DNA of 64,000 nt. It comes from Escherichia phage vB_EcoM_ESCO25. The stretch lies in the sequence record OM386656.1, one strand, 5' to 3'. Shown here one piece after another: positions 1 to 64,000 of this stretch. How positions within the stretch are numbered: position 1 is the first letter of the stretch; each line of letters opens with the position of its first letter. A model generated the notes under the pieces. It saw only the letters and a list, made by a program, of their open reading frames with translations, did not search any database and was not told the origin of the DNA. The position numbers were made by a program, and so were the translations under genes.

Positions 1-994
1 CTAACCACCAATCGCCATCCCTCTCTTCCAAATGACCATCATGTTTCTTAGCAAAATTGATCATATGGTTAGTTGGCTCTAAGTTCTTTTTAATTTGCAA
101 CTTAGGTGGAATAAAAGCCTTAAGATAGCCTTTTGTTGCTGGTTTAGGTGGCAAAATAGGCTCAACGAGTAAACGAAGACGCTCCATTTCTGCATCCAAA
201 AAAGCAAGGTTCTCTTCTGCTTGCTTCATGTTAAAAGCAAACCCACGGTGTTCCTGGCGTGTGATAATGTCTGCTACACGTTGTTCAAGTTCAAATGGAC
301 CTTCCCATTTATCATAATCACCCCATTCTTCCATGAGGTAATTATATACACTTGTGTTGGCTTTGTTATCATAGATACAGTAATAAAGCATATCCGCAGC
401 AAAAGTCTTAAATCGATCTTCTTCTGGAATCTCTTTACGGAAATCTATTTTTACATCCCCGCCTGCCTTTCGAGAAAGTGCTGCCAAGCTATGTCCTGAT
501 TTGCCCTCAATCTTTCGATCTGGGTTTAACACTTTACTCAAAATTAAGGAGTCAATAAGTTTTACCTTGCTTTTACCCCACGTGTTATATTTAACACTGT
601 AATCTAATCCATAAAACAGTTTTGTAGCCAACCAGTCATAGTTGATACCGTTGTGTGCCACAGCCATTTCAACCAAATATTCAGGCTTGTCTTTAAAATA
701 ACCTTCATGATTAATAAAATCTGGGAAATCTTTTAGTTGAAAATGTGTGTAATCTTGCGCCACATATTCTTTAAGAACATATGTATATTTATCATCTGAC
801 TCTTCATAAGGACGACCATCAAAAATGTATTTAGGGCCATCGTGGAAAGCTACTATTTCTCCTGTTTCATGGTTCTCTAAGACAATACAGTGCATTTGAA
901 ATGTGTCTTTGAGACGATAAGGACTAGCTAAATAATCAATAGTATCATTATTCAACAATCCATTTGCTTCAATATCCCATGTAAACTTACTCAC
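1..994 (-). CDS. DNA polymerase, family A (T7 gp5-like), N-terminal 3'-5' exonuclease part; partial, continues beyond window start
   Basis: Minus-strand translation from GTG at 994 (GGAGG upstream) gives VSKFTWDIEANGLL...FHDGPKYIFD...DSLILSKVLNPDRK...GHSLAALSRKAGG, which parallels the T7 DNA polymerase N-terminus (SDIEANALL, FHNGHKYD, DTLVLSRLIH, GSHALEAWG). Not on the ORF track because it runs off the edge. Confidence 0.8.
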   Translation of the reverse strand, partial: MSKFTWDIEANGLLNNDTIDYLASPYRLKDTFQMHCIVLENHETGEIVAFHDGPKYIFDGRPYEESDDKYTYVLKEYVAQDYTHFQLKDFPDFINHEGYFKDKPEYLVEMAVAHNGINYDWLATKLFYGLDYSVKYNTWGKSKVKLIDSLILSKVLNPDRKIEGKSGHSLAALSRKAGGDVKIDFRKEIPEEDRFKTFAADMLYYCIYDNKANTSVYNYLMEEWGDYDKWEGPFELEQRVADIITRQEHRGFAFNMKQAEENLAFLDAEMERLRLLVEPILPPKPATKGYLKAFIPPKLQIKKNLEPTNHMINFAKKHDGHLEERDGDWWL

Positions 995-1788
995 TATTCC
1001 TCCTTTCTAATGTTCTCCAGAACCCACTGAAGTTCTTTTAAACTTAAACTTCTTACTCCCGCAGTTTTACTAGCTTCAGTTTTAAGTAACGGGTAAGCCT
1101 CAATGATACGTGTTTTAAGATCAGAAGTCAAGGCTTTTAAAAAATAGGTAGATGCTTCAGATAAAGAATCTTCTTCTGTTAGCACTTTACCTGCGCTTGC
1201 TCCGGCTCTCCTAACAGCTATGTCGTAGTCTTTGCTGTTACCTAATACGAACAGTCGATTCTCTCCTAAAACAACGGGAGAACGCTTCTGGCTGCGTTTA
1301 ATCCATATTTGGAATACACAAGGAACATCCCAAGGTTCTCCATGAAGAATAAAAGATCCTTTGGGACACTCTTCTTCGTGAAGAAGATGCATATAAGGAT
1401 TTAGTTTGTGTGCAAAAAAGATTTTTTGAAATGTGCGAGGTAAGATAAAACAAATACCACCTTCGTTATCCAGCATTTCAGCACAATGGTTAAAGAACTT
1501 AATGGCAAGACTAGCGTTTTTTCCGAATGGAGGATTACCAACAAAAGCCGTTACACTACCAACAGACTCAACAGATTGAGCTAAAAAATCTGCCTCAATA
1601 CAATCTTCAAACTTAGGGTCAATATCAAAAGAAGTTATGTTTTTAAAACAAGAAGAGAAAGCTCCTTCTCCCGCAGATGGTTCTACGTAGTTAGCTTCCT
1701 CTCCAAAAATTTCTTTGATCTTATCACATAAGAACCCCGCATAAGCGGGGTTAGTGTAATATTGATCAAGTGTGTTCAACTTGCTCAA
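994..1788 (-). CDS. DNA amino-methyltransferase (N6-adenine or N4-cytosine type)
   Basis: 264 aa; motif X-like DQYYTNP, AdoMet motif I VEPSAGEGAF, catalytic motif IV NPPFG. Confidence 0.7.
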   Translation of the reverse strand: MSKLNTLDQYYTNPAYAGFLCDKIKEIFGEEANYVEPSAGEGAFSSCFKNITSFDIDPKFEDCIEADFLAQSVESVGSVTAFVGNPPFGKNASLAIKFFNHCAEMLDNEGGICFILPRTFQKIFFAHKLNPYMHLLHEEECPKGSFILHGEPWDVPCVFQIWIKRSQKRSPVVLGENRLFVLGNSKDYDIAVRRAGASAGKVLTEEDSLSEASTYFLKALTSDLKTRIIEAYPLLKTEASKTAGVRSLSLKELQWVLENIRKEE

Positions 1789-1797
1789 TAGTCCTCC

Positions 1798-2229
1798 TTA
1801 GTTGTTAGCGAACTCAATAGTGAGGTCAACTTTACCATCATCAGAAATAACCATGTTTTTGGTATTTTTAAAGATGATATCTACTTTACCTTCACTTACA
1901 CGACAGAATGCAACACCATCTGCAACTTTATCGATATAATATTTGTAAGAAAGAATACCCACTTTACTACGACCAGCACCTTTTGTGAAAGAAGGGCTTA
2001 CATCGAAACGAAAACCTTTAGAAGAAACAACACGGTAAGAACGTCCAGTTGGAAGATGTTCAATAACAGAGACATTGTTCTCAACAACTTTTACAGCAAA
2101 CTCTTCAGGATGATCCTCAACAATCATGTGTGGGATGGCAAATGCCAACGCTTGTTTGTGTTTAATAACACCAGCACCCAGAGCACCAGCAGCTTTAACT
2201 TTTGCATTCAGATCGATTGTCATACGCAT
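1798..2229 (-). CDS. hypothetical protein
   Basis: 143 aa ORF; consensus promoter and RBS agaggag upstream; function not recognised. Confidence 0.55.
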   Translation of the reverse strand: MRMTIDLNAKVKAAGALGAGVIKHKQALAFAIPHMIVEDHPEEFAVKVVENNVSVIEHLPTGRSYRVVSSKGFRFDVSPSFTKGAGRSKVGILSYKYYIDKVADGVAFCRVSEGKVDIIFKNTKNMVISDDGKVDLTIEFANN

Positions 2230-2262
2230 TTTTACTTCTCCTCTTGTTTGGTTGATGAGACA

Positions 2263-2291
2263 AGTATAAGTCCCTTCCGCAAAGTTGTCAA
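2263..2291 (-). promoter_or_regulatory. sigma70-like promoter (TTGACA-N17-TATACT) for gene 1798..2229
   Basis: Minus-strand reading: TTGACA (2291-2286), 17-nt spacer, TATACT (2268-2263), then RBS and ATG. Confidence 0.6.
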
Positions 2292-2295
2292 CAGG

Positions 2296-2321
2296 TATTT
2301 TTAATAAAAGGGCCGAAGCCC
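2296..2321 (-). terminator. intrinsic terminator after primase-helicase
   Basis: Minus strand: GGGC-TTCG-GCCC hairpin followed by TTTTATT, directly after the stop at 2322. Confidence 0.55.
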
Positions 2322-4100
2322 TTAGTAGTTGCTATCCGTAGGTAAGTTAGCAGGGTTGTTAAAATACTGCTCTTTGTCGTGAAGAGTTGCAGTTCTAATG
2401 TCATAGTAAAACTGCCCTGCTGGACCAGTCTCCGAGAACTCACGGTTTTTTAGGATAAAGCAATGAGTTGTATTACGTTCTACAGGATCTTCAGCAGCCT
2501 TATCTCGTTCCAAAGCCAAGGTAATACCAGCACCTTTAGCCAAGAAACTACTACCCATTGCATCGTCCTCTGTTAAGTGCTCATTGCCACCATTAGCTGA
2601 CTTCTTAACGTGTGAGATGACGATAATAGTTATAGCATACTCTTTCATGATTCGCTTCAACCATGTTGCTAACTCTTCCTGGGCTTGAACATCCATACCA
2701 GAAAGCAAATCAGAATAAGGGTCGATAACAAGAATTGTTACTCCAAAATAGATGATCATCTCCAAAACTTTTTCTTTGATAGACTCCACATCTGCTCCAC
2801 GATCATCACACACGTAAAAACGTGGTGATCCATCTTCTCTTTCGTAAAAATCTAGGATTTTTTCTTTATTCTCTTCCAAGATTTGAAATTTCTCTTCCGG
2901 TGTTTTCCTGTGTAGAGGAATGTGTAGGAAAGAGGATAACAGGTTACGAGAATACTTTTTATAAGTCGCTTCCAAGGACAGAATACCTAGGGTATGTTCT
3001 GGGTGTGCAACAATAATATGTTTGGTGATCTCGTTCACCATCAAAGTTTTACCGATACTGGTCTTTGCCAGGATGACTGTAATCTCTTCCTCTACTAAAC
3101 CACCACCCAACATGTTTGCAGCAACACGCATAAAAGGAGGCAAGGTAATCATCTTGGATTCCAAGCATTCCAATGCAGCTTCATACAAGACATTAGAAGC
3201 ATAAACACCTGCTGGGGTGTATAGACGAGCACTCCAAAAAGCTTTTACGAAATCTTTTGCACGGCCTTCTTCCAGATACTGATTGGCATCCTTAAGATCC
3301 ATCTGCATACGGTAGACTTTGTTACGAGGCAGCACCTTAACAATATTTTCAAATGCCTCGTTACCTGCTTTGTCGTTATCCATGCAAACAATAATCTTCT
3401 TAAATTTTTCAAAGAAAGGATATTGTGCCTGAACTTGTTTATACATACTGGTTTCACCAGTTGTGCCACTTACTACGGCTGGAAGCTCATATTTACTGTC
3501 CAAGTTTTCAGATAGCATTTGATAAGCTGCCAGAGCATCGTGTTCACCACCTGTAATTACAACAGTATGAGAACGATCTGCAAAACGAATTTGTCCAAAA
3601 AGATCTACATCTTTACCTACTTGACCAATAGGTTTACTGAAATCTTTAGGATGAATACGACGCTTAAAACCAACCAATTCTTTACCGATGGTAGTTGGAT
3701 ATAAACAACTTTCTACTACCATCTGATCCCCTTCCTGACGGTATTCATAACGAACACCATAGAAAGATGAAACTTTTTCTTTAATGCCTCGATAACCACG
3801 TGGGTTGGTTGATGTTTCTTGAACAATTTTACGATGAATCTGTTTATTAAATTCCGAACCCACAATCTCCTCCTCTTCTTCTAAAACTTCACCATTTTCT
3901 CGTAACCATTCTACGCTAGGAATAGTGTATTCACACGCAAAGCACTTAGCACCTTTATGCTCTCCATTAGAATCTAATCCATAAACCATCAGGTTATTAC
4001 GAGAGCGATCCTTGCCATTTTTCATGCAGCGCGGACAACCTGTATGTCCTTCCTTGCTAAGATCAACATCAAATCCATATTTAGTTATAATGTGCGACAC
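2322..4100 (-). CDS. bifunctional DNA primase-helicase (T7 gp4-like)
   Basis: 592 aa; N-terminal zinc ribbon CPRC...CFAC; TOPRIM-like VVITGGEHDALAAY and CMDNDKAGNEA; C-terminal helicase Walker A AKTSIGKT and Walker B-like VLVIDPYSD. Confidence 0.85.
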   Translation of the reverse strand: MSHIITKYGFDVDLSKEGHTGCPRCMKNGKDRSRNNLMVYGLDSNGEHKGAKCFACEYTIPSVEWLRENGEVLEEEEEIVGSEFNKQIHRKIVQETSTNPRGYRGIKEKVSSFYGVRYEYRQEGDQMVVESCLYPTTIGKELVGFKRRIHPKDFSKPIGQVGKDVDLFGQIRFADRSHTVVITGGEHDALAAYQMLSENLDSKYELPAVVSGTTGETSMYKQVQAQYPFFEKFKKIIVCMDNDKAGNEAFENIVKVLPRNKVYRMQMDLKDANQYLEEGRAKDFVKAFWSARLYTPAGVYASNVLYEAALECLESKMITLPPFMRVAANMLGGGLVEEEITVILAKTSIGKTLMVNEITKHIIVAHPEHTLGILSLEATYKKYSRNLLSSFLHIPLHRKTPEEKFQILEENKEKILDFYEREDGSPRFYVCDDRGADVESIKEKVLEMIIYFGVTILVIDPYSDLLSGMDVQAQEELATWLKRIMKEYAITIIVISHVKKSANGGNEHLTEDDAMGSSFLAKGAGITLALERDKAAEDPVERNTTHCFILKNREFSETGPAGQFYYDIRTATLHDKEQYFNNPANLPTDSNY

Positions 4101-4112
4101 TTTGTTCTCCTG

Positions 4113-4391
4113 TTAAAATGGTTCGTTAGTCTCCATCATATATTCTGCTTCTAGTTCTTCCATGTGCTTTCTAAATTGGAAAGCAATTTCTGCTACAGTT
4201 ACATTTAAATCTTTTTCAAAAACTTCTGTAGATCCTTCATAAAAACGAATACCGTCAATTAAAAGCCCTCCGTGGTAATCCCAATCGCTTTCACGAGAAA
4301 GTGGATTAGGTTCTTCATAATAGTAATCCACCTCCACGACCAAGGCTTTCCCGTTACGAGTGGTGTATTCAAAATCAAAAGTGTTAATCAT
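4113..4391 (-). CDS. hypothetical protein
   Basis: 92 aa ORF, co-oriented and abutting neighbours. Confidence 0.5.
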   Translation of the reverse strand: MINTFDFEYTTRNGKALVVEVDYYYEEPNPLSRESDWDYHGGLLIDGIRFYEGSTEVFEKDLNVTVAEIAFQFRKHMEELEAEYMMETNEPF

Positions 4392-5335
4392 TATAGCTCC
4401 TCAAATAAAAGTCTACGACGCTCATTCAACACATCAATGTGATAATGAGTCCTGACATACTTAGCTAATGCTAATCCTTTCTCCATGCAAACATCGGGAG
4501 CACTTAATAAGTATTCCGTAATATCTTTCCACTCGGAAGGTGTTTCAGCAAAGAATAACAAATCTTTAAACTCTTGTGTATGATAATTCTCACGAGGAGA
4601 GCAGATTAAAGGTAAACCCTTAGCACCTGCCTCAAGAATTTTAAGATTGCTTTTTGCATTATTAAACACGTTATCGATCAATGGTGCAAGACTGATTTGA
4701 TGACCATCGTAAGATTCCATGTAGTTGGCATATGGTCTTACACCTTCATAAACACAAGTTGGTGCTACATTTTCCCTGATTAAAGACCATTCACGACTAC
4801 TTAAAACTTCAGAATCCCTACGAAAACCACATATTGTAAGATCTTTACCAAAATCGGGCAAGATAGCCAAATCTTGTTTATGTGTTTCACTTCCAGCCCA
4901 GACTAATGGAGTTTTGGAGTAGCGATCACGGGTCAACACAAATTGACCTTCATCGTAAGGAAGTCCATTAGGGATTATGTGCACATTATCATTGTATTGT
5001 GAAAGTTCAACTTGCAAGGCAGGTGTCGTAGTTGTAACAAGATCACTGTGCTCTAAAAACCATTTTAAATGTTCACGAATACCTGATTCAAAAATACCTT
5101 CTAACATGTGTCCTTTTGGAATAACTAAAGAGTCATCCAAATCCATAACCATTTTAAAGCCCAGGTTTTTAAGGGCTAAAAAGCCCTCTTTACCTTTTGT
5201 TGGCACTCCGTTAAAAACGAAAACGTTGTGTTTAGGTTGTGAAGAGAACTGCCTTGAGTAAGGCAGCACTACCCTATGGAAATCGCAGACACTATAATTG
5301 ATTCCGTTACGATTGTCAAGAATTATTTGTCCCAT
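4391..5335 (-). CDS. glycosyltransferase (GT-B-like C-terminal motif)
   Basis: 314 aa; C-terminal NLKILEAGAKGLPLICS resembles the GT4 family E-x7-E/EAG motif; paralog of 5343..6291. Confidence 0.55.
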   Translation of the reverse strand: MGQIILDNRNGINYSVCDFHRVVLPYSRQFSSQPKHNVFVFNGVPTKGKEGFLALKNLGFKMVMDLDDSLVIPKGHMLEGIFESGIREHLKWFLEHSDLVTTTTPALQVELSQYNDNVHIIPNGLPYDEGQFVLTRDRYSKTPLVWAGSETHKQDLAILPDFGKDLTICGFRRDSEVLSSREWSLIRENVAPTCVYEGVRPYANYMESYDGHQISLAPLIDNVFNNAKSNLKILEAGAKGLPLICSPRENYHTQEFKDLLFFAETPSEWKDITEYLLSAPDVCMEKGLALAKYVRTHYHIDVLNERRRLLFEEL

Positions 5336-5342
5336 ACTTCAC

Positions 5343-6291
5343 CTACAAACTTTCAATAACCTGGCGTCGCAATTCGTTTGCATCTGCCAGATTATAATGT
5401 GTTCGAACATGTTCCGCTAAGAACAAGCCGCGATCTTCCCGATAGTTCGGATTTCGAAGAAGCTTAACAATTTCGTAATGCCATTCTGCTTTATTCTCTG
5501 CATAAGCAACAGCGCGAGCATCTACAGGGTTAAAATAAGGTAATACCTTAGAACAAACAATCGGAATACCTTTTGCCCCCAGCTTCAAGGATTTTGAGAT
5601 TACTTTTACAATTATTAAAATCATTATCTACCAAAGGAGCTATAGCAATAGCATGACTTTCGTAAACACTCATGTAATTATCTAAATCTTTTACAGCAGC
5701 TTTATATTTGGCATTTGGTAAATTTCTACGGATCTTAATCCACTCTTGCCCTGTGATACTCTGCGATGCTTCATATCCTGCAATAGTAAGAAGTTCATCA
5801 TCGAAAGTATTAGAGACTAGTCGTAAATCGGGTTCGTGACTAGCACCGCCAGCCCATACAACAGGGGTACCGGATGAACGATCATTTGACAAAGTGAATT
5901 GTCCGCTATCAAAAGGAAGTGCATTTCGGATCACAACAACATTCCTATTTAAGTGACGGATCTTATATGCCAAATATTCCGTAGTCACAATGACCACATC
6001 GGCAAGCTTAACCATAGCTACAATAGCATGAGTGTTTGACTCATATAAACTTGCTAAATAATGTTCTGGATTAAGTTGGTAGAAATCATCTAAATCTACA
6101 ACAATCTTAACACCTTGACGTTTCAGGGACAGAACATATTCTGCCCCTTTAGAATGAATACGGTTAAACACGACAACATCTTTCTTAGGCTGAAAATTAT
6201 TGTTGTTAAATGGTATAACAATACGATGATAATCACAACCACTGTGAGGTTTTGCATCAATTTTCAGTTTAGTCCATTTTTTATTTGACAT
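5343..6291 (-). pseudogene. glycosyltransferase paralog interrupted by a frameshift (two overlapping ORFs 5548..6330 and 5343..5624)
   Basis: N-part ends ...NLKILEAGGKRYSDCLF*; C-part in another frame reads KLGAKGIPIVCSKVLPYFNPVDARAVAYAE...HVRTHYNLADANELRRQVIESL, colinear with the C-terminus of paralog 4391..5335 (...AKYVRTHYHIDVLNERRRLLFEEL). Confidence 0.5.
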
Positions 6292-6964
6292 GTGCCAGTG
6301 CCTCCTCATAAGAAATTCGGATTTTCCCATTTTTAATATCTTCTAAAGACGCTTTATATTCTTCCCAGTTAATGCCAATAGCAGCTTCTTTCTCTTCTTT
6401 TGTCAGATTAGCAAAAGGCATAGGATTGTTTCCAAAAACATCGTCTGGGTGGATATAAGCCATGATACGAAGTGGACAAGGTATTGCCTGAATGCCCTGA
6501 TTCAAACCAGCAGCTTTCAAACGGTGTACCCATTCAGCATCTTCAAAACCATAGCCGTGAGTGTAAGGGCGGAAATAACCCATCTTCTCAACAACGGCAC
6601 GAGAATACATTGCAAATTGACACATTGCAAGTTCCCAGAGAATAACTTCTCCTTTACTCCCAACAACTTTATCTTTGAAATACTCCGGCATACCAAAGAA
6701 ATCCCATCCTCCAGAGACAGCTTGATCTACAAAATATGTTTCCCATCCCTCCATGATTGGGTAGCAATCGTCGTCAAAAATAAACCAATAATCATAACCT
6801 TCTTCATAAAACTGGTGCATAAGTTCATTCCTGGCGTAAGCTACACCTTTACGATCTGGATCGTTGAATACTCGAAAATCTGCATGTGGATCTGTTACAA
6901 GATAGTCTTTAAGTGGACGGACACCTACAGTGATAACACCCACTCCGATTTTAATATTTTCCAT
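6281..6964 (-). CDS. glycosyltransferase, GT-A fold (DDD motif)
   Basis: 227 aa; YWFIFDDDCYP acidic motif typical of GT-A nucleotide-sugar transferases. Confidence 0.5.
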   Translation of the reverse strand: MENIKIGVGVITVGVRPLKDYLVTDPHADFRVFNDPDRKGVAYARNELMHQFYEEGYDYWFIFDDDCYPIMEGWETYFVDQAVSGGWDFFGMPEYFKDKVVGSKGEVILWELAMCQFAMYSRAVVEKMGYFRPYTHGYGFEDAEWVHRLKAAGLNQGIQAIPCPLRIMAYIHPDDVFGNNPMPFANLTKEEKEAAIGINWEEYKASLEDIKNGKIRISYEEALAHVK

Positions 6965-6972
6965 TTTCTCTC

Positions 6973-7536
6973 CTAGATAGTTTTACTGTGATCGTGACAG
7001 TGTAATAAATGATGTATAGACCGTTGAGGATTTGTTTGACCTAATCTGTAAATGTGAAACAGATACATTCCCCGCATCAATCCTAACCTTTTTCCTTTTT
7101 CATGTAAAGTGCGAGAGAAAATTAGGTCGAATTGGATAGATTTTTCTTCGAAAGGAATTTCATTCCACAATGATTTTCTAAAAAGCAAAAAGAAACCTGC
7201 CAGAGGTGTTCCGAAAGGAACTTCTTCAACACTCACTTTATGATATTCTCTTGCAATCTTAGCATATTCTATATGGTTTAGAATATTTGGATCATCGTTA
7301 ATTTGGTTAGAGAAAAGCTGATAACCACTACCTAACCTGTTACAAGTTGCACCTATTACATCAAAAGGCGGGTTTGACATAATAAGCTCTTCAAGCATAG
7401 ATGGTTGATCAGGCAGGAGGAACATTGTATCGGTATCTCTTAAGCACACCCAACTATCATCTGGAAGAACGGCAATAGCTTCATTGATAGCCTTGCCGAT
7501 ATTTCCTGTCAGATAGGGAGTAATATAATAAATCAT
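6973..7536 (-). CDS. hypothetical protein, possible GT-A glycosyltransferase (DTD motif)
   Basis: 187 aa; VCLRDTDTMF DxD-like motif. Confidence 0.4.
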   Translation of the reverse strand: MIYYITPYLTGNIGKAINEAIAVLPDDSWVCLRDTDTMFLLPDQPSMLEELIMSNPPFDVIGATCNRLGSGYQLFSNQINDDPNILNHIEYAKIAREYHKVSVEEVPFGTPLAGFFLLFRKSLWNEIPFEEKSIQFDLIFSRTLHEKGKRLGLMRGMYLFHIYRLGQTNPQRSIHHLLHCHDHSKTI

Positions 7537-7552
7537 TCTCCCCTCCGTTATA

Positions 7553-7744
7553 TTAACTGTCAGCTACAATCCCACGTTTAATCATTTCTTGTTGGATTTG
7601 GATGACACGATCTCGTGCTTCCATATATTCTTTAAAAGATTCTTGGAGATGGTCACGAGCTACATCCCGTAGTTTAATCAGCTTGTCGTTTGTCACTTCT
7701 TGAAGAGAGATCTCGCCAGTTTCATTGGTCCCAAGCGTTTTCAT
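7553..7744 (-). CDS. hypothetical protein
   Basis: 63 aa ORF in operon. Confidence 0.45.
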   Translation of the reverse strand: MKTLGTNETGEISLQEVTNDKLIKLRDVARDHLQESFKEYMEARDRVIQIQQEMIKRGIVADS

Positions 7745-7952
7745 TTACAACCTCCTTAATAGCTACTGCACAGTTCTTACAAATACATTGACCTTTGTTC
7801 TTAGAAATTTCAATGTAAGGTTCATTTTCGTTTTCTCCGCGTCGTGAATCGTATATTACAGTATTGAAGCAGACAACGCAAATGTTTTTAATAACAACAT
7901 ATTTTTGCACTTTTTGTTTAGTGCGAAAATTTACTTCAATGACTTCTCCCAT
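7722..7952 (-). CDS. small Cys-rich protein (zinc-ribbon-like)
   Basis: Track ORF trimmed to internal ATG (MGEVIEV...) that overlaps the upstream stop as TGATG; CVVCFN...CICKNC Cys pairs. Confidence 0.45.
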   Translation of the reverse strand: MGEVIEVNFRTKQKVQKYVVIKNICVVCFNTVIYDSRRGENENEPYIEISKNKGQCICKNCAVAIKEVVNENAWDQ

Positions 7953-8236
7953 CAGTGAATCTCCCCTAAAATGTTGTTTTGAGACATTACTGCGGAGCAT
8001 TCTACAGCATCATGAGTCCTTGCAAAACGCTCCCACAGCACAGCATCTACTTTAAGAACCATACAAGGATAAATACTGTCGTTGATCATATCAATGCTAT
8101 ATTTATCTACATCCTTTTCATCTTCCATAAACAAAGTAGCGTATGCTTCCAAATGTTTACGGGTGTAGTATACGTCCTCTTCGGTAAGACCGACAACCAG
8201 GTAACTTGCTACAACAACAGTATTATCTTCTTGCAT
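7952..8236 (-). CDS. hypothetical protein
   Basis: Track ORF 7952..8299 trimmed to ATG at 8236 (MQEDNTVVV...) with RBS aaggggag. Confidence 0.5.
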   Translation of the reverse strand: MQEDNTVVVASYLVVGLTEEDVYYTRKHLEAYATLFMEDEKDVDKYSIDMINDSIYPCMVLKVDAVLWERFARTHDAVECSAVMSQNNILGEIH

Positions 8237-8237
8237 T

Positions 8238-8759
8238 TTAACTCCCCTTTGGTAGATAGAAACCATGCACTTTATCTCGATAAACAAGACGCATATCACG
8301 CTCCCAGTGTGTCCTTATATTCCGTTTCTTGAAGTATAGAGCACCTTTAGTAACATCTAAAACAGACCGCAATTCAGGAAAATGTTTCTCTAAATAAAGT
8401 AAACGCTCCGCTATTGCTTTTGCTTCCTGCCACTTATCTTTCTCTGTCACGTTAAAAGTTTTCGCATATGAGAATTGCCCTTTCTGGAACAAGACTCCCT
8501 TGACTGTGTTAGGGAAGTAGGCATCATTTCTTCTGTTGATTACCACATTCCCAACGGCATTCATTCCTTTTTTACCCAGACCGCGACCTTCTGCGTAAAT
8601 TGCACAAGCTAATAGAATTTTATCATTATATTGCTTTGTACATTTGTGAACTACTTTAGCGGTTTTTACGTTTGCAGCTTCGGCTTTCGCCACAACAGGT
8701 GTAAATGTAAAAGCAGTTAAGGATAGTAACGCAACTGTTACAAAGTTTTTTATCAGCAA
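8238..8759 (-). CDS. SleB-like cell-wall hydrolase with signal peptide
   Basis: TTG start with GGAGG 6 nt upstream; N-terminal signal peptide LLSLTAFTFTPVVAKA; LACAIYAEGRG...AVGNVVINRR matches the hydrolase_2 (SleB) core. Confidence 0.6.
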   Translation of the reverse strand: MLIKNFVTVALLSLTAFTFTPVVAKAEAANVKTAKVVHKCTKQYNDKILLACAIYAEGRGLGKKGMNAVGNVVINRRNDAYFPNTVKGVLFQKGQFSYAKTFNVTEKDKWQEAKAIAERLLYLEKHFPELRSVLDVTKGALYFKKRNIRTHWERDMRLVYRDKVHGFYLPKGS

Positions 8760-8791
8760 ATTTTGCCTCCTTTTTAAGTTAACGAACTTCT

Positions 8792-8820
8792 AGTATAACA
8801 CGATAGAGGCTTTATTGCAA
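8792..8820 (-). promoter_or_regulatory. sigma70-like promoter (TTGCAA-N17-TATACT) for the SleB-like gene
   Basis: Minus-strand TTGCAA (8820-8815), 17-nt spacer, TATACT (8797-8792). Confidence 0.5.
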
Positions 8821-8841
8821 GAGGGGGACTTCTCCCCCCTC
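8821..8841 (-). terminator. GC-rich stem-loop after terD (possible terminator or processing site)
   Basis: GAGGGGGA-cttc-TCCCCCCTC inverted repeat directly after the terD stop; weak T-tract. Confidence 0.4.
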
Positions 8842-8859
8842 AAAATCATTTGTTAATTA

Positions 8860-9462
8860 TTATGGACATTCATACCATTCTTTTTTACCACCGAAGGCCA
8901 TCACCACATCGCAAATATCCAGACCAGCTTTACCTACACCATATGCTTTCAGCTTCCATTCTCCATCTTCACGAACCAGGGAAGCCACGTGGCAGATTGT
9001 GTTGCCAGCTACTTCAGGAGCCAGGAAGTCAAAATCCAGAATTTCCACATTGCGCTCGGAGTCGAAGATTTTAAGCATACCTTCAGAAGCATGACCAAAA
9101 CGTTTCAGACCTGTATCATCATCAATGGTCAGAACAAAGGCAATCTCTTGTGCATCAGGAGAGATTTTAGCCAGAGTAATATCAATCTGCTCCATGCTGC
9201 CAGTTCCATCACGAACATCGTCACCAGCGAAGGTAGAACGTTCAGGATCAAACTTGTTAGCATAGCAAACCAGATGACGTGCAGACAGCATTTCAGGATT
9301 GCCAGCGGCATTGTGACGACAAACCAGTGCACTTACATCCAGATCCAGTTTAGAATCAGATTTCCAAGAGAATTCCAGACGCAGTTCTTTCAGAGCCGGA
9401 GCAACTTTCTTCAGGGAAATTTTTTCGCTAGAACCTTTTTTCAGGGAAATTTTATCAGTCAT
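8860..9462 (-). CDS. terD: TerD-family stress protein
   Basis: 200 aa; N-terminal KISLKK repeats, then LDLDVSAL, GDDVRDGTG, EIAFVLTIDD and REDGEWKLKAYGVGKAGL matching the TerD/TerE/TerZ fold signature. Confidence 0.8.
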   Translation of the reverse strand: MTDKISLKKGSSEKISLKKVAPALKELRLEFSWKSDSKLDLDVSALVCRHNAAGNPEMLSARHLVCYANKFDPERSTFAGDDVRDGTGSMEQIDITLAKISPDAQEIAFVLTIDDDTGLKRFGHASEGMLKIFDSERNVEILDFDFLAPEVAGNTICHVASLVREDGEWKLKAYGVGKAGLDICDVVMAFGGKKEWYECP

Positions 9463-9477
9463 CTTTTGTCTCCTCTA

Positions 9478-9747
9478 TTATTTAAGTGTAATACCAGTTA
9501 CAGTCAATTCTACTTCCAAAAGCTTAGATGTGTTTTGGATTGATACTAATTGTGCATGATGGTTTAGTTCTACAGCAGAATAATCATTTTCCCCATCATC
9601 TACTTTTAAATAAACAATGATTTCACTAAGGTCTAAACCATTTTCGTCAAATGCATTTTCATAGACGAAAGTATCTCCTACATCCAAATCTTTAATGGTA
9701 AGGCATCGTTTATTTACTTTTTGCTCATCAATTTCGAAGTTTAACAC
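9478..9747 (-). CDS. hypothetical protein, paralog of 10769..11065
   Basis: 89 aa; shares DLDVGDTFVYENAFDENGLD and C-terminal LEVELTVTGITLK with 10769..11065 (DLGIGATFMYYDAYEDAGLD, VEVDLEVTNITLK). Confidence 0.55.
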   Translation of the reverse strand: MLNFEIDEQKVNKRCLTIKDLDVGDTFVYENAFDENGLDLSEIIVYLKVDDGENDYSAVELNHHAQLVSIQNTSKLLEVELTVTGITLK

Positions 9748-9976
9748 TTCTTCCTCCTAATGTTATCTCCGGTTTGTATATACGAAGAATTATAGCATTT
9801 TCATTTTCTTTGTCAACCCATTCTTCATAATCAGGCCATACATGAATCTCTACTCTACTTACAATATCTTCCATTCGCACAGTCCCAATGAAATACTCTT
9901 TGAGACTGCGCATAATGAAAGCTTCTCTCTCGCGCCAATAATTTTCTATGACTTGAGAGGCAAGCTCGTCGATCAT
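9728..9976 (-). CDS. hypothetical protein
   Basis: 82 aa ORF in operon. Confidence 0.5.
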   Translation of the reverse strand: MIDELASQVIENYWREREAFIMRSLKEYFIGTVRMEDIVSRVEIHVWPDYEEWVDKENENAIILRIYKPEITLGGRSVKLRN

Positions 9977-10767
9977 TTTTTAGCACCTACTTTAACAACC
10001 CACTCTCCGAACTCTTCAGATAAGAGTTTGTCATAAAGCTCTGAATCTGTCAAGTCTAAATCTTTAATGCCAATAAAACCAACATTATCATAAGCATTTG
10101 CCAGTTCTTTCAGGAAGCCAAACTTCTCATTACCAACGCCAACCATGAACCAATAAATAGGTTTATTCTTATTCTCTTCAATAAGACGACGAACAGCACT
10201 AGGATCACCATTCTCACCATCCGTCTGGAAGAATACAACACCAGGGGTAACGTCAGCACCTGGTTCAGACACAGCTACAACCTTTTCACGCTCTACAGAT
10301 ACTGTTTCAGTTTTACCAAGCAGACGATTAAAGAAGCCTTTCTTTGGAGCCTCCTCTTGTACCACTTGTTTAGTGGTAATATATTTGGTAACAGTGCCAA
10401 AATACTCATCGTAGATATCTGCCATTACAGGGGCGTAATTTGTTCCACCTCCGATACGAACATTGCGCATACATTTACCAACATAGTCATCGTAAACGTC
10501 TGCTGTTGCTGGAGTAAGCTCTTGGGAACTCGTATTGAAGGCCCACATATCAATTTGTTGATTATCGTCGAACAGCATACCAAAAGGAAGCAGTTTACCT
10601 ACAAAATCACTCACTACCCCACTAGAATATAGACCATGCATACTACCAGAAATATCTAGAGCACATGCTACACGAAGAACAATCTTACCTTCATTCAGGT
10701 TCTTATTCTTTTTCAGAGAGAAAGCAAGGTTTTCTTGACGTTTTTTCAGGCTGATTTTCTCGGACAT
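9973..10767 (-). CDS. von Willebrand factor A (vWA) domain protein, TerY-like, with TerD-like ISLKK N-terminus
   Basis: 264 aa; N-terminal KISLKK...FSLKK, then a MIDAS-type ACALDISGSM (DxSxS), GGGTNYAPVM and VVFFQTDGENG. Confidence 0.7.
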   Translation of the reverse strand: MSEKISLKKRQENLAFSLKKNKNLNEGKIVLRVACALDISGSMHGLYSSGVVSDFVGKLLPFGMLFDDNQQIDMWAFNTSSQELTPATADVYDDYVGKCMRNVRIGGGTNYAPVMADIYDEYFGTVTKYITTKQVVQEEAPKKGFFNRLLGKTETVSVEREKVVAVSEPGADVTPGVVFFQTDGENGDPSAVRRLIEENKNKPIYWFMVGVGNEKFGFLKELANAYDNVGFIGIKDLDLTDSELYDKLLSEEFGEWVVKVGAKK

Positions 10768-10768
10768 A

Positions 10769-11065
10769 TTATTTCTCCTTCTTAAGTGTAATATTGGTAA
10801 CTTCTAAATCTACTTCCACCATATTTGTATCTGGCGGGATGCAATGAGTATAGCCTCGTTGTGCTAGTGATCCATTAATACAGATCGCACTGTTTGTGGA
10901 ATTTTTAATGAACACCAAGTTACGGTAGGTATCCAACCCTGCGTCTTCATAGGCATCATAATACATGAATGTGGCCCCTATGCCAAGATCTTCGAAAGCA
11001 ATAGGTAAATCCTGACACTTTTCTTCTTGAATATTGAATCTAAACACGCATACCTCCTCTACCAA
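10769..11065 (-). CDS. hypothetical protein, paralog of 9478..9747
   Basis: 98 aa; see paralog motifs above. Confidence 0.5.
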   Translation of the reverse strand: MVEEVCVFRFNIQEEKCQDLPIAFEDLGIGATFMYYDAYEDAGLDTYRNLVFIKNSTNSAICINGSLAQRGYTHCIPPDTNMVEVDLEVTNITLKKEK

Positions 11066-11603
11066 TTTTGAAGCCCAAATCGTAAGCTTCTTTAGTGATC
11101 TTTTGCAACTCGCTTATAGGAAGTGTTACAAGAGGATCATCTTCTTCAATTTCCATCTTGTCATCTTCTGTTTCAATGAGAGTATTATGCACTTTATGAT
11201 AAGGGTTGTCAACACGTTTAAACTTATTCTTTTCTGTGCTGAAGAAACAATCTGGATCTTCTTCACCATCACCCCAACCTTGATTAGGATCTCTGTCAGA
11301 TTGTTCTGTAGGGATCTCACCTGTAAAGTACTCTTCCAGCACCATAGCGATGCCGTCCCTTGGATTTGAGGAATGCATCAAATCACAAACCTTACTCCAA
11401 TCCATAGCCCAGTCGAACCGTTCACGAACGCCATTTTCATCCTCTTTTCCAGAGAAAACACAACCATAACTATCATAGTTGCCATACATCTCTTCAATAA
11501 CAACACCGTCCTTCAAAAGAAAGAGGTAGCAAGGTGATCCGTCGAAAGAAGTAGAAAGGGCAGCTTTGCCCGATTCTTTGCACAAAAAGCTAAAACAACC
11601 CAT
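11040..11603 (-). CDS. hypothetical acidic protein
   Basis: 187 aa ORF; Asp/Glu-rich. Confidence 0.5.
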   Translation of the reverse strand: MGCFSFLCKESGKAALSTSFDGSPCYLFLLKDGVVIEEMYGNYDSYGCVFSGKEDENGVRERFDWAMDWSKVCDLMHSSNPRDGIAMVLEEYFTGEIPTEQSDRDPNQGWGDGEEDPDCFFSTEKNKFKRVDNPYHKVHNTLIETEDDKMEIEEDDPLVTLPISELQKITKEAYDLGFKIGRGGMRV

Positions 11604-11806
11604 TACAAACCCTCCTTCAGATTATCAAGAGCTACAGTGGTTTCACAAAATTCTCCATAAGCTTTATGATGTTCCAGAAAAGCTTCGGGTCCACCCCAAT
11701 CATTGTCTTGTGTATTCCAGCCATCAATAAAAGCATCTTCAATGATTGTGATCAGTTCTTGTCGGGTTAACTGGATAATATTAGGGTCGTTATCGTAGTT
11801 AAACAT
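11603..11806 (-). CDS. hypothetical protein
   Basis: 67 aa ORF. Confidence 0.45.
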   Translation of the reverse strand: MFNYDNDPNIIQLTRQELITIIEDAFIDGWNTQDNDWGGPEAFLEHHKAYGEFCETTVALDNLKEGL

Positions 11807-11972
11807 CCTCTTCCTCCTCTAAAATATGGAACCCGTAATTACAATAGTCCTGAAAGGTTTCGTGTGCAAGATCTTCTATATCCTCTTGAGACATATCATC
11901 TTCAATTTCGATATCCACAACCTCATTGCATCCACACCAAGCAGTTTCAATATTCACTCGTAATATTTTCAT
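11799..11972 (-). CDS. hypothetical small protein (57 aa), not on ORF track
   Basis: Manual translation MKILRVNIETAWCGCNEVVDIEIEDDMSQEDIEDLAHETFQDYCNYGFHILEEEDV; start overlaps the upstream stop as TAATG with a GAGGAGG RBS; fills an otherwise unexplained gap. Confidence 0.4.
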   Translation of the reverse strand: MKILRVNIETAWCGCNEVVDIEIEDDMSQEDIEDLAHETFQDYCNYGFHILEEEEDV

Positions 11973-12169
11973 TACTCCTCCTCCTCATTGAAGTCAATAT
12001 CTGCAAGGAGTTCGAATTTACGGAAGTTACGACAACCTTCATAAATATAACAATCACGACAAACTGCTAGAACACTTGGGGGATATATGCCTCCCATCGG
12101 CGCGAATCGTTTTTCGTCATCATAACGGACACCAATGTCCTCATCAATTATATAGATACGGATTCTCAT
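11972..12169 (-). CDS. hypothetical protein (Cys-containing)
   Basis: 65 aa ORF. Confidence 0.45.
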   Translation of the reverse strand: MRIRIYIIDEDIGVRYDDEKRFAPMGGIYPPSVLAVCRDCYIYEGCRNFRKFELLADIDFNEEEE

Positions 12170-13278
12170 TTACCAAGCCCTCGTTTCACAGCAGCTACCA
12201 TCCCGTCTTCCAAAGATTGAACTTCATTAATATAATCAACACGAGCAGCACGGGCTTCCGTATTGATGCGGTTAGTTTCTTCCAACATCTTAACCAAGTT
12301 TTCCTGATCGTGACGCAGAGTTTCAATATCCAACACTTGACGGTTAGCCAGTGCTGCTGCTTCGATCTGATTCTGTGTGGCAAGATCGCTACCCAGTTTA
12401 ATTGCCAGGTTAAATTCATCAAGAACGTTATTCTGCGTCTCTGCTGCTTTCATTTGACGTAAGCTCTCGATATACATTGAGAAGTTAGCAGAGTAAGCAG
12501 GAATAACATTATTTACTATGTTACGCGCAGATCGCATTAAGCTTGCAGAAACTTTTTGCATACCTTGTACACGCGGTCCCATTTGGACACACAGTAGGCG
12601 CAATGCTTTTAAATCTGCAATACGAATCTCCAGAAGATCCAAAGTATCTCGGATCACTTGTCGCTGTTCTACTGCATCTTCTGGAAGAGCAGCCAAAGCT
12701 TGTTCTTCTTTTTCATAGGTTGCTGTTAGAAGCTGCATATCTCGGTTCAAACTTGCAGCATATTGTCCAATAGCTTGATGTAGCTTTTCAAGATATACCA
12801 AGGAATCTTCTTCTTTGCGAATATCCATTTGAAGGTTTTTTACCAACTCTTCAATACGGTTATTAACATTATCAAACTCCCCAAACAGATCTTCTTTCAT
12901 ACCCATAACTTTTTTAATGAGTTTAGTAATACCCTTGCTTTGTTTAATAGAGTTTGGATCAAGTTGTTTTGCCTGTTTAATCAAAGCTGTGAGTCGTTCA
13001 CTCATCTGATCGCCTTGATTACTACGTTGATGTTTTAATACCTCGGCATTCAAGGAACGCAAGGTTGTTCCTGCCTCTGCCCCAATCTCTTCGATCTCCT
13101 GTCGGGTCATAGAAGGCAAAACTGGAACTTCTTGCGGTGCCGCTGGTGCATAAACAGGACTGGCATCTAACACGCTTGGAGCGAATACAGATTTACTTGC
13201 ATCTGTTGTTGCAGCAAATACGCTCATTTCAGGTTTCTTCTGACAGCCAGTAGCTGCTTTTAAAAATGGACTTGTCAT
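12166..13278 (-). CDS. TelA-like toxic-anion-resistance family protein
   Basis: 370 aa, predicted all-helical; N-terminal EIEEIGAEAGTTLRSLNAEVLKHQRSNQGDQMSERLTALIKQAKQLDP parallels the conserved TelA/KlaA N-terminal block. Confidence 0.6.
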   Translation of the reverse strand: MTSPFLKAATGCQKKPEMSVFAATTDASKSVFAPSVLDASPVYAPAAPQEVPVLPSMTRQEIEEIGAEAGTTLRSLNAEVLKHQRSNQGDQMSERLTALIKQAKQLDPNSIKQSKGITKLIKKVMGMKEDLFGEFDNVNNRIEELVKNLQMDIRKEEDSLVYLEKLHQAIGQYAASLNRDMQLLTATYEKEEQALAALPEDAVEQRQVIRDTLDLLEIRIADLKALRLLCVQMGPRVQGMQKVSASLMRSARNIVNNVIPAYSANFSMYIESLRQMKAAETQNNVLDEFNLAIKLGSDLATQNQIEAAALANRQVLDIETLRHDQENLVKMLEETNRINTEARAARVDYINEVQSLEDGMVAAVKRGLGK

Positions 13279-13865
13279 TCTTCATTCTCCTCTTCTGCAT
13301 CTCTTATATATGGTGAAACACCGTACTCTTTAGCTACTTTAACCCAATCGTCCCATTTATACAACCATAATTTTCCTTCGGTCCCTTCTTTATCTGATTT
13401 CAACCACATATTAGGTTGCTTACCTGGGTACATGCGATTAGGTTTACGATTATAACCTCTAACACATCTTGTCGCAAACCTATCTACCAGAACAAGAACA
13501 TATTTATATTCGTGGTTCAACGGCTCTTTGGAAGTGGCTTTAGGATTAGCCCCTAACTCTGCTGCCAGTTTTTGCCAATGAGCACCGTGTCTACTAAACT
13601 TACCCATACAACCATCAATAGCATGAGCAATTTCGTGCTTCATTGTATCCACGATCATATCTCTTGTAGAGTTCTTATGCAAGTGCCAATTTACAACAAC
13701 AATTTTATCTCGGTAGTTGCACCAACCGAAAGAGTTATTCACTTTGTTTCTAACACAAGCTTTATATCCTGCTTCACGTAACATGTTGTAGTAAACAGGA
13801 AAATCTTCTTTTATTTCCTGCATCACTTCCCACCACAAGAGTTGCAAGTCTCTCTCGGTATACAT
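13275..13865 (-). CDS. SprT-like zinc metallopeptidase domain protein
   Basis: 196 aa; HExxH motif MKHEIAHAIDGCMGKFSRHGAHW with an SprT-like N-terminal region. Confidence 0.55.
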   Translation of the reverse strand: MYTERDLQLLWWEVMQEIKEDFPVYYNMLREAGYKACVRNKVNNSFGWCNYRDKIVVVNWHLHKNSTRDMIVDTMKHEIAHAIDGCMGKFSRHGAHWQKLAAELGANPKATSKEPLNHEYKYVLVLVDRFATRCVRGYNRKPNRMYPGKQPNMWLKSDKEGTEGKLWLYKWDDWVKVAKEYGVSPYIRDAEEENEE

Positions 13866-13868
13866 AAC

Positions 13869-14462
13869 TTACACCTTAAAAGTGAAATGCGTGGTCGTGG
13901 TTTCAAAATCAGGACCAGATAAACGTGCACTGAAATCTGAAATATTTGTAATTAAAAAGCTTTTATGCATACCTAACACAGCTACGCTTTCAATATCTTC
14001 TACTAACATTTCAATCATGTTAGAAACATGGCTGAACGTAGAGTTTTGTTTTTTGATGGTGTAGAAAGAAAGATTCCCACCTGCTGTATAAGATACCTCT
14101 TCAAAATCTTTAATGGTATATTGTGTGCCATCAGTAAAGAAAATGGTAGCTTTATTAGTAGCACGTTTCTTGTTTTTTGGTCCTTTTTTACGTTTACTGC
14201 GAGTAGGCAAACCGTTTGGGAACACCATAGCTACAAATTCTTCAGCAGAAACCTCCTTACCGAAATCATAACCATAAGAAACAGCGTCTATAAACTCGTC
14301 ATCTTCATTTTTAAAATAATGGAAATAGGGCCAATTTGAAAGATTATCAAGCATCTTATGCTCGTCCACAGCAGAGAATGTATCCCTCAAAGCGCGTGTG
14401 ATTTGCAAAGCATTAGGCAACCTTTTAACACCTACGATGGAAGTACGAATAGAAATTGTCAT
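13869..14462 (-). CDS. hypothetical protein
   Basis: 197 aa ORF. Confidence 0.5.
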   Translation of the reverse strand: MTISIRTSIVGVKRLPNALQITRALRDTFSAVDEHKMLDNLSNWPYFHYFKNEDDEFIDAVSYGYDFGKEVSAEEFVAMVFPNGLPTRSKRKKGPKNKKRATNKATIFFTDGTQYTIKDFEEVSYTAGGNLSFYTIKKQNSTFSHVSNMIEMLVEDIESVAVLGMHKSFLITNISDFSARLSGPDFETTTTHFTFKV

Positions 14463-14476
14463 TGTTTTTCTCCTTA

Positions 14477-14914
14477 TTAACGTCGCTTGCTACGAGATGA
14501 ACTCTTTTTACTTAAAGGGCTATTGTAAGATTTACGAGTTGTATAGCTACTATTTGTTTTAAAAGTTTGTCTCGGCTTTTCATAAGTTTTTATCTCTTGT
14601 TTAGGCTTACTATAAAAATTAGTTTTCGGTTTAGGTGTATTATAATGCTTATTAATAATCGTTCTGTTATCGTTATAATCCCCACTGCTACGATTACTAC
14701 CGCCACTCATCATATGCCCTAACAACATACCTGTAGCAAACTCACCAACACCGCTACTACTAGAACCGCCACCATTGTTGATAATAGTTGTATCTCCGTC
14801 AGATCCTTGTTGAGCGTATTGTTGAGGAGGTTGTTGGTATTGTGCAGGATTTGTCTCATCCTCGCAAGCTGTTAAAAAGATACAACCAATTAAAATCAGG
14901 GCTAGTTTTTTCAT
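14477..14914 (-). CDS. lipoprotein, low-complexity Q/G/S-rich
   Basis: Start trimmed to MKKLALILIGCIFLTAC (lipobox LTAC); the remainder is Gln/Gly/Ser/Lys-rich. Confidence 0.6.
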   Translation of the reverse strand: MKKLALILIGCIFLTACEDETNPAQYQQPPQQYAQQGSDGDTTIINNGGGSSSSGVGEFATGMLLGHMMSGGSNRSSGDYNDNRTIINKHYNTPKPKTNFYSKPKQEIKTYEKPRQTFKTNSSYTTRKSYNSPLSKKSSSRSKRR

Positions 14915-15101
14915 ATTTGCTTTCCTCGTTTTGGCTATTAATACATCTGTGTTTGAAATCTCCAGAGAAGCAATAAAGTTGCTCTCCATCTCGGTATAAA
15001 CTCACTTTACTGCCGTTGATTACGCTTGTCAATACAAAAATTACAACAAACAACCCTATTGCAAAACAAATATTTTCAAACACAACCAACAAGTATTTCA
15101 T
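14856..15101 (-). CDS. possible small membrane protein
   Basis: 81 aa ORF with hydrophobic N-terminus LLVVFENICFAIGLFVVIFVLTSVI; overlaps the lipoprotein start, so uncertain. Confidence 0.35.
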   Translation of the reverse strand: MKYLLVVFENICFAIGLFVVIFVLTSVINGSKVSLYRDGEQLYCFSGDFKHRCINSQNEESKYEKTSPDFNWLYLFNSLRG

Positions 15102-15448
15102 TTTAAAAATACCTCATCATCAGTTTCATTATCCCAGAAGAACAAGTCCCAACCATTCGGATCATTCCATTTAGCTGCTGGAGAAGTCCATATTTGCTCG
15201 ATATCAATATTCAAAACTTCACCGTTTCGTTTTGAAACAGCTTTAGTTAATTCCCAACGGGATACAGGCTCCACTTCCCCTGAACCACTCCCACAACAAG
15301 CTACCACATTAGGAGGCAAATTAATTGGATCTTTGGTCACGATCATAACGCTTACCCCAGGGTAAACTTTTGAAAGATAATCTAAAACGTAATCCACATC
15401 ACCAGATAAATCCCAAACAAGTTCTTGAATTTCATCAAAATTACTCAT
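15098..15448 (-). CDS. hypothetical protein
   Basis: 116 aa ORF; RBS aggagag. Confidence 0.5.
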   Translation of the reverse strand: MSNFDEIQELVWDLSGDVDYVLDYLSKVYPGVSVMIVTKDPINLPPNVVACCGSGSGEVEPVSRWELTKAVSKRNGEVLNIDIEQIWTSPAAKWNDPNGWDLFFWDNETDDEVFLK

Positions 15449-15454
15449 AAGTCT

Positions 15455-15484
15455 CTCCTATAAAATAGCCTCCCGAAGGAGGCT
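15455..15484 (-). terminator. intrinsic terminator after terC
   Basis: AGCCTCC-cgaa-GGAGGCT hairpin (15467-15484), followed on the minus strand by TATTTTATA. Confidence 0.55.
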
Positions 15485-15490
15485 CATTTA

Positions 15491-16465
15491 TTAAACAGTA
15501 GCTTCTTCTTTTTCAGGGAAGATAAAGCTTGCAATAACACCAAGAGATAATGTGCCTAGAACAATCATCAGACTTACGTTAGGGGAAATATCATGCGGGA
15601 GGAATGACCACTTGGCATGAAGTGTTTCACCGAACGGGTGATACATAAGTTTAGCACCAACAAACACCAGAACCACAGCAACAGCTTTCTCTAAGTGAAC
15701 CAGATATTTCACAGCTACACTTAACACAAAGAAAAGTGCACGTAAACCAAGAACAGCCATCAGCATTGCAGAATAAACTAGCAGAGGTTCTTGTGTCACA
15801 CCGATCACAGCCGGAACTGAATCAAAAGAGAAGACAATATCTGTAAGCTCAATAACAAACACACAAAGAAGAGCAGGAGTTGCATATTTAATACCATTCT
15901 TAATGGTGATGAACTTTTCACCATCCAGTGCATTGTGCACAGGCAGAACTTTACCTACTAAACGAACAGCCCAATGTTTAGAGTAATCAATATCCTCTTC
16001 TTTGTCACCACCTTTGATGATAGCCACGGCAGACCAAGCTACAATCAAACCGAACAACACTTGGACCGACCAATGAAGGTTAAACAAAGCGGTCCCTGCT
16101 GCAACAAAAATACCTCGGAAGACAATGGCTCCTGCAATCCCCCAAAGTAGAATCTTATGTTGGAGATGTGTGCTCTTAATTCCAAAGCTTGCAAAAATTG
16201 CCATGAACACCATTAGGTTATCTACAGAAAGACTCTTTTCCAACACATAGCCACTTAGGAAAAGCGCGGCAAACTCTTTACCATGTTCTACCCAAATGAA
16301 TGCGTAATACCCTAAAGCTAAAGCAATCCAAAAAACAGACCAAAGCAAAGCAGATTTAATTCCAATTTCTTTATTCTCTTTATGACCAAAGAAATCGATA
16401 CCAATAGACAATGCTAAAATACCAACTAAAACAACTACATCAATAATTGGGAAACCGAGTTGCAT
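15491..16465 (-). CDS. terC: TerC-family integral membrane protein
   Basis: 324 aa, multiple transmembrane helices; LSGYVLEKSLSVDNLMVFMAIF and downstream helices match the TerC/Alx signature (LSxDNxxVF). Confidence 0.8.
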   Translation of the reverse strand: MQLGFPIIDVVVLVGILALSIGIDFFGHKENKEIGIKSALLWSVFWIALALGYYAFIWVEHGKEFAALFLSGYVLEKSLSVDNLMVFMAIFASFGIKSTHLQHKILLWGIAGAIVFRGIFVAAGTALFNLHWSVQVLFGLIVAWSAVAIIKGGDKEEDIDYSKHWAVRLVGKVLPVHNALDGEKFITIKNGIKYATPALLCVFVIELTDIVFSFDSVPAVIGVTQEPLLVYSAMLMAVLGLRALFFVLSVAVKYLVHLEKAVAVVLVFVGAKLMYHPFGETLHAKWSFLPHDISPNVSLMIVLGTLSLGVIASFIFPEKEEATV

Positions 16466-16482
16466 TCTTTTCTCCTCTCTTT

Positions 16483-16541
16483 GCGGGGAACTATTCCCCG
16501 CTTCATGTGATATATCTTACTCTTTTTAAGAACTATGTCAA
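16483..16541 (-). promoter_or_regulatory. PeSL-like cassette (promoter plus 5' stem-loop) upstream of terC
   Basis: Minus strand: TTGACA (16541-16536), N16, TAAGAT (16519-16514), atatcacatgaa, hairpin GCGGGGAATAGTTCCCCGC (16501-16483), RBS gagaggag; same architecture as the plus-strand array at 38.3-48.2 kb. Confidence 0.6.
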
Positions 16542-16544
16542 CAC

Positions 16545-16766
16545 TTATTTTGTTGAATGAGAGGAAAAGATTCCTCGTAATACCGCCAAAATAAACGAAA
16601 CACAAACCACGGTCCAGAAGGTTACTGGGACAGTGATATCTGCATGACCCATAACTTCAGCAACATAGTTGTAAGCCAGCAACAGTAACCAAGCTGGAAT
16701 CAAACTAAGCATAAAAGCAATAACAAAAAAGCTTACCACTGCAACAATACCTGCAAAAACACCCAT
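16545..16766 (-). CDS. small membrane protein
   Basis: 73 aa, two or three hydrophobic helices. Confidence 0.5.
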   Translation of the reverse strand: MGVFAGIVAVVSFFVIAFMLSLIPAWLLLLAYNYVAEVMGHADITVPVTFWTVVCVSFILAVLRGIFSSHSTK

Positions 16767-16778
16767 ACTAATCTCCTC

Positions 16779-17252
16779 TTAAAGTTTATAAATAGTCACA
16801 TCGTGACCTGTTTTTACTAAAGTTTCTTCAATCATCACTTGGATGATAGCCCAATTACCTCCGGCATGTCCCGCTCCAATCATAGGTAAACCGATCTTAC
16901 ATTTTTGGTCACGGAGAAGCAAATCATTAGCCATAGCTATTAGTGCATCGTAAAGTGCATCATAGTCCAACTGACGACCTTTAGCATTGTATCCGTAACG
17001 GTATTGCCCGTATAGATTATATACCAAAGGGTCTGATTGTTCGTCTGGCACCCCTAAACTAAAAGAACCTAACTTACTTTGATCACCAGCCATTGTGTCT
17101 AAATCTGCCGCATATGCATAAGGGAATGCTCGTTTAATTTGCGGAGCAATTCCTGCTCCCATATTACACATACAATTGCAACAATGAGCAATAACAGTTA
17201 CTTCACCTGCTTTAGCGGCATCAATAAGATTACCTGTTTTCATTTTAAGCAT
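16779..17252 (-). CDS. macro domain protein (ADP-ribose binding or hydrolysing)
   Basis: Start set at MLKMK with AAGGAG RBS; VIAHCCNCMCNMGAGIAPQIKRAFP and GLPMIGAGHAGG resemble the macro-domain Gly-rich loops. Confidence 0.65.
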   Translation of the reverse strand: MLKMKTGNLIDAAKAGEVTVIAHCCNCMCNMGAGIAPQIKRAFPYAYAADLDTMAGDQSKLGSFSLGVPDEQSDPLVYNLYGQYRYGYNAKGRQLDYDALYDALIAMANDLLLRDQKCKIGLPMIGAGHAGGNWAIIQVMIEETLVKTGHDVTIYKL

Positions 17253-17265
17253 TTTTAGCTCCTTA

Positions 17266-18093
17266 TTACAGAATGTGTTGTTTTGTGTAACGATCCAAGA
17301 ATTCAAAGTTTTCAGCATACTTTGAAATTCGGTTGTAACCTTCTCCCAAACATCCGAAGAAAAGTTGCTCTACATAGTAGTGTGGCAATTGGCTAAGAAT
17401 GATTTTGAAGTCTTCGTGATTTTGGCCCATAAGATACTTAATAGGACGAACAAGACACTGTGCATCACGTTCTTCATTAATCATTTTAACAAACGCTTCT
17501 GGTGTATTGATGTAGTTAAAATTCAGTTTAGCTTCAGTATCTGCTTGATTACCTTCATATTTTGCAAAATACAAGAAGTAAACATCATTTTTAACTTGAT
17601 TTTCATCAAGAATCTCAATCAGTTTGTCTTCATGAGTTCCGGTGATATTTACATCATCAATGAACACAAGCTTCTTATCACCCCAGAATTCTTTGTTGCA
17701 GTAGAATGTATCCCCATCAATAAGTTTCTTACGACTAGCTTTATCCAAGAAACCATAATCGTTGATATAGCTAACTTTACGATGAATAATATCCAGTTCT
17801 GCTGAACGACCTTGATCATATTGTGCTTGCAACATATTAAAGTAATTAATAAAATGATCTGTCATCATTGTTGCAGCATTGTGCACATGGTTATAAGGAG
17901 AAGGGATGATAACAAATTGTTCCCCAATATGTTTCATTGCCACTTGAGCAAAAAACTGAAGTACCAATTCTTTACCCATACGACGCGCAGCTTGGTTACT
18001 ACCAAATTTCAATTTTGAATAGTCTTTGATATCAAAAGTAGCAGTTTCCAGGTCATCAAATTTATTTGCAAAAATTTGAGTTTGATTACGCAT
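17266..18093 (-). CDS. phosphoribosyltransferase-like protein (type I PRTase motif)
   Basis: 275 aa; KKLVFIDDVNITGTHEDKL resembles the PRPP-binding motif (hydrophobic-DD-x-ITTG-T). Confidence 0.45.
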   Translation of the reverse strand: MRNQTQIFANKFDDLETATFDIKDYSKLKFGSNQAARRMGKELVLQFFAQVAMKHIGEQFVIIPSPYNHVHNAATMMTDHFINYFNMLQAQYDQGRSAELDIIHRKVSYINDYGFLDKASRKKLIDGDTFYCNKEFWGDKKLVFIDDVNITGTHEDKLIEILDENQVKNDVYFLYFAKYEGNQADTEAKLNFNYINTPEAFVKMINEERDAQCLVRPIKYLMGQNHEDFKIILSQLPHYYVEQLFFGCLGEGYNRISKYAENFEFLDRYTKQHIL

Positions 18094-18742
18094 TTACAAT
18101 TTCTCCTCTTTTAAGTTTCTCTAGTAAGTCGTTAGGGTTCTTAATATGACAGAAGTTAATCCCTATGTCAACACATTTACCATCAAATTCTTCGCTGTCC
18201 CCAACATGTAAAATCTCTTCAGCCTTCAAAGGAATGCTTGAATATGTGGCGGTCCTAACAAAGAATCTAGGATCTGGTTTACATAACAGATGTTCGTCTG
18301 AAAAATGCATAAATTCAAAACAATTCCAACTGTCGAACATACAAGCACGACGCAAAATATCCCCAGATATAAAATTAGTATTGCTTTTAATACTAAGATC
18401 ATATTTACCAGACAAGTATAGCAAACAAACTGGCAAATCTAAAGCGATATGTGGAGGAAATTTAAGAAACCATTGCTCACACTCAAAACGCATTTGTGCA
18501 GATTCTACAGGGGTTAAACCTATCTTTCTTCCCAACATATTCCATGCATATGCTACACCTTCTGCACACCCATTTAGTGCAGCATTATCCATAATTTCTT
18601 TGGCATCTTTATATGCTTCTTTTGCCGCACGTTCAGACATTCTACCATATGTAGCAATAGTGTGCGTACGTGCATCTGCATAGTTTTGATTGGCAGAAAT
18701 AAGAGTATTCCATACATCAAAAGAAATATGTTTTATTGTCAT
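18086..18742 (-). CDS. HAD-superfamily hydrolase-like protein
   Basis: Start set at MTIKHISFDVWNTL; HAD motif I-like FDVWNTL (second Asp absent, as in dehalogenase-like members), motif III KPDP, motif IV HVGDSEEFD. Confidence 0.5.
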   Translation of the reverse strand: MTIKHISFDVWNTLISANQNYADARTHTIATYGRMSERAAKEAYKDAKEIMDNAALNGCAEGVAYAWNMLGRKIGLTPVESAQMRFECEQWFLKFPPHIALDLPVCLLYLSGKYDLSIKSNTNFISGDILRRACMFDSWNCFEFMHFSDEHLLCKPDPRFFVRTATYSSIPLKAEEILHVGDSEEFDGKCVDIGINFCHIKNPNDLLEKLKRGEIVNA

Positions 18743-18743
18743 A

Positions 18744-19349
18744 CTAGGCCCACCACGCATCAAGATTTAAGTTACTGTCTACCACAACTTGTTCTATGTG
18801 GTAGCCTTTTATCTGTATCCCACTGTTCAAGAGCATATCATATGCTTCATTGAAACGCAACTTATCTTCTGCGGAATATAAGCGAGCATTGTAAAATCGG
18901 TAATCAAGTTCTTCAGCATTAGAAGAAATACGGAAGAAGTTTGTTTCTACTTCAGGATCACTTGCTGAAGTTTTAATGTGAACTTCTCCGTAATTTTCTT
19001 TGCTTAGATCCATGAAAAGAACACAGGCAACATGTTTAAACATTCGTTCCAGTTTGTAACGAACAACATTGAAACCTGCGTTCTCAAGTTTTTCTACACA
19101 TTGCAACATTAACGTAGTGTCGAGATCGCTTTGATACTTTGTTAACATACGATCACGTTGAGACTTTGTATCCCGATGTAAATCAATTGTTGTGCATTTG
19201 GCACCAATGATCTTAGCTGCTTTCATCAACTCTTCAGAACTAACGTTAGATAAAGTAAGATGAAAATGGGCTTTCCACACTTTTTTAGCAGGGACACCAA
19301 AAGATTTATCCCCACTATTCGGCATGTTGACTACTACACTATGTTGCAT
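18744..19349 (-). CDS. hypothetical protein
   Basis: 201 aa ORF. Confidence 0.5.
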   Translation of the reverse strand: MQHSVVVNMPNSGDKSFGVPAKKVWKAHFHLTLSNVSSEELMKAAKIIGAKCTTIDLHRDTKSQRDRMLTKYQSDLDTTLMLQCVEKLENAGFNVVRYKLERMFKHVACVLFMDLSKENYGEVHIKTSASDPEVETNFFRISSNAEELDYRFYNARLYSAEDKLRFNEAYDMLLNSGIQIKGYHIEQVVVDSNLNLDAWWA

Positions 19350-19364
19350 TACTTATCTCCTCAC

Positions 19365-19556
19365 TTAAAATGGAAGTCTTTGAAGTTCATCTCCTCCGAT
19401 ATCAAGTAATTTAGCAACATCTCGATCAGAAAGCAACTCTTTTCTTTGTAAAATATCCACAAGGGTTGCAAGAATGTCCTTAACGTCCCGATCATTGTTC
19501 TTCAAAAGTTCTCCTGCCGTCCCTACCCTATCTCCTACAGCAAAATATGTAACCAT
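19365..19556 (-). CDS. hypothetical small protein
   Basis: Start trimmed to ATG with GGAGG 5 nt upstream (MVTYFAVGD...). Confidence 0.4.
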   Translation of the reverse strand: MVTYFAVGDRVGTAGELLKNNDRDVKDILATLVDILQRKELLSDRDVAKLLDIGGDELQRLPF

Positions 19557-19569
19557 AAAACCTCCTACG

Positions 19570-20040
19570 CTAATCTGATTGCCAACCACTCGCCGTTTTG
19601 GTCCATAATCTTTGATTATCTGACCCTCTGAAAGGTTTTGTGGTTGGATTGTTTATTTCATACTTTCCGTCTACAATAATGTCAACAAGATTTTTAATAT
19701 ACAAAGGCACTTCCTCAAAAGTATATCCTGTATACACCATTATATCTTTGCTTGACCCATAAACGTCTCTAACCTTTTCTATAAGGTTTTTAACATTGTA
19801 AATATTCTGCGGATCTAATGGTTCTCCTCCTAAAATTGTTAAACCTTTTACAAACGGTCTTGACAAATCTTTTAAAACTTGCTCTACATTTTCGTTAGTG
19901 AACGGTTTCCCATAAGAATAAGACCAGGCTTTCTGGTTAAAACAGCCACGACAACCGTGGCTACAACCACTAACCCAGAGGGAGCACCTAACTCCCTCAC
20001 CATTAATAAGATCTACAGGTTCATATCCTGCAAAATTCAA
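19570..20040 (-). CDS. nrdG: anaerobic ribonucleotide reductase activating protein (radical SAM)
   Basis: 156 aa; CSLWVSGCSHGCRGCFN cysteine cluster; overlaps nrdD by 4 nt. Confidence 0.85.
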   Translation of the reverse strand: MNFAGYEPVDLINGEGVRCSLWVSGCSHGCRGCFNQKAWSYSYGKPFTNENVEQVLKDLSRPFVKGLTILGGEPLDPQNIYNVKNLIEKVRDVYGSSKDIMVYTGYTFEEVPLYIKNLVDIIVDGKYEINNPTTKPFRGSDNQRLWTKTASGWQSD

Positions 20041-21851
20041 AGATGTTTCTCCCTTTGCAAAACTTCCTGCATTTTACCTTTGTTATAAGGCCGTGAATTA
20101 GGGGCAGAAAGATACCCTGATACACGTCTAACTACAGAAATAGTTTCTTCTTCATGGTTGCCACAATTAGGACACTCAAACCCTTTAGCCGTTGCCTTAA
20201 ATTCTCCATGAAAACCACACTTAAAGCATTGATCCACGGGCTGATTAATACCAAAATAGTGAATATGTTCATAAGCGTAGTCTACTAAAGTCTCCAAAGC
20301 TTCTAAGTTATTCTTTAAGTTTGGTGTTTCGACATAACTTATGTTACCACCATTGCTAATCTGTGCAAAACCTGCTTCATAATCCCATTTTTCAAAAGGA
20401 TTTGTTACCAACCATACAGGTTGATGAAAAGAATTAGTAAGATAGTCTCTTTCTACCAGACCTGGATATTTTTCATTTAAAGCTGTTGCAAATTTATAGC
20501 ACAAGGATTCTGCTGGAGTTCCATAAAGACTAAATGCCAACTTAGATCGTTCTTTAAACACAGCACACACATCTTTCATATGTTGCAGAATGTTTTTACC
20601 TAGTTCCTTTTTATCTTTTTCCTCTGGATAAAGGATTTCCAAAGCTTCGGCAAGACCTACATAACCAATACTAATAGAAGCATAACCACCTTCAAACAAA
20701 GCACCAATTTCATCGTTGGCATTTAAACGCGCTAAAGCCCCTTCCATGAAAAGAATAGGGTTTTCAGATGCTTTGGTATGTCTGATACGGTTTACACGTA
20801 GCATGTGAGCATCGTAGGCTATCTCCATATGTTTATTAAGAAGATCGGTGAAAGATTCTCCTTTACTTCTCGCTTCCGCAGCAATCAGAGGCAAGTTGAT
20901 AGAAACTACTCCAAGGTTGAATCGTCCATCATATTTTTCTCCTTGTTCGGTGGCATAGTACGACAAAAAGGAACGACAACCCATACTCGTAACGGTACCA
21001 TCTGCTGATCCCGTAACTTCTTTGTTCAAAGGAACAGAAATAAAATCTGGATAAATACGATCAGCACAACATGCCAAAGCTTGTTGCTTAAGGTCGTAGT
21101 TAGGATCACTAGGTTTCATGTTAACACCTTCTTGTAAAAAGAAAATAACTTTAGGGAATACAGGCGTTACATGATCTTTACCTAGACCGTTACTATGCAC
21201 TTTAAGATAGTTAGCTGTGATCATTCTGCCAAAAACAGAGGTATCCAGACCCATACTGATTGTAATAAAAGGAGATTGTCCATTAACACTCATTAAAGTG
21301 TTAACCTGATACAAAAGAGTTTGCATAGCGTCATATACATCTTGTTCGGTCATTTCTAGGGCTTCTTTCCTTGCATAACAACCGTAGCGACGTTTGGTTA
21401 TCTCCATGTTTTTAAGGAAACTGGCTTCAACATAAGGACTAAGACCTTTATCAATGTGCGCACACGTCTGACCTCCATACTGACTGGAGGCAACAGCTTG
21501 GATGATTTGAGTTAGCACTGTAGTAGCTACTCCAATAGATTTTGGTTTTTCTATCTGTGCAGCACCGATCTTAAAACCATTCTCTAACATATCTTGATAA
21601 TTAACAAGACAACAGTTTGTAAGAGGAGAGAGCAGATAATCCAAGTCGTGAATATGTCCAAAACCTTCTGTATGCCATTCTGACAAGTTTTTTGGCAGTA
21701 TCTGTGTCATTGCCATATGTTTGCTTAAAATCCCCGCCAAGAGATCCCTGTGCGTGTTAACAAGGTGGGAAGGTTTGTTTGCATTCTCTCTAGTGTATGT
21801 TTCTGAAGTGCGATCTAAAAAAGAAAAAACATCTTGGTACAAATCTTTCAT
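20037..21851 (-). CDS. nrdD: anaerobic ribonucleoside-triphosphate reductase (class III)
   Basis: 604 aa; C-terminal zinc ribbon CFKCG...CPNCG and glycyl-radical motif RRVSGYL. Confidence 0.9.
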   Translation of the reverse strand: MKDLYQDVFSFLDRTSETYTRENANKPSHLVNTHRDLLAGILSKHMAMTQILPKNLSEWHTEGFGHIHDLDYLLSPLTNCCLVNYQDMLENGFKIGAAQIEKPKSIGVATTVLTQIIQAVASSQYGGQTCAHIDKGLSPYVEASFLKNMEITKRRYGCYARKEALEMTEQDVYDAMQTLLYQVNTLMSVNGQSPFITISMGLDTSVFGRMITANYLKVHSNGLGKDHVTPVFPKVIFFLQEGVNMKPSDPNYDLKQQALACCADRIYPDFISVPLNKEVTGSADGTVTSMGCRSFLSYYATEQGEKYDGRFNLGVVSINLPLIAAEARSKGESFTDLLNKHMEIAYDAHMLRVNRIRHTKASENPILFMEGALARLNANDEIGALFEGGYASISIGYVGLAEALEILYPEEKDKKELGKNILQHMKDVCAVFKERSKLAFSLYGTPAESLCYKFATALNEKYPGLVERDYLTNSFHQPVWLVTNPFEKWDYEAGFAQISNGGNISYVETPNLKNNLEALETLVDYAYEHIHYFGINQPVDQCFKCGFHGEFKATAKGFECPNCGNHEEETISVVRRVSGYLSAPNSRPYNKGKMQEVLQREKHL

Positions 21852-21921
21852 TATTAATCCTTATTTTGTGAGTAGAACTATTATTCTACCTCTTTCAACC
21901 GAAAAAAGCTTTGAGGGAAAT

Positions 21922-21947
21922 CAAAAAAGGCGCAAAGTGCGCCTTTA
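21922..21947 (-). terminator. intrinsic terminator after gene 21955..23370
   Basis: GGCGCA-aag-TGCGCC hairpin; on the minus strand followed by TTTTTTGATTT. Confidence 0.6.
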
Positions 21948-21954
21948 AGTTTTA

Positions 21955-23370
21955 TCATTTGGAGAGGAATTGTCTTCCCATGATCTTACCGTTCTTCACA
22001 GCGGTCCCATCGTGTCCATTGTAATCCCAGGTTCCATCGATATTACGCAAGAAGCTATCACGAACAGTATAGGCTTTACCGTTCTCTACTTTACTTTCTT
22101 CCACAATGATTGCCATAACAAGCTTATTTTCAATTTCGGTAGTAACCGATTCTTTGATACCCTCTGTAACTTCACGATCATATTGGATATAAACTCGCTC
22201 CTCGGTTACTTGCACGTCTACCACATTTTTAAATGTGTAGGTCTGTTGCGTAGTGTAGAGGACACGAACGACACTCTTCTTACCTACCGGAGGCTTCTTA
22301 CGAGGCTTACGGTAACGTGGTTTAGGGTTGTTAGTTGGAAGCCAACCAACAATATCCCGATCATATCCAACATGACCCCAAGTGAAATGCGTAGCCGATC
22401 CACTATCCGTAGTTCCGTCACGAAAGAGAACTTCTACGTGACCACCACAAGGGCGGTGTCCACCATTATTATAGTTGTATTTTGCCGTGCGCGGGAGAAT
22501 GAAGTATTCTTTAATCGCCCACTCTTCCAGATTGTCGATATTCCAAGTGAATACTGTTCCCTTAGCAACATCTGTTTGACCATTGTTGAAGCGAACCTGC
22601 ACGAAATCTTCCGAAGGCATAACACCTGTGTTCGGCAGATATTCAAATGCAGTATCTTCCGCTACAAACTGTTCTTCCTCTTGCTCCTCAATACTTGGCA
22701 CAGGCGCAGCTTCATCGTATTTCGCAGCAAACATATTTTTAAATTCTTGAGCCGTGACTTCTACAAGGCCGCGATCACCAGTAGCAGCAGAGTGTGGGCG
22801 TGGTAAATCCCCAACTTCAATATGCATTGCATCTAAGCCTGCTTGACGATCAAAGAAGATAACCTTGCGGAATTGTTTATCTTTATATTGTGGCAGTTCA
22901 TACATACTTGGATCGATTGTCTTCAAACGTTCAGCATCTTCTGGCTTCCAGAAGCTTTTACCTGTTGCAAATCTAAAGTCTACCAGTAGTTTAACAACAT
23001 CTCCTAATGATAAACTATCTGCATCTACGAAAACGTCTTCGATTCCCAATAACCCTGATTTCTTAAGAATCAAATCTAACATGTAACCTCCTGTGGTTTG
23101 TTCTGCGTCTGGATAACGATCAACACTGGTGCTGGTTACACCGTTTATTTCACCAGTGGAGGCATTGTAGGAAATATATGGGAAGGTCATATCGTTCATT
23201 GCAAAATCACCTGAACAGGTTGGATCATCTTCTCCCTCCCAGCCATACACCTTCACAATACCTTCACACAATTTGTCATACACACCAGCGCGACGTGCTG
23301 CTTCAGCAACTTCCTGTTTACGGGCAAATTTATTAATCATGATTCCTCCTGTTAATTGCCATAGATGCAC
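21955..23370 (-). CDS. hypothetical protein (471 aa)
   Basis: Long ORF, co-oriented; no motif recognised. Confidence 0.55.
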   Translation of the reverse strand: MHLWQLTGGIMINKFARKQEVAEAARRAGVYDKLCEGIVKVYGWEGEDDPTCSGDFAMNDMTFPYISYNASTGEINGVTSTSVDRYPDAEQTTGGYMLDLILKKSGLLGIEDVFVDADSLSLGDVVKLLVDFRFATGKSFWKPEDAERLKTIDPSMYELPQYKDKQFRKVIFFDRQAGLDAMHIEVGDLPRPHSAATGDRGLVEVTAQEFKNMFAAKYDEAAPVPSIEEQEEEQFVAEDTAFEYLPNTGVMPSEDFVQVRFNNGQTDVAKGTVFTWNIDNLEEWAIKEYFILPRTAKYNYNNGGHRPCGGHVEVLFRDGTTDSGSATHFTWGHVGYDRDIVGWLPTNNPKPRYRKPRKKPPVGKKSVVRVLYTTQQTYTFKNVVDVQVTEERVYIQYDREVTEGIKESVTTEIENKLVMAIIVEESKVENGKAYTVRDSFLRNIDGTWDYNGHDGTAVKNGKIMGRQFLSK

Positions 23371-23890
23371 GAGGTTCGGCTATGGCTGTTGCATAAATAT
23401 ATGGATGACCTTGTGGGGACAATCTTGTTCCGAATGACCCTAATTCTAAACCATTCATGTCTTCCACGTCAAGCCCTATTTCTGTTTCTACAATTCTTGT
23501 TTGGACTTTGTAGTAGGTCCAGAAGAAGTATCGCATTTCTTCGGCATACTCTTTCACTTCACCAAAGCTGGGATAGAACTCAATCAACTCCAGCTTCAAG
23601 AAGATGTTGAAGTGAGAATCATCCAACACTTCCTCTGTGCGGTAACATGGTGTCAGGGCCATGTAGGGATGACCAGCGATAAACTCGTAGCCATCCTTTT
23701 CCATTTGCAAGAATGATTGCTCGGCACTGGCAACATAAAACTTCCCATTAGGATGCCCCAAAGGAGCATCTTCTTTGCCAGGTGGCAGTGTGAATGCCAA
23801 AATATCTGCATCCACTAAATAAGGAACATCTAACATTTCAGCAAAGCGTCCATAACTCTGGATGGCTTCGGCAATCACACCTGTGTTCAT
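23333..23890 (-). CDS. hypothetical protein
   Basis: 185 aa ORF. Confidence 0.5.
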   Translation of the reverse strand: MNTGVIAEAIQSYGRFAEMLDVPYLVDADILAFTLPPGKEDAPLGHPNGKFYVASAEQSFLQMEKDGYEFIAGHPYMALTPCYRTEEVLDDSHFNIFLKLELIEFYPSFGEVKEYAEEMRYFFWTYYKVQTRIVETEIGLDVEDMNGLELGSFGTRLSPQGHPYIYATAIAEPRASMAINRRNHD

Positions 23891-24138
23891 GACCTTCCTC
23901 CTGTGCTGAAAGCGCGTTTAGTAATGTTGGACATAATGATTAAATCTTGTAAAGTCATATCTGGGAACTGTTGTTCTAAAACTCCCTCGACAGCCCCTAT
24001 AATATCTGACAATTCAACAAGTTGCATTATTTTGCAATCCTGCTCAACAGCATCAAAAAGTTCTTCTACTTCCTCTTTAATCTTTTCTATGCTGCCATAA
24101 GGTTGTTTCTTAATGTCTGTTATGTGATACCCTGCCAT
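23887..24138 (-). CDS. possible MazG-like nucleotide pyrophosphohydrolase domain protein
   Basis: 83 aa; IKEEVEELFDAV...ELSDIIGAVEGV resembles the MazG E-x2-E / E-x2-D helices; weak. Confidence 0.35.
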   Translation of the reverse strand: MAGYHITDIKKQPYGSIEKIKEEVEELFDAVEQDCKIMQLVELSDIIGAVEGVLEQQFPDMTLQDLIIMSNITKRAFSTGGRS

Positions 24139-25731
24139 TTAACGATCCTCTCTGATTTGATTAATCTTACGAGCAAGGGCAGCTATAAGCTTATCTTCTT
24201 CAGATACAGGAGCCGTGCTCTTACCTAAACGATGCATGTCTAAAATCTCTTGAACAGTTCGGTTCCATTGCAGACATTTAATACAACGTGTATGTGCAAC
24301 ATACAGAAGATTTCGTTCTGATTCTTCAAGACCTACCCACTCACCCTTCTTATCGTAATTAGAAGGGAAGTCATTTGCAACAATAACCTGATCCCATTCC
24401 AAACCTTTTGATTTGTGGGCTGTAGTTAAAGTAACTTTAGCCGTTGGAGAGTTACGGTGCATACGTAAAGTGTATGCAATATTATTAGCTTTACCAGAAA
24501 CAACAATGTTTAAAAGTCGTTTTGCATCAGGATCTGATTCTGCACACTCTACAAATTCTTCCCAAGAAGTGTAAGGTAGAACTGTCTCATGCTTAACTTT
24601 GTCCAAATCACCTCTACGTAAAGCATTAACACTATCAACCATAGAAATGAAATCTTTGGTATCTACGTTAATAATAATCTCTTCTCCGTTAGCGATTCGG
24701 TCCATAGCTTCGAGCAACAGGGTCAAATTCTTACGGAAAATAATGGTGTAAGGTTTACTATAATCTACCACATCAGAATGAAAACTTCCAGTGACAGTAT
24801 CATAACCTTTCCCTACCAGCGGATGCTTCAGAGGTGAGCGATCAGAAAGGATCGCATTAGCAATGTCCGCAACTTTAGGACCAAAGCGAAAACAAGCTGT
24901 CAGAGGCAACTCAACCCCATATGTAGCCGTTTGCTTCATCATGTTCTGGCTTCCACGGAACTGATAAATACTCTGAAACTCATCACCCACAACAACAATA
25001 CGTTTAGCCGATTTAGCATTGCGAAGGATAGACAGGAATGCAGGGTTAACATCCTGGAATTCATCTCCAAAAATAATATCGTATCCTAAATCTTCTTTAC
25101 TCAATTCAAAGAGTTTCACATAGGTGTCATGAGTCATAATGGTTTCTGATTTAGGATCAATACGCTCACGCCAAAGTTGCTTCGCATATTTAACAACTTC
25201 GTTAATAAGTTTTTGTTCGTTGATGTTCTTACGTTTAAGATCTGACATATGCACTTTAGGAAAATGTTTATGTCCAATATGTTCATCGTCAGAAAACTCG
25301 TATTTAGCTAAAGTTTGTTTTACCATTAACCCGATCATTGCACGAGTCAGTAGCACTTTACCATTCTTATCAATCAAGTTCTGAATCTTGAATTTTTTGG
25401 CAATCTCACTACCAGTTCCAGCTACGTTAACATATTGACCTTCTGGACGAGACAATTTGTGTCGAAGGTTTTGTGGAAGACGCTGGTAACAGATTGAATG
25501 TAGCGTTCGGCACATAACATTAGGCGGCATTTTACGTCGAGCTTCCTCTGCCATACTTTTGTTAAACGCCAAGTATAGAATACTATCATTTGTGCCATTA
25601 GCCAACATATACAGCGTTGACGTTTTACCTGATCCAGATTTAGCTTGAATTGTAACGAAACGATTTTCTTGATACCCACTTTCAATAGCGTATTGTTCGT
25701 CGGTAGGTGTAAAACTCAATTGTGTAGACAC
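24139..25731 (-). CDS. UvrD/Rep-like superfamily 1 DNA helicase
   Basis: 530 aa; Walker A AKSGSGKTS, DEFQD box (IIFGDEFQDVNPAF), C-terminal VAHTRC. Confidence 0.7.
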   Translation of the reverse strand: MSTQLSFTPTDEQYAIESGYQENRFVTIQAKSGSGKTSTLYMLANGTNDSILYLAFNKSMAEEARRKMPPNVMCRTLHSICYQRLPQNLRHKLSRPEGQYVNVAGTGSEIAKKFKIQNLIDKNGKVLLTRAMIGLMVKQTLAKYEFSDDEHIGHKHFPKVHMSDLKRKNINEQKLINEVVKYAKQLWRERIDPKSETIMTHDTYVKLFELSKEDLGYDIIFGDEFQDVNPAFLSILRNAKSAKRIVVVGDEFQSIYQFRGSQNMMKQTATYGVELPLTACFRFGPKVADIANAILSDRSPLKHPLVGKGYDTVTGSFHSDVVDYSKPYTIIFRKNLTLLLEAMDRIANGEEIIINVDTKDFISMVDSVNALRRGDLDKVKHETVLPYTSWEEFVECAESDPDAKRLLNIVVSGKANNIAYTLRMHRNSPTAKVTLTTAHKSKGLEWDQVIVANDFPSNYDKKGEWVGLEESERNLLYVAHTRCIKCLQWNRTVQEILDMHRLGKSTAPVSEEDKLIAALARKINQIREDR

Positions 25732-25745
25732 GTGTTTCTCCTCTC

Positions 25746-26255
25746 TTAATAAAAACTCTTGACAATCCTCATCATTTCCTTAGCTCTGCTGGCATAAGGT
25801 TCTTTTAGATTAGGTGGCAAATGTGCATTAATGTATCCCATTTGTTTTTCCCATGTCCACTTATCTTTAAATCTTGGCATGGTATCTCCTGCTAAACTGT
25901 TTTCTTTTCGTGTTTGAATAATCCAATTACATGGAAAATGCACACCACCTTTACGGAAGGGAATATAATGTCCCAATGTGAATGCCTTATTGTTCTTTAA
26001 ACGTCCAGCTAAATTAAGATTAACAATAAGACTACGAAACACATAGTATTGATAAAGATTGTCAACAGTATATACAGAGTAGTATGCTCTAAGTGCATTA
26101 TCTCTACTAAGATTACCAACATCCAAACTGCACCAGTTTAAATTACTTGGATCATAGTTGTGATTATCAATCCATTCTTCTCTTTCCTCAAATTCTGCAT
26201 TAACAGCAGATTGCCCTGCTGTAGATACAAAAAGAGAATTTGCATCAAAGAACAT
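25746..26255 (-). CDS. hypothetical protein, possible HNH-like nuclease
   Basis: 169 aa; GHYIPFRKGGVHFPCNW is HNH-like (His...GG...N); weak. Confidence 0.35.
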   Translation of the reverse strand: MFFDANSLFVSTAGQSAVNAEFEEREEWIDNHNYDPSNLNWCSLDVGNLSRDNALRAYYSVYTVDNLYQYYVFRSLIVNLNLAGRLKNNKAFTLGHYIPFRKGGVHFPCNWIIQTRKENSLAGDTMPRFKDKWTWEKQMGYINAHLPPNLKEPYASRAKEMMRIVKSFY

Positions 26256-26265
26256 ACTCCCTCCT

Positions 26266-26676
26266 TTAGTTTACATCGTTTAGAGCATTACCAATCTTTA
26301 AGATAATAACATCGTTAAGGGCTTCTTCTCCATTAAGGCCAGAGAAAGCAGGAGTAACGAAAGTTACCATATAATAATGGTCTTCTTGTAGGATTGCGAT
26401 AACGCCGTCTAGTTTAACATCTCCTGTGAAACGAAAAACTTTCAACTTTTGTTCTAAAGGAAGATCTCCTTCAACATTTAAAACCATATCTCCAACACCA
26501 AACTTTTCTGCCCCGATGTAGATGTAAGCTTGGTCCTCTTTTTTATGATAATACAGTGTTGCTTGTTTGTCTTGTAGTGTTGTGATACCAAACACATCTA
26601 CATCAATAATATTTTTCAAAAATTCTCCTCCCAAATCCAATAATTGTCTACATAAGTAGGATGCCTTTTGTCCCAC
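26266..26676 (-). CDS. hypothetical protein
   Basis: 136 aa; 61-nt overlap with the upstream gene; an alternative TTG start overlapping the upstream TGA (TTTTGA) is possible. Confidence 0.45.
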   Translation of the reverse strand: MGQKASYLCRQLLDLGGEFLKNIIDVDVFGITTLQDKQATLYYHKKEDQAYIYIGAEKFGVGDMVLNVEGDLPLEQKLKVFRFTGDVKLDGVIAILQEDHYYMVTFVTPAFSGLNGEEALNDVIILKIGNALNDVN

Positions 26677-26984
26677 TCTTTTCTAGCCCAAGCCACGGCT
26701 GCTATCAATACATCTCCATGACAAGGTTGAGGGGAGCAGAAGCAAACTAAATCTTTCCCTTCTAGCTCTAATAAATCTTCAAGAGTGATCTTACCACAAC
26801 GAATTTGCTCCCACAACCACTCTTTATACCTTTGTATAGTTGATCCTCGTGGTTCATCATCTTTTAACTTAAAAGGGTTTGCAAACTTGGAGGCTTTTAG
26901 TCCCATGTGTGGCATTGCTCTACCAATATAAACAGCACCTTCTGGGATTGTTTTGCCTAAATGGTAAAAGTTTAATACCTTCAT
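26616..26984 (-). CDS. conserved Cys/His-motif protein (DUF4326-like)
   Basis: 122 aa; LVCFCSPQPCHGDVL motif. Confidence 0.4.
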   Translation of the reverse strand: MKVLNFYHLGKTIPEGAVYIGRAMPHMGLKASKFANPFKLKDDEPRGSTIQRYKEWLWEQIRCGKITLEDLLELEGKDLVCFCSPQPCHGDVLIAAVAWARKEWDKRHPTYVDNYWIWEENF

Positions 26985-26985
26985 A

Positions 26986-27348
26986 TTAACCTAAACACAT
27001 ACGTGCGATCAGACCTTGAATTAGTTTATCTGCTTCTTCTCGATCATAGTCGGTATCTTCTATACCACCATCTTCGTCACGATAAACTTTACCTTCCAGG
27101 TACCCAGCATCGATCAAACCAATAATCAAATCGAACTGCCAACAAGAATTACCGAAAGGACGTTTTCCACTGAAACTGTCTTCTTCTTCCCAAAGTGTAG
27201 AGAGCAGTCGTCTGAAATATTCACGCACAGTAACAGTGCCAAGATCATCGTCTTCAAAAACAACATCTAAAGCATCTGGTTCAGCTTTATCTACAACAGG
27301 CACATAACGTTGACCATTAATAACAACATCTACAATCGTTTCTCTCAT
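26986..27348 (-). CDS. hypothetical protein
   Basis: 120 aa ORF. Confidence 0.5.
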   Translation of the reverse strand: MRETIVDVVINGQRYVPVVDKAEPDALDVVFEDDDLGTVTVREYFRRLLSTLWEEEDSFSGKRPFGNSCWQFDLIIGLIDAGYLEGKVYRDEDGGIEDTDYDREEADKLIQGLIARMCLG

Positions 27349-27707
27349 TTTTCCTCCTTCTTGTATTCTAAGAACATGTCAACTTCATAAGCTGCCCGTT
27401 CATTAAATTTACTAGGATCTACTAAAATAAAAAGTTGTTTATTTATATCTTGAAACTCTTTTACTACAATGTAAAGGTGTTTCTTACAAGAGAAGCCTGT
27501 TGCTTGATAAGCATCGCCCCAATCATCCACACCTTTTAATGTTTCTACATACTTACATTTTATTTTATCTTTACCGTCTTGGTAAAGTGCTTCACCTCCG
27601 AACCATGTGAAGAATTTAGTGCGATCTGCCCCAACCTTAAAGCCGTCACGAGCAAAAACACCAGTAGAGGCTAATAACAGCAAGGCAAACAGCACTTTTC
27701 TCATCAC
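27345..27707 (-). CDS. secreted protein (signal peptide)
   Basis: MMRKVLFALLLLASTGVFA signal peptide. Confidence 0.55.
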   Translation of the reverse strand: MMRKVLFALLLLASTGVFARDGFKVGADRTKFFTWFGGEALYQDGKDKIKCKYVETLKGVDDWGDAYQATGFSCKKHLYIVVKEFQDINKQLFILVDPSKFNERAAYEVDMFLEYKKEEK

Positions 27708-28015
27708 ATCTCCTCGTCGGACTTCAAGGCTTTAGAGAATACTACATTAAACATTTCACCGCAACCATTATTAACATAATACATGATGTAATTATCATCT
27801 TCGTCTACAGGCGCACGATACTCCAATTCATAACTATACAGATTAGAATTACTTGTGCAACCTTGTGGATACCAAAAGTAAAGTTCACCACAAGATTCTA
27901 CCCATTTAAGACCAGTCCGATCTTCAAACACCAATGTAGAAGGGTTTTCTGAATCTTTCACAGCTTCTTCATACTGTTGATGTACCATAACTGCTAATGA
28001 TAATGTACTCATCAC
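27704..28015 (-). CDS. hypothetical protein
   Basis: 103 aa ORF. Confidence 0.5.
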   Translation of the reverse strand: MMSTLSLAVMVHQQYEEAVKDSENPSTLVFEDRTGLKWVESCGELYFWYPQGCTSNSNLYSYELEYRAPVDEDDNYIMYYVNNGCGEMFNVVFSKALKSDEEM

Positions 28016-28185
28016 GCCTCCAAATAGTGTTTACAAATGACAAAACGCCATGTTTGTTTATAATAGTCTCTTTTTTCAAGAGCCTCTTTGTAAGAGGGTA
28101 TACGTTGCGACAGAAGCATCCATTCACAATCTGCACCCATTCTTCCATAAAGCGCGTAACGGATGTTACTTTGTTTATCTCCCAT
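28009..28185 (-). CDS. hypothetical small protein (58 aa), not on ORF track
   Basis: Manual translation MGDKQSNIRYALYGRMGADCEWMLLSQRIPSYKEALEKRDYYKQTWRFVICKHYLEA; RBS aaggagg; ATGA overlap with the next gene. Confidence 0.4.
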
Positions 28186-28228
28186 AAATGCCTCCTTAAT
28201 CTTGTTTACAAGTATACCCTCTAATTAG

Positions 28229-28426
28229 TTACACTTTTTCCCAAGTACCAAAAGCACAGGAAGGGTAGATTCCAACTTGAGGGTTTCCGTTATCATCTTT
28301 GAAAGTAAAACTGTTGTTGTCTTTATCAAGAACTGTAGAATAAATCTTACCAACAGTAACGCAGTTGGAAGCTTGACCCAGTTCAGTAAGAGTAAGACAT
28401 TTCATTTTCTGTTTCTTTGTAGCCAT
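28229..28426 (-). CDS. hypothetical protein
   Basis: 65 aa ORF directly downstream of promoter 28457..28486; RBS aggagac. Confidence 0.5.
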   Translation of the reverse strand: MATKKQKMKCLTLTELGQASNCVTVGKIYSTVLDKDNNSFTFKDDNGNPQVGIYPSCAFGTWEKV

Positions 28427-28456
28427 TTATAAAGTCTCCTTAGTAAGTGAATCTTT

Positions 28457-28499
28457 ATTCTACACAAAGAGCTTTGCACATGTCAAGTAACTCTTTGTG
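28457..28499 (-). promoter_or_regulatory. sigma70-like promoter (TTGACA-N18-TAGAAT) flanked by a 9-bp inverted repeat
   Basis: Minus strand: TTGACA (28486-28481), TAGAAT (28462-28457); inverted repeat CACAAAGAG (28463-71) / CTCTTTGTG (28491-99) brackets the -35. Confidence 0.55.
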
Positions 28500-28508
28500 A
28501 GATTAATC

Positions 28509-28775
28509 TTAATGATTGATGTTGATGACGATCTTAGTTTCAACCTTAGCCCAACAGGAATCTGCTTCATTAAAACGACTATTTGCAATGTATTCTCCTG
28601 CACGAGAACCTGTTAAGCAAACTGCACCTGTATCTGTAGCTAAGTAGTAGTCCCGTTCTTGTTCATTTACTTCTGAGTTGTAGTAATAGAAAACAGACAT
28701 AGGTTCAATTTCAGATAAACGGTATAACTTTGGAACAGGGGATTTCTCGATAAACTCAACAGAAGTTTTACTCAT
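28509..28775 (-). CDS. hypothetical protein
   Basis: 88 aa ORF. Confidence 0.5.
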   Translation of the reverse strand: MSKTSVEFIEKSPVPKLYRLSEIEPMSVFYYYNSEVNEQERDYYLATDTGAVCLTGSRAGEYIANSRFNEADSCWAKVETKIVININH

Positions 28776-28969
28776 TTGTTTTCTCCTAGATCTAAACTAA
28801 TTAAGAAGTCACGAAGGATGATCATTTGTTCTGTAGACAATGATAATACACCTTCTCCATAAATATCACCAGACCATTCAGCAGTTAGATCTAGTGTACC
28901 AGTACCAGGAAACCAATCAATAGTGATCTGATTACCATTAGAGTCAGGTAGTATTTCACTGACTAACAT
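28772..28969 (-). CDS. hypothetical protein
   Basis: Start trimmed to ATG with RBS aggagag (MLVSEIL...). Confidence 0.45.
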   Translation of the reverse strand: MLVSEILPDSNGNQITIDWFPGTGTLDLTAEWSGDIYGEGVLSLSTEQMIILRDFLISLDLGENK

Positions 28970-29138
28970 AACACACTCTCCTATTATTGTTCTTGATCTT
29001 ACGATCATCTACCGATAAGAACAAGTACTTAAATCTCTGTTCTTCGAACATCTAACGATAGAGATTAATCTATTACATAATCTATACTCGCTATCGCTCG
29101 ACCCTTCGGGGTTAGGGTAGCATATTTTTTGAAAAAAG

Positions 29139-29462
29139 TCAACACTTATTTTTGGTAAGTAGATAAATCAATTGTTCACCTGCTTCTGGTGCATATAGTG
29201 CTTTAGTATCGAAGTCAAAGAAGTGAGTGACTCCTGTTACTTTGGATGCCTGAATAGATAATCGTGCAAGCTTAAGCAGATTATCCATTTCTGCAATCTT
29301 TGCACGAAACACTGCACGTGTAGCGTCAAAAGCTGCATGTGGCATGTATTTACGATTTAGACTACTACGTTTAAATTTACGATAATCTGCAATGATCTTG
29401 TTACGTTCTTTGTTCAAGTGCTTTACCAGTGCAGTGTATACATGTGGTTCTTTGTTAGCCAT
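29139..29462 (-). CDS. hypothetical protein
   Basis: Start trimmed to MANKEPHVYT with RBS gaggag. Confidence 0.5.
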   Translation of the reverse strand: MANKEPHVYTALVKHLNKERNKIIADYRKFKRSSLNRKYMPHAAFDATRAVFRAKIAEMDNLLKLARLSIQASKVTGVTHFFDFDTKALYAPEAGEQLIYLLTKNKC

Positions 29463-29667
29463 TGTTAATCTCCTCTTCATATGTTGGTAGTGCATGGTAT
29501 GCGATCACAGGTGCCAAGTCAAAATAAAAATGACCATTGATAACAGCTATCGTGCCATTGCGTGTTTTGTTAACTTCACAGAATCCCTTCTTGCCGTTTG
29601 CCATGATTACAAGCCACTCTCCGATAGGAACATCCTCGGTACCAGATACTTTAATCCATCCACTCAC
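29455..29667 (-). CDS. hypothetical protein
   Basis: 70 aa ORF. Confidence 0.5.
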   Translation of the reverse strand: MSGWIKVSGTEDVPIGEWLVIMANGKKGFCEVNKTRNGTIAVINGHFYFDLAPVIAYHALPTYEEEINNG

Positions 29668-29921
29668 TTTACTTCCCCTTTGTAATCGGACACTATACCA
29701 GGTCTTACTTTTGCCTTAAGATGTTTCAACTCTACCATAGGAGTTGCCACTTGTATAGGGCTAACTTCAACCTTGTAGATAGTATATTCATAAGTCGCAT
29801 ATTTACCGATGGAATGCAAATACTTAATTGCGTGTTCAGGGGAATCTGCTTCAACATACCCTAAATCTTTCGTAGTACGACCTTCGGTATCGCCTTCAGT
29901 GGTTACGTGATAAAGTGTCAT
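29664..29921 (-). CDS. hypothetical protein
   Basis: 85 aa ORF. Confidence 0.5.
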   Translation of the reverse strand: MTLYHVTTEGDTEGRTTKDLGYVEADSPEHAIKYLHSIGKYATYEYTIYKVEVSPIQVATPMVELKHLKAKVRPGIVSDYKGEVK

Positions 29922-30241
29922 AAAACCTCCTTCTGGTTGGCTGCTTCAATCATAACGTTAAGAGTCTCCATACCGCTTTCAACTGCTTGAGCAATCTCTT
30001 GGAACACTGTTTTCTTAAAGATGTATAAAGATCCTGCCTGTAAGCGTTGCACACAGCATAAGAGGGTTTGGTGATCCATAACAAAGTCTCCATAAGCACA
30101 ATCAATTTTCCCTGTGATTGGGTTGTCTCGTGAGCGAGGATCGTATTCTAATGTGATATGCGTTACACCAGGTAAAGTAACAAACTGACAACGGATGTTG
30201 ACACGTGGTGCAATTGACACGCTAAACAAACTGTTTGACAT
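29918..30241 (-). CDS. hypothetical protein
   Basis: 107 aa ORF; RBS ggagg. Confidence 0.5.
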   Translation of the reverse strand: MSNSLFSVSIAPRVNIRCQFVTLPGVTHITLEYDPRSRDNPITGKIDCAYGDFVMDHQTLLCCVQRLQAGSLYIFKKTVFQEIAQAVESGMETLNVMIEAANQKEVL

Positions 30242-30388
30242 TTAAACCTCCTCGTAGTAAGGCAAAGCTTTGATCAGCTGTTCTGAAGTGCCATTCTCTG
30301 TCCATGTAACCCCGTTGTCAAGAGAAACATACCCTTTCTTATCGATAAATTTACGGAGACAACCAGTGAACTTGTTTTTGTAGATCAT
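30242..30388 (-). CDS. hypothetical small protein (48 aa), not on ORF track
   Basis: Manual translation MIYKNKFTGCLRKFIDKKGYVSLDNGVTWTENGTSEQLIKALPYYEEV; ATGA overlap with the upstream stop. Confidence 0.4.
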   Translation of the reverse strand: MIYKNKFTGCLRKFIDKKGYVSLDNGVTWTENGTSEQLIKALPYYEEV

Positions 30389-30819
30389 TTCTTCTTTCCT
30401 TTCTTTAATTTGTTGTGACCTTTACCCTTATAAAGCTTGTGATTACGAGCAGATGGGTTATTTTGGTTCTCCAGTCGGCTAACAGGTGTATTCCAAAGAT
30501 TTCCTGCTACAAAAGATGCTGCCACAAGTTCTTCCAGGTATACAAAATCCAAAGCAGGTATCTTTGTTTCCCTCATCTTGCGTTCTACATTAGACAACAC
30601 GCCTTCTTCCTTACTGTCTTCTTTTTCAATTACAGACCAACCCTCTTCCTGCCAAGCTTCCCCTCTGAACCAAGTTTCCATGTTATAACCTTGTTCGTCG
30701 AGAATAACACCATCTCGCATCTCAAACCATTCACCACCGCAAAAATAACTGTGCTCAACACGTCTACCTTCCTTCATTGCTTCTTTAGCTTCGGTCCAAG
30801 TCAGTTTGATGTTTTGCAT
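30385..30819 (-). CDS. hypothetical protein (first gene of minus-strand block)
   Basis: 144 aa; RBS agaggag; Lys-rich C-terminus. Confidence 0.5.
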   Translation of the reverse strand: MQNIKLTWTEAKEAMKEGRRVEHSYFCGGEWFEMRDGVILDEQGYNMETWFRGEAWQEEGWSVIEKEDSKEEGVLSNVERKMRETKIPALDFVYLEELVAASFVAGNLWNTPVSRLENQNNPSARNHKLYKGKGHNKLKKGKKK

Positions 30820-30849
30820 TTGTTTTCTCCTCTTGTTTTGTATGAGTTG

Positions 30850-30877
30850 ATCTTAACAGGACTAAAAAGCATGTCAA
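30850..30877 (-). promoter_or_regulatory. sigma70-like promoter (TTGACA-N16-TAAGAT) driving the minus-strand block
   Basis: Minus strand: TTGACA (30877-30872), TAAGAT (30855-30850). Confidence 0.5.
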
Positions 30878-30880
30878 TAC

Positions 30881-30908
30881 TTGATCTGAAATTATTTTCA
30901 GGTATCAT
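30881..30908 (+). promoter_or_regulatory. candidate divergent promoter (TTGATC-N16-TATCAT) for the plus-strand block
   Basis: TTGATC at 30881-86, TATCAT around 30903-08; gene 30934 follows with RBS agagagg. Confidence 0.4.
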
Positions 30909-30933
30909 ATATGAACATTAACAAGAGAGGTAG

Positions 30934-31227
30934 ATGATGAACATTACTTTAGCAACTAAGAATATTTCTGAGACAATTAACGGTTTTGGTGTCATTGTAG
31001 CCTTACACGGTAACAACGAGAAATGGTTGGCTTCTTTTGAAGAGGATCGTCAGCACAACATTATTTTAGATGCTCCTATAAAAGTTATGCATATCGTTGG
31101 TGAAAGCAAAGTGCTCACTTCCTCCCGTTCAAAAGAACAAATTACAAATGAATTAGTAAAACTGCTTGACAATGTTCTTAACATGTTTGATAATGCACCC
31201 ATCGATACAAAACGTGTCTTAATGTGA
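30934..31227 (+). CDS. hypothetical protein
   Basis: 97 aa ORF. Confidence 0.5.
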   Translation: MMNITLATKNISETINGFGVIVALHGNNEKWLASFEEDRQHNIILDAPIKVMHIVGESKVLTSSRSKEQITNELVKLLDNVLNMFDNAPIDTKRVLM

Positions 31228-31239
31228 GAGGAGAACCAA

Positions 31240-31527
31240 ATGTATTATTCACAAAATGAAGTAGCAAACATTAAACTGGCAGTTGGCGATCTTATTGTGT
31301 CACCTAACTACCATTGGGATAACACAGACTTGGTTGAAGTAGTAACTCATGTTGGGTTTGAGGGTGTTGTGCTCTACACCCTGGGTGGAGGTGTTGTTGG
31401 GGAAATGGAACGTTATACAACGACCAAGAAACTGGTAAGTTCTTATCGTATGTTCTTGCATCAAGGCTCAGAAGAGTATGCAACCTTCTTGTTGAAATTG
31501 GACGCAGATCGGGAGAAGGCACGATGA
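31240..31527 (+). CDS. hypothetical protein
   Basis: 95 aa ORF; RBS gagaggag. Confidence 0.5.
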   Translation: MYYSQNEVANIKLAVGDLIVSPNYHWDNTDLVEVVTHVGFEGVVLYTLGGGVVGEMERYTTTKKLVSSYRMFLHQGSEEYATFLLKLDADREKAR

Positions 31528-31880
31528 AAATTGTACACGATGAAATTCAAATAGAAGAAAGTGACCTGATGGATTTGGATGCAGCTTTGGGGAAGGTAAT
31601 CTATGCAGGAATTAAAGCCTTCCGTGAGAAGGCAAACAATAGCACGTTTGTCATGATCCCCACTAAACTGATGCGTGTTTTGTATCCAAATAGAAGTGCG
31701 CCGTATACAGATGAAGAAGAGGAGACAGGTAGAAGAGAGTGGTTAAATATTTTAGAAAAGATGGAGAATGCTTTTATTGATAGTGGTAATCCAGAAATCG
31801 TGTATGCTGAAGATCAAAGGAAGGCACGGTTAGAGGGCCGTCTTTTATTCGCTAGTTATTTTGATAATCTTTGGAGCTAA
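31524..31880 (+). CDS. hypothetical protein
   Basis: 118 aa ORF; ATGA overlap. Confidence 0.5.
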   Translation: MKIVHDEIQIEESDLMDLDAALGKVIYAGIKAFREKANNSTFVMIPTKLMRVLYPNRSAPYTDEEEETGRREWLNILEKMENAFIDSGNPEIVYAEDQRKARLEGRLLFASYFDNLWS

Positions 31881-31882
31881 AT

Positions 31883-32059
31883 ATGTCTGAATTCTTCACA
31901 ATGGCTTTCTTAGGGATCTATCTGATTATTAGTGCTGTTGGCTTAATCATGTCTCTAATAGAGGAAATGGGAATTAAGTGGAATTGTGCATTCGGTATAG
32001 CTCTTATGCTCACTCCGGTTTGGATCTACATCTGCAAAGCAGTTGAACTCATTGGTTAA
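31883..32059 (+). CDS. small membrane protein
   Basis: Start trimmed to MSEFFTMAFLGIYLIISAVGLIM...; two hydrophobic helices. Confidence 0.45.
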   Translation: MSEFFTMAFLGIYLIISAVGLIMSLIEEMGIKWNCAFGIALMLTPVWIYICKAVELIG

Positions 32060-32069
32060 TGGAGGTAAT

Positions 32070-32408
32070 ATGTTTAGTAAAGAAATGAGAGAGGTGATCG
32101 CTACTCTGGTAGTAGATCATGGTGTTGAAGTTGAGCGTCACGTTTGGAAAGATGAGCCTCCTTTCTTTGATTTGGCATCACGGGCTAAAAGTCACATGTA
32201 TCTCCTTGAAGATGATAAGGATTTTATTCTGCGTATGCGTTATGATCGAGAGTTTAGAATTCCTCTTGACACAGATCCTGGTGATGTAGTATTGTGGTTG
32301 GCAGAGCATTTCGCATTTAACGCTCTACATGGAAGAAGTTTTGGTAATGAACGTTGGGATACCATTTGTCGTAAACATAATATTGAACCAGAATACGGGA
32401 GTATGTAA
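32070..32408 (+). CDS. hypothetical protein
   Basis: Start trimmed to MFSKEM with RBS ggaggt. Confidence 0.5.
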   Translation: MFSKEMREVIATLVVDHGVEVERHVWKDEPPFFDLASRAKSHMYLLEDDKDFILRMRYDREFRIPLDTDPGDVVLWLAEHFAFNALHGRSFGNERWDTICRKHNIEPEYGSM

Positions 32409-32659
32409 TGTTAAGTATCAAACCTAAAATGATTACTGAAGATCAAAAAGATTACATTTATAAATGTGGTCGGGTGTGGAAAGAATACACTAAAGGTAAT
32501 GAAGTTATTGTAGTTACGGAACATGCTATTTCTTTATCAGATCTTTTTGGTGATTATTTGCAAGTCATTAAAATTGGTATTGACAGAGGTTTGGTGCAGG
32601 TGTTAACATTATCCCAAGTTGAAGCAGAACACTTAGACAAAATCATTGTCGAGTTCTAA
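32408..32659 (+). CDS. hypothetical protein
   Basis: 83 aa ORF. Confidence 0.5.
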   Translation: MLSIKPKMITEDQKDYIYKCGRVWKEYTKGNEVIVVTEHAISLSDLFGDYLQVIKIGIDRGLVQVLTLSQVEAEHLDKIIVEF

Positions 32660-32672
32660 GAGGAGAAAGAAT

Positions 32673-32837
32673 ATGATCTCTTTAGAATCAATAGCTTTTA
32701 AGAAGGGGTATACCGCAGGGTTCAAGTTTGGTATGTTTAATAAAGTAAATCCATATTGTCCAATGACACACAAAAAGGAATTCGAAGAATGGGAAGATGG
32801 ATTTTCTAAAGGCTATCAGGCAAAAGGTTGGTTGTAA
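32673..32837 (+). CDS. hypothetical small protein
   Basis: Start trimmed to MISLES with RBS gaggagaa. Confidence 0.45.
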   Translation: MISLESIAFKKGYTAGFKFGMFNKVNPYCPMTHKKEFEEWEDGFSKGYQAKGWL

Positions 32838-32846
32838 GGAGAGAAT

Positions 32847-33011
32847 ATGATTTTAAACTTCATCATCAACTTGTGTTTGACATTGGGGTTACTCTGTGCA
32901 ATAGTATCCCCTTTGGTTGGTGAATATTGTTCTGAACTGGCGATGTTTATAGTTCTTGGTGCGGCTATTGCTAATATGTTTGTCGCTGCGATTTGTATGT
33001 TGTGGGAATAG
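32847..33011 (+). CDS. small hydrophobic membrane peptide (54 aa), not on ORF track
   Basis: Manual translation MILNFIINLCLTLGLLCAIVSPLVGEYCSELAMFIVLGAAIANMFVAAICMLWE; RBS aaggagag. Confidence 0.45.
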   Translation: MILNFIINLCLTLGLLCAIVSPLVGEYCSELAMFIVLGAAIANMFVAAICMLWE

Positions 33012-33022
33012 GAGGGAAGTTT

Positions 33023-33379
33023 ATGAAAAAACTAATCTTAGCCACATTGCTGGCTACCGTAAGCTTCACCACTTACGCTCAAAAATTTGTAGCAGTTAAA
33101 ACAGATATTGGTAAAGATGTTGTGATCACAGGCAACAAGTTTTACTATACACCTGGGAATGGTGTTCTAGAAGAGTGTAAAGATGTTGAGGCATATACGG
33201 GAAAAGAAGATAACACGGAACGTCCTTTTTATTCGATTATAGCTACTTGCAAAAATGAAATAGTAGCTATTAAACAATACAAAGATGCCCCTGGAGGAGA
33301 ATACTTATTAGTCAAGAATATTAAGAGTGAAAAAACTGCAAAGTTTACAGTAATTATTTTAAAAGGAGAAACGTTCTAA
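33023..33379 (+). CDS. secreted or periplasmic protein (signal peptide)
   Basis: MKKLILATLLATVSFTTYAQ signal peptide; RBS ggaggga. Confidence 0.55.
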   Translation: MKKLILATLLATVSFTTYAQKFVAVKTDIGKDVVITGNKFYYTPGNGVLEECKDVEAYTGKEDNTERPFYSIIATCKNEIVAIKQYKDAPGGEYLLVKNIKSEKTAKFTVIILKGETF

Positions 33380-34518
33380 TGAAATACACTATTTTTGGAG
33401 ATGTAGCTGTTGTAAATAAGGAATATGGCGTTGAAGCTAATAAACTTCCTGCTGGAGTTTGGGTTGTCAACTGCGATCCGCACGGTAACTACTCTTTAGT
33501 GCGTGGTGAAAGTTTCTCTCTTCCGAACACTCTTTATGGGGAAACTAAAGATCGCGCCGCACATGTTATTAAAACATTTGCTCGTCGTAGTAAAGAAGGT
33601 AAAAATACTGGGGTGTTACTGACAGGGACAAAAGGCAGTGGTAAGACGATGTTAGCTAAACTAATTAGCATGTCTCTAATGTCCACAGAAGGTTTAGGTA
33701 TTCCAACCATTTTGGTTACACAGCCTTACACAGATGCTGGCTTCTTAGAATTTATGAGTAAAATTACAGATCGGGCTGTTGTTTTATTTGACGAATTTGA
33801 TAAAGTGTACGCTAAGAAAGAAGATCAGGAAGCACTGTTGACCTTGTTGGATGGAACAGGAAGTGGGAATAAACTTTACATCCTCACTAAAAATAGTGGT
33901 TATATCTCGGAATATTTTGTAAACCGTCCTAGTCGTATCTACTACAGTTTCAATTACGATAAACTGTCTAGTGAAACTATGTTAGATTACTTGGATAAGA
34001 ACTTGGTAAATAAAAAGCACGTAGATAACTTCCAACGTTTATGGGATGTTAGCACAGAGTTGTCTTTCGATGTTATTCAAGGCATTGTAGAAGAATTGAA
34101 TTTCTATCCAAAAATGACTTTTAAAGAATGTCTTGAAATGATGGGTATTTCTTTAGGGAACGATGCTAAATGGAATGTGGCTTCTATCGTAGCTAATGGC
34201 AAAACCTTGAAGGTGAATTGGATCAATAACTGGCACGACTTCACCCCTACTAAGTTTTTGTCGGGTGCTTGTTCCCTGAACATCTATCTACAAAGTTTGA
34301 AAGATGATGAAGTGGAAGCAATGGAAACCAACAGTTATGTTATCCTGGATGAAGATGGTGATCCACATATTGATCTATGTGCAACGGCTGATGGTCTAAC
34401 TTGTGATCTGATTGAAGGTGGTAAGATTCTGGTTATGAGCACTACACCAGGAAACACTTTGCGAGTGGTGCTGGAGCCTGTAACACAACGTTCCACTACA
34501 CTTGGTAGCGTGTTCTAA
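33379..34518 (+). CDS. AAA+ ATPase
   Basis: 379 aa; Walker A LLTGTKGSGKTMLAK, Walker B VVLFDEFDK. Confidence 0.7.
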   Translation: MKYTIFGDVAVVNKEYGVEANKLPAGVWVVNCDPHGNYSLVRGESFSLPNTLYGETKDRAAHVIKTFARRSKEGKNTGVLLTGTKGSGKTMLAKLISMSLMSTEGLGIPTILVTQPYTDAGFLEFMSKITDRAVVLFDEFDKVYAKKEDQEALLTLLDGTGSGNKLYILTKNSGYISEYFVNRPSRIYYSFNYDKLSSETMLDYLDKNLVNKKHVDNFQRLWDVSTELSFDVIQGIVEELNFYPKMTFKECLEMMGISLGNDAKWNVASIVANGKTLKVNWINNWHDFTPTKFLSGACSLNIYLQSLKDDEVEAMETNSYVILDEDGDPHIDLCATADGLTCDLIEGGKILVMSTTPGNTLRVVLEPVTQRSTTLGSVF

Positions 34519-34523
34519 TAAAG

Positions 34524-34546
34524 ATGCCCCGCAAGGGGCATTTGTT
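34524..34546 (+). terminator. intrinsic terminator after the AAA ATPase gene
   Basis: ATGCCCC-gcaa-GGGGCAT hairpin followed by TTGTTAT. Confidence 0.55.
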
Positions 34547-34606
34547 ATGGAGGGATTTTAGTTATTCTTTTGTTGTAGGCTCGCACTAATAGCTAAAGGG
34601 GGAGGT

Positions 34607-36067
34607 GTGCCAAAAATAGTCACTTGGGAACAATATAAAACAGATATAAAACAAGCTTATCAAGGTAAGTCTTGGACTGTTGTAGATTATATTGAGCCGT
34701 GGAACGGCAATAAAACTAAACTTAGATGCATCTGTGCTCTGCATGGAGAATGGAAAACAACAAGCATAAATACCGCTAAACTAGGGAGGGGTTGTCCAGA
34801 ATGCGGTAGGGAGATTATAAGTAAAGCAGTATCTATAAACAAATCAAAAACCTGGGAGCAATATAAAGAAGAAGTGCAAACCACTTACAATCAGGCAGGT
34901 AAGTTTTGGACTGTTACAGGATGGCACGGAGAATGGAAAGGATGGAATACTAAACTGGTTTGTTGTTGTGCTTTACATGGGGAGTGGAGGTCTACTTCTA
35001 TATCTTCTGCGAAAAACGGGAGTGGATGCAGGAAGTGTATGGGAGAAGCAAACAGAGAAAGAACATCGATTGCATGGGAGAAACATAAAGAAGAAGTAGA
35101 AGAAGCTTATAAAGAAAAACCCTGGATTGTTAGAGGCTATGTGGAACCGTGGAACGGTTCCCGCACTAAGTTGATTTGTGAGTGTAAGGTTCATGGTCAA
35201 TGGTGCACTACCACTGTAAACAGTGCTAAACAAGGGACTGGATGCTACAGTTGTCAAAGAGAAATGACGAAACAAAGGAATACAATGGAGGATAAACAAC
35301 ATGTTGAAGATTTTATAAAAGCTTGTCCTGATAATGTAGAGCGTAAATATTATCGTAGCGATAGAGTAGATAGATTAGGTCGTCAGGTTTACTGGATTGT
35401 AGAATGTCCTATATGTGCAGAGGATGATTATTGTAAAGAAGGCTTATGCGATAATAAATTTGAGATGAAGATGAGTCATTTGAAAAGGGGTGGCCTTCCT
35501 TGCCGTTGTTCTAAATATTATCATTACACTCCTGAACAATGGGCCTACCGTATGACCAAAGCTTGCCAGGAACGAGGGGATCAATTTATAGGATTCATTG
35601 ATAAGGTAAGCAATAACAGCAAGTTTAAATATCTATGTAGGGAGCATGGAGAGCAAACGATCACACCTACCGATTATCTCAATGGGAAAGGTTGTCCAGG
35701 CTGTAAGAACAGAAATATGCAAGAATTTTACATCAATATTATTCTTGATGAGTACGGAGAAGACACGGGAGCTTACAAGTTGGGGATTGCAAAGGACAGT
35801 GATATCAGGATCAAAGGGCAGAATGCAAACAACAATTACTCTATGCGCCGTATAGCATTGTTCGATCTGCCGTCCTACCAAGCTTGCAGGGCGTTAGAGA
35901 GTAAGCTAAAGTCTAAGACTGATCAGATTCTACCGTCTATTGGCTGTGTAGAACGCTTGCACATGAAAGATGGTCATAGTGAAACCTTCCTGCGCGAGGA
36001 TTTGGCTATCGTCTTAAGTGCTATCAACCAAGCAGGTGGAATAATGAGAGAGGAGGAAACATGTTAG
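34607..36067 (+). CDS. Cys-rich tandem-repeat protein with C-terminal GIY-YIG/T5orf172-like region
   Basis: 486 aa; three ~70-aa repeats (W-E-Q-Y-K ... TKL-C-C-ALHGEW ... AK-G-GC-x-C) plus a fourth degenerate Cys module; C-terminal EFYINIIL...AYKLGIAKD...RRIALFDL resembles a GIY-YIG-like motif. GTG start. Confidence 0.5.
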   Translation: MPKIVTWEQYKTDIKQAYQGKSWTVVDYIEPWNGNKTKLRCICALHGEWKTTSINTAKLGRGCPECGREIISKAVSINKSKTWEQYKEEVQTTYNQAGKFWTVTGWHGEWKGWNTKLVCCCALHGEWRSTSISSAKNGSGCRKCMGEANRERTSIAWEKHKEEVEEAYKEKPWIVRGYVEPWNGSRTKLICECKVHGQWCTTTVNSAKQGTGCYSCQREMTKQRNTMEDKQHVEDFIKACPDNVERKYYRSDRVDRLGRQVYWIVECPICAEDDYCKEGLCDNKFEMKMSHLKRGGLPCRCSKYYHYTPEQWAYRMTKACQERGDQFIGFIDKVSNNSKFKYLCREHGEQTITPTDYLNGKGCPGCKNRNMQEFYINIILDEYGEDTGAYKLGIAKDSDIRIKGQNANNNYSMRRIALFDLPSYQACRALESKLKSKTDQILPSIGCVERLHMKDGHSETFLREDLAIVLSAINQAGGIMREEETC

Positions 36068-36426
36068 TTGACGTTCAAATTATGCGCAACGAAAGAATGG
36101 ACTTCTTTGAAGCAGTAGAGAAACATCTGATCAGATGGGACTATGAATTTGTTCCTGCTGGATGTGGACCAGTAGAGCATTTAGCGGAAGACGACGATGT
36201 ATACATGATCATTCGTCAAGTGTACCAGACAGACCAGTGTGAAGAAACTCCCGAACTGATTTTGTTTGAGTGTAAAGATCTTGCAAAATATTTTGACTAT
36301 GGCGGAAAAGAGGGTCATAATCTCTCCAGATACAATAAACGTCTACTTATCTTAGACTACATGCGGAACAACAAACACAAACTCATCGACGCAGACGCAG
36401 TTTATGGCTACTGGTGGATGGACTAA
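36061..36426 (+). CDS. hypothetical protein
   Basis: 121 aa ORF. Confidence 0.5.
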   Translation: MLVDVQIMRNERMDFFEAVEKHLIRWDYEFVPAGCGPVEHLAEDDDVYMIIRQVYQTDQCEETPELILFECKDLAKYFDYGGKEGHNLSRYNKRLLILDYMRNNKHKLIDADAVYGYWWMD

Positions 36427-36439
36427 CAAAGGAGAAACT

Positions 36440-36619
36440 ATGGCACGTTTAGCAGATCATGAAATCTTTAAACCTATTCTGAACCACTATGATGAACTTA
36501 AAGCAGTGTTGGATTGTTATAGAGAGGATGAAGAACGTTTGGAAGTCAATCTTAAGATAGTTCTGATGAAAGCTTTTCAAGACGGGCAAGCTAAAGTTTT
36601 AGAAGGCATGAAAAAATGA
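36440..36619 (+). CDS. hypothetical small protein
   Basis: Start trimmed to MARLADH with RBS aaaggagaa. Confidence 0.45.
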   Translation: MARLADHEIFKPILNHYDELKAVLDCYREDEERLEVNLKIVLMKAFQDGQAKVLEGMKK

Positions 36620-37158
36620 GAATAACTGATGAATATGTATTCTTCTTTTCACATAAAGATGTGTTTAGTAATTGGTATATTGCACCCTTTACAGAAACTG
36701 AACCAGGTTACAATGAGACTTTCTGTTGTGTTGAGCAATATATGATGTGGCGTAAGGCTTTGCTGTTCAAGGATCATGCGATTGCAGCAGCTATCCTTGA
36801 TCACTCAACTATACGTGACAACGAGAGGAAACAAGCATACTACAAACGTATGGGTCGAGCGGTATCTGGTTTTAATAATGATATGTGGGAAGAGAACCGT
36901 GAGCGTATTGTTATGCGAGGCTTATGCTTGAAATATGTACAGAATCCAGATTTGTATGCAGACTTACACCTTTACCAATACAAAACGTTTGTTGAAGCAA
37001 GTCCTTACGATAAGGTTTACGGTATTGGAATGGGAATGTATGAACCAGGGGTGCTAAACCCTGCTACCTGGAAAGGGCAGAATCTTTTAGGAAAATATCA
37101 TAATAAACTGATCGAAATACTTTTCCCAGACAAAATACCGCAAAGACGATATTTGTGA
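36616..37158 (+). CDS. NADAR (YbiA-like) domain protein
   Basis: 180 aa; FFFSHKDVFSNWY, CVEQYMMWRKALLF, RERIVMRGLCLKYVQNPDL and VEASPYDKVYGIGMG match the NADAR/DUF1768 signature. Confidence 0.7.
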   Translation: MRITDEYVFFFSHKDVFSNWYIAPFTETEPGYNETFCCVEQYMMWRKALLFKDHAIAAAILDHSTIRDNERKQAYYKRMGRAVSGFNNDMWEENRERIVMRGLCLKYVQNPDLYADLHLYQYKTFVEASPYDKVYGIGMGMYEPGVLNPATWKGQNLLGKYHNKLIEILFPDKIPQRRYL

Positions 37159-37213
37159 TATTTTAACTTTTTTCATTTTTAGAACAAAGGTGTCACTTTG
37201 TAGCACAGAAATA

Positions 37214-37249
37214 AGGCTCCTACAGCACCGTAGAGAGCCTGTTATTTTG
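37214..37249 (+). terminator. intrinsic terminator after the NADAR gene
   Basis: Nested hairpin AGGCTC-[CTAC-agcacc-GTAG]-a-GAGCCT followed by GTTATTTTG. Confidence 0.55.
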
Positions 37250-37400
37250 TCCTATACAAACCCTTGTCTTTTTCAGTTTGCATCACTAGGATTCGATCTG
37301 AGTGGGTTCCTGAAGGTTTACCAATAAGATTAAAGGTTATATCAAATTCCCACTATCTTTTATCTCAAAAATCCCTCAAATTATTTAAACTTTTTAAGAA

Positions 37401-37578
37401 TTTACAAAAGTGAAAGTTGAAAACCAAAATTTAAAGTTTAGGAAAATTATCTTAAAATATTAGATACAAAACAAAACTCAAAAGTCAAGGAAAATTTTAA
37501 AAATTTTGCGCGCCCACAGTATTTAAAGTTTTTTTGCTTTTACAAAAATGAAAGTACAAAAGCAAAATTTAAAGTTTA
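37401..37578. repeat. two ~40-bp AT-rich direct repeats (37401-37440 and 37539-37578)
   Basis: TTTACAAAAGTGAAAGTTGAAAACCAAAATTTAAAGTTTA versus TTTACAAAAATGAAAGTACAAAAGCAAAATTTAAAGTTTA, about 34/40 identical. Confidence 0.6.
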
Positions 37579-37600
37579 CAAAAATTTTTATGCAGGTGAA

Positions 37601-37707
37601 AATGAGAAGAGTTCTCATATGGAAATGCAAATGATAATGATTCGCATTTAAGTTTATAAATGAGATTGATTCTTATTTAATAAGGTAAATGACAATCATT
37701 CTCATTT
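37601..37707. promoter_or_regulatory. array of four ~20-bp AT-rich palindromes at ~29-bp spacing (operator or Fur-box-like)
   Basis: AATGAGAAgagTTCTCAT (37601), AATGATAATGATTCGCATT (37629, contains GATAATGAT), AATGAGATTGATTCTTATT (37658), AATGACAATCATTCTCATT (37687). Confidence 0.45.
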
Positions 37708-37966
37708 AGAGAATGACGCGCAGGGGCGGTGTTTGTCTCGCGCTCCCGTGTCCCCTCGCCATGTAATAAGAATAACAGATCCAGCCAGGAAAGCAAGCGA
37801 TTATTTTATCTTTACATTTCTTTACAAATATATAGCACCCAGCCTACCGGCGATCAACCTTCCAACCAGTGCCCCCTGGTATGTTAGCCCCGCCTTTACG
37901 CCGTGGGGTGGCGCTTCCTCTTCTGTATGTAAAACAGTATAAGCCCGATCCCTGGGCTTGTCAAGA

Positions 37967-38233
37967 TTATTTTTTGTTTTCTTGCCAGGATAGGACACCT
38001 AACCAAAAATACATATCGCCCCGCGCCCCTGGTGGTATCTTGCTTTCCCCGCCGCCACTGCAAGCCCATAGATAACCATTTGCGAACGTATCAAAATGAT
38101 CTATCTCTTCCACCTTATGATCGCCCAGGTTGAGAACGGTTTCAACCTTTAAGCCCGTTGCGCTTGCTACCTGGTGCACCGTGCCGCCTTGCCAGCCCAA
38201 TGAGTGCATAAGGTGTAATGTAGTATTTGTCAT
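37967..38233 (-). CDS. possible hypothetical protein in an otherwise non-coding GC-rich island
   Basis: 88 aa ORF with weak RBS (aaggg); no recognisable promoter; low confidence. Confidence 0.3.
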   Translation of the reverse strand: MTNTTLHLMHSLGWQGGTVHQVASATGLKVETVLNLGDHKVEEIDHFDTFANGYLWACSGGGESKIPPGARGDMYFWLGVLSWQENKK

Positions 38234-38419
38234 GATATCGCCCTTTCTTTGTTGTGCGCCCTGGTTGGCGCGGTAGAAAGATAATAGCCCTTTTCTTTAT
38301 ATATAGCAAGCAAAAAGAAAATAAAAAAGATTGAAAAATGGTTGACGTTAACCAGGCGGCGGCGTAGTATTCATCTTGTAGGGCGGCAATGGTGCCGCTC
38401 ACTATTTGGAGTTAAGATC

Positions 38420-38617
38420 ATGGCAACATTGCACATTGTGGCGAAAGCTGGACAAATCAACGTAGTGGTAAACGGTTTTACTGAGTTCAGTCACCCCCAG
38501 GATGATCATGAAACGGTTTTATCTTTCATTGATTCCCTGTTAGAAATGGGAGTCATTACAGAAGACCAGCACGCTACAAAATGCAAGCGCGTTAATCAAA
38601 TCGCAGGAATAGAATAA
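38420..38617 (+). CDS. hypothetical small protein (cassette gene)
   Basis: Start set at ATG after cassette hairpin (MATLHIVAKAG...); the track ORF began upstream of the promoter. Confidence 0.5.
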   Translation: MATLHIVAKAGQINVVVNGFTEFSHPQDDHETVLSFIDSLLEMGVITEDQHATKCKRVNQIAGIE

Positions 38618-38707
38618 AAACTATTGACAACAAACAACAACCTGATAAGATGTATCACATAGGGCGGGAAGTGGTTTCCCGCTCGTAACAGAAGAGAGAT
38701 TATCATC

Positions 38708-38980
38708 ATGGCATCATATAGCGCAACAATGATCGTAGCTGGCACAACTGGTAAACCTATGAGCGGTGGCGGATCTTTCGCTAATATCAATATTGACGGG
38801 CGTTTATCCCTGGACGCAGCGATCGCTATTGCACGGGAAACATTTAAGAAAGAATGTAATTTCAACAAGCAAGATTATCTCGGTTTCGCTATTGAAAAAA
38901 CCGCGCGCTTTGTTGATTATAAAAGCCCGAAAATGGTTGATACTACACTAAAAGCGCAAGATGTAGCGTTTTTGCTTTAA
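38708..38980 (+). CDS. hypothetical small protein (cassette gene)
   Basis: 90 aa ORF after cassette; RBS agagag. Confidence 0.5.
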   Translation: MASYSATMIVAGTTGKPMSGGGSFANINIDGRLSLDAAIAIARETFKKECNFNKQDYLGFAIEKTARFVDYKSPKMVDTTLKAQDVAFLL

Positions 38981-39056
38981 GGCTTGACATTAACGAATAA
39001 TTTGTTAATATGTTACATAAAGCGGGAATAGTTCCCGCTATTTGTAAGGTGGTAGA

Positions 39057-39314
39057 ATGTTTTACATCAAATTAAAAGGTCACGTGATCGCGTTCAAAGA
39101 TAACGCTTTTTACAGATTAGCAAAATATGCGTTAATACATCCCCACTATGTTTATATAAGGAGGCGTGATGAAATAAATATCTTTGATCAAACAACATGC
39201 GAGAACATCGAGATCCGCAAGGTTGGCGTACGTGATTATCGTACATCTTTCTACCCTTGCAAGGATTCAGCAAGTCTTTTTAAAGTATGCCAATTGTTGA
39301 AAAAAGGTGGTTAA
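39057..39314 (+). CDS. hypothetical small protein (cassette gene)
   Basis: 85 aa ORF after cassette. Confidence 0.5.
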   Translation: MFYIKLKGHVIAFKDNAFYRLAKYALIHPHYVYIRRRDEINIFDQTTCENIEIRKVGVRDYRTSFYPCKDSASLFKVCQLLKKGG

Positions 39315-39873
39315 TATGGGCCGCGAATATGTGATCCAGTCTTGGGTAAAACATGAAGCAGATGATCCGCGCATCATTCCCGATCATCTTATCGATGAAT
39401 CCACGGGATATAGCGGTGAGCAAATAGGTAACAGATTAGCACGTAGTAACGGCAACGTAAAAGCGCGTTATGTGCGCCCTGGTTGGCTGGCAAATGGTAA
39501 CGCTGATTTATCCAGTGCGGAAGATGCGAGCGACGGCGCGAAAGATAATCCTTTGTACAAAGTTGATCCGGCTTTTCGTGTCCTGGATGAATACCCCAGC
39601 AAGATAGCGGCGCTCGATCAGGCCCTGGAAAGTAAGCGCATCACCTGGACCGCTTACAACATGGCAAAAAACGTACTTGATGGTAAATTGATTCAAGCTG
39701 AAAGAAAATTAGCCAAAATTGCAGCCATAGCCCAGGAGGAAGACGAGGAGACAACGGAAGAGGAAGAGTACGAAGAGATCCCGCCGTTGTTGTGTGTTGA
39801 TGCTTTTCCTGATTATCAGCCGACAGAGGAAGAAAAAAGGATCGCACTAGAAAACTTTGAAAATAGTCTTTGA
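39307..39873 (+). CDS. hypothetical protein, acidic C-terminus
   Basis: 188 aa ORF; EEDEETTEEEEYEE tail. Confidence 0.5.
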   Translation: MVNMGREYVIQSWVKHEADDPRIIPDHLIDESTGYSGEQIGNRLARSNGNVKARYVRPGWLANGNADLSSAEDASDGAKDNPLYKVDPAFRVLDEYPSKIAALDQALESKRITWTAYNMAKNVLDGKLIQAERKLAKIAAIAQEEDEETTEEEEYEEIPPLLCVDAFPDYQPTEEEKRIALENFENSL

Positions 39874-39955
39874 CATATCGCCGCCACTGGCATAATATTT
39901 ACCACGTAGGGCGGCAATGGTGCCGCTCATAGTGAAATTATGCAAGAGGCTTACA

Positions 39956-40051
39956 ATGATTAATAAAGAAAATAGCTTGACGGTTGGAACGATTAACGCT
40001 ATCATTCTAGCCGTTCCATTTTGGATTGTAGTAGCGGCTATTATTTTCTAA
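39956..40051 (+). CDS. hydrophobic micro-ORF (31 aa), not on ORF track
   Basis: MINKENSLTVGTINAIILAVPFWIVVAAIIF, downstream of cassette 39870..39927. Confidence 0.35.
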   Translation: MINKENSLTVGTINAIILAVPFWIVVAAIIF

Positions 40052-40141
40052 AAATATTCTTGACAACGTTTTTTAATCTGATAAGATGTATCACATAGGG
40101 CGGCGGAATACTTCCCCGCCAAAACAAAAAAGGGTAACACA

Positions 40142-40504
40142 ATGAGCAAGCAAATCAATACTATCATGTTAAACCTGGTATCCTTCCGCGATGATATGAA
40201 AAATTTACCACGTGAAACGGTTGATATTCATGTTTCAGCTTATCGCGCCCTTATTGACATGTTACCGCTAAAACGTGATCAACATGCCGCTAACATGATG
40301 CTTAATGCTATGCTTAAAAAGATGATTCAAACGGATCTCATCCTGGCGTATGAGTATCAAGGGCGCTTATATGCTACTTACAACAAGGCGGTACCTGGTC
40401 TGGGAAGTACCGAAGAGTTGCACGGCTTAAACCTGGATCAGAACACTTGGGATAGTATGCGCCGCGTTATGGTATGGGCCGAAAGCGGTAAAATTTACGA
40501 ATAA
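40142..40504 (+). CDS. hypothetical protein (cassette gene)
   Basis: 120 aa ORF after cassette. Confidence 0.5.
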   Translation: MSKQINTIMLNLVSFRDDMKNLPRETVDIHVSAYRALIDMLPLKRDQHAANMMLNAMLKKMIQTDLILAYEYQGRLYATYNKAVPGLGSTEELHGLNLDQNTWDSMRRVMVWAESGKIYE

Positions 40505-40586
40505 AACGGTTGACACTGTTTAAAATTCTGGTATAGTTTATCACGTAGGGCGGCAATGGTGCCGCCAACAATAAAAGGTTAACATC

Positions 40587-40766
40587 ATGACTATCATTGC
40601 AAAAACTGAGATTATAGGTTTAGATTCGATCCTCCTGGCTTATGAGGAAACTTTAAAAATGTATGTAGTGACCTATGGTGATTATGTGCGTGAATACGAA
40701 TACATTGATCTTGCTTTCGAATGTTACATTCGCCAGGTCAATAAAGCCTATAACGATTATCGTTAA
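40587..40766 (+). CDS. hypothetical small protein (59 aa), not on ORF track
   Basis: MTIIAKTEIIGLDSILLAYEETLKMYVVTYGDYVREYEYIDLAFECYIRQVNKAYNDYR after cassette 40510..40566. Confidence 0.45.
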   Translation: MTIIAKTEIIGLDSILLAYEETLKMYVVTYGDYVREYEYIDLAFECYIRQVNKAYNDYR

Positions 40767-40863
40767 AAGTTTTAGTCTTATACTATTGACAATGAGTGAT
40801 AGTATAAGCATAATAACTTTTATCGGGAATACTTCCCACTAACCAAAAAAAGAGAGTAATATC

Positions 40864-41229
40864 ATGGCTATTAATATCAATGTTTCCTCTTATGCTACCC
40901 TGGCTGACACGGCTAAAATTGAATTATCCAGCATTGAGGCGGTGCATATTAGCGCCCGTCGTTGGTTTCAACAGTCCTACGGTAACACATATTTTTCTTT
41001 AATGGTTGACGTTGAGATCGGCGGTAAACTGATCGAGGTGGTTAACGTTCCGTTTCAATATGGTTATGGTGATCATTTTGATACCGTCGCCCTGGAAGAA
41101 TTTAGCAAGGTTATTAATATGGAAGGTAAAGAGTTTTCACGCGGCGCGTATCTTTCCCGTTTTTGCCGTGACAATGGGATCACTGTATACAGTCATGCAA
41201 GCGATGTTAAACGTAAAAAAGATTTATAA
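40864..41229 (+). CDS. hypothetical protein (cassette gene)
   Basis: 121 aa ORF after cassette. Confidence 0.5.
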   Translation: MAININVSSYATLADTAKIELSSIEAVHISARRWFQQSYGNTYFSLMVDVEIGGKLIEVVNVPFQYGYGDHFDTVALEEFSKVINMEGKEFSRGAYLSRFCRDNGITVYSHASDVKRKKDL

Positions 41230-41321
41230 AAAGCATTGACAGCACGAATAAAAAGAGTAAACTGTATTACATCAAGGCGGCGGAATGGTCCACCGCCTAA
41301 CAAAGAGAAGAGGAAAACATC

Positions 41322-41489
41322 ATGATCACTTTCGCTACCCGTGAAGCCGCTCGCAACGTTGCCCGTAAAGTTAACGCCGCCAACCTGGGCGCTACGCTTA
41401 AAGCCCCTGTAAAAGATGAATCAGGAAAATGGATCTTCCCTGGTCTGCGTCATGCTGACAAGTTAGGTACTTTAAGCCTTAAAAAATAA
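41322..41489 (+). CDS. hypothetical small basic protein (55 aa), not on ORF track
   Basis: MITFATREAARNVARKVNAANLGATLKAPVKDESGKWIFPGLRHADKLGTLSLKK; shares the first 15 coding nt and RBS context with the next gene. Confidence 0.45.
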   Translation: MITFATREAARNVARKVNAANLGATLKAPVKDESGKWIFPGLRHADKLGTLSLKK

Positions 41490-41563
41490 TCGTTGACTTT
41501 TCGTTATAGCGCCTTATAATGGGCGCTATAGAGAAGAGAAACCACTACTAACAAGGAAACATC

Positions 41564-41785
41564 ATGATCACTTTCGCTATTGTCGCCGTTGTCGCTGGTC
41601 AGGTTTACATAAACGATACATTCACCACAGAAGACAAGGCCGCAGGAGACATAACCGCCGTTTACAATGAGTGCAAGGCAGTAGAAAGGATGTTAGCGCC
41701 TTGTATGCTAATGAGTGAACGCCAGGACGGGATAACAGTATTTACTAACATTGAAACAGGGTACCAAATGGTAGTAACAAAATAA
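41564..41785 (+). CDS. hypothetical small protein (cassette gene)
   Basis: 73 aa ORF; starts MITFA, identical 5' junction to the previous gene. Confidence 0.5.
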   Translation: MITFAIVAVVAGQVYINDTFTTEDKAAGDITAVYNECKAVERMLAPCMLMSERQDGITVFTNIETGYQMVVTK

Positions 41786-41864
41786 AGCTTGACACGGATT
41801 TAATTTTTAGTAAACTGTTACACGTAGGGCGGGAATAGTTCCCGCTCAAAAAGAGAGAAAGACC

Positions 41865-42218
41865 ATGAAAGCACAAAATGCAATTAAAGAGTACATCCTT
41901 GCCGCTATCGATTTTAATGATTACGGTATTACAACCGAAAAAGAGAAGATCGCGGAATTGATGCGCCGTTTTAATTCCGAGTACTGGTACCCTGATAACC
42001 AATCACGTTTTAATTATAGTATTGTTAAAGCACTTGCATCATGGTTACAAGGCTTGCCATCAGATATCAATATCGCTTTCGAATATTGGGAAATTGATCG
42101 CCTGTTAACATCCTGGGGATACATTAAAGAGAATAGCAGCGATGATAAAATCCAACGAGAAAGGGAAAATTATTGGCTTTATATTGCAGGCGTGATCCTT
42201 GCTTGCTCTTATGAATGA
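41865..42218 (+). CDS. hypothetical protein (cassette gene)
   Basis: 117 aa ORF. Confidence 0.5.
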   Translation: MKAQNAIKEYILAAIDFNDYGITTEKEKIAELMRRFNSEYWYPDNQSRFNYSIVKALASWLQGLPSDINIAFEYWEIDRLLTSWGYIKENSSDDKIQRERENYWLYIAGVILACSYE

Positions 42219-42297
42219 TAAACCTTGACAATTTTACAAAACAGTTTAAATTAACAATATAGCGGCAATGGTGCCGCTCATATGAAGAGGAAACAAA

Positions 42298-42444
42298 ATG
42301 AATACATCTAATCGCGCAGAAAAAATTCAATCTTCCAAGATCCGCAAGGCCTGGAACGAGGAAGTGATCCGCAAAGGCGACAAGCGCAATAAAACAAAGC
42401 GTGGGAAGAGTGACAAATATAATTGGATGGATTTAGAGGATTAA
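42298..42444 (+). CDS. hypothetical small basic protein (48 aa), not on ORF track
   Basis: MNTSNRAEKIQSSKIRKAWNEEVIRKGDKRNKTKRGKSDKYNWMDLED; followed by a terminator. Confidence 0.4.
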   Translation: MNTSNRAEKIQSSKIRKAWNEEVIRKGDKRNKTKRGKSDKYNWMDLED

Positions 42445-42452
42445 CATAACAA

Positions 42453-42479
42453 GGGGCGCACCAAGCGCCCTTTCTTTTT
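42453..42479 (+). terminator. intrinsic terminator (copy 1 of a repeated terminator)
   Basis: GGGGCGCACCAAGCGCCC followed by TTTCTTTTT; identical to the copy at 48656. Confidence 0.65.
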
Positions 42480-42500
42480 ACATGTAGAGGATAAACAAAG

Positions 42501-42686
42501 ATGACTTTAAGCGAGCTTAAAACAGCCTACAACGCAACGTTAAAAATAGCCGTGCGTTACCGTGACGAATACGGTTTTATTGCGCAGGGCGTGATCCTGG
42601 GCTTTTCTGACGATGGTTTGATCTATGTTGATGCACATCACAATAAGGTTAAACCTGAAAACGTCATTAGCATAAAATATCTTTAA
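42501..42686 (+). CDS. hypothetical small protein
   Basis: 61 aa ORF; RBS agagga. Confidence 0.45.
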   Translation: MTLSELKTAYNATLKIAVRYRDEYGFIAQGVILGFSDDGLIYVDAHHNKVKPENVISIKYL

Positions 42687-42770
42687 AAGTGGTTGACACC
42701 ATAACCGGACCTGTTAAACTGTATTACATCAGGCGGGGAATAGTTCCCACCATACAAAAAGGTAAATATT

Positions 42771-42977
42771 ATGATCACCGCAAAACAAGAAAAAATCATT
42801 ATCGACGTTGCAGCCGTTGCTGCTATTGCTATTATTGGATCTTATTATGACACCGCGCGTCCTTCCTCCTTGCATGAGGTCGCCGCCGTTGCATCAGTTG
42901 GCGTACTGTTTTACGTTGGTAAACGCTATTTATCACCAATGATTAACAAGCTGACACCGTGGAAAAATAAAGGTTGA
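42771..42977 (+). CDS. small membrane protein (cassette gene)
   Basis: 68 aa; hydrophobic IIIDVAAVAAIAIIGSYY. Confidence 0.5.
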   Translation: MITAKQEKIIIDVAAVAAIAIIGSYYDTARPSSLHEVAAVASVGVLFYVGKRYLSPMINKLTPWKNKG

Positions 42978-43048
42978 TCCTGTTTTATATTGTGTTATAG
43001 TTATCGTGTAGGGCGGCAATGGTGCCGCGCCCTTTTGAGGATGCAATC

Positions 43049-43333
43049 ATGAGTAAAGCTAACACCGTGCTAATGTTTTCCCTGATTAATGATTCCGCTT
43101 ACTTGTCCAACATGACGCAGGAGGGTAACACATTAACGGCAACATTCACCAATAAGCTTGACCGGGTGATCATCGTCTCACTGAAAACAGTTAGTAAAGG
43201 CTTTTACTCGTTAGCTTATCATTGGATCACCGATACCGATGAGACAAGCCAGGACTATAGCACCCCTTTCCCTGAATCAATGGCACGGGAGGTCATCGCC
43301 GCCGTTGTAAATGATGGTTTGTTTACTGCATAA
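43049..43333 (+). CDS. hypothetical protein (cassette gene)
   Basis: Start trimmed to MSKANTVLMF. Confidence 0.5.
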   Translation: MSKANTVLMFSLINDSAYLSNMTQEGNTLTATFTNKLDRVIIVSLKTVSKGFYSLAYHWITDTDETSQDYSTPFPESMAREVIAAVVNDGLFTA

Positions 43334-43431
43334 AATAATTTAGAAAAAGGCTTGCAATCATTTTGAGATAGTGTATATTTAATTCATAGGGCGGCGGGAA
43401 TAGTTCCCAAAGCAAACGAGAGGATTACACG

Positions 43432-43551
43432 ATGAGCAAGTACACAGTAGAATACACGGTAGAGAATCCGGCAGTATCCGAAGGTAAAAAGATGACATTT
43501 GCCATCAGTATAATCGCTTTCGTTGTCACTATCTTATCAATCATCTTATAA
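43432..43551 (+). CDS. hydrophobic micro-ORF (39 aa), not on ORF track
   Basis: MSKYTVEYTVENPAVSEGKKMTFAISIIAFVVTILSIIL after cassette 43352..43408. Confidence 0.4.
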   Translation: MSKYTVEYTVENPAVSEGKKMTFAISIIAFVVTILSIIL

Positions 43552-43561
43552 GGTGCACACC

Positions 43562-43723
43562 ATGAAAACAACAGATATTATCAAAGAGATCGCCCTTGCC
43601 GCTGACGTTGAGATCGAGGAAGTGATCGCGCTCAATCTTACAGAAAACGATCTGCGCAACTATGAAGCGGAAAGCGTGAAAGCAAGTGGCGCGGTCCTGG
43701 CATATAATCCGGCTAACAAATAG
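43562..43723 (+). CDS. hypothetical small protein
   Basis: Start trimmed to MKTTDIIKEI. Confidence 0.45.
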   Translation: MKTTDIIKEIALAADVEIEEVIALNLTENDLRNYEAESVKASGAVLAYNPANK

Positions 43724-43803
43724 TTTGACAAGCTGAATCAACCTGATAAGATGTATCACATAGGGGCGACAAGCGCCCCGCCTAACAGAAGAGAGAAAAA
43801 ATC

Positions 43804-44082
43804 ATGACCATCGTTAAATTAACAACCGAAGAAATGAAAACAATGTTAACCACTAATTTACAAAATTGGAAAATTGGTGTTGACGTTGAAACAGTGTGCA
43901 AGTTGAACGACAAACTAACACCGGACGACATTGAAACGATCATCCGTGCAGATTTCTATGATGCTTTATACGATGATTCCACAGTCCTTGAAACGATGTT
44001 GGATAACGCTTGGATCAATCCCGATTTGGCGGCTTATGGTCATCTTGCCTTTGAAGCCATCCATAATGTTTATAATCGTTAA
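43804..44082 (+). CDS. hypothetical protein (cassette gene)
   Basis: 92 aa ORF. Confidence 0.5.
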   Translation: MTIVKLTTEEMKTMLTTNLQNWKIGVDVETVCKLNDKLTPDDIETIIRADFYDALYDDSTVLETMLDNAWINPDLAAYGHLAFEAIHNVYNR

Positions 44083-44092
44083 GGGGGATAAC

Positions 44093-44203
44093 ATGAATCC
44101 GAAAGATATGCAAGCATGGAAAGGGTACGACGATCTAAGCGCCTTGCGCAATAAGTCAAGCCGTAACCTTAGACGGTTGGAAGCAAAGAAAAAGAAAAAA
44201 TAG
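44093..44203 (+). CDS. hypothetical small basic protein (36 aa)
   Basis: MNPKDMQAWKGYDDLSALRNKSSRNLRRLEAKKKKK; RBS aaggggga. Confidence 0.4.
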   Translation: MNPKDMQAWKGYDDLSALRNKSSRNLRRLEAKKKKK

Positions 44204-44281
44204 TTTGACAAGTCCGCCTAGTCTGATAATATGTATCTTGTAGGGCGGCAATGGTGCCGCTCACAAGAAGAGAGAAAAATC

Positions 44282-44566
44282 ATGAAAATCACAAAAAGCC
44301 TGACTAATTATGCAGCACGTCGCGGATTATGTTTAACCGTTGAAAACTTAGGGAAAGAAGACTTTTTGTGTTTTTGGGAGCTTGAAAATGATTGCGAGTG
44401 GATGTTTTCTTATTCTATCTGCGAAGATCAAAACGGTTGTTTGTTAACCTGGCGCGGTAATATCTATTTACCGGAAGAAATTAAAGAAGAGTTACCAGGT
44501 ACGATCATGACAGAGAGACAGCTTAAGGAAGTGATCAATTTTGTAGGGCAAAACATTAAAAAATAA
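44282..44566 (+). CDS. hypothetical protein (cassette gene)
   Basis: Start trimmed to MKITKSLTNY. Confidence 0.5.
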   Translation: MKITKSLTNYAARRGLCLTVENLGKEDFLCFWELENDCEWMFSYSICEDQNGCLLTWRGNIYLPEEIKEELPGTIMTERQLKEVINFVGQNIKK

Positions 44567-44651
44567 TTTGACAGTAGGCAAACAACGTAGTAAAGTTTAT
44601 TACATAGGGCGGCGGAATGGTCCACCGCTCACAACAGAAGAGAAACAAATC

Positions 44652-44822
44652 ATGATCCCGACTATGTTTTATGTATCGCGCAAAGGTCATAATATTTTTT
44701 GGTCTGAAGATTTAAATGAAGCCATGACGTTTGCCCGTGATCGTGTCGCTATCGGTGGCGTTAACATCACCGTAACCGATGAAAACGGCATTGAATACTA
44801 TAACGGCAACGATGAAGAGTAA
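44652..44822 (+). CDS. hypothetical small protein (cassette gene)
   Basis: Start trimmed to MIPTMFYVSRKG. Confidence 0.5.
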   Translation: MIPTMFYVSRKGHNIFWSEDLNEAMTFARDRVAIGGVNITVTDENGIEYYNGNDEE

Positions 44823-44866
44823 TCAACAAGGCGGGATTAATCCCGCCTGTATTAAAGGGTAATATA

Positions 44867-45013
44867 ATGAAAACTTTCAACGCAACAGCCTCGACAATTG
44901 GTTATATTATTACAGTGCAAGCCGTGGATCTGGTAGCAGCAACAAACAAGATTAAAAGAATGATCCCGATAGGCAGTGAATTTTCCGTTTGGGAAGTAAA
45001 AAATAAATCTTGA
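44867..45013 (+). CDS. hypothetical small protein (48 aa), not on ORF track
   Basis: MKTFNATASTIGYIITVQAVDLVAATNKIKRMIPIGSEFSVWEVKNKS; preceded by hairpin GGCGGGATTAATCCCGCC. Confidence 0.4.
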   Translation: MKTFNATASTIGYIITVQAVDLVAATNKIKRMIPIGSEFSVWEVKNKS

Positions 45014-45089
45014 CGATAATTTGTTATCTGATAGAATGTATTTCGTAGGGCGGGGCAATAAGGCAACGCCCATTAATGAGGGTAGAATC

Positions 45090-45194
45090 ATGTTAGAGAA
45101 AATTTTCACGGTTGTAGTAGTTGGCCTGGCGTTATCGGTTGGAGTGGTTGCAACTATGGCTAACATGATCCTATCTTCCCACGGTATCGGTTAA
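45090..45194 (+). CDS. hydrophobic micro-ORF (34 aa), not on ORF track
   Basis: MLEKIFTVVVVGLALSVGVVATMANMILSSHGIG after cassette 45010..45070. Confidence 0.4.
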   Translation: MLEKIFTVVVVGLALSVGVVATMANMILSSHGIG

Positions 45195-45195
45195 G

Positions 45196-45420
45196 GTGAA
45201 ACAAATGATCACGAACAAAACAGGCAAAACGGAATTTTTACGCGGCTTACAAGTTGGTAAGCCTGAGATCTGGCATTGCACGAAGTCCGCGCATAATGAA
45301 ATGAAAGATTTCACCGCTACTTTACAACGTGTTAAAATATCTATCACACAGAAAAAAGCCTTGTTGGTAGTAGAAAACGAGATCCCGCAAACTATTATTA
45401 TTGTCGAGCGTACAGCATGA
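45196..45420 (+). CDS. hypothetical small protein
   Basis: 74 aa ORF (GTG start; ATG at 45205 is an alternative). Confidence 0.45.
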   Translation: MKQMITNKTGKTEFLRGLQVGKPEIWHCTKSAHNEMKDFTATLQRVKISITQKKALLVVENEIPQTIIIVERTA

Positions 45421-45803
45421 AAACAGAAATCATTAACGAAATCATCAACGGCTATAAAGAAGCCTTTATTTTTGCTGAATCAGCAAGGGATCATGAAGGT
45501 AATTTTATTGATAACTTAGACGATTATGATTTTTCTCCTAGCGCGGACGAACGGATCGCCCAGGATGTAACAGCCTTTATTAATGCTAATCTTGCCGCTA
45601 TCTCTGAGGCAATGAGCGACGGCGCAACAGCCAACCAGATCGGGAATGATTTACATTTTACCCGTAACAGTCACGGCGTAGGCTTTTGGGATCGCCCTGA
45701 AATATACACCACTAACACGGCGAACCGCCTAACCAATGCAGCTAAGTTTATGCCGAACGTGTCGGCTTACATTGGTGAAGATAATTTGATTTATATTGAA
45801 TAA
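45417..45803 (+). CDS. hypothetical protein
   Basis: 128 aa ORF; ATGA overlap. Confidence 0.5.
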   Translation: MKTEIINEIINGYKEAFIFAESARDHEGNFIDNLDDYDFSPSADERIAQDVTAFINANLAAISEAMSDGATANQIGNDLHFTRNSHGVGFWDRPEIYTTNTANRLTNAAKFMPNVSAYIGEDNLIYIE

Positions 45804-45884
45804 AAAGTATTGACACAGATCGCCAGTGTGCTAATATTTACCACGTAGGGCGGCAATGGTGCCGCCGATAATGAGGAAAGTAAA

Positions 45885-46184
45885 ATGGAAACTATCGCTA
45901 TTGTTACCGTAGAAAAACTGGTTGTTGGTGATGTATTCGCGTTAATGGTGCCTAACAGCAGCAAACTGGGTGCTTATGAAGTAATGGATCATAAAAATGA
46001 ATCATTTGGCGACGGTTGCACAATGGCGGTAAAATCTTTAAAGGATGGAATCATCCGCCAGGCTAACTGGCACAAAGGGAATCAAGTCGGTTTAATATCA
46101 GCTAATTTCTTGCCAGAAGAGCAAACGTTAGACCAACTATCAGGCGGTAAGACGTTAGCCGAACTACTGGAAACAGCGATCTAA
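45885..46184 (+). CDS. hypothetical protein (cassette gene)
   Basis: 99 aa ORF. Confidence 0.5.
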   Translation: METIAIVTVEKLVVGDVFALMVPNSSKLGAYEVMDHKNESFGDGCTMAVKSLKDGIIRQANWHKGNQVGLISANFLPEEQTLDQLSGGKTLAELLETAI

Positions 46185-46228
46185 TCAACAAAGGGGCGGC
46201 AACGCCCCACATCAGAAAGGAAAAGATT

Positions 46229-46465
46229 ATGAGTATTGCAACAGTATTAAACGCCGTTAAAACCGCTGAATCATCCGGCTTGCATGTTGAGCTTATAGAT
46301 CAACCAGGTGGCGATCTCCTTGTCCAGGTTTACCCGCCGAAAGTAGGGGATGATTATTATTGGGCTTATTCTGATACGTTCGAACAAGTAGACACGAAAG
46401 CGATCACGGCTTTTATTTTAAAAGCTATTGAAGAAAATAACTTTCATCATAACATCAATCAATAA
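46229..46465 (+). CDS. hypothetical protein
   Basis: 78 aa ORF after hairpin GGGGCGGCAACGCCCC. Confidence 0.5.
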   Translation: MSIATVLNAVKTAESSGLHVELIDQPGGDLLVQVYPPKVGDDYYWAYSDTFEQVDTKAITAFILKAIEENNFHHNINQ

Positions 46466-46519
46466 ACCATAAGCGGGGCGGTAACGCCCCATTAAACGCA
46501 ATAGGAAGAGGATAGGCGC

Positions 46520-46804
46520 ATGAAAAAGATGATCGCAGTAGTTGCCCTGGTTGTTGGTATTAACGCGCCTGTAATGGCGAAAGAGTTGCCAGAATCCATC
46601 ACGTTAACCGATATTAACGCAGTGAACCGGATCGGCGTTAATTATCGCCTATACCTTGCCGCTAAAACTTTCCAGGACGGCACAACAGAGTACTACGGAT
46701 TCGAGGGTGTCCGGTGCGGTGAGCTTGCACGCGACCTTAAGGAAGATCCAGACCTTGAGGCCATACCGATGACCGTAAACGGTAAAGCCCAGGTAAACCG
46801 CTAA
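46520..46804 (+). CDS. secreted protein (signal peptide)
   Basis: MKKMIAVVALVVGINAPVMA signal peptide. Confidence 0.55.
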   Translation: MKKMIAVVALVVGINAPVMAKELPESITLTDINAVNRIGVNYRLYLAAKTFQDGTTEYYGFEGVRCGELARDLKEDPDLEAIPMTVNGKAQVNR

Positions 46805-46806
46805 CC

Positions 46807-46941
46807 ATGAGAAAGGTAATCATCACAATGGGGATCGTAGTAGCAACGCTGGCGCTTATCCCCTTCATGGTTGAATATGTGCTGATTAATGTTGTCCTGG
46901 TAGTCAGTGACCTATTGGAAACGGTTGGCACCTGGTTTTAA
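46807..46941 (+). CDS. hydrophobic micro-ORF (44 aa), not on ORF track
   Basis: MRKVIITMGIVVATLALIPFMVEYVLINVVLVVSDLLETVGTWF. Confidence 0.4.
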   Translation: MRKVIITMGIVVATLALIPFMVEYVLINVVLVVSDLLETVGTWF

Positions 46942-46953
46942 GGAGTAATAAAA

Positions 46954-47145
46954 ATGAATGCAGAACAAGTTAGAAAGGTATTAGCAGCGTTGCGGTATCA
47001 CAACCATAGCAAGGTAAAAAATGATCCTGATTATGTGGATTCAAGCCTGGAAGAAGACACATTGCAAGCTATAAGCCATATGCAAGAATTGTTTAAGCGT
47101 ATGACAGAGAAGAACAGATCTGATTATATAGGTGACGAGATCTAA
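46954..47145 (+). CDS. hypothetical small protein
   Basis: 63 aa ORF; RBS aaggag. Confidence 0.5.
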   Translation: MNAEQVRKVLAALRYHNHSKVKNDPDYVDSSLEEDTLQAISHMQELFKRMTEKNRSDYIGDEI

Positions 47146-47154
47146 TCTTTACAA

Positions 47155-47186
47155 AAACAGGGCTTGCTTTTGTCCTGTTTTTTGTT
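47155..47186 (+). terminator. intrinsic terminator
   Basis: AACAGG-gcttgcttttgt-CCTGTT followed by TTTTTG. Confidence 0.5.
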
Positions 47187-47399
47187 ATGCTTATTGAACG
47201 GGCGGCACTTGGGAGCAGGGGAAGATAATCACCGGAAGACCCCGCTATATATTGATAGCTAATACCTATCAAACAACAAAACATCAAAGAGATAAACTAT
47301 CAAATCTTTACAATCCCACCTATTGACACCGGATCACGCTTACATTATTATTTATCACGTAGGGCGGGAATGTTTCCCACCTGATTTAGGAGTCATATC

Positions 47400-47633
47400 A
47401 TGATCGAACAAATTAAAAGCACTACACCAAATGTTAACGGTAATGTTTCTCACTTTATCAGGGATAATGAAAGAGGTACACCGTACGCCGCCGTAACCGT
47501 TCAACCTAACGGGGATTATTGGTTTACCGTGTACGGATCTTACTCTTTTGGACGTTCGGCACATGATAAGATCTTGCAAGTGGTTAAGCCTACTGGGAAG
47601 AATATCACAGCAGAAAAATTTTATAAAAAATAA
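47400..47633 (+). CDS. hypothetical protein (cassette gene)
   Basis: 77 aa ORF; RBS aggag. Confidence 0.5.
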   Translation: MIEQIKSTTPNVNGNVSHFIRDNERGTPYAAVTVQPNGDYWFTVYGSYSFGRSAHDKILQVVKPTGKNITAEKFYKK

Positions 47634-47711
47634 CTTGCTTTATAGCTCCTGTTAACTTATAGTTATTGCGTAGGGCGAGCAATACAGCAAGCCCACAAAG
47701 AGGAAAATAAA

Positions 47712-48080
47712 ATGAGCAAATCAGCAATTAAAGCACTTGAAAAAGCACAAGAAGTGATCGCAACGTCAACCACTGGCGCAAAGGTTAATCTCGTTGGTTA
47801 TCTGACAGATGAAACTATCCGTAAAAATTGGCGTAATGCTGATTTACTGGCTTGCTTATTGATTAATAGTGTCGCTAATGCTTTCCAGTGTGAAACAGCC
47901 GAGAGCCTGGAGGAAAACTTGTTTGATAATATGGATCAAGCCATTGAAACCTATATACAATCAAACCTGGATAGCTGGAACAGTAAAACATGGCCCGACA
48001 ATTTACGCGATACAACTGATCAACTGATCCGCCTTGCCCTGATGGTTGAACGCGATAACGTTCACAACCGCACAAAGTAA
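47712..48080 (+). CDS. hypothetical protein (cassette gene)
   Basis: 122 aa ORF. Confidence 0.5.
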   Translation: MSKSAIKALEKAQEVIATSTTGAKVNLVGYLTDETIRKNWRNADLLACLLINSVANAFQCETAESLEENLFDNMDQAIETYIQSNLDSWNSKTWPDNLRDTTDQLIRLALMVERDNVHNRTK

Positions 48081-48090
48081 GATTATACAA

Positions 48091-48112
48091 GGGGCGCACT
48101 AAGCGCCCTTTA
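48091..48112 (+). terminator. stem-loop/terminator, near-copy of the 42453 element
   Basis: GGGGCGCACTAAGCGCCC followed by TTTAACG (weak T-tract). Confidence 0.45.
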
Positions 48113-48220
48113 ACGTAAAGAAATGTAAATAATGCGCTATCCCCTATTGACAGGGGATCGGCGTTATATTATATTTAACTCACTGGCAGCAAACAACGAA
48201 ACGAAACAAAGGACAACATC

Positions 48221-48640
48221 ATGAACATTAAATCAAATAATCCAGCTTACTCCTTCGATAACGCTTTTTGTCACGGTAGCGCCGCCAAAGGCTTCGAAAT
48301 CGATGGTAAATTGGTTATCGTGAACGTTGACGGGGAAGAGGTTGCAGTGTATCCGGTAAACGATGTTAAAAGCCGTTTACAATGCCGCATGGATGTTACC
48401 GCATATCAGCTTGATCCGGTCCGTGTAGTTGCCCTGGTATTAGAGGAAGAGATCAAAGCAATGCATCACAGTAATAAGTTTATTGGTGACGCGCAGGATA
48501 ATATGAACGTTTGCCGCCATAAAGTTAACGAAGCATTGAAAGAATACGGTTTTAAGGATCTGATGATCAAACGTGATGAAAAATTCCGCTTTCGTAATGA
48601 CCTGGCAAACCGGATCTACTCAATCTATGAAGCTTTATAA
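48221..48640 (+). CDS. hypothetical protein (last cassette gene)
   Basis: 139 aa ORF. Confidence 0.5.
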   Translation: MNIKSNNPAYSFDNAFCHGSAAKGFEIDGKLVIVNVDGEEVAVYPVNDVKSRLQCRMDVTAYQLDPVRVVALVLEEEIKAMHHSNKFIGDAQDNMNVCRHKVNEALKEYGFKDLMIKRDEKFRFRNDLANRIYSIYEAL

Positions 48641-48655
48641 TCAACAACAAAACAA

Positions 48656-48682
48656 GGGGCGCACCAAGCGCCCTTTCTTTTT
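48656..48682 (+). terminator. intrinsic terminator (copy 2 of the repeated terminator)
   Basis: GGGGCGCACCAAGCGCCC followed by TTTCTTTTT. Confidence 0.65.
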
Positions 48683-48888
48683 GCCCGAACAATGTTGATA
48701 GCTTTCGCCTATGAAAAACCGACACAGAACAAAACTGAATAAATCGCGGTATCGAGCTAATCAACCAGCAAACGAATAACCATACCTCCCAGGGTTACAG
48801 GCTGTTAGAGAGCTATTTAGAGCGGTTAAAATCGATCAACAACCAACAACAAACCATCAAAAACACCCTTTTACCTCCTTTCTAGTGC

Positions 48889-48906
48889 AATGATAACCAT
48901 TATCAT
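48889..48906. promoter_or_regulatory. Fur-box-like palindrome
   Basis: AATGATAACCATTATCAT, close to the Fur consensus core AATGATAATCATTATC. Confidence 0.4.
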
Positions 48907-50102
48907 CTACCCATGATTATCTATGCAATATAAGCGCATAATTATAATGTTGATAATAGTTCGCAACAACTAACCAACAAACAACATAAAACAATAAGCA
49001 AACTAATCATAATCAAAGGAATAATAGCAAGATGATTGATAACGACAAACAATCAAACCATGATGAATACTAAGCAAAATAACGATAACACGACAAAACA
49101 ACCAACTAACGAACAATAACAAACGAAACCATTAAAATAATAACTATTAGCAAAATAGTGCCTGAATGAAATCATTACAAAACGAATCATTCACAGAGTC
49201 ATCATTAGCACGCTATGCCGGACACATAGCGAGCTAATAATAAGCCAACTACACCCCAACAATCATAACCATCGGTGATGGTTATTTCTTGTTACTGCGT
49301 AGCTTGCAATAATTGCAAGCGTAATGACGCTTACACTTATTGCGCTGGCTTATTATTAGCATTATATGTAATTACCAAGATCATAACATTAGCGCAATAA
49401 CAATAATCATTGTAATAATTATGTAAGGAAATAATTAACATGGCAATAATTATGGGGGCGAAATGTTACCGCCACAGGCGGGAATGTTGAGCAAGTTCTC
49501 TTAAACGTAAATAAAATCAGAAAATTCTTGATTTATTTTAGTTTTTATGTTAATAAACGTTTAAATAATAATCATTCTCATATAAATAATAGTCCGTCTG
49601 TCATGAGCGGCATTAGTTGACATTGTTCCGTCATATGATGAAGTTGCCAAGCCATTGATAAATAAGTGTTTGTGTGATTTATAATCAGGTGGCCCACCTT
49701 GTCGCTATGTTGGCATGAGCCTTGCATAAGTCATTGAATACGAATGATAATTATTCTCATTCGCATGATATTTGGGAATTGTCGCTGCGTGGACCTGACG
49801 GCCCGAAAATTCGCGTTAAGCACTTCTTACGTATGCGCCATGATTTTTGCCATATCATATTGATTCTATTAGATATTCTTGCCATGATTGCCATGAAACA
49901 GGGTGTCCCGAAATAATCTCTCCCCGTAGATATTTTGGGTTACTTTTTATACAAGAGCGGGGTGTCAAAAATAATCGGTATATATGGGATAATTGATAGG
50001 AATCCCCTATGATAATTCGATTGTAATTCCCTAAGATTGATCGTATGATGTTGGTGATTGATGATTGCCATGAAAGATGGCTAACGATGAGAGGAGATTG
50101 TC

Positions 50103-50447
50103 ATGCAAGAGAGTAAAAATGTTCCGTTGAGTAGTTTACGTCTAATGAAGTTTTACAAAGCTTGGCTTGCTGGTGAGGTAGAAGGTCACACAACGAGTGG
50201 TTTGTGCATATGTTTGATTAAGTATGTAGAGGGAACATACCCTGATGAACTGTTACCTCGTCTACAACAAGAGATGAAATCACAGTTTATTGGTGCAGGA
50301 TTGGATTACAATTTCCCGTTTAATGAAGGTGGTTATGAGGAATACACCTTTGAACATAAAAAACATATTTGCCATAAAAACAAACATCGTATACAATGGG
50401 TGCTAGATAGAATTCAAGATTATGAAGGAGAGAAAGATGACAAATAG
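50103..50447 (+). CDS. paralog family A member 1 (GLC...WV-D-R small protein)
   Basis: 114 aa; FYKAWL...TSGLCICL...GLDYNFPF...RIQWVLDR; RBS gagaggag. Confidence 0.55.
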   Translation: MQESKNVPLSSLRLMKFYKAWLAGEVEGHTTSGLCICLIKYVEGTYPDELLPRLQQEMKSQFIGAGLDYNFPFNEGGYEEYTFEHKKHICHKNKHRIQWVLDRIQDYEGEKDDK

Positions 50448-50805
50448 TATTCCGTTGAGCAGTGCAACATTGCTTCGCTTCTATAAAGCATGGATTGCCA
50501 ACTATCCTGCAATGAATCGCACAACGAGTGGCTTATGTGGTTGTCTGGTAGATTATGTAGATGATTTTGTTGGTGATACACCTAGAGAAGAAGATAGAAA
50601 ATGGCGTGATCATTTGTTGGACCGTTTGAAATATGAAATGAGGAAACAATTTACATGTGCAGGGCTGGACTACAATCTTCCGTTCAATGTGGATTGCATG
50701 GATTACCTTTCAGAGTGTATAAACTTGGCGTGTCATACCAACACGTTACGTCTTCAGTGGGTGAAAGATCGGATTGAAGATGCAAATAATGCTTGCATTG
50801 AATAA
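50437..50805 (+). CDS. paralog family A member 2
   Basis: Start trimmed to MTNSIPLSS; FYKAWI...TSGLCGCL...GLDYNLPF...RLQWVKDR. Confidence 0.55.
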   Translation: MTNSIPLSSATLLRFYKAWIANYPAMNRTTSGLCGCLVDYVDDFVGDTPREEDRKWRDHLLDRLKYEMRKQFTCAGLDYNLPFNVDCMDYLSECINLACHTNTLRLQWVKDRIEDANNACIE

Positions 50806-50854
50806 AGATGTTTGTATAATGGATGACATAACAGATAGCCAATGAGGAGGTGAA

Positions 50855-51064
50855 ATGAAGAATTTGAAAACTGTCGCAATGTTCTTGACTGATCCTACAC
50901 GTGTGCAAGCACTGGCTAAAGCCAGCCGTGTAGCTGTAGAATTCCAAAACTTTAAGCCGTCCGTTGTGACAGGCAGTGAAACGTGTGTTATCGATTTCAT
51001 TAACGAATACTTCCGAGGGAATCCGGTTGGTCGTTACTTTATTAAGGGTCTGAAGGATGCATAA
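50855..51064 (+). CDS. hypothetical protein
   Basis: 69 aa ORF; RBS gaggagg. Confidence 0.5.
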   Translation: MKNLKTVAMFLTDPTRVQALAKASRVAVEFQNFKPSVVTGSETCVIDFINEYFRGNPVGRYFIKGLKDA

Positions 51065-51065
51065 C

Positions 51066-51287
51066 ATGAAACGCATGAAAATTCGTATTGAGAATGATGG
51101 TGGTTATAAAGGATTGGCACATGCAAAATTTCCACTTGTGTTGGAAGCTACTGTGGAATACAGTGGGCTTGCTCATGTGCGATTCTCGAAGATGATGGAA
51201 GTGCAGGAATGGTTTTGGGACGAGATAGATGCACGAGAAGGGGAAGATTATGTTTTCTTTCCTCACGAATATGAAATTGTCTATTAA
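51066..51287 (+). CDS. hypothetical protein, paralog of 56151..56372
   Basis: WFWDEIDAREGEDYVFFPHEYEIV versus WEWFEEDVWEGCDYVFFSDEVKVL. Confidence 0.5.
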   Translation: MKRMKIRIENDGGYKGLAHAKFPLVLEATVEYSGLAHVRFSKMMEVQEWFWDEIDAREGEDYVFFPHEYEIVY

Positions 51288-51299
51288 GGGTTGTGTGCA

Positions 51300-51539
51300 A
51301 TGATCACACCACAACAGAATGAAGCAGCAATGGATCTTCTCGATAGTTTGTATTTCGATAATTGGTACTCTGAATGTGAATGGATGAATATGCAAACTCT
51401 GAAAGAGAAGACAGAAGCGTTGATTACAGCAGATCAATTTCTTGCAGAGACGGAAAGAATGAATTATGATATGGCATCTCGCGCACGACGCGTTTCCATT
51501 TTCAATAAAATGTTAGCATTATGGGGAGGTAGAAAATGA
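51300..51539 (+). CDS. hypothetical protein
   Basis: ORF 51291..51539 with probable ATG at 51300. Confidence 0.45.
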   Translation: MITPQQNEAAMDLLDSLYFDNWYSECEWMNMQTLKEKTEALITADQFLAETERMNYDMASRARRVSIFNKMLALWGGRK

Positions 51540-51997
51540 GACAATTCACTATACTGGCAGCTTATGTGCAATGTGTTCACGATTATGTTAGTGCTCATAC
51601 AGGTTTGCTGGAAGTTACCAGTAAAATTGAAGGTAATATGGGTACTGTCTGTGTGCAACATACTTTATCCAATGTGCCGTTTAAAGTGTTCACTGTTGTA
51701 GCTGCCGATTACAATCGTGTAGATGTGCGTTTCTTGGATCATAATTTTCGTAACGCACTAGATAATATTGAAGATTATCTTCCCGTGAAACCTTTGTCAT
51801 TTCCACCAAGTCGTGCAAATAATGTAGTGACAAATCTTAATGAAAGAAATGTGGCTATGCACAAAAAAGTCCGTCAATTGAAAATGCTGATGGAAATGCA
51901 AGAAGAGATTGAAAAAGAGCTAAAAGAAGATTTTGGTATGCTTCCAAAAGACGCTTTGAAATGGTATGATGAACTAGGAGGAGAGAGCAATGTTTAA
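51536..51997 (+). CDS. hypothetical protein
   Basis: 153 aa ORF; ATGA overlap. Confidence 0.5.
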   Translation: MRQFTILAAYVQCVHDYVSAHTGLLEVTSKIEGNMGTVCVQHTLSNVPFKVFTVVAADYNRVDVRFLDHNFRNALDNIEDYLPVKPLSFPPSRANNVVTNLNERNVAMHKKVRQLKMLMEMQEEIEKELKEDFGMLPKDALKWYDELGGESNV

Positions 51998-52448
51998 AGA
52001 AGGTCATGTCTACCGTTTCCAGGATGAGGATTATATGCGACTATATTCTACCTTTGATAACAGTATTGCGGCTATCATTGGAGAGAATTTTTTCGAGGTG
52101 TTGAGCACTGATGCAAATGGTAATATCTTGTCAATGGTTGTAATAGGTATGAGAGATGGTATTATCACTGCTGGTGATGGGGATCGTTACATAATCAATT
52201 CTGCTCATATAGATTATTTTGTTGACGGCGGTGTTCGTGGTGGTCGTGGAAAACCCCAAGAAGAACCTGTTGATACAACAAAAGAAGAGTGGTATGTTGT
52301 AATGACTGGTGACACCTGTATTTCTGGATCTCAAAATTATGAAGAAGCTTTGAAAGAAGCAGCGGAGCATAAAATGGCTAATCCTACAGAAGAGGTTGAA
52401 GTTTATAAACGTTTGGTTGTTGCTACCATCGGCGTATCTTTTGTTTAA
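51990..52448 (+). CDS. MFK-family paralog 1
   Basis: 152 aa; N-terminal MFKEGHVYRFQDEDY shared with the next two genes. Confidence 0.5.
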   Translation: MFKEGHVYRFQDEDYMRLYSTFDNSIAAIIGENFFEVLSTDANGNILSMVVIGMRDGIITAGDGDRYIINSAHIDYFVDGGVRGGRGKPQEEPVDTTKEEWYVVMTGDTCISGSQNYEEALKEAAEHKMANPTEEVEVYKRLVVATIGVSFV

Positions 52449-52460
52449 AAGGAGAATGTT

Positions 52461-53246
52461 ATGTTTAAAGTAGGTTTTGTTTACAACTTCAAATCGGAAG
52501 ATACCAAAAACAATTTTGGTAAAGCTAGTATTCGTAATGCCTTTTTTGTAGGTTGCATCCAAGATAGTAAATTTAAAGTTTTGGATGTTGATTTTCTTGG
52601 TTCTGTATCCAAGGTGAAGGTATTAGACACAAATAAAATCATCGAAGGTGGTTCTGGGCTTTTCCCTGAAGGTTATAAGCTTGTAAGTTGTATGGATTAT
52701 ACTCGTTTTGAAGAACATACCCCTGAAGATTATGAAGATTCTCCTACAGGAGGCTGTGTCTTTGTAGAAGGTGGTGTCTATAAGTTTGCAAGTGAACAAG
52801 ATCGTAAGCTTTTCGCCAATTATATTGACGGAGGACAAACGACAAACAATGTAAACCGAAAAATTTCCGATCTTATTGGTGATGATCCTTTCGTGATCAC
52901 AAAGATGGTTGGACAAGATGTAACAGCAATCCGTAGGCTTGTATGTAATACAAATCATGTAGCAGGTGAAGGTTGGTTCAAGGAAGCTTGTGCGCTGCTA
53001 ATCAAAAGCGATAACCCTTATTTTAAAAATATTAAAGATGTTGTTGAGCCTAAACAAGAGGAATCCGCAGCGAATTTTAAACACTATGCTATTGTTAAAG
53101 GTATGAATGTCCAACTGGTGTCACATTCTTACGAAGAGATCGCCACAGAAGCAAAAAAGATGAAAGAAGAATACCCAATTTCTACTGTTGAGATCTATGA
53201 GCGTATTGGTGTTGTTAGTATTGAGCCTACTGCGGTAATAAAATAA
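52461..53246 (+). CDS. MFK-family paralog 2 (internally duplicated)
   Basis: 261 aa; MFKVGFVYNFKSEDTKNNF and an internal second copy VFVEGGVYKFASEQDRKLF. Confidence 0.5.
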   Translation: MFKVGFVYNFKSEDTKNNFGKASIRNAFFVGCIQDSKFKVLDVDFLGSVSKVKVLDTNKIIEGGSGLFPEGYKLVSCMDYTRFEEHTPEDYEDSPTGGCVFVEGGVYKFASEQDRKLFANYIDGGQTTNNVNRKISDLIGDDPFVITKMVGQDVTAIRRLVCNTNHVAGEGWFKEACALLIKSDNPYFKNIKDVVEPKQEESAANFKHYAIVKGMNVQLVSHSYEEIATEAKKMKEEYPISTVEIYERIGVVSIEPTAVIK

Positions 53247-53255
53247 GGAGCTATT

Positions 53256-53693
53256 ATGTTCAAAGCTAATGCTGTTTACTGTTTCAAAAGCAAAGCTGCA
53301 TGTGAAGCTTTCTCTACAATCTCTGATGAAAATTTCAAAATGGCAGCTTTGATTGAAGGGTCTTGTTTCCGCGTCGAAGATGTTAGTGAATCAGGATCTG
53401 TTTGCTCGTTGACTTTATTGGACAGCGGAGATATTATTGAAGCTGGACAGTATCCGTTCAGAAGTTGGGAGATATTGTTAGCTCGCGGAGAGCGTAACTT
53501 TTTTATGTGCGTGTCTGCGGGGGAAGTTGTGAAAGAAACTAAGGATGTTTCTGTTTACAATTCTGAATTTATAAGTTATAGTGAGTATCAACATCTGGAA
53601 GGCATTGTTGGTCACTTGTTATCTCTGATTGACATTGAATGTGACTTGCCTGAATCATTGAAAGAAGAGTTGAAAGCATTAGATCTGCTGTAA
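53256..53693 (+). CDS. MFK-family paralog 3
   Basis: 145 aa; MFKANAVYCFKSKAACEAF. Confidence 0.5.
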   Translation: MFKANAVYCFKSKAACEAFSTISDENFKMAALIEGSCFRVEDVSESGSVCSLTLLDSGDIIEAGQYPFRSWEILLARGERNFFMCVSAGEVVKETKDVSVYNSEFISYSEYQHLEGIVGHLLSLIDIECDLPESLKEELKALDLL

Positions 53694-53720
53694 TGTTCCG
53701 CACAACGAAAGGAGAATAAA

Positions 53721-54020
53721 ATGAATCTGACCGAACAGTTACGCCGTATTGCAAAAGAAGCTTCCTTCAACTTCCCTGTTGAAGAAGTGATCGAGACATG
53801 TTTTGCTGAAGCACGAGCGGGAAACTCTTCAAGAAATTTCACGCCATCTGATTTTGGTCTGGATAATTCCCCTACCCACCCAGGGGAGATCTACAATCAG
53901 GTGAAGTGGATGGATGAAGCAGTAGCAATTCTTCGTGAGCGTGGGCTTATTGTTTATAAAGAAATGGATCTGAACGGGGCATACGAGTGGATCACTATTG
54001 ATTGGTCGGAGGTGAAATAA
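53721..54020 (+). CDS. hypothetical protein
   Basis: 99 aa ORF; RBS aaggagaa. Confidence 0.5.
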   Translation: MNLTEQLRRIAKEASFNFPVEEVIETCFAEARAGNSSRNFTPSDFGLDNSPTHPGEIYNQVKWMDEAVAILRERGLIVYKEMDLNGAYEWITIDWSEVK

Positions 54021-54229
54021 TGGTTACTATCACATTGACAGTTACACAAGAGCAAGCAGAAGAATTACGTGATGCAGTGGCATACATGGGACGCTCTTAT
54101 TATATGCCTTATAAATCACAAGATGTTTTTGCTACAGCCATTGAGAAAGCTTTAAACAAATATCGAGAAACTCATGCCGTTCCTAAAGTATCAGCAGAAG
54201 AGTTTGGCACTTGGCACGAAGTTAACTAA
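54020..54229 (+). CDS. hypothetical small protein
   Basis: Start trimmed to MVTITLTV with RBS ggaggtg. Confidence 0.45.
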   Translation: MVTITLTVTQEQAEELRDAVAYMGRSYYMPYKSQDVFATAIEKALNKYRETHAVPKVSAEEFGTWHEVN

Positions 54230-54239
54230 GGAGGTATCG

Positions 54240-54473
54240 ATGAAAGGTAACAAGATGAAAGTTAATCAGGTACCGAGTGCATACACTTTGTGGCTTGCGC
54301 GAGCGTTACACCAGACGATCAAAAATCCTAAGAAGCCAATGAAGAGTGGGAAGAAGTTTATGTCTAAGGGCAAAACAACCTTTGGCTTCACTCGTATGTC
54401 TGTTAAGATGAAAAGGCTGGGGTATAAGCCAAACTACGCTCGTTACCCTTCTGAATACAACTGGTTTGACTAA
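54240..54473 (+). CDS. hypothetical small basic protein
   Basis: Start trimmed to MKGNKMKV with RBS aaggagg. Confidence 0.45.
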   Translation: MKGNKMKVNQVPSAYTLWLARALHQTIKNPKKPMKSGKKFMSKGKTTFGFTRMSVKMKRLGYKPNYARYPSEYNWFD

Positions 54474-54488
54474 AAAGGAGAACAAAAC

Positions 54489-54707
54489 ATGAAAACATCT
54501 ATTCGCGTGAAACATGATCCGAACAGCAGTTACCCATACGTGTATGTTGAACGTCATGAAGGGGACTATTACACCATAAAACGTAAAGTCCCAACTGATA
54601 CAGGGTTTAACTTTGATGTTATTGCGCTGGATGATCAAGGTGTTGATAATCTGGTGAATGCATTACTCGCATTGAAGGAAGTACGATATGAAAATCAGAC
54701 TAATTGA
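54489..54707 (+). CDS. hypothetical protein
   Basis: 72 aa ORF; RBS aaggaga. Confidence 0.5.
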   Translation: MKTSIRVKHDPNSSYPYVYVERHEGDYYTIKRKVPTDTGFNFDVIALDDQGVDNLVNALLALKEVRYENQTN

Positions 54708-54879
54708 AAAGGGTGATACCATCTTCGAAACCCGTAAAGGTGAAATCACAGAGGTTCCAGAAGAAAGATCAACAATTCTTGTCGATGGTGTTTTGAAATA
54801 TTGCTGTAGTGTCTATAAATCTTACGAGAAGGATCAGTATGGCGATCCAGAAATCTGGTTTGTAGGTGATGTGTATTAA
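54688..54879 (+). CDS. hypothetical small protein
   Basis: 63 aa ORF. Confidence 0.45.
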   Translation: MKIRLIEKGDTIFETRKGEITEVPEERSTILVDGVLKYCCSVYKSYEKDQYGDPEIWFVGDVY

Positions 54880-54888
54880 GGGGGTAAA

Positions 54889-55248
54889 ATGAGCGGAGAA
54901 TTTCGTAAAGTAAAAGATATCTCCCTCTTTGAGGGAGACGTTGTTCGGATCAATGGGAGATTGTTAAAATTTCACCAGTTGATGTATCCAAGTACATCTC
55001 GTAATGTGATGGTGATCTTCCAGGACGCTTTTGCTGCAAGCGATTACACTCCGTATTCAGCAGAAACTGAAGTATATTTTGAAGGATATGTTGATCGACC
55101 ACTTGCAAAAGAGATGTGGGACAAGTATCATATAAACATTACAGATTCACAGGGTGTCTTCTGGAACTACCCTAGTGAAGGTAAGATGGCTTTCGATTCT
55201 TGTGATCGTTTAGCCGAAGAGATTGCCGAATGGCGTGATACTCACTAA
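54889..55248 (+). CDS. hypothetical protein
   Basis: 119 aa ORF. Confidence 0.5.
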   Translation: MSGEFRKVKDISLFEGDVVRINGRLLKFHQLMYPSTSRNVMVIFQDAFAASDYTPYSAETEVYFEGYVDRPLAKEMWDKYHINITDSQGVFWNYPSEGKMAFDSCDRLAEEIAEWRDTH

Positions 55249-55263
55249 AACAGGAGAAAGATT

Positions 55264-55440
55264 ATGGCTACTTTTCAACAATTGAAAGATGTTTCACGTT
55301 TAGTAAGAAAAATCCGAGAAGCAGACGCTGCTGTGCGGAATGCATTAACGCCAGCAGAGCGTGAAGATCTTGAAGAGGAGGTGAAAACAGCCGAGAATGC
55401 TTTTGCTGTGTATCTTTCGACACTGCATACAGGAGGTTAA
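55264..55440 (+). CDS. hypothetical small protein (58 aa), not on ORF track
   Basis: MATFQQLKDVSRLVRKIREADAAVRNALTPAEREDLEEEVKTAENAFAVYLSTLHTGG; RBS caggaga. Confidence 0.4.
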   Translation: MATFQQLKDVSRLVRKIREADAAVRNALTPAEREDLEEEVKTAENAFAVYLSTLHTGG

Positions 55441-55755
55441 ATGTCAGAGGAACTTAAAGAATTTTATCAGGCATATCATAACTGGCTATTAGCTGGTGCT
55501 CCAGATAATAATCCTTTCTGGCATGATAAAGGATTATGTAGTTGCCTCTATCTTTGGTCTGGTGGTTATGATGACCTAAATTATGAAATGCAAATGCAAT
55601 TTCGAGAAGCAGGATTGTCTGAAGAATACCCGTTTGATGACGGAGACTGGTTTAAATATGATTTTGCACAAAGAAACGGGCTATTGCATTTGAATGCTGC
55701 CCGTATAAAATGGGTAAAAGATCATGCTACACAGGAGGATGTGCAATGCCAATAG
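55441..55755 (+). CDS. paralog family A member 3
   Basis: 104 aa; FYQAYHNWL...KGLCSCL...AGLSEEYPF...RIKWVKDH. Confidence 0.55.
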   Translation: MSEELKEFYQAYHNWLLAGAPDNNPFWHDKGLCSCLYLWSGGYDDLNYEMQMQFREAGLSEEYPFDDGDWFKYDFAQRNGLLHLNAARIKWVKDHATQEDVQCQ

Positions 55756-55946
55756 TGTTTAGTTTCTTGGTAATTGTTATGGTTGTTCTTTTCGCGGCAT
55801 GGCTTTGGGATTTTGACCCAGGAGCAGCGCAGCAAAGAGCTACAGACTGGAAAGAACAATGTATTGTGCTCAAACATGAACGAAATGCGGAGAAATTTCT
55901 TGACCTGGAGTGTGATCGCCTTGTAAGATACAAGCAAGACAAATAA
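55746..55946 (+). CDS. small membrane protein
   Basis: Start trimmed to MPIVFSFLVIVMVVLFAAWLW; RBS caggagga. Confidence 0.45.
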   Translation: MPIVFSFLVIVMVVLFAAWLWDFDPGAAQQRATDWKEQCIVLKHERNAEKFLDLECDRLVRYKQDK

Positions 55947-55960
55947 CCTTGAGGTGCAAA

Positions 55961-56149
55961 ATGGTAATTGAGATTAAACTTGAGTATGCTGGCGCTGTTG
56001 CTCTGATCGCACAAATGCTTGGAGCAAAGATTGAAGAAGTGTATATCAACGCTTGGAGCGTAGAGATTGATGTTCCTATGGACAACATTGCTAATCGCTT
56101 GCTGGTGGCAGAGTGTGAACGCACCAACATAATCTACAAAGGAGCATAA
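55961..56149 (+). CDS. hypothetical small protein
   Basis: Start trimmed to MVIEIKLEY. Confidence 0.45.
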   Translation: MVIEIKLEYAGAVALIAQMLGAKIEEVYINAWSVEIDVPMDNIANRLLVAECERTNIIYKGA

Positions 56150-56150
56150 T

Positions 56151-56372
56151 ATGAAAATTAGAGTTTGTGATGTATTGGGTTATGTTGGTTTTGAGAATGT
56201 TCAGATTCCTTTTGTTGTTGAAGCACATCTTGTTAGTGAGGATATGACAACATTCTTTGTTACGATAGAAGAAATGTCCAAAGTCGAGGGATGGGAGTGG
56301 TTTGAAGAAGATGTTTGGGAAGGTTGTGATTACGTATTCTTCTCTGACGAAGTGAAGGTTCTTGCGGAGTAG
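56151..56372 (+). CDS. hypothetical protein, paralog of 51066..51287
   Basis: 73 aa; see paralog motif above. Confidence 0.5.
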   Translation: MKIRVCDVLGYVGFENVQIPFVVEAHLVSEDMTTFFVTIEEMSKVEGWEWFEEDVWEGCDYVFFSDEVKVLAE

Positions 56373-56374
56373 GC

Positions 56375-56581
56375 ATGTCTTGTTTTACGAAAGCAGTGTC
56401 CATATGTAAGAAACAGTATGAAAGTGATTACGGAATATTTAATATTCCTGCGGATCATACAGAGTATTGTTCATGCGGTGGCAGAATGAAGAAAACAGTG
56501 ATTTATGCGGATAATGGAGATGAACTTGTTCCGGTTATTGTTTGCAAAGCTTGTCATTCTGTTAAAACATTAAAAGCGTAA
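56375..56581 (+). CDS. small Cys-containing protein
   Basis: 68 aa; CSCGG...CKAC. Confidence 0.45.
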   Translation: MSCFTKAVSICKKQYESDYGIFNIPADHTEYCSCGGRMKKTVIYADNGDELVPVIVCKACHSVKTLKA

Positions 56582-56676
56582 GGAGTCGGGACACCCGACG
56601 ATTGGAGCTAAAAATTTTGCGTACAACCCTTTCCGCCCAACAGGGGCGCGTCGGGTAAATAAAGAGGAGAGTTTAT

Positions 56677-57075
56677 ATGAAAAAGATCATTGTAGGTTTA
56701 TTGCTACTCGTTGCATCACTTGGAACAGCAAATGCGTCTCAAGTTTATGAGTGTGTGTCAGATGTGGTTGTTAAAAATCTGAAAGGTGAAGTGATTTCTG
56801 GTCCTAAGAAAATGGCTTCTGTTGTCATTAATAAAGATAACTCCTTTATCCTTAAAAATTCAGGTGGTGCTTTGATGAGTGGCATTCTGCAATACACAGG
56901 AGAAAAAAGTAAAGATGGTAGTGCTATGTACGGTTCACAACAATTTATTGGCACTACTGAAGTAGTAATGATGCGCACAGAGTATCGAGACACTTTGGCT
57001 TGGTTTGCATTTCTAAAAAATGATAAAACAATAACGAATGTTCTTACTCTAGAAGCTGATTGTACGCAACGATAA
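56677..57075 (+). CDS. secreted protein (signal peptide)
   Basis: MKKIIVGLLLLVASLGTANA signal peptide; RBS agaggaga. Confidence 0.55.
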   Translation: MKKIIVGLLLLVASLGTANASQVYECVSDVVVKNLKGEVISGPKKMASVVINKDNSFILKNSGGALMSGILQYTGEKSKDGSAMYGSQQFIGTTEVVMMRTEYRDTLAWFAFLKNDKTITNVLTLEADCTQR

Positions 57076-57084
57076 GGGGGATTT

Positions 57085-57531
57085 ATGACTAAAATGAGAC
57101 ATTACGCTGTAAACTGCAACGATGTTTGGCGTTTGTGTCCTGATGATCCGACAGAAGGCACATTTGTAAGATATGAGGATTATAAAGAGTTATCGGATGC
57201 TGTAGTCGCATTGTTAACAGATATCCGTTCACGTTATCCAGGACAAGATTTCACTTGCCCTCACATCAAACTTCTTGCCCTTCTGGTAGAAGGTGAGAAA
57301 GAAGTGGAAGATGGCTTCAAGCGTGTAGAGTATCAAGGTGAAACTTTAGAGGTTCCTGAATTTGTTAATTATATTGCAACAGATTCGAGTGGCGAGCGTT
57401 ATGGCTACAGCCATAAGCCAGAGATTCCTGATTGGATTCCCGCTTGGAGATATTCCGTTAGTACCGGAGACTATATCTTCCTTGGTGTAGGTAGTAGTAA
57501 GGATTGGCGTTTCTCTTTGACAGAGGTTTAA
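57085..57531 (+). CDS. hypothetical protein
   Basis: 148 aa ORF; RBS aaggggga. Confidence 0.5.
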   Translation: MTKMRHYAVNCNDVWRLCPDDPTEGTFVRYEDYKELSDAVVALLTDIRSRYPGQDFTCPHIKLLALLVEGEKEVEDGFKRVEYQGETLEVPEFVNYIATDSSGERYGYSHKPEIPDWIPAWRYSVSTGDYIFLGVGSSKDWRFSLTEV

Positions 57532-57535
57532 TAAT

Positions 57536-57799
57536 ATGAAAGAGACATTGCCAGCAGCATACCGTTTGAATGATGAACGTATTTGGGAGTGGACCGACGT
57601 TTCTTGTTTTTACCCTGAAATAGTTCAATATTGGCGAGCAAAAGGGTGTGTTGTAGTTATCAACCCTTGTGGACCAGTGGATGAAGATTGCTTGTATCTC
57701 GATGGAAAGTGGCACAGTTATTGTCGCTGGCCTTTTGAGTGGATGTGTAAAGAAGATCTCCCAGAGGGTTGGGAGTATCCAAAAGCAAATAGGAGATAA
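57536..57799 (+). CDS. hypothetical protein
   Basis: 87 aa ORF. Confidence 0.5.
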   Translation: MKETLPAAYRLNDERIWEWTDVSCFYPEIVQYWRAKGCVVVINPCGPVDEDCLYLDGKWHSYCRWPFEWMCKEDLPEGWEYPKANRR

Positions 57800-57800
57800 T

Positions 57801-58163
57801 ATGTCTAAAGATTTTGTTGAAGTGTTTGTCAAAGATGAAGAAACTGGTTTAGGCACGGGTTTCATTTGTGAAGAAACTTTTAAACGTGAACAAGAAAAAG
57901 CTATCCTTATGCGAAACTATGATCATGCATTAGAACAATGGAAAAATGCAGAACAAAAATGCAAAAACCTTTATGCAGAAAATAGAAAACTACAAGATCA
58001 AATGGAGTTGTTAGCTATCAGTTTACGATCTCTCATTTTGGCTGTAGAAGACGGTTTTAAAAATCCAGATGGTTTTCCTGTGAGCGATATTGAACATGAT
58101 TTGTATCTTGCTCGTGGTGCTTACTTTTATGTTAAACAGAAGTCTGTAGAAGGAGAGAAGTGA
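57801..58163 (+). CDS. hypothetical protein
   Basis: Start trimmed to MSKDFVEVFV with RBS ataggaga. Confidence 0.5.
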   Translation: MSKDFVEVFVKDEETGLGTGFICEETFKREQEKAILMRNYDHALEQWKNAEQKCKNLYAENRKLQDQMELLAISLRSLILAVEDGFKNPDGFPVSDIEHDLYLARGAYFYVKQKSVEGEK

Positions 58164-58360
58164 TGGAAGAAAAACTGGAACGTATTATCGAGTTAGCCAT
58201 GTCTATTGGCTACGACGATTGTTTTCTCCAAACTATTGGAGAAACACAGAACGATTACGACTCTTGGGTGAAAGAGTTGGAAGAACTCAAAACTTCCTTG
58301 ATTGCTGACTTTGCTGAAGCCGAGGATAAAGCAGATCGTTACAACTATCTGTGTCGATAA
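58160..58360 (+). CDS. hypothetical small protein
   Basis: 66 aa ORF; ATGA overlap. Confidence 0.45.
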   Translation: MMEEKLERIIELAMSIGYDDCFLQTIGETQNDYDSWVKELEELKTSLIADFAEAEDKADRYNYLCR

Positions 58361-58422
58361 GCCTTGACATTTATTTTATGTATGGTATACATACATTATC
58401 AACGTGAGCAAGGTGGTGTAAT

Positions 58423-58695
58423 ATGAATAAAGATCGGTTTCTTTCTTTAGTCGCGGAAGCTCCTTTTGATGTTCTTGGGGTGAGATTATGGAAAGACAGA
58501 AACTATGGGTTAGATGTTCAAACATATTCTCTTTGGTTGGTTGGGGAGCACAGCTTAGATGAAAGCTTGTGCATGGGTAGGGATTCTCGTTCCCTTTGTT
58601 TAAAGTTCAGAAGCTTAGAACGCGCAAACAAAGAGCAAGAAAAACTAACGAGGTGGCTAAATGAAAACAAGCACAGGGTTGATGGAGTTTTATAA
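58423..58695 (+). CDS. hypothetical protein
   Basis: 90 aa ORF; candidate promoter TTGACA at 58374 upstream. Confidence 0.5.
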   Translation: MNKDRFLSLVAEAPFDVLGVRLWKDRNYGLDVQTYSLWLVGEHSLDESLCMGRDSRSLCLKFRSLERANKEQEKLTRWLNENKHRVDGVL

Positions 58696-58987
58696 AATTT
58701 ATCTAGCATGGATTGATGTTGGTGCTCCTGATGGTAAACCTTTTCGGCGGGATTGTGGTTTGTGTGCCAACTTGTTCGATTATGTGCACAGAGGTAATTA
58801 CAACCCCATTATAACAACCTTGTCAGATGAAATGCACGCACAGTTTTACCATAAAGGGTTGAATCAAGGACTCCCTTTCAATGAGAACTACGATGCATAT
58901 GTCTTAGAGTCAGATGCAGATGCCTGTCACCTGAACGTGGACAGAATTAATTGGGTAAGAGATCGTATTGCAGAGGAGGATGAATAA
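58661..58987 (+). CDS. paralog family A member 4
   Basis: 108 aa; FYKIYLAWI...CGLCANL...KGLNQGLPF...RINWVRDR. Confidence 0.55.
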   Translation: MKTSTGLMEFYKIYLAWIDVGAPDGKPFRRDCGLCANLFDYVHRGNYNPIITTLSDEMHAQFYHKGLNQGLPFNENYDAYVLESDADACHLNVDRINWVRDRIAEEDE

Positions 58988-59214
58988 TGTCGGATTATAA
59001 CTGGTATGAACTTGAAGCTGTTTGTCAGTTTTATGATTCAATAGTTCTACGTGATCCAATCTGTCAAGAATTGAGTCGCCGTGCAAGTGCATTGGCAATC
59101 CGTGTTAAAATAAATGGTTGGAACCCAGACTTGGAAAAAGAGTTGGAATTTCTCTTAGAAACAACACGTGTCTTCCACAAAGTGTTCCCTGAATGGTTCG
59201 AGATGGAAGAATGA
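58987..59214 (+). CDS. hypothetical protein
   Basis: 75 aa ORF. Confidence 0.5.
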   Translation: MSDYNWYELEAVCQFYDSIVLRDPICQELSRRASALAIRVKINGWNPDLEKELEFLLETTRVFHKVFPEWFEMEE

Positions 59215-59432
59215 TCATGTGGATTGTACGTCTTAAATATGATGGCCCTGATCCTTGGGTGCATAACGTTTGCGGTTGTGATTCCGAAGAAGCAGCACAT
59301 AAAGCAGGAAGAGCAGCAAGTGCCTTCTATAATGACAAACCTTTTTGTTTAGAAATGGCAGGTGTGGTTTGTATGAGCATGTTCGAATACTACTCTTATG
59401 AAATCAAAGAACACCAAGGGGAATGGAAATAA
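59211..59432 (+). CDS. hypothetical small Cys-containing protein
   Basis: Start trimmed to MIMWIVRLKY. Confidence 0.4.
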   Translation: MIMWIVRLKYDGPDPWVHNVCGCDSEEAAHKAGRAASAFYNDKPFCLEMAGVVCMSMFEYYSYEIKEHQGEWK

Positions 59433-59494
59433 ATCGTTGACAGAAGGATCTGTCTTTGTCATAATCATCTCATCGAAACAAAGAGGAGAAAATC

Positions 59495-60049
59495 ATGAAA
59501 AAGTTTATTTGCACCCGTTCCACTAACAGTGATATCCTTGTAGGTAAGGTTATCAAAGGAGAACTCTTCCATGCAAACGGTAAGAAATATATTCTGCTGA
59601 AAGATTCTTTCAACGGGGAATATCCGCGCTGCACTTTCTTCAATTACAACACTCCATTTGCTTTAGAAGGAGATGCTTGGGACTGGGCTGAACTTCATCC
59701 TTTCTGTGAAGATGGACAGACAGAAGAGCAGGAAGAATCTACGGGAAGTTTACGTGATAAACTGCGTAATAAAGCACTGCAAGCAAATTCCCATTTTACT
59801 GAAATGGTAGACGCCGTTCTATTAGAGATTGAAGATTGTGCGGAACAAGGGAAGTTTGAAAAATACTTTGAACCTTCCAGTTTTGGTTTGTGCAATAACC
59901 CTTCTTCTTATGAACAGATAAGTGAACAGAAAAGAGGGGCAAATGTTGTAGCTACAATGCTACGTGCAAAAGGTTTGGATGTAACATTGGCAACCGCAGA
60001 GCACAGTATTTTTGGGATTATCAAACACATCATTATTAGTTGGAACTAA
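59495..60049 (+). CDS. hypothetical protein
   Basis: 184 aa ORF; candidate promoter (ttgaca at 59447) and RBS agaggaga upstream. Confidence 0.5.
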   Translation: MKKFICTRSTNSDILVGKVIKGELFHANGKKYILLKDSFNGEYPRCTFFNYNTPFALEGDAWDWAELHPFCEDGQTEEQEESTGSLRDKLRNKALQANSHFTEMVDAVLLEIEDCAEQGKFEKYFEPSSFGLCNNPSSYEQISEQKRGANVVATMLRAKGLDVTLATAEHSIFGIIKHIIISWN

Positions 60050-60060
60050 AGGAGATAGAT

Positions 60061-60360
60061 ATGCAAGTTGAAGACCTGATCAAAATTTTGAATAAAGCAA
60101 AAGAAAAAGGTGCTATCAAGGACTGGAAACGTGAAACAAGTGAAGACCTATCTCACTGTTGCCGAGAATTTTACATCGAAGGTATTGCTGACGATCATTA
60201 TATTATCGAATGGTATATCAACTTAATGACTCTTAAGCACGGTTCGTTTGAGGTTTGGTTTGATGACATTGATGTAAATGGTTTTCATCCTGGCTATAAA
60301 ATCGCTATGCAGTTATCTTATCGTAGAGAAGTTGTAGCACATTTGGGTTTACATAACTAA
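60061..60360 (+). CDS. hypothetical protein
   Basis: Start trimmed to MQVEDLIKIL with RBS aaggaga. Confidence 0.5.
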   Translation: MQVEDLIKILNKAKEKGAIKDWKRETSEDLSHCCREFYIEGIADDHYIIEWYINLMTLKHGSFEVWFDDIDVNGFHPGYKIAMQLSYRREVVAHLGLHN

Positions 60361-60370
60361 GGAGAAAAGA

Positions 60371-60694
60371 ATGCAAGCAGTTGTTAACGAAGCTATTATG
60401 AACTTATCCTTTTTGTTAGCTGGTTTAGGAGGTGTTCTCATAGGTTTGGCTCTTATCTGGTGTATTCGTCGATTAATCGGGTACCGACAAAAAGGTGTTT
60501 CATGTTTTGTATCTTACAATTTTACAACTGCTTACAGCAATGAGGTTGGATCTGGCAATGCTCAAGCATTTTTACCAACATATCCTCCTACGGTGGAAGA
60601 TATTCGAAACTTGGAAGTAGAACTTATGGGACTAAGTGATAACTATACATCTCTAGTTATTCAAAATATTTTTCGACTAAAACAGGAGGCGTGA
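60371..60694 (+). CDS. membrane-anchored protein
   Basis: 107 aa; N-terminal helix LSFLLAGLGGVLIGLALIWCI. Confidence 0.5.
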   Translation: MQAVVNEAIMNLSFLLAGLGGVLIGLALIWCIRRLIGYRQKGVSCFVSYNFTTAYSNEVGSGNAQAFLPTYPPTVEDIRNLEVELMGLSDNYTSLVIQNIFRLKQEA

Positions 60695-60907
60695 ATGAAG
60701 GTACATTACCCTCATCCCTTTGATCCTAAAAACAAAGCCGTAATTCTTCGTCAGTGGCAACGGGTTTGTCGTACTAAATGTCCAATCAATAGCCCACACA
60801 ATGTAGACAAGGACTATCTTGGGACATTTGTTGAATACACTTACATAGACAAAAACAAGCGTAAACAACATGTCGAGGAATACTGCTTAAGAGTAGAATG
60901 GCTGTAA
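60695..60907 (+). CDS. hypothetical small protein
   Basis: 70 aa ORF. Confidence 0.45.
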   Translation: MKVHYPHPFDPKNKAVILRQWQRVCRTKCPINSPHNVDKDYLGTFVEYTYIDKNKRKQHVEEYCLRVEWL

Positions 60908-60977
60908 ATAATAAATACCTTGACAAGTGTTTATTCGTTTTGTAAAGTGAGGATACAGCAATGGTTTAGGAGTGGTT

Positions 60978-61649
60978 ATGAAAAAGTTTGTTGTTTACAG
61001 TCGTCTTTCTAAACAGAAAAAAGGTGAGGCACAATATGGTATGGAGAGCCAAGAGAATGATATCCGTTACTTCTTAGACTCTGTGCCTGATGCGGAAGTT
61101 ATTGGTCAATTTTCTGAATACTATTCGGGTAAGGGCGATTGGAAGCAACGTAAGGAACTGGTTAAAGCGGTTGAAATGTGTAAAGCTACCGGAGCAACTT
61201 TATTGGTAGCTAAAGTTGACCGCTTGGGTCGTAACAACGCCTCCGTAGCAACTCTTCTAGAAATGATTGATGTTAAGATAGCCATCATGCCAGACGCAGA
61301 TAAAATGGTTATACAGCTTCTGTCTGTTCTGGCTGAACAAGAAGTTAGAGGTATTGCTGATCGTATTAAAAAGGGTCTTGCTGTAGCAAAAAGCAAAGGT
61401 GTTTTATTAGGCAGTGCTAATCCTAAAACTGCCGCTGCACGTAGAAAAGGAAAAATGGAATACAATTCTGTTAAAGCAGACGCTTTTGCAGAGACATTTC
61501 GTGAACGCTTGGAGATCCTTAGAGATTTAAATACACCTTACAAAACTATTGCTGAAAAATTCAATAGTAAGAAAATAGCAACAGCACGTGGTGGTAAATG
61601 GGATGCTAAAACTGTTTCTCGTTTGTGTGCCAGACTGAACATTAAATAG
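60978..61649 (+). CDS. small serine recombinase (resolvase/invertase family)
   Basis: Start trimmed to MKKFVVYSRLSKQKKGEAQYGMESQ (catalytic-Ser region), LLVAKVDRLGRN, C-terminal HTH-like region; own promoter (ttgacaagtg...) at about 60921. Confidence 0.65.
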   Translation: MKKFVVYSRLSKQKKGEAQYGMESQENDIRYFLDSVPDAEVIGQFSEYYSGKGDWKQRKELVKAVEMCKATGATLLVAKVDRLGRNNASVATLLEMIDVKIAIMPDADKMVIQLLSVLAEQEVRGIADRIKKGLAVAKSKGVLLGSANPKTAAARRKGKMEYNSVKADAFAETFRERLEILRDLNTPYKTIAEKFNSKKIATARGGKWDAKTVSRLCARLNIK

Positions 61650-61657
61650 GAGAGGAT

Positions 61658-62068
61658 ATGAAACAAGAAAATGAATCTGTAGATCACTTAATCATGCTGT
61701 CAGCCCTTTTTGCCGGATGGGAGGTATTTTTTGAAAATTTGTTCAATTCTGCTACAGATGGTTCTGATTTTATGCGCCAATTTAAACGACGAACTGTTGA
61801 GGACTATACTTTCTATTCAGGTCGGATTGAAAAAGGTTACGAAGATATAGATACAATACTTACAATTAAAGTTTTAGATGTGATGTTTAGTGTTATAGAT
61901 GCTATCGATGAAAGTCTTCCGATTTTAGAAGATTGCAATACGAAAGCTTATGTTTACAAAATAGCCCGTGCTTATGTGTCTGCAAACAGTTGTCTTCTTT
62001 CCACCCAAATTGCGGTGAACAATCTTGCCAACTTGTTCGATGAAGGAGAAACTTTTTATGACAATTGA
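61658..62068 (+). CDS. hypothetical protein
   Basis: 136 aa ORF; RBS aggagagga. Confidence 0.5.
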   Translation: MKQENESVDHLIMLSALFAGWEVFFENLFNSATDGSDFMRQFKRRTVEDYTFYSGRIEKGYEDIDTILTIKVLDVMFSVIDAIDESLPILEDCNTKAYVYKIARAYVSANSCLLSTQIAVNNLANLFDEGETFYDN

Positions 62069-62423
62069 TTTGAAGTGTAAGAGGATTCTTTTAGATTTCT
62101 ATAATAATTGGTTAGAACACCTCCGTCTCTTTCCACGAGAAAGTGGTTACGCTGATGTTGGCTTATGCCGAGGTCTACGTATGTATATAAGTGATGAATT
62201 TCGAGCCGATCATTCTTTAGCATATTCTGTTTATGGTATGCAATTAGCCAGTTTTGAAAATGCTGGTTTAGATACAACTTTCCCGTTTAACACAGCAAAA
62301 TCTTTTGAGCAAGAGTGTAAGGAAAAACGTTGCATGTTTAATGAAAAACGTGTACAGTGGGTTAAGGATCGAGTTAAACAACTGGAACAAGAGTTGGATT
62401 TCTTCTATGATGAGGCAGAATAA
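62058..62423 (+). CDS. paralog family A member 5
   Basis: Start trimmed to MTIDLKCKRILLDFYNNWL; ...VGLCRGL...AGLDTTFPF...RVQWVKDR. Confidence 0.55.
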   Translation: MTIDLKCKRILLDFYNNWLEHLRLFPRESGYADVGLCRGLRMYISDEFRADHSLAYSVYGMQLASFENAGLDTTFPFNTAKSFEQECKEKRCMFNEKRVQWVKDRVKQLEQELDFFYDEAE

Positions 62424-62695
62424 TGGATAGACAAACCTTAAAAACAATGGCAGATGCCACTAATTCCCCGTACTTTGAAAAAGTAAGTAAATTGGTAGCT
62501 CAAGCCGCAGAGGAAGGATATTATAACATAAACATCCACAACCCAAGTCTTATACTAGAAATGCCAAGTGATAAGAAGATACAAGAGAGTATCTGTGAAG
62601 GTATTGTTAGTTACTGGCGCGAGCGTGGGTGTGGTGCAAACATGGCTTTAGACAGTGCAAACATTGTAAGATATATAAATATTTCTTGGGGGTGA
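62423..62695 (+). CDS. hypothetical protein
   Basis: 90 aa ORF. Confidence 0.5.
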   Translation: MDRQTLKTMADATNSPYFEKVSKLVAQAAEEGYYNINIHNPSLILEMPSDKKIQESICEGIVSYWRERGCGANMALDSANIVRYINISWG

Positions 62696-62700
62696 TTTTT

Positions 62701-63312
62701 ATGATCCAATGCACTCATATCCAAATTACTTGGAGAGATGAACTTTACCATTTAGGACAATTTACTGTAGGGGAAACATACCCTGTCATTAAACATAATC
62801 CTAACATCGCAAACTTTGACAGGATGGTTCTTGTTGAGGACGATCTAGGTCAAACTTATTCTTTAGATCTAAAATATCCGTTTTCTTACGGCTACGATTG
62901 GATCGTTACTTTTGAAGACGTGGAGGAAAATAAAGCAATGAACGAAAAAAATTCTTGGTATTATCGTTGTGAACTGCCGCCAGTAGGTGAAAAGGTTATC
63001 TTTGTTCCTGATTTGGAAAGATATTCTTGGGACAGTTCTTATTCTGTTCCTAAAGAAGGCACCGAAGTTGAAGTTATTGCACATCGCACAACTTCGCATG
63101 GTAACGATGTAGCAGTTGTTTTCTGGGATGATGAAGGCGCTGCTTGTGCAGGTGGCTTTGTTGCAGGTAATTTTGAACCCCTGCCAGATCCTTTGAAGGA
63201 GGCAATTTTAGGCGTAGCTTCTTTTGGACTCTCTTACACATCTGCACAAGAGATCGTAGAAGGTATTTTAAACGGTACCGTTCCAAACGAAATTTTTAAA
63301 CAGATTAAATAA
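62701..63312 (+). CDS. hypothetical protein
   Basis: Start trimmed to MIQCTHIQITW. Confidence 0.5.
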   Translation: MIQCTHIQITWRDELYHLGQFTVGETYPVIKHNPNIANFDRMVLVEDDLGQTYSLDLKYPFSYGYDWIVTFEDVEENKAMNEKNSWYYRCELPPVGEKVIFVPDLERYSWDSSYSVPKEGTEVEVIAHRTTSHGNDVAVVFWDDEGAACAGGFVAGNFEPLPDPLKEAILGVASFGLSYTSAQEIVEGILNGTVPNEIFKQIK

Positions 63313-63363
63313 TAGTTGCACCCCGTTCTGCGGGGTGTTATTGTATACGTAAAGGAGGCGCTA

Positions 63364-63702
63364 ATGTATTACACTGAAGACTACATATTGTATAACTTTT
63401 TTAAAGGCTGGTTGGAATGGGCGGAAAAAGCTCCTGTTGGAGATTGTGTTTTTCCTTGGGACTCTCGTCAAGGTTTGTGTCGTTGTTTGGAAGACTGGCT
63501 TATAACCACAAGCTACAATTCAGAGACTAAGAAATCTACATCAAAGAGACTAAAAATGTTATTTGAAGAAGATGGTTTAGATCCGATTTATCCTTTCGGT
63601 GCTGAAAGCTTCCACAATGGTCTTTTTCTTGGCACTCAACATTATGACAAAGATCGCGTAGATTGGGTAAAAGAAAAGGTAGCACAATATGAATGGGGCT
63701 AA
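63364..63702 (+). CDS. paralog family A member 6
   Basis: Start trimmed to MYYTEDYILYNFFKGWL (RBS aaggagg); ...QGLCRCL...DGLDPIYPF...RVDWVKEK. Confidence 0.55.
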   Translation: MYYTEDYILYNFFKGWLEWAEKAPVGDCVFPWDSRQGLCRCLEDWLITTSYNSETKKSTSKRLKMLFEEDGLDPIYPFGAESFHNGLFLGTQHYDKDRVDWVKEKVAQYEWG

Positions 63703-63892
63703 GATTTATCATCGTTGGTTAGAAAGTTATATTAAGAAATGTGAACTTGGTGTTCCAGGCTATACTTACGACACGGACGAGATTCTTGATGAAATGGAAG
63801 TTTGGTTTAAAGAGCCTCGTGAACTATTGGAAAACATTCTAATGGCTTGGAATGGTACGGCACAAAGCATCGGAGGAGGTAGAAATGAGTAA
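63689..63892 (+). CDS. hypothetical small protein
   Basis: 67 aa ORF. Confidence 0.45.
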   Translation: MNGAKIYHRWLESYIKKCELGVPGYTYDTDEILDEMEVWFKEPRELLENILMAWNGTAQSIGGGRNE

Positions 63893-64000
63893 GAAATTGT
63901 TTAATATTCGTGAGAATCGTGATGGATCGTTCTCTGTAGTCAATGAGTTTAACGTTTCGGTTGGGACTTTTATTACTAAACGTCAAGCAGAACAAGTAAG
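63885..64000 (+). CDS. hypothetical protein, partial (runs off window end)
   Basis: ATG at 63885 after RBS ggaggagg; MSKKLFNIRENRDGSFSVVNEFNVSVGTFITKRQAEQV... Confidence 0.4.
   Translation, partial: MSKKLFNIRENRDGSFSVVNEFNVSVGTFITKRQAEQV

What the first reader, a model, noticed from the sequence alone, without database searches (positions are those of the whole stretch)
1..4100. Mosaic architecture: T7-like replication module inside a genome carrying T4-style PeSL cassettes and class III ribonucleotide reductase
The DNA polymerase N-terminus and primase-helicase are clearly T7 gp5/gp4-like, with a DNA methyltransferase between them. The same window carries nrdDG, Ter genes and PeSL-like cassettes, which are more typical of large myovirus-type genomes. 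The combination suggests a lineage not well represented by the classical model phages.
Basis: inference. Interest (0 to 1): 0.4.

Follow-up and report, generated by a model that had tools for sequence, protein, structure and literature searches.

The report
Ordinary phAPEC8-type coliphage replication genes
The window is a stretch of a well-sampled E. coli myovirus genus (Phapecoctavirus, phAPEC8-like), and its T7-type primase-helicase and DNA polymerase genes are the normal, conserved replication genes of that group rather than an unusual mosaic.

Summary
T7 gp5 and gp4 are the only significant solved-structure relatives. NrdD/NrdG, TerD/TelA/TerC and about 20 promoter-plus-hairpin cassettes are also present.

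The window is 98-99.8% identical and collinear with Phapecoctavirus genomes (ukendt, ESCO13). The primase-helicase followed by polymerase pair also occurs in Citrobacter phage Tr1, Pakpunavirus and Vequintavirus. Those groups also share the capsid and terminase, so the pairing is typical of a broad myovirus supergroup. T7 proteins are only 27-29% identical and GC content is uniform, which gives no sign of recent import.

Two real but modest mosaic signals remain:
- The replication pair is closest to Pakpunavirus, whereas capsid, terminase and NrdD are closest to Vequintavirinae.
- The 143-aa ORF and the methyltransferase look like a genus-specific insertion carrying its own hairpin and promoter.

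Already known; low interest.

The parts
1..994 (-). N-terminal 331 codons of a T7 gp5-type family A DNA polymerase. It covers the 3'-5' exonuclease domain and the start of the thumb insertion. The GTG start at 994-992 overlaps the stop of the upstream gene. The gene runs off the window.
   Evidence: phrog_17 E 1.2e-39. Exo I/II/III motifs aligned with T7 gp5. The full-length relative matches T7 gp5 at E 6.5e-17. 99-100% identical to ukendt and ESCO13 polymerases.
994..1788 (-). 264-aa probable DNA amino-methyltransferase (motif I EPSAGEGAF, motif IV NPPFG).
   Evidence: Pfam Eco57I E 0.008, below cut-off. phrog_5172 3.5e-109 and phrog_799 'DNA methyltransferase' 1e-10. No NCBIfam or PDB support. 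Annotated as putative N6-adenine MTase in ukendt.
1798..2229 (-). 143-aa ORF of unknown function, the first gene of the two-gene insert.
   Evidence: phrog_9938 9.8e-63, no Pfam or NCBIfam match. Not homologous to the ORF at the same place in phage 92CQ.
2230..2323 (-). Intergenic regulatory cassette: hairpin AAGGGCTTCGGCCCTT (2323-2308) with a T-run, TTGACA (2291-2286), a 17-nt spacer, TATACT (2268-2263), a Shine-Dalgarno sequence, and ATG at 2229.
   Evidence: Read directly from the sequence. The promoter scores 11/12, the best in 1-4500.
2322..4100 (-). 592-aa T7 gp4-type bifunctional primase-helicase: Cys4 zinc ribbon, TOPRIM domain, SF4 helicase.
   Evidence: Pfam Toprim_2 and DnaB_C. T7 gp4 structures at E 4e-25. 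phrog_239 1.7e-164. Catalytic residues conserved in alignment A1.
4113..4391 (-). 92-aa conserved small ORF directly upstream of the primase-helicase.
   Evidence: phrog_4240 6.4e-33. An ORF of about 90 aa sits at the same position in 92CQ and Citrobacter phage Tr1.
4391..7536 (-). Four glycosyltransferase genes. The second is split by an extra C in a C-run at 5576.
   Evidence: RefSeq annotation of ukendt and ESCO13. Frameshift located.
8860..16465 (-). Ter gene set: TerD 8860-9462, TelA 12166-13278, TerC 15491-16465.
   Evidence: Pfam TerD 3.2e-28, TelA 3.2e-33, TerC 3e-40.
19570..21851 (-). Class III ribonucleotide reductase: NrdD 20037-21851 and activase NrdG 19570-20040.
   Evidence: Pfam NRDD 6.2e-165, Gly_radical 6e-27, Fer4_12 2.9e-42.
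38342..47420 (+). Array of about 19 promoter-hairpin cassettes in front of tiny early ORFs. Each has an A-rich upstream stretch, TTGACA, 16-17 nt, TAAGAT/TAATAT, about 10 nt, a GC hairpin, a Shine-Dalgarno sequence and ATG.
   Evidence: Repeat families D1-D7. Pattern scan. Alignment A3. Hairpin energies -9.3 to -21.2 kcal/mol, mean z -3.4. Indel junctions against relatives.

Best explanation
Window 1-4100 is the conserved core replication locus of a Phapecoctavirus (phAPEC8-like, subfamily Stephanstirmvirinae, an E. coli myovirus of about 150 kb).

Inferred mechanism, by homology with the T7 replisome:
- A gp4-type protein forms a ring helicase on the lagging strand and lays down RNA primers with its zinc-ribbon and TOPRIM domains.
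- A gp5-type family A polymerase with a proofreading exonuclease extends the primers.
- The helicase's C-terminal aromatic tail probably contacts the polymerase.

History of the locus:
- The gene pair was inherited vertically within the subfamily. It is the standard replication pair of a wide supergroup of myoviruses (Pakpunavirus, Vequintavirinae, FelixO1-like, ICP1-like, Rheinheimera Barba phages). It is not a recent import from a T7-like podovirus.
- In the Phapecoctavirus lineage a two-gene block was inserted between the two replication genes. The block is a 143-aa ORF plus a methyltransferase, preceded by its own hairpin and sigma-70 promoter.
- NrdDG, the Ter genes and the promoter-hairpin cassettes are likewise fixed features of the genus.

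Shown here: identity with the genus, domain and motif content, synteny, and distribution across phage groups. Inferred: enzymatic roles, the helicase-polymerase contact, and the direction of the insertion event.
For: Placement in the genus:
- Megablast gives 99.3% identity to ukendt over 1-8000, with 70 records covering at least 80% of the query.
- It gives 99.8% identity to ESCO13 over 8001-33000.
- The window is collinear with ESCO13 from 1 to 41324.

Distribution of the markers by tblastn:
- The primase-helicase is found in 3085 phage records: 64 at 99% or more, 69 at 60-90%, Pakpunavirus about 40%, T7 about 27%, Vequintavirus about 21%.
- The polymerase is found in 2666 records: Citrobacter Tr1 79%, Pakpunavirus 51%, T7 about 29% over a quarter of the protein.

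Synteny:
- Primase-helicase and polymerase are directly adjacent and co-oriented in Pakpunavirus JG003, Vequintavirus magaca and Citrobacter Tr1.
- A different, non-homologous ORF sits between them in 92CQ.

Shared virion genes: capsid and terminase homologues occur in the same groups.

Catalytic motifs are conserved:
- Primase-helicase: TOPRIM E186 and D241xD243, Walker A G350-K351, D460, H497, K551/R553, terminal Y592.
- Polymerase: Exo I-III, motifs A/B/C, C-terminal His.

Composition: GC is 0.37-0.40 in 1-4000 against 0.37-0.43 across the window.

Insert: a hairpin plus an 11/12 promoter lies in front of the 143-aa ORF.

Literature:
- PMC3606486 groups phAPEC8 and phi92 with rV5 and notes the GP4d-type helicase with podovirus homologues.
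- PMC8594841 treats Phapecoctavirus as a close relative of Vequintavirinae.
Against: - Relationships were judged from ranked tblastn identities and four-sequence alignments, not from proper trees.
- Nearest neighbours outside the subfamily disagree between markers. The replication pair is nearest Pakpunavirus (41-56%) against Vequintavirus (24-27%). Capsid, terminase and NrdD are nearest Vequintavirinae (38-42%, and 66-72% for NrdD) against Pakpunavirus (29-32%). Strict vertical descent of all modules from one ancestor is therefore unlikely at depth.
- Only the N-terminal third of the polymerase is in the window.
- The methyltransferase assignment rests on motifs and a weak profile hit.
- No experiment on this genus's replisome was found in the library.
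Confidence: 0.9

Rival explanations
1. Ancient module exchange within the myovirus supergroup. The Stephanstirmvirinae ancestor shares its primase-helicase/polymerase pair more recently with Pakpunavirus-type Pseudomonas phages than with Vequintavirinae. Its virion genes and NrdD share ancestry with Vequintavirinae. On this reading the locus is a genuine but very old mosaic joint. This is compatible with the best explanation for the recent history.
For: - Pairwise identity for the polymerase: 55.6% to Pakpunavirus JG003, 27.1% to Vequintavirus magaca.
- Pairwise identity for the primase-helicase: 40.8% to JG003, 24.1% to magaca.
- The major capsid protein is 41-42% identical to Vequintavirinae and relatives, against 29-30% to Pakpunavirus.
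- The terminase is 38-41% against 32%.
- NrdD is 66-72% identical to Vequintavirinae.
Against: - Unequal evolutionary rates could give the same ranking without any transfer, for example fast-evolving or replaced replication genes in Vequintavirinae.
- No trees or topology tests were run.
- NrdD may itself be exchanged among enterobacterial phages. Its distribution takes in T4-like, T5-like and jumbo phages.
Confidence: 0.4
2. Recent horizontal acquisition of a T7-type replication module by a T4-style large myovirus. This is the strong reading of the first reader's 'mosaic'.
For: T7 gp4 and gp5 are the only significant solved-structure relatives. T7-specific details are present, namely the C-terminal His and an insertion at the position of the thioredoxin-binding loop.
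Against: - Identity to T7 is only 27-29%.
- Closer homologues exist in many myoviruses.
- The pair is conserved in position across the whole subfamily and in other myovirus genera.
- There is no GC anomaly.
- The genome is not T4-like. Its capsid and terminase relatives are rV5-, FelixO1-, PAK_P1- and ICP1-type phages.
Confidence: 0.02
3. Assembly chimera or contamination that joined pieces of different phages in one contig.
For: None beyond the superficial mix of 'T7-like' and 'T4-like' gene names. Some database relatives carry implausible host labels, such as Campylobacter and Acinetobacter.
Against: More than 60 independently sequenced genomes from several countries show the same gene order across the joints.
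Confidence: 0.01

Closest known systems
Escherichia phages ukendt, ESCO13 and phAPEC8 (genus Phapecoctavirus, subfamily Stephanstirmvirinae)
   Same: 98-99.8% nucleotide identity and the same gene order over at least window 1-41324. Polymerase, primase-helicase and NrdD proteins are identical or nearly identical.
   Different: - The window is a patchwork of genus variants. Positions 1112-4100 are 100% identical to ukendt, 1-1111 are about 3% diverged from it, and 6500-9000 are 100% identical to ESCO13.
- There are indels in the early-gene array.
- One glycosyltransferase is frameshifted.
- ukendt carries an intein in the polymerase that ESCO13 lacks. The window ends before that site.
Bacteriophage T7 gp4 primase-helicase and gp5 DNA polymerase
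   Same: - The domain order is the same: zinc ribbon, TOPRIM and SF4 helicase in one chain, and exonuclease plus family A polymerase in the other.
- Catalytic residues are conserved.
- The helicase has a C-terminal aromatic residue and the polymerase a C-terminal His.
- An insertion lies where T7 has its thioredoxin-binding loop.
   Different: - Identity is only 27-29%.
- The polymerase is about 160 aa longer.
- The helicase tail is much less acidic.
- No internal gp4B-type start was examined, and thioredoxin dependence is unknown.
- The genes sit in a 150-kb myovirus transcribed from sigma-70-type promoters rather than by a phage RNA polymerase.
Pakpunavirus (PAK_P1/JG003-type Pseudomonas myoviruses) replication pair
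   Same: These are the nearest relatives outside the subfamily: polymerase 51-56% and primase-helicase 40-41%. The two genes are adjacent and co-oriented.
   Different: - There is no ORF or methyltransferase between the two genes.
- The genomes are about 92 kb and infect a different host order.
- Capsid and terminase are more distant (29-32%) than those of Vequintavirinae.
Vequintavirus (rV5-like) phages
   Same: These are the closest relatives for capsid (about 42%), terminase (about 39-41%) and NrdD (66-72%). They also have primase/helicase followed by polymerase A, and they carry NrdDG (PMC3606486).
   Different: The replication pair is only 24-27% identical, no closer than T7's.
T4-type PeSL cassettes (Arbiol 2010, PMC2839356; Comeau 2014, PMC4122927)
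   Same: - Composite repeats with an AT-rich stretch, a near-consensus sigma-70 promoter, a GC stem-loop, a Shine-Dalgarno sequence and a start codon.
- They cluster in a variable region of tiny ORFans.
- Indel junctions between close relatives fall in the repeats.
   Different: - The host genome is not T4-like.
- In most copies the hairpin starts about 10 nt after the -10 box, so it would be the 5' end of the mRNA, and it has no U-run.
- Terminator activity and mini-circles were not tested.
- Only the cassette at 2323-2229 has the hairpin-before-promoter layout.

Membership tests
Genus Phapecoctavirus (ICTV genus criterion: about 70% or more nucleotide identity over the genome; established knowledge) | High nucleotide identity and collinearity with type-group genomes | tested here: met
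   98-99.8% identity at 100% coverage for window 1-33000. 97% identity at 91% coverage for 39001-64000. Only the 64-kb window could be tested, not the whole genome.
T7 gp4-type bifunctional primase-helicase | N-terminal Cys4 zinc ribbon | tested here: met
   CPRC...CFAC is present in the first about 60 residues (translation; shared with Pakpunavirus). MAFFT did not align it to the T7 ribbon.
T7 gp4-type bifunctional primase-helicase | TOPRIM primase domain with catalytic E and DxD | tested here: met
   Pfam Toprim_2 3.6e-9. E186 and D241xD243 are invariant with T7.
T7 gp4-type bifunctional primase-helicase | SF4 (DnaB-like) helicase domain with Walker A/B, motif 3 His and an arginine finger, in the same polypeptide | tested here: met
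   Pfam DnaB_C 2.3e-15. G350-K351, D460, H497 and K551/R553 are invariant. T7 gp4 structures align over residues 146-574.
T7 gp4-type bifunctional primase-helicase | Acidic C-terminal tail ending in an aromatic residue that binds the polymerase | tested here: inconclusive
   The terminal Y592 aligns with T7 F566 and with Y/F in two other phages. The tail (...PTDSNY) is barely acidic. Binding is not testable here.
T7 gp5-type family A DNA polymerase | 3'-5' exonuclease motifs Exo I, II and III | tested here: met
   D7xE9, H114-N115..D120 and D209 are invariant with T7, and all lie inside the window.
T7 gp5-type family A DNA polymerase | Polymerase motifs A, B and C and a C-terminal His | tested here: met
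   D570, R623/K627/Y631-G632, H753-D754-E755 and H865 are present in the ESCO13 orthologue. These residues lie outside the window. Pfam DNA_pol_A scores only 30.9 bits, below the 34.3 cut-off.
T7 gp5-type family A DNA polymerase | Thioredoxin-binding loop in the thumb and dependence on host thioredoxin | not testable with these tools
   An insertion of similar length lies at the same position (about aa 272-345), flanked by a conserved HIKNWL..GWVPSEY motif. The loop sequence is not similar to T7's.
Class III ribonucleotide reductase NrdD/NrdG | NRDD domain with a glycyl-radical motif, plus an adjacent radical-SAM activase | tested here: met
   Pfam NRDD 6.2e-165, Gly_radical 6.1e-27, and Fer4_12 2.9e-42 with Radical_SAM 3.2e-9 in the overlapping downstream gene.
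DNA N6-adenine/N4-cytosine amino-methyltransferase | AdoMet-binding motif I and catalytic (D/N)PP(F/Y) motif IV; a profile match above threshold | tested here: inconclusive
   The motifs EPSAGEGAF and NPPFG are present. Pfam Eco57I scores 16.7 bits against a 25.3 cut-off. phrog_799 scores 1e-10. There is no NCBIfam hit, and the best PDB hit has E 0.24.
T4-type PeSL regulatory cassettes | Repeated composite of a sigma-70-like promoter plus a stem-loop in front of small ORFs in a variable region | tested here: met
   16 strict and 3-4 degenerate copies. Hairpin mean z is -3.4 against shuffles.
T4-type PeSL regulatory cassettes | Recombination between cassettes generates indels between close relatives | tested here: inconclusive
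   Overlapping-homology junctions occur at 41247-41324, 45834-45865 and 47140-47145. About 9 of 18 junction edges fall in cassettes that cover about 23% of the region. Intergenic placement alone could explain part of this enrichment.
T4-type PeSL regulatory cassettes | The stem-loop acts as a terminator/attenuator; the host genome is T4-like | tested here: not met
   The genome is not T4-like. Most hairpins lie downstream of the -10 box and lack a U-run. Terminator activity itself is not testable here.

The most novel reading that the evidence does not exclude
Stephanstirmvirinae may run their own PeSL-type gene-shuffling system, independent of T4-like phages. In this system a promoter plus a 5'-terminal mRNA hairpin serves both as an expression unit and as a recombination site. 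One such hairpin-promoter unit may have delivered the 143-aa ORF plus methyltransferase between the primase-helicase and polymerase genes. At greater depth, the replisome pair itself may have been exchanged with Pakpunavirus-type phages after the split from Vequintavirinae.
Probability: 0.3. Interest if true: 0.35.

Novelty: already known. Interest (0 to 1): 0.1.

Why it matters
It matters little for discovery. The finding re-describes the standard gene content of a named, heavily sequenced coliphage genus used in phage-therapy work.

Its use is as a correction. A T7-type primase-helicase/polymerase pair in a large myovirus is common (rV5-like, PAK_P1-like, FelixO1-like and ICP1-like phages) and should not be flagged as a mosaic.

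Three side observations are cheap to follow up, but none addresses a long-standing open question:
- The incongruence between replication and morphogenesis markers at subfamily depth.
- The genus-specific insertion between the two replication genes.
- The promoter-hairpin cassettes in the early region.

Tried and rejected
- RNAalifold on the 20 aligned cassettes returned no consensus structure, because MAFFT misaligned the variable-length 3' arms. I used per-sequence folding instead.
- Rfam at gathering threshold found nothing in the window.
- ARAGORN found no tRNA in the window.
- NCBIfam and PDB sequence searches gave nothing significant for the methyltransferase or the 143-aa ORF.
- I tested whether the methyltransferase and small ORF near the polymerase of phage 92CQ are homologous to those in the window. 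They are not.
- The primary phAPEC8 and phi92 genome papers (PMC3497662, PMC3457257) are not held. I could not check whether they already describe the cassettes or the replication genes.
- Searches of held papers on Stephanstirmvirinae found no description of the cassettes.
- I considered and rejected a recent T7-to-myovirus transfer and an assembly chimera (see the rival explanations).
- I did not use the large protein databases, structure prediction or metagenome scans, because the identification was already unambiguous.

Full report
**What is in the region.** All long ORFs in window 1 to about 30850 are on the minus strand. Reading that strand, the order is:
- a 92-aa ORF (4391-4113);
- a 592-aa primase-helicase (4100-2322);
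- a 92-nt spacer;
- a 143-aa ORF (2229-1798);
- a 264-aa protein (1788-994);
- a polymerase gene that starts at a GTG overlapping the previous stop (994) and runs off the window after 331 codons.

It missed the 143-aa ORF.

**Primase-helicase.**
- Pfam finds Toprim_2 and DnaB_C, and PHROGs finds 'DNA primase/helicase' at 1.7e-164.
- The only solved structures matched are T7 gp4 entries (best E 4e-25, residues 146-574).
- BLASTP against T7 gp4A gives 27% identity over 447 residues.
- I aligned it with T7, a Pakpunavirus and a Vequintavirus. The TOPRIM Glu and DxD, Walker A Gly-Lys, Walker B Asp, motif 3 His, the Lys/Arg finger and a C-terminal aromatic residue are all invariant.
- A CPRC...CFAC zinc ribbon sits at the N-terminus.

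**Polymerase.**
- The window fragment matches PHROG 17 'DNA polymerase' (1.2e-39). It carries Exo I, II and III residues aligned with T7 gp5.
- Full-length orthologues match only T7 gp5 among solved structures (6.5e-17).
- They carry motifs A, B and C, end in ...CH as T7 gp5 does, and have an insertion where T7 has its thioredoxin-binding loop.
- Pfam DNA_pol_A is below its gathering score, so this is a divergent family A enzyme whose nearest characterised relative is T7's.

**Methyltransferase.** This call is the weakest. Motifs I and IV are visible. Profile support is limited to a sub-threshold Eco57I hit and phrog_799 at 1e-10, and NCBIfam and the PDB give nothing.

- Pfam confirms NrdD, NrdG, TerD, TelA, TerC and a UvrD-type helicase.
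- The 'PeSL-like cassettes' are real. Between 38342 and 47420 about 19 intergenic spacers share an A-rich stretch, TTGACA, 16-17 nt, TAAGAT/TAATAT, a conserved GTATCAC(A/G)TAGGGCGG stretch leading into a GC hairpin, a purine-rich Shine-Dalgarno sequence and ATG. One more copy precedes terC on the minus strand.
- Each hairpin folds at -9.3 to -21.2 kcal/mol, with a mean z of -3.4 against shuffles. It starts about 10 nt after the -10 box and is not followed by a U-run.

**What the window is.**
- Megablast places it in genus Phapecoctavirus: 99.3% to phage ukendt for 1-8000, 99.8% to ESCO13 for 8001-33000, and 97% at 91% coverage to Ro121c4YLVW for 39001-64000.
- It is collinear with ESCO13 from 1 to 41324.
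That condition is met.
- The group has been described as rV5/phi92 relatives since 2012-2013 (PMC3606486). It is covered in the BASEL and Danish wastewater surveys (PMC8594841, PMC7552041).

**Is the T7-type pair foreign to this kind of genome? No.**
- The primase-helicase has homologues in 3085 phage records and the polymerase in 2666.
- Outside the subfamily the closest are Pakpunavirus-type Pseudomonas myoviruses (41% and 56% in pairwise alignment). T7 and Vequintavirus are roughly equidistant at 24-29%.
- The two genes are adjacent and co-oriented in Pakpunavirus JG003, Vequintavirus magaca and Citrobacter phage Tr1.
- The capsid and terminase of this genus have their homologues in the same set of groups: Vequintavirinae, Pakpunavirus, Otagovirus-like, ICP1, Barba and FelixO1-like phages.
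- A gp4/gp5-type pair is therefore the usual replication equipment of this myovirus supergroup. PMC3606486 already noted the GP4d-type helicase with podovirus homologues in rV5.
- GC content in 1-4000 (0.37-0.40) does not differ from the rest of the window.
- NrdDG is found in 2923 phage records across rV5-like, T4-like, T5-like and jumbo phages, so its co-occurrence with a T7-type pair is not diagnostic of anything.

**Residual mosaicism.** I found three layers.
- Deep: the replication genes are nearest Pakpunavirus. Capsid (42% against 29%), terminase (39-41% against 32%) and NrdD (66-72%) are nearest Vequintavirinae. This could reflect an old module exchange or unequal rates. I ran no trees.
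- Genus level: the 143-aa ORF and the methyltransferase lie between two genes that are adjacent in Tr1, Pakpunavirus and Vequintavirus. Phage 92CQ has a different, non-homologous ORF there. The insert is preceded by stop, hairpin, T-run, TTGACA-17-TATACT, Shine-Dalgarno and ATG. This is the classical moron/PeSL layout.
- Strain level: the window is a patchwork of genus variants. Positions 1112-4100 are identical to ukendt, 1-1111 are about 3% diverged, and 6500-9000 are identical to ESCO13.

**Cassettes as recombination sites (partly followed up).** I compared the window with four relatives.
- Several indel junctions show duplicated homology inside a cassette (41247-41324, 45834-45865, 47140-47145).
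- About half of the junction edges fall in cassettes that occupy about a quarter of the region.
- The 37-nt core occurs in 145 phage records. It is multi-copy in Phapecoctavirus, present in one or two copies in Justusliebigvirus, and single in some Vequintavirus genomes.
- This fits PeSL-type shuffling (PMC2839356, PMC4122927). The hairpin position, however, suggests a 5'-terminal mRNA stem-loop rather than a terminator. That function is inferred, not shown.

**Verdict.** This is a known, ordinary locus of a known genus, and interest is low.

Noticed in passing
window 38342-47420 (+), plus 16541 (-): There are about 20 promoter-plus-hairpin cassettes in front of tiny early ORFs. The hairpin starts about 10 nt after the -10 box and has no U-run, so it would form the 5' end of each mRNA. 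Stem sequences differ between copies (GCGGCA/TGCCGC, GCGGGAA/TTCCCGC, GGCGGCGGA/TCCACCGCC) but pairing is kept. Indel junctions against four relatives often fall in them. I found no description of them in the held literature.
   Followed up: partly
L001:3580-7149 (- strand; phage ukendt polymerase, outside the window): The ukendt polymerase is 1189 aa against 865 aa in ESCO13. It has a 324-aa insertion in motif B (KYG|C...TGN|CTYGA) with a LAGLIDADG-like block and a weak match to the PI-PkoII endonuclease, which makes it a probable intein. Ro121c4YLVW also matches in two pieces. The window ends before this site, so its state here is unknown.
   Followed up: partly
window 5343-6330 (-), indel at 5576: The second of four glycosyltransferase genes is split into two ORFs by an extra C in a C-run (CCCCC here, CCCC in ukendt and ESCO13). 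This is either a homopolymer sequencing error or a real pseudogene.
   Followed up: partly
window 1-9793: Identity to close relatives is patchy. Positions 1112-4100 are 100% identical to ukendt, while 1-1111 carry 36 mismatches to it. Positions 6500-9000 are 100% identical to ESCO13. This points to recombination among co-circulating Phapecoctaviruses.
   Followed up: partly
window 21955-23340 (-) and 23333-23890 (-): A 461-aa protein just upstream of nrdD is annotated 'ribonucleotide reductase' (phrog_15930) but has no Pfam or NCBIfam match. The 185-aa protein beside it is annotated 'histidyl tRNA synthetase' (phrog_4806) and also has no Pfam match. Both names look doubtful.
   Followed up: no
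window 60972-61649 (+): A serine recombinase/DNA invertase homologue (phrog_125, 1.1e-32; called 'gin' in Ro121c4YLVW) sits in a virulent myovirus. PMC5374246 states that no recombinase genes were found in ESCO5 and ESCO13.
   Followed up: no
H227-H229 (T5-like phages, left terminal repeat, about 5119-5259): A 27-nt stretch of the cassette (the -10 box plus TTACCACGTAGGGCGGCAATG) matches at 96% in the left terminal repeat of several T5-like phages (E 9e-4). This may be chance or a shared early-promoter/leader motif.
   Followed up: no
window 4391-7536 (-): Four consecutive glycosyltransferase genes lie directly upstream of the replication genes. [quoted passage not shown] PMC8594841 reports these phages as very sensitive to restriction-modification systems.
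   Followed up: no
window 34607-36067 (+): A 486-aa HNH/homing-type endonuclease (phrog_681) contains an internal set of direct repeats about 225 nt apart (34625, 34853, 35075).
   Followed up: no

What the first reader, a model, noticed from the sequence alone, without database searches (positions are those of the whole stretch)
4391..7536. Cluster of three or four glycosyltransferase-like genes adjacent to the replication module
Two GT-B-like paralogs and two GT-A-like (DDD/DTD) proteins sit between the primase-helicase and the Ter module. In phages, glycosyltransferases next to replication genes often glycosylate modified DNA bases as an anti-restriction strategy; alternatively they may modify host surface polysaccharide. 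No base-hydroxymethylase was seen in this window, so the substrate is open.
Basis: inference. Interest (0 to 1): 0.5.

Follow-up and report, generated by a model that had tools for sequence, protein, structure and literature searches.

The report
Phage four-gene glycosyltransferase cassette
The four sugar-transferase genes are real and already annotated in related E. coli phages, but the evidence argues against the suggested DNA sugar-coating and points, still unproven, to the phage decorating its own particle proteins (or a host surface sugar) with a rhamnose-containing glycan.

Summary
The window is a Phapecoctavirus (phAPEC8/ESCO5-like E. coli myovirus). Coordinates 4391-7536 (minus strand) hold four glycosyltransferase genes: GT-A2 (187 aa), GT-A1 (227 aa), and two GT4-like GT-B paralogs. 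GT-B2 is split here by one extra C in a C-run that none of 57 related GenBank records has. RefSeq relatives and phi92 (gp163-166) already annotate the cluster.

Relatives also encode a full dTDP-L-rhamnose pathway outside this window, and its distribution among phages mirrors that of the cassette.

DNA base glycosylation, already speculated in the literature, is disfavoured:
- I found no ThyA-type hydroxymethylase or hydroxylase and no TET/JBP enzyme; the only thymidylate synthase is a widespread ThyX.
- HincII RFLP typing left only three phages uncut, apparently the three T-even-type phages, not the phapecoctaviruses.
- phi92-like phages with the same cassette and rml genes are reported as exceptionally sensitive to restriction-modification systems.
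- The cassette also occurs in small lambdoid, P22-like and HK97-like phages.

In six HK97-like viral contigs the cassette sits between the major capsid gene and the head-tail connector gene. My best guess (about 0.4) is rhamnose-containing glycosylation of virion proteins. Rivals are host envelope glycan modification (about 0.25) and DNA (about 0.12). This is a known kind of module with an unresolved acceptor, of moderate interest.

The parts
6973..7536 (-). GT-A2: 187-aa GT2-like GT-A glycosyltransferase, first gene of the cassette in transcription order
   Evidence: ORF. phrog_14179 E=1e-112 and phrog_26101. The family alignment A2 has invariant D34, D36 and H161. A profile search found 980 relatives (representatives of 50%-identity clusters), many as the C-terminal domain of proteins of about 400 aa with a TOD1/MUCI70 domain. 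The homologous domain hits PF00535, PF13641 and PF13712 in distant members. No Pfam hit for the protein itself.
6281..6964 (-). GT-A1: 227-aa GT-A-fold glycosyltransferase with R45, D64-D66 and E141-D142 motifs
   Evidence: ORF. phrog_2456 E=3e-79. Weak, sub-threshold PF20691 TAGT hit (19.2 bits against 27.5), plus weak PF02709 and PF00535 hits. Alignment A1. AlphaFold pLDDT 87.2. Foldseek PDB matches: STIV A197, B4GALNT1, ppGalNAc-T, LH3/COLGALT1 and TarP. BFVD matches: phage GT2-like and giant-virus GTs. hhalign gives 98.4% probability against mycobacteriophage Boomer gp102.
5343..6291 (-). GT-B2: GT4-like GT-B paralog, interrupted in this sequence by a +1 frameshift. It reads as two ORFs, 5548-6330 (260 aa) and 5343-5624 (93 aa).
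   Evidence: Both fragments match phrog_7162, at positions 1-233 and 226-308 of 309. ESCO5 has an intact 315-aa gene. The indel was located. The repaired translation is 100% identical to ESCO5.
5572..5576 (.). C5 homopolymer (G5 on the coding strand) carrying the extra base that breaks GT-B2
   Evidence: The run is C5 here and C4 in ESCO5. None of 57 related records shares the insertion. It is either a sequencing or assembly error or a very recent private mutation.
4391..5335 (-). GT-B1: 314-aa GT4-like GT-B glycosyltransferase, last gene of the cassette
   Evidence: PF13524 at 25.2 bits (cut-off 25) and a weak PF13439 hit. phrog_7162 E=3e-145. AlphaFold pLDDT 93.6. Foldseek top matches are PglA, GlgM, BshA, MshA, GtfC/Gtf3, SdgB, TarM, PimA and TreT; no T4 alpha- or beta-GT in the top 50.
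4113..4391 (-). Conserved 92-aa ORF of unknown function between GT-B1 and the primase-helicase; it may or may not belong to the module
   Evidence: phrog_4240 E=6e-33. A small ORF occupies the same position in ESCO5, phi92, KP2025, L018 and L019. It has no homolog next to the cassette in the Serratia prophage.

Best explanation
This is a conserved, mobile phage glycan-assembly cassette. The ancestral form is GT-A2, GT-A1 and one GT-B; here the GT-B gene is duplicated.

Proposed mechanism: the enzymes act one after another in the infected cell's cytoplasm. They build a short oligosaccharide on a non-DNA acceptor, most likely virion structural proteins such as the capsid. At least one step uses dTDP-L-rhamnose made by the phage's own RmlABCD enzymes, which are encoded elsewhere in the genome. 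The result would be a glycan coat on the particle, for stability or for shielding from antibodies and proteases, as in mycobacteriophages and giant viruses.

Shown here: the gene content and the folds; that the cassette is a unit across unrelated phages; that it co-occurs with rml genes; and that no DNA-hydroxylating enzymes were detected.

Inferred: the acceptor (virion protein), the order of the reactions, the use of rhamnose as donor, and the biological benefit.
For: 1. The cassette is a unit.
- The same three genes occur contiguously in a Serratia prophage, at 37-40% identity with hhalign E=3e-60 and 1e-47.
- Among 20 IMG/VR loci with GT-B at 32% identity or more, 17 have GT-A1 adjacent and 16 have GT-A2 adjacent.

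2. It is embedded in head-assembly modules of small phages.
- Six high-GC HK97-like contigs read TerL, portal, S78 protease, major capsid protein, then GT-A1, GT-B, GT-A2, then the gp6-like connector and the head completion protein.
- A P22/Sf6-like contig has GT-B and GT-A1 between TerL and the portal gene.
- Cellulophaga phage phi18:2 has a GT-A2-family GT plus a methyltransferase between the portal/minor capsid genes and the protease/MCP genes.

3. A donor pathway is available.
- ESCO5 encodes RmlA, B, C and D.
- RmlC's distribution among phages mirrors the cassette: Escherichia 105 records against 105-106, plus the same Klebsiella and 'Campylobacter' sets.
- ESCO37 lacks only rmlA and rmlB, the two steps for which E. 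coli has its own enzymes RffH and RffG (my own knowledge); the reported loss is limited to those two genes (PMC10269720).

4. Fold neighbours include protein-glycosylating enzymes. For GT-B1 these are Gtf3/GtfC and SdgB. For GT-A1 they are ppGalNAc-T, LH3/COLGALT1, STIV A197 and giant-virus GTs.

5. GT-A1 is homologous to a GT found in about 350 Mycobacterium phage records, mostly of the Che8/Boomer group. That group includes phages with demonstrated virion glycosylation (PMC12363180 and PMC11256854).

6. In the searches run, close relatives of GT-A1 and GT-B1 came almost only from phage or prophage contexts. This suggests a phage-specific acceptor.

7. The evidence against DNA is listed under the first rival.
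Against: - There is no direct evidence that any Stephanstirmvirinae virion protein is glycosylated, and none turned up in the literature searches.
- The ESCO5 capsid, decoration and tube proteins show no Ser/Thr-rich tail.
- GT-A1 is not detectably related to the Che8 GTs themselves, and the Boomer-type GT has no tested function.
- In the large myoviruses the cassette lies on the early/replication strand rather than with the structural genes.
- In lambdoid and Serratia prophages it sits at classic moron sites next to lysis genes, which fits lysogenic conversion equally well.
- Gene-neighbourhood arguments are weak for phages, and the head-module position could also suit a DNA-packaging-linked function.
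- Fold matches to PglA, PimA, TarM and TarP fit lipid- or polymer-linked acceptors just as well.
Confidence: 0.4

Rival explanations
1. DNA base glycosylation. The GTs would transfer rhamnose or other sugars onto hydroxylated or hydroxymethylated bases of phage DNA as an anti-restriction or anti-defence coat.
For: - In the large myoviruses the cassette lies next to the DNA polymerase and primase-helicase, and that synteny is conserved.
- The characterised cases met here of phages that encode their own NDP-sugar pathway serve DNA hypermodification: RB69/DLP3 arabinose and Pootjesviridae galactofuranose (PMC13326640).
- GT-A1 has a weak TAGT Pfam hit, a 40-residue match to the phrog_842 beta-glucosyl-HMC alpha-GT family, and the R...DDD...ED motif shared with DNA GT-A enzymes.
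- The idea has already been proposed (PMC7552041).
- One P22-like contig carries an Nmad5 gene about 5 kb away.
Against: - No enzyme that could make an acceptor base was found. There is no ThyA-family, TET/JBP or 2OG oxygenase or 5-HMU kinase in the ESCO5 annotation or in the Pfam scans of 92 ORFs.
- The ThyX homolog is common in phages that lack the cassette.
- In the ESCO collection only three phages resisted HincII, apparently the three T-even-type phages; the phapecoctaviruses were not among them.
- phi92-like phages with the cassette and rml genes belong to a group reported as exceptionally RM-sensitive in vivo.
- The cassette occurs in lambdoid, P22-like and HK97-like temperate-type phages that have no nucleotide-metabolism genes in the stretches seen.
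- The TAGT hit is below the gathering score and covers only the generic DxD region.
- GT-B1 resembles GT4 enzymes; T4 alpha- and beta-GT are not in the top 50.
- GT-A1, GT-A2 and GT-B1 are acidic, with pI 4.9-6.1.
Confidence: 0.12
2. Host envelope glycan remodelling. The soluble GTs would add rhamnose or other sugars, at the cytoplasmic face, to undecaprenyl-linked ECA or O-antigen units or to the LPS core. This would change the phage's own receptors, either as superinfection exclusion, to protect progeny from being trapped on debris, or as lysogenic conversion in the temperate carriers.
For: - In the temperate phages the cassette sits at moron hot-spots: between Q/HicAB and the holin in lambdoid contigs, and between the lysis cassette and terminase in the Serratia prophage. 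There is also a chromosomal copy in Rouxiella.
- GT-B1's closest folds include PglA, PimA and TarM.
- Stephanstirmvirinae use ECA and the LPS core as receptors (PMC8594841).
- Phage RmlC and RmlD would draw on the dTDP-4-keto-6-deoxyglucose pool that also feeds ECA synthesis (my inference from the known pathway).
- In this window the cassette is 0.7 kb from the endolysin gene.
Against: - Three to four GTs plus a private NDP-sugar pathway is a lot of machinery for a side-branch modification in a strictly lytic phage with a short cycle, and pre-existing surface glycans would stay unmodified (inference).
- There is no flippase, Gtr-type membrane component or convincing transmembrane segment; the maximum KD19 hydropathy is 1.65 or lower.
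- No close bacterial homologs turned up in polysaccharide loci.
- Placement between the capsid and connector genes in six HK97-like contigs is unusual for a conversion gene.
Confidence: 0.25
3. Glycosylation of a host or phage non-structural protein or of a small molecule. This would be toxin-like inactivation of a host factor or defence component, or modification of a metabolite linked to the neighbouring Ter/PRTase module.
For: - Small soluble GT-A enzymes and compact GT-B enzymes are the enzyme types used by bacterial effectors and by EarP-type rhamnosyltransferases (my own knowledge).
- The cassette neighbours the Ter, PRTase and HAD genes in the large myoviruses.
- BshA, MshA, GlgM and TreT, which act on small-molecule acceptors, are among the top fold matches for GT-B1.
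Against: - The Ter genes are absent next to the cassette in the small phages.
- A conserved set of two to four sequential GTs points to building an oligosaccharide rather than making a single inactivating transfer.
- No specific target can be named.
Confidence: 0.1

Closest known systems
phi92 gp163-166 and the RefSeq 'glycosyltransferase x4' annotation of Phapecoctavirus genomes (ESCO5 HOR27_gp211-214)
   Same: Orthologous genes in the same order and position, 66-100% identical. They were already recognised as two GT-B and two GT-A-like proteins by fold recognition.
   Different: No function or acceptor has been shown for them. In this window GT-B2 carries a private frameshift.
Mycobacteriophage virion glycosylation systems (Che8, Corndog, Myrna; Freeman et al. 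2023, as cited in PMC12363180 and PMC11256854)
   Same: Phage-encoded sets of several GTs, outside any host polysaccharide locus, that decorate capsid and tail-tube proteins. GT-A1 is a true homolog of a GT found in about 350 Mycobacterium phage records, mostly of that group (Boomer gp102 type).
   Different: There is no significant similarity to Che8 gp108-110 themselves. The hosts are Gram-negative. The phage brings its own dTDP-rhamnose pathway. Glycosylated virion proteins have not been shown.
Giant-virus glycosylation machinery (Mimivirus fibril glycans, chlorovirus PBCV-1 capsid glycans; review PMC9614988)
   Same: The virus encodes both nucleotide-sugar synthesis (including rhamnose) and several GT-A and GT-B enzymes to glycosylate its own particle. 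Giant-virus GTs are among GT-A1's best viral fold matches.
   Different: The viruses and hosts are unrelated and similarity is only at fold level. The giant-virus pathway uses UDP-rhamnose rather than dTDP-rhamnose (my own knowledge).
Phage DNA glycosyltransferases: T4 alpha-/beta-GT, T2/T6 beta-glucosyl-HMC alpha-GT, RB69/DLP3 arabinosyltransferases, TET-associated GTs (TAGT/JGT-like)
   Same: Leloir GT-A and GT-B enzymes encoded near replication genes. Some of these phages encode their own NDP-sugar pathways. The generic R...DDD...ED GT-A motif is shared.
   Different: No partner enzyme making hmC, hoC or hmU is present. The TAGT hit is below threshold. T4 GTs are not among the fold matches. 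DNA of relatives is cut by restriction enzymes in vitro and in vivo.
Prophage-encoded surface-glycan modifiers (S. aureus TarP; GtrABC serotype-conversion modules)
   Same: Phage-borne GTs at moron positions. TarP is a fold match for GT-A1.
   Different: There are no GtrA/GtrB/GtrC-type membrane proteins. The cassette has three to four soluble GTs, also occurs in strictly lytic phages, and sits inside head modules in some phages.

Membership tests
GT-B fold, GT4-like glycosyltransferases (GT-B1, GT-B2) | Two Rossmann-like domains, with closest structural relatives among GT4 enzymes | tested here: met
   AlphaFold pLDDT 93.6. Foldseek E=2e-9 to 1e-7 against PglA, GlgM, BshA, MshA, GtfC/Gtf3, SdgB, TarM, PimA and TreT. 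GT-B2 was assigned through its 41% identity to GT-B1.
GT-B fold, GT4-like glycosyltransferases (GT-B1, GT-B2) | Pfam Glycos_transf_1-type C-terminal domain above the gathering score | tested here: inconclusive
   PF13524 scores 25.2 bits against a cut-off of 25 for GT-B1. PF13692 and PF13439 are below cut-off. The GT-B2 fragments have no Pfam hit. More distant homologs carry PF00534 and PF13692.
GT-B fold, GT4-like glycosyltransferases (GT-B1, GT-B2) | EX7E catalytic or donor-binding motif | tested here: inconclusive
   Only one nearly invariant Glu (E235, in KILEAG) is present. The position eight residues upstream is not Glu (and the sequence).
GT-A fold, GT2-like glycosyltransferases (GT-A1, GT-A2) | GT-A Rossmann-like fold with a DxD metal/nucleotide-sugar motif | tested here: met
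   GT-A1: AlphaFold pLDDT 87, GT-A matches in PDB and BFVD, and invariant D64-D66. GT-A2: invariant D34xD36, and GT2 Pfam hits on the homologous domain of distant family members; no structure was predicted.
T4-type DNA glucosyltransferases (alpha-GT GT72, beta-GT GT63) | Sequence or fold membership in those families | tested here: not met
   No T4 alpha- or beta-GT family appears among the Pfam hits at E<=0.1. Neither enzyme is among the top 50 PDB fold matches of GT-B1.
TET/JBP- or ThyA-associated DNA GT-A enzymes (Pfam TAGT PF20691, JGT-like) | Profile match above the gathering score | tested here: not met
   19.2 bits against a 27.5 cut-off, covering residues 33-68 only. The precomputed hit is marked 'weak' in the phi92-like ortholog.
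TET/JBP- or ThyA-associated DNA GT-A enzymes (Pfam TAGT PF20691, JGT-like) | The genome encodes an enzyme that makes the hydroxylated acceptor base (ThyA-like hydroxymethylase or hydroxylase, or a 5mYOX/TET) | tested here: not met
   None was found in the ESCO5 annotation or in the Pfam scans of 92 ORFs. The thymidylate synthase is ThyX type and is widespread in phages without the cassette.
TET/JBP- or ThyA-associated DNA GT-A enzymes (Pfam TAGT PF20691, JGT-like) | Virion DNA carries glycosylated bases and resists restriction | not testable with these tools
   Only indirect literature evidence is available: HincII cutting of the phapecoctaviruses in the ESCO collection, and RM sensitivity of phi92-like phages. 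No nucleoside MS data were found.
Phage virion-glycosylation systems (mycobacteriophage Che8 type) | Homology to GTs shown to glycosylate capsid or tail-tube proteins | tested here: not met
   Comparison with Che8 gp108, gp109 and gp110 gave BLASTP E=0.004, 0.39 and 2.6, and hhalign probability 0.5% for gp108. The homology is to the untested Boomer gp102 type instead.
Phage virion-glycosylation systems (mycobacteriophage Che8 type) | Glycan adducts on virion structural proteins that depend on the phage GTs | not testable with these tools
   This needs glycoprotein staining or mass spectrometry of virions. The only contextual support is the cassette's position between MCP and connector in six HK97-like contigs.
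GtrABC-type O-antigen conversion modules | Membrane proteins GtrA (flippase), GtrB (bactoprenol GT) and GtrC | tested here: not met
   No such Pfam families were found, and the four GTs have no convincing transmembrane segment (maximum KD19 0.76-1.65).

The most novel reading that the evidence does not exclude
Coliphages of the phi92/phAPEC8 group, and a scattered set of small enterobacterial and high-GC proteobacterial phages, coat their own capsid or tail proteins with a rhamnose-containing glycan. The glycan would be built by this three- to four-enzyme cassette. That would be the first virion glycosylation system in phages of Gram-negative bacteria, and it would bear directly on antibody and protease shielding of therapeutic phages.
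Probability: 0.3. Interest if true: 0.7.

Novelty: new member of a known kind. Interest (0 to 1): 0.4.

Why it matters
Phapecoctavirus and Justusliebigvirus phages have very broad host ranges and are being used in therapy and biocontrol cocktails. Papers on them repeat, without data, that they carry a 'rhamnose DNA modification'.

Showing that this is unlikely corrects that assumption. The same enzymes may instead glycosylate the particle or a host surface glycan. If so, that bears on how these phages interact with antibodies, proteases, mucus and their own receptors.

The cassette also turns out to be a mobile unit shared with small temperate-type phages, in some of them right after the capsid gene. 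Those phages offer simpler genetic systems for identifying the acceptor.

Tried and rejected
- Profile searches of the GT-A1 and GT-A2 families against PDB sequences gave only chance hits.
- hhalign of GT-A1 against GT-A2 showed no detectable relationship.
- NCBIfam had nothing for any of the four GTs.
- Exact-pattern scans of IMG/VR for the C4 and C5 versions of the frameshift site found nothing. A BLAST of 81 nt against GenBank phages replaced them.
- The genome-contig scan with the GT-A1 alignment found only the phage itself in a MAG. The pattern method is too strict for distant homologs.
- The afdb50 fold library was unavailable, so JGT-like proteins could not be ranked against GT-A1.
- I looked for Ser/Thr-rich C-terminal tails on the ESCO5 capsid, decoration, tube and sheath proteins as possible O-glycosylation sites and found none.
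- I tested whether the small ORFs flanking the cassette are shared between this phage and the Serratia prophage. They are not.
- I considered that the ThyX homolog with its adjacent NT5C nucleotidase might be a novel hydroxymethylase linked to the cassette. I rejected this because ThyX occurs in more than 1000 phage records without the cassette.
- I considered a programmed frameshift in GT-B2. I rejected it because no relative has the extra base and the relatives encode an intact protein.
- The Freeman 2023 and Schwarzer 2012 papers were not held in the library.
- The GS linkers in my concatenated Pfam queries produced artefactual 'Serglycin' hits, which I ignored.

Full report
**Identity of the window.** The 4-kb stretch around the finding is 99.9% identical to Escherichia phage AV125 and 99.6% to ESCO5. 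Seventy related records match it, almost all of them Phapecoctavirus (Stephanstirmvirinae; phAPEC8-like myoviruses of about 150 kb). The window corresponds to ESCO5 coordinates 103,011 through 149,268 and on to about 13,038. All genes in the first 30 kb or so are on the minus strand.

**The observation.** In transcription order they are:
- GT-A2 (6973-7536, 187 aa)
- GT-A1 (6281-6964, 227 aa)
- GT-B2 (5343-6291)
- GT-B1 (4391-5335, 314 aa)

PHROG profiles name all four as glycosyltransferases with E-values from 1e-35 to 1e-145. Pfam is weak. GT-B1 just reaches PF13524. GT-A1 has only sub-threshold hits to TAGT, Glyco_transf_7C and GT2. GT-A2 has none.

I therefore checked the folds.
- The AlphaFold model of GT-B1 (pLDDT 93.6) is a GT-B enzyme. 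Its best PDB matches are GT4-type enzymes: PglA, GlgM, BshA, MshA, GtfC/Gtf3, SdgB, TarM, PimA and TreT. T4 alpha- and beta-glucosyltransferase are not in the top 50.
- The GT-A1 model (pLDDT 87) has a GT-A fold. It matches STIV A197, B4GALNT1, polypeptide GalNAc-transferases, the collagen GT domains of LH3 and COLGALT1, and TarP. Among viral models it matches phage GT2-like and giant-virus GTs.
- GT-A2 belongs to a large family: 980 relatives (representatives of 50%-identity clusters). Its distant members hit GT2 Pfam models over the homologous domain. The domain is often fused to a TOD1/MUCI70 GT-like domain and sometimes to a methyltransferase.

The family alignments show invariant FIFDDD and YG.ED in GT-A1, and D34xD36 in GT-A2. 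RefSeq relatives already annotate four glycosyltransferases here, and phi92 gp163-166 carry fold-based notes.

**The 'three or four' ambiguity.** GT-B2 is split into a 260-aa and a 93-aa ORF by one extra C in the C-run at 5572-5576. All 57 related GenBank records align this 81-nt stretch onto 80 nt, so none shares the insertion. Removing one C gives a 315-aa protein identical to ESCO5's. This is a sequencing or assembly error in a homopolymer, or a very recent private mutation. It is not a programmed frameshift. GT-B1 and GT-B2 are 41% identical paralogs.

ESCO5 encodes a complete dTDP-L-rhamnose pathway at 30.5-33.8 kb, outside this window: RmlB, RmlA, RmlC and RmlD, each with strong Pfam hits.
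- The distribution of RmlC among GenBank phages mirrors that of the cassette. Escherichia has 105 records against 105-106, and the same Klebsiella, 'Campylobacter', Phapecoctavirus and Justusliebigvirus sets appear.
- One natural phapecoctavirus, ESCO37, lacks only rmlA and rmlB (PMC10269720). E. coli has its own enzymes for those two steps, RffH and RffG (my own knowledge).

Rhamnose is therefore a likely donor for at least one of the GTs. This is an inference.

**Is it DNA glycosylation?** The idea is already in print as speculation (Olsen et al. 2020, PMC7552041; repeated in PMC10844046). Several results argue against it.
1. No enzyme that makes an acceptor base was found. ESCO5's 'thymidylate synthase' is a ThyX/Thy1 protein (PF02511; TIGR02170 below cut-off) with no match to any PDB ThyA. 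The same protein occurs in 1034 phage records, including rV5, ICP1, PAK_P1-like and N4-like phages without the cassette. A Pfam scan of 92 non-structural ESCO5 ORFs of at least 110 aa found no TET/JBP, 2OG oxygenase, ThyA or hydroxymethyl-pyrimidine kinase.
2. In the study that typed the ESCO phages by HincII RFLP, only three phages (ESCO10, ESCO47, ESCO58) were not cut. The paper describes three Tevenvirinae, two of them named as ESCO47 and ESCO58. The five phapecoctaviruses and three Justusliebigviruses were not among the uncut phages.
3. BASEL phi92-like phages carry the orthologous cassette (about 76% identity for GT-B1) and rml genes. That group is reported as 'exceptionally susceptible' to RM systems 'despite ... 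a putative dTDP glycosylation machinery' (PMC8594841).
4. GT-A1's TAGT hit is below the gathering score and covers only the generic region around the DxD motif. The R...DDD...ED motif that Burke et al. describe for DNA GT-A enzymes is also shared with TarP, so it does not discriminate.
5. GT-A1, GT-A2 and GT-B1 are acidic, with pI 4.9-6.1.

**The cassette is a mobile unit.** Its link to replication genes is lineage-specific.
- A Serratia sp. M24T3 prophage carries GT-A2, GT-A1 and GT-B contiguously in the same order, at 37-40% identity. They lie between the lysis cassette and HNH/terminase.
- Lambdoid contigs (O, P, Nin, Q) carry GT-A1 and GT-B between Q/HicAB and the holin-lysozyme genes. The same protein cluster has a chromosomal copy in Rouxiella badensis.
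- A P22/Sf6-like contig has GT-B and GT-A1 between TerL and the portal gene.
- IMG/VR holds at least 555 contigs with GT-B relatives. Among the 20 fetched loci with 32% identity or more, 17 have GT-A1 adjacent and 16 have GT-A2 adjacent. More distant GT-B relatives stand alone.
- Distant large myoviruses (KP2025, L018, L019) keep the order GT-A2, (GT-A1), a single GT-B, a small ORF, then primase-helicase. The GT-B duplication is therefore specific to Stephanstirmvirinae.

The most telling context comes from six high-GC HK97-like viral contigs. They read TerL, portal, S78 prohead protease, major capsid protein, then GT-A1, GT-B, GT-A2, then the gp6-like head-tail connector and the head completion protein (Pfam; phmmer). 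In Cellulophaga phage phi18:2, a 407-aa GT of the GT-A2 family and a Methyltransf_24 gene lie between the portal/minor capsid genes and the protease/MCP genes.

**Mechanism I commit to (confidence about 0.4).** The enzymes act in sequence in the cytoplasm to build a short, rhamnose-containing oligosaccharide on virion structural proteins.

Shown:
- the folds
- the cassette as a unit
- co-occurrence with rml genes
- head-module placement in several small phages
- homology of GT-A1 to a GT of the Che8/Boomer group of mycobacteriophages (hhalign 98.4% against Boomer gp102). That group includes phages with demonstrated capsid and tail-tube glycosylation.

Inferred: the acceptor, the donor and the benefit.

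Weak points:
- No glycosylated Stephanstirmvirinae protein is known.
- There is no similarity to the Che8 GTs themselves.
- The ESCO5 head and tail proteins have no Ser/Thr-rich tails.
- The moron-like positions in temperate phages fit host-glycan conversion equally well.

**Rivals.**
- Host envelope glycan remodelling (ECA, LPS, O-antigen), about 0.25. It is supported by the moron positions, by the PglA/PimA/TarM/TarP-like folds, and by the use of ECA and LPS core as receptors. Against it: the number of GTs, the lytic lifestyle, the absence of membrane components, and the placement between capsid and connector genes.
- DNA glycosylation, about 0.12. It would need an unrecognised route to an acceptor base and a modification that does not block HincII or the BASEL RM systems.
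- Glycosylation of another protein or a small molecule, about 0.1.

**Comparison with what is known, and novelty.** The genes themselves are known and annotated, and the DNA-rhamnosylation idea is published speculation. What this analysis adds:
- the negative evidence on DNA
- recognition of a three-gene mobile cassette
- its embedding in head modules elsewhere
- the private frameshift in this window

I file it as a new member of a known kind (phage-encoded glycosylation modules) with an unresolved acceptor, at interest 0.4. If virion glycosylation were confirmed, it would be the first such system in phages of Gram-negative bacteria, and in a group used for therapy.

Noticed in passing
window 5572-5576: A private +1 insertion in a C5 homopolymer breaks GT-B2. 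None of 57 related GenBank records has it. It is probably a sequencing or assembly error, or else a natural GT-B2 knockout isolate.
   Followed up: yes
window 8860-13865 (minus strand) and ESCO5 118.5-122.4 kb (L004:1497-5357): A tellurite-resistance-type module lies next to the cassette: TerD (8860-9462), vWA-TerF-like (9973-10767), TelA (12166-13278) and SprT-like (13275-13865). Further on are TerC, a ComF-like PRTase_3, a HAD hydrolase and a Macro-like protein. Its function in a lytic phage is unexplained.
   Followed up: partly
window 8238-8759 (minus strand): A SleB-type cell-wall hydrolase (endolysin) sits in the early/replication-strand gene block, 0.7 kb upstream of the GT cassette. 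The cassette is also within about 1.5 kb of the lysis genes in the Serratia prophage and in the lambdoid contigs, although the intervening small ORFs are not homologous.
   Followed up: partly
window 4000-8000 versus GenBank records: Records named 'Campylobacter phage B15/A150/A110a/C3', 'Acinetobacter phage vB_AbaM_ABPW7', 'Klebsiella phage ZCKP1' and a 'Pseudomonas' record are about 98-99.5% identical to E. coli phapecoctaviruses or are clearly Justusliebigvirus. The host labels look doubtful.
   Followed up: no
window 9789-9816 (minus strand): A perfect sigma-70 consensus promoter (TTGACA, 16 nt, TG-extended TATAAT) lies upstream of the TerD, endolysin and GT gene run. No terminator-like site was found on the minus strand between 4 and 9 kb, so the GTs may be part of one long transcription unit.
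   Followed up: no
window 994-1788 (minus strand): A 264-aa protein with an NPPF motif and a weak Eco57I-methylase hit lies between the DNA polymerase I gene and the primase-helicase gene. ESCO5 annotates it as an N6-adenine DNA methyltransferase.
   Followed up: no
ESCO5 39755-41371 (L002), outside the window: A long (332 aa), divergent ThyX-type thymidylate synthase sits next to an NT5C-type deoxyribonucleotidase. This ThyX type is widespread (1034 phage records).
   Followed up: partly
ESCO5 17.5-18.3 kb, 119.8 kb and 137.6-139.9 kb (L002, L004): A set of ADP-ribose/NAD-related genes is present: SIR2, a weak Macro domain, NADAR and a CapR-domain protein. DUF4326 and cREC_REC proteins are also present. 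These could be anti-defence or RNA-repair functions.
   Followed up: no
L022-L024 (IMG/VR contigs, about 75% identical GT-B1): Some Justusliebigvirus-like contigs have GT-A2 followed directly by the two GT-B genes, with no GT-A1. GT-A1 is therefore dispensable in nature.
   Followed up: partly
window about 30,000-31,000: The GC skew changes sign, which marks the switch from minus-strand to plus-strand transcription blocks.
   Followed up: no

What the first reader, a model, noticed from the sequence alone, without database searches (positions are those of the whole stretch)
5343..6330. Frameshift splitting one of two paralogous glycosyltransferase genes
ORFs 5548-6330 and 5343-5624 together are colinear with the intact paralog 4391-5335 but lie in different frames with about 80 nt of overlap. 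This is either a genuine pseudogene, a sequencing or assembly indel, or a programmed frameshift or phase-variable switch.
Basis: seen in the sequence. Interest (0 to 1): 0.45.

Follow-up and report, generated by a model that had tools for sequence, protein, structure and literature searches.

The report
One-base frameshift in phage glycosyltransferase
One of two sister glycosyltransferase genes in this phAPEC8-like E. coli phage is broken by a single extra G found in no related genome, so it is an ordinary fresh mutation or a sequencing error, not a programmed frameshift.

Summary
The window is a Phapecoctavirus (phAPEC8-like) E. coli phage. On the minus strand, the gene at 5343-6291 is split by one extra G in a G-run. 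The mRNA reads GCU GGG GGC AAA, and the + strand has C5 at 5576-5580.

The closest relatives aligned (AV125, ukendt, ESCO13) have G4 there and an intact 948-nt, 315-aa gene. None of 133 related phage records matches the junction exactly, and all 60 listed are one base shorter. Removing one G gives a gene identical in every base to that of phage AV125.

The G5 allele was absent from every collection searched. It is also the only frame-breaking indel in an annotated gene across about 60 kb compared with phage ESCO13.

The protein is a GT-B fold, GT4-like glycosyltransferase. The shift falls in an invariant LEAGAKG helix of the C-terminal domain and removes 77 residues, so the 247-aa product is very probably inactive.

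No feature of programmed frameshifting or phase variation is present.

Verdict: a private, very recent one-base insertion. A real loss-of-function mutation (0.55) is slightly favoured over a consensus error (0.38), and only the reads can decide. Interest is low.

The parts
5343..6291 (-). Frameshifted glycosyltransferase gene. It is the ortholog of ESCO13 HOR21_gp232, ukendt JR326_gp218 and AV125 WPK37846. It is 949 nt here and 948 nt (315 aa) in those relatives.
   Evidence: Searches give the annotated intact orthologs. One search shows that removing one G gives a 948-nt ORF with 0 differences to AV125. One search gives phrog_7162 over the full length, E 5.8e-149.
5576..5580 (-). Homopolymer holding the extra base: C5 on the + strand, G5 in the mRNA (GCU GGG GGC AAA AGG). 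The three closest relatives aligned have G4 (GCU GGG GCA AAA GGU, reading A-G-A-K-G).
   Evidence: alignment with AV125 and ukendt. (indel list against ESCO13 and AV125). (133 records, none 100% identical, and all 60 listed span 80 nt against 81).
5548..6291 (-). The reading frame actually translated from the true start. It gives a 247-aa truncated product ending ...LEAG-GKRYSDCLF*. The last 9 residues are out of frame and the premature TAA is at 5548-5550.
5343..5575 (-). Stranded C-terminal coding remainder (residues 239-315 of the intact protein), now in the +1 frame. The only in-frame ATG is at 5624. It has no Shine-Dalgarno sequence and would add about 16 junk residues.
6301..6305 (-). 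Ribosome-binding site GGAGG, 9 nt upstream of the ATG at 6291.
   Evidence: sequence. (ESCO13 record annotates an RBS at the equivalent place).
4391..5335 (-). Intact paralog (314 aa), 43% identical, in the same PHROG family.
6281..6964 (-). Upstream 227-aa glycosyltransferase (phrog_2456, DDD motif). Its stop overlaps the start of the broken gene by 11 nt. It is the conserved partner of phrog_7162 genes in prophages.
6973..7536 (-). Fourth glycosyltransferase of the cassette (187 aa, phrog_14179).

Best explanation
The gene at 5343-6291 (minus strand) encodes a 315-aa GT-B fold, GT4-like glycosyltransferase. It is one of a tandem pair of paralogs inside a four-glycosyltransferase cassette that is conserved in phAPEC8-like and phi92-like phages. 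In this genome a single G has been inserted into a G4 run, most simply by replication slippage. Translation from the true start now leaves the frame after Gly238, reads 9 wrong residues and stops at 5548-5550. This gives a 247-aa protein. It lacks the end of the invariant LEAGAKG helix, the last two strands of the C-terminal Rossmann domain and the C-terminal helices (77 residues). The product is therefore very probably inactive, and the gene as written is a brand-new pseudogene that is private to this isolate. The intact paralog and the dispensability of accessory genes in laboratory culture would let such a mutant persist. Shown: the one-base insertion, its uniqueness, its recency, the fold, and the position of the break. 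Inferred: that the base is really in the phage DNA rather than a consensus error, that the truncated enzyme is dead, and that the phage tolerates the loss.
For: The indel is a single base, G5 against G4. None of 133 related phage records matches the 81-nt junction exactly, and all 60 listed span 80 nt. By tblastn, 140 of 143 records carry at least 80% of the protein in one place. About 120 homologs found in the metagenome and genome protein search are nearly all 300-340 aa and cover 95% or more of the query. The G5 allele is absent from the genome and metagenome contig collections and from complete E. coli genomes, and a two-allele pattern scan of IMG/VR returned nothing at all. The truncated products are not on record in public assemblies. 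The repaired gene has 0 nt differences to AV125. Against ESCO13 it has 26 synonymous and 3 non-synonymous codon differences, so the gene is under purifying selection and shows no decay after the break. This is the only annotated CDS split by a frameshift across about 60 kb compared with ESCO13. All other indels are intergenic, in-frame or compensated. None of the window's longer runs (72 A/T 6-runs, 3 A/T 7-runs) is disturbed in a gene. That pattern argues against a generally homopolymer-error-prone assembly. The AlphaFold model has pLDDT 94.7 and matches GT4 retaining enzymes BshA, GlgM, PglA, MshA, TarM and SdgB at probability 1.0. The break falls in helix 232-239. Invariant residues S247, Y252, V295, R296, Y299, N305 and R308 lie downstream of it.
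Against: No reads are available, so a single consensus error cannot be excluded. The allele is a singleton and shows zero further divergence, which is exactly what an artefact would also look like. Whether the gene is dispensable has not been tested. It is retained in essentially all relatives and is under purifying selection, so its loss should carry a cost in nature.
Confidence: 0.55

Rival explanations
1. Sequencing or assembly artefact. The phage really has G4 and an intact 315-aa gene, and the extra base is a homopolymer over-call in the consensus.
For: The allele is unique among 133 relatives and was not found in the other collections searched. The gene is otherwise identical in every base to AV125. 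The difference sits in a homopolymer. The gene is under purifying selection in the lineage.
Against: No other annotated gene in about 60 kb carries a frame-breaking indel, although the window contains 232 A/T 5-runs, 72 A/T 6-runs and 3 A/T 7-runs, all more error-prone than a 4-run. A technology that over-calls a G4 run would be expected to leave other such errors. The hit is in an accessory gene with a paralog, which is where a real mutation would survive.
Confidence: 0.38
2. Programmed +1 ribosomal frameshift, or transcriptional slippage, on GGG-G that yields the full-length enzyme. Alternatively, a phase-variable homopolymer switch that turns the gene on and off.
For: A P-site tRNA-Gly on GGG could re-pair perfectly one base downstream on the G5 run. 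The next codon would then be GCA, which recreates the exact wild-type protein (read from the sequence). Some low-level spontaneous slippage is therefore conceivable.
Against: The shifted arrangement is not conserved: no relative matches the junction exactly, all 60 listed are one base shorter, and the three closest relatives aligned carry the in-frame G4 allele. The A-site codon is GGC (from my own knowledge an abundant Gly codon in E. coli), not a stop or rare codon. No separate Shine-Dalgarno-like element lies upstream at prfB-like spacing. The downstream RNA is no more structured than shuffles (z +0.93). A 4-5 base run is far shorter than known contingency tracts or transcriptional slippage sites, and no tract-length variation is seen in 60 listed relatives.
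Confidence: 0.04
3. A functional split enzyme. The two ORFs are made as separate polypeptides that reassemble into an active GT-B glycosyltransferase, as Alg13/Alg14 do.
For: GT-B enzymes can work as two chains (Alg13/Alg14, from my own knowledge). Both pieces are still open reading frames.
Against: The break is not at the inter-domain linker. It lies inside a helix in the core of the C-terminal Rossmann domain. The second ORF has no Shine-Dalgarno sequence before its only ATG and would start with about 16 out-of-frame residues. No relative has the gene split at this position, and nearly all carry it as a single ORF.
Confidence: 0.01

Closest known systems
Intact orthologs in Phapecoctavirus genomes: AV125 WPK37846.1, ukendt YP_009986917.1 (JR326_gp218), ESCO13 YP_009786644.1 (HOR21_gp232), and the phAPEC8 homolog
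   Same: Same locus, same neighbours and same length once one G is removed. There are 0 nt differences to AV125, 6 synonymous differences to ukendt, and 30 nt differences (3 amino acids) to ESCO13.
   Different: The window has G5 instead of G4 at 5576-5580, so the frame breaks after residue 238.
GT4-family retaining GT-B glycosyltransferases with solved structures (BshA 3mbo, GlgM 6tvp, PglA 8dvz, MshA 3c4q, TarM, SdgB)
   Same: Two-Rossmann-domain GT-B fold, with Foldseek probability 1.0 and TM-score about 0.6. A conserved Glu-containing helix (LEAGAKG) sits at the position where I recall the GT4 E-x7-E donor-binding motif lying; that correspondence was not tested here.
   Different: Only 12-17% identity. 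The protein is shorter (315 against about 370 aa). There was no hit in the PDB by sequence, and Pfam scores are at or below the gathering thresholds. Donor, acceptor and stereochemistry are unknown.
Programmed +1 frameshift sites such as E. coli prfB (CUU UGA C with an upstream Shine-Dalgarno sequence)
   Same: A +1 shift is what would be needed, and the P-site tRNA could re-pair on the run.
   Different: There is no conservation of the shifted arrangement, no stop or hungry codon in the A site, and no positioned stimulator. The site does not qualify.
Homopolymer-tract phase-variable (contingency) glycosyltransferase genes of Neisseria, Haemophilus and Campylobacter
   Same: A glycosyltransferase gene is interrupted at a G/C homopolymer.
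   Different: The tract here is only 4-5 bases, against typically 8 or more (from my own knowledge). The tract length is invariant in 60 listed relatives.

Membership tests
PHROG 7162 phage glycosyltransferase (GT-B, GT4-like) | Full-length match to the family profile | tested here: met
   The repaired protein, which is identical to the AV125 protein, matches phrog_7162 over profile positions 1-308 of 309 with E 5.8e-149. The paralog matches with E 2.9e-145.
PHROG 7162 phage glycosyltransferase (GT-B, GT4-like) | Pfam glycosyltransferase group 1 domain above the gathering score | tested here: inconclusive
   The ortholog scores 22.8 bits on Glyco_trans_1_4 (cut-off 27) and 20.7 bits on Glyco_trans_1_2 (cut-off 25). 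The paralog scores 25.2 bits on Glyco_trans_1_2 (cut-off 25). The two window fragments on their own hit nothing.
PHROG 7162 phage glycosyltransferase (GT-B, GT4-like) | GT-B fold: two Rossmann-like domains with C-terminal helices | tested here: met
   The AlphaFold2 model has pLDDT 94.7 and pTM 0.92. The top Foldseek PDB hits are GT4 enzymes at probability 1.0.
PHROG 7162 phage glycosyltransferase (GT-B, GT4-like) | Sugar-transfer activity, and the identity of donor and acceptor | not testable with these tools
   No paper found in the library describes the function of these genes in phAPEC8-like or phi92-like phages.
Programmed ribosomal frameshift site | The two-frame arrangement is conserved among relatives | tested here: not met
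   None of 133 records has the G5 junction exactly and all 60 listed are one base shorter. 140 of 143 records carry at least 80% of the protein in one place. Nearly all homologs listed are full length.
Programmed ribosomal frameshift site | Slippery site combined with a slow A-site codon or stop, and a stimulatory element | tested here: not met
   The sequence is GCU GGG GGC AAA. The A-site codon is GGC, not a stop. The 111 nt around and downstream of the site fold no better than shuffles, z +0.93.
Phase-variable simple-sequence contingency locus | A long homopolymer or repeat tract whose length varies among isolates | tested here: not met
   The tract is G5 here and G4 in the three closest relatives aligned. 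All 60 listed relatives have the same 80-nt junction length, so no length polymorphism is seen.
Naturally split GT-B enzymes (Alg13/Alg14 type) | The split lies at the domain boundary and each chain has its own translation start | tested here: not met
   The break is inside helix 232-239 of the C-terminal domain. The second ORF lacks a Shine-Dalgarno sequence.
Decayed (old) pseudogene | Accumulated further disabling or non-synonymous changes after the first lesion | tested here: not met
   There are 0 nt differences to AV125 apart from the indel. Downstream of the break there are 4 synonymous and 1 non-synonymous differences against ESCO13. The lesion is very recent or not real.

The most novel reading that the evidence does not exclude
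The G5 allele is real and was selected. Under this reading, knocking out one of the two paralogous GT-B enzymes changes the glycan built by the four-glycosyltransferase cassette. The core of that cassette is a GT-A plus GT-B pair that is also found next to terminase genes in Pseudomonas and Enterobacter prophages. The changed glycan would alter an uncharacterised phage glycosylation, of virion, DNA or host envelope, and with it host range or sensitivity to a defence system. This isolate would then be a natural knock-out for finding out what the cassette does.
Probability: 0.06. Interest if true: 0.4.

Novelty: already known. Interest (0 to 1): 0.08.

Why it matters
It matters little beyond annotation. 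The two ORFs should be annotated as one frameshifted gene (a pseudogene, or 'sequence to be verified') with its start at 6291, not as two proteins and not as a recoding site. If the insertion is real, it shows that one of the two paralogous glycosyltransferases of phAPEC8-like phages can be lost without killing the phage in culture. The isolate would then be a ready-made mutant for studying a conserved phage glycosyltransferase cassette whose function is still unknown.

Tried and rejected
- **Independent occurrences of the G5 allele.** I searched for it by exact pattern in genome contigs and metagenome contigs, by megablast in complete E. coli genomes, and with a pattern accepting G4 or G5 in IMG/VR. 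None was found. The IMG/VR scan returned nothing for either allele, so it is uninformative: L005, a close relative held there, matches a shorter version of the pattern with G4.
- **The truncated products in public assemblies.** I looked up three versions (247, 260 and 93 aa). None is on record.
- **PDB by sequence.** There was no hit even at E <= 1, so only fold comparison placed the protein.
- **Literature on these genes.** Searches for Phapecoctavirus, phAPEC8, phi92 and Stephanstirmvirinae with glycosyltransferase or DNA modification gave no functional study.
- **A frameshift-stimulating RNA structure.** None was found.
- **A generally error-prone assembly.** I rejected this as a blanket explanation because no other annotated gene is frameshifted. 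It does not exclude one isolated error.
- **A weak TAGT hit on the neighbouring gene.** The neighbour also weakly hits the beta-glucosyl-HMC-alpha-glucosyltransferase PHROG. Both hits are below threshold and cover only about 40 residues around the DxD region, so I did not take them as evidence for DNA glycosylation.

Full report
**What the window is.** The region and its flanks match phAPEC8-like phages (genus Phapecoctavirus, subfamily Stephanstirmvirinae) at 95-99.9% identity. The first 25 kb are 99.2% identical to phage ESCO13. The 1.3 kb around the finding are 99.9% identical to phage AV125. All genes in this part of the window lie on the minus strand: primase/helicase, a small ORF, then four consecutive glycosyltransferase genes at 4391-5335, 5343-6291, 6281-6964 and 6973-7536, and further on the endolysin.

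**Checking the observation.**
- Both are colinear with the intact paralog at 4391-5335. The 260-aa ORF aligns to paralog residues 14-239 (43% identity, E 6e-60). The 93-aa ORF aligns to residues 232-314 (39% identity, E 6e-16).
- The two frames are simultaneously open over 5551-5627, which is 77 nt.
- One correction is needed. The ATG at 6330 lies inside the upstream gene. The start used in all annotated relatives is the ATG at 6291 (MSNKKW...), which has GGAGG 9 nt upstream at 6301-6305.

**The lesion.** Alignment with AV125 and ukendt shows a single difference at the junction. The window reads GAA GCT GGG GGC AAA AGG where the relatives read GAA GCT GGG GCA AAA GGT (E-A-G-A-K-G). That is one extra G in a G4 run, seen as C5 on the + strand at 5576-5580. 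Translation from 6291 therefore leaves the frame after Gly238, reads GKRYSDCLF and stops at the TAA at 5548-5550. The product is 247 aa instead of 315 aa. Deleting one G restores a 948-nt ORF that is identical at every base to the AV125 gene.

**How unusual the allele is.**
- An 81-nt query across the junction found 133 phage records. None was 100% identical, and all 60 listed span 80 nt.
- A tblastn search with the intact protein found 143 records, and 140 of them carry at least 80% of the protein in one place. Most have two places per record, so the paralog pair is conserved in Phapecoctavirus and in phi92-like Justusliebigvirus.
- About 120 homologs listed from a database of 5.8 billion proteins are nearly all 300-340 aa and cover 95% or more of the query.
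- IMG/VR relatives down to 28% identity mostly encode a single ORF.
- The exact G5 junction is absent from the genome and metagenome contig collections and from complete E. coli genomes. A scan of IMG/VR with a pattern accepting either allele returned nothing, so it adds no information.
- The truncated products are not on record in public assemblies.
- The allele is therefore a singleton.

**Age and selection.** Against ESCO13 the repaired gene differs at 26 synonymous and 3 non-synonymous codons. Against ukendt it differs at 6 synonymous codons only. The gene is thus under purifying selection in the lineage. Nothing has decayed downstream of the break, so the insertion is either extremely recent or not real.

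**Real mutation or consensus error?** I compared the whole window with ESCO13 and AV125.
- Over about 60 kb aligned to ESCO13, every other indel is intergenic, a multiple of three, or compensated within a few bases in a divergent patch.
- An ORF-by-ORF comparison covered 231 stop-to-stop ORFs. It flagged only this annotated gene as split by a frameshift. The other flags are unannotated antisense ORFs, plus one gene whose end lies at a mosaic breakpoint.
- The window holds 232 A/T runs of five, 72 of six and 3 of seven. None is disturbed in a gene, although a homopolymer-prone technology should err there before it errs in a 4-run.
- The lesion also sits in an accessory gene with a paralog, which is where a real frameshift can survive.
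- These points tilt the balance towards a real mutation. They cannot exclude one isolated error, because no reads are available.

**What the gene encodes and what the break does.**
- The intact protein and its paralog both match PHROG 7162 ('glycosyltransferase') over the full length (E 5.8e-149 and 2.9e-145). Pfam group-1 glycosyltransferase domains are hit only weakly.
- An AlphaFold2 model built on 44 homologs is confident (pLDDT 94.7, pTM 0.92). It shows a GT-B fold.
- The best PDB matches by Foldseek are GT4 retaining enzymes: BshA, GlgM, sucrose-phosphate synthase, PglA, MshA, TarM and SdgB. Probability is 1.0, TM-score about 0.6 and identity 12-17%. Viral matches are generic 'glycosyl transferases group 1'.
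- In the 44-sequence alignment the stretch K229-S-N-L-K-x-L-E-A-G238 is invariant and A239-K-G241 is nearly invariant. Residues S247, Y252, V295, R296, Y299, N305 and R308 downstream are also invariant.
- The frameshift falls after G238, inside helix 232-239. From my own knowledge this helix sits where the E-x7-E donor-binding motif of GT4 enzymes lies. The break removes two strands of the C-terminal Rossmann domain and the C-terminal helices.
- I infer that the 247-aa product is inactive. The stranded C-terminal ORF has no Shine-Dalgarno sequence before its only ATG and would begin with out-of-frame residues. A two-chain enzyme is therefore not credible.

**Programmed frameshift or phase variation.** Restoring the frame needs a +1 shift. 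A tRNA-Gly on GGG could re-pair one base downstream and the protein would be exactly wild type, so trace slippage is conceivable. Every defining feature of a programmed site fails, however.
- The arrangement is not conserved.
- The next codon is an ordinary GGC, not a stop.
- No structured RNA follows (z +0.93).
- For phase variation, the tract is only 4-5 bases long and does not vary among the 60 listed relatives.

**Context, noticed in passing.** Bacterial homologs of the protein lie in prophages of Pseudomonas silvicola and Enterobacter huaxiensis. In both, the gene is preceded by an overlapping gene of about 215 aa that is 38-43% identical to the window's upstream 227-aa glycosyltransferase. 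The pair sits just upstream of the terminase genes, and in one case it follows a sugar-nucleotide epimerase/dehydratase. The GT-A-like plus GT-B pair is thus a conserved phage module of unknown target. I found no paper on its function.

**Verdict.** It is a private one-base insertion in a short G-run that disrupts a conserved accessory glycosyltransferase.
- A genuine, very recent loss-of-function mutation: 0.55.
- A consensus error: 0.38.
- Recoding or phase variation: 0.04.
- A functional split enzyme: 0.01.

The gene should be annotated as a single frameshifted gene and the base verified against the reads.

Noticed in passing
window 6281-6964 and 5343-6291; L039 7357-8960; L040 7364-8921: A pair of overlapping genes is conserved between this lytic phage and prophages of Pseudomonas silvicola and Enterobacter huaxiensis. 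The pair is a GT-A-like protein of about 215-227 aa (phrog_2456, DDD motif) followed by a phrog_7162 GT-B protein of about 310 aa. In the prophages it sits just upstream of the terminase genes, and in L040 it follows an NAD-dependent sugar epimerase/dehydratase. The target of this two-enzyme module is unknown.
   Followed up: partly
window 6281-6964 (-): The 227-aa glycosyltransferase gives weak, sub-threshold hits to Pfam TAGT (TET-associated glycosyltransferase, E 0.0013) and to the PHROG of beta-glucosyl-HMC-alpha-glucosyltransferase (E 5e-6). Both hits cover only residues about 31-70. This may be a hint of DNA-base glycosylation or just generic GT-A similarity.
   Followed up: no
window 5200-6500 versus flanks: Mosaicism. 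The window is 99.4% identical to ESCO13 over 41 kb, but the glycosyltransferase stretch is only 97.5% identical to ESCO13. The same stretch is 99.4-99.9% identical to AV125, ukendt and ESCO5. This suggests a recombination patch over the GT cassette.
   Followed up: no
window 54703-55178: About 475 nt are not aligned to ESCO13, lying between two otherwise colinear blocks. The homolog of ESCO13 gp013 matches only over its first 76 of 99 residues here. This is probably a replaced or inserted segment.
   Followed up: no
window 8820-8842: There is an intergenic G-run/C-run inverted repeat (GGGGG-ACTTCT-CCCCCC) between the endolysin gene and the TerE-like gene. Its run lengths differ by one base from AV125 on both arms. 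It looks like a terminator hairpin with natural homopolymer polymorphism.
   Followed up: no
phage records MG065650 (Campylobacter phage B15), MG065645 (A145), OP562383 (Acinetobacter phage ABPW7), MH252123 (Klebsiella phage ZCKP1): Records labelled with non-Escherichia hosts are 98-99.5% identical to E. coli Phapecoctavirus genomes in this region. The host labels may be doubtful, or the host range may be unusually broad.
   Followed up: no
phage records PP895363 (Klebsiella phage FKP3) and OQ031492 (MRostami-2023b); BFVD entries A0A7U0J6V0 (215 aa) and A0A653FZ62 (242 aa): A few other deposited relatives appear to carry broken or truncated copies of this glycosyltransferase. FKP3 matches in 3 tblastn pieces. 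In OQ031492 the match covers only residues 10-315 of the protein, and its 1,301-nt DNA match is one base shorter than in other relatives. The two BFVD family members are short. Occasional disruption, or mis-sequencing, of this gene is therefore not unique to the window.
   Followed up: no
window 8860-16470 (-): By the annotation of ESCO13 and AV125, the phage carries tellurite-resistance-like genes (TerE/TerD-like, TelA-like and TerC-like membrane protein), followed by an anaerobic ribonucleotide reductase set.
   Followed up: no
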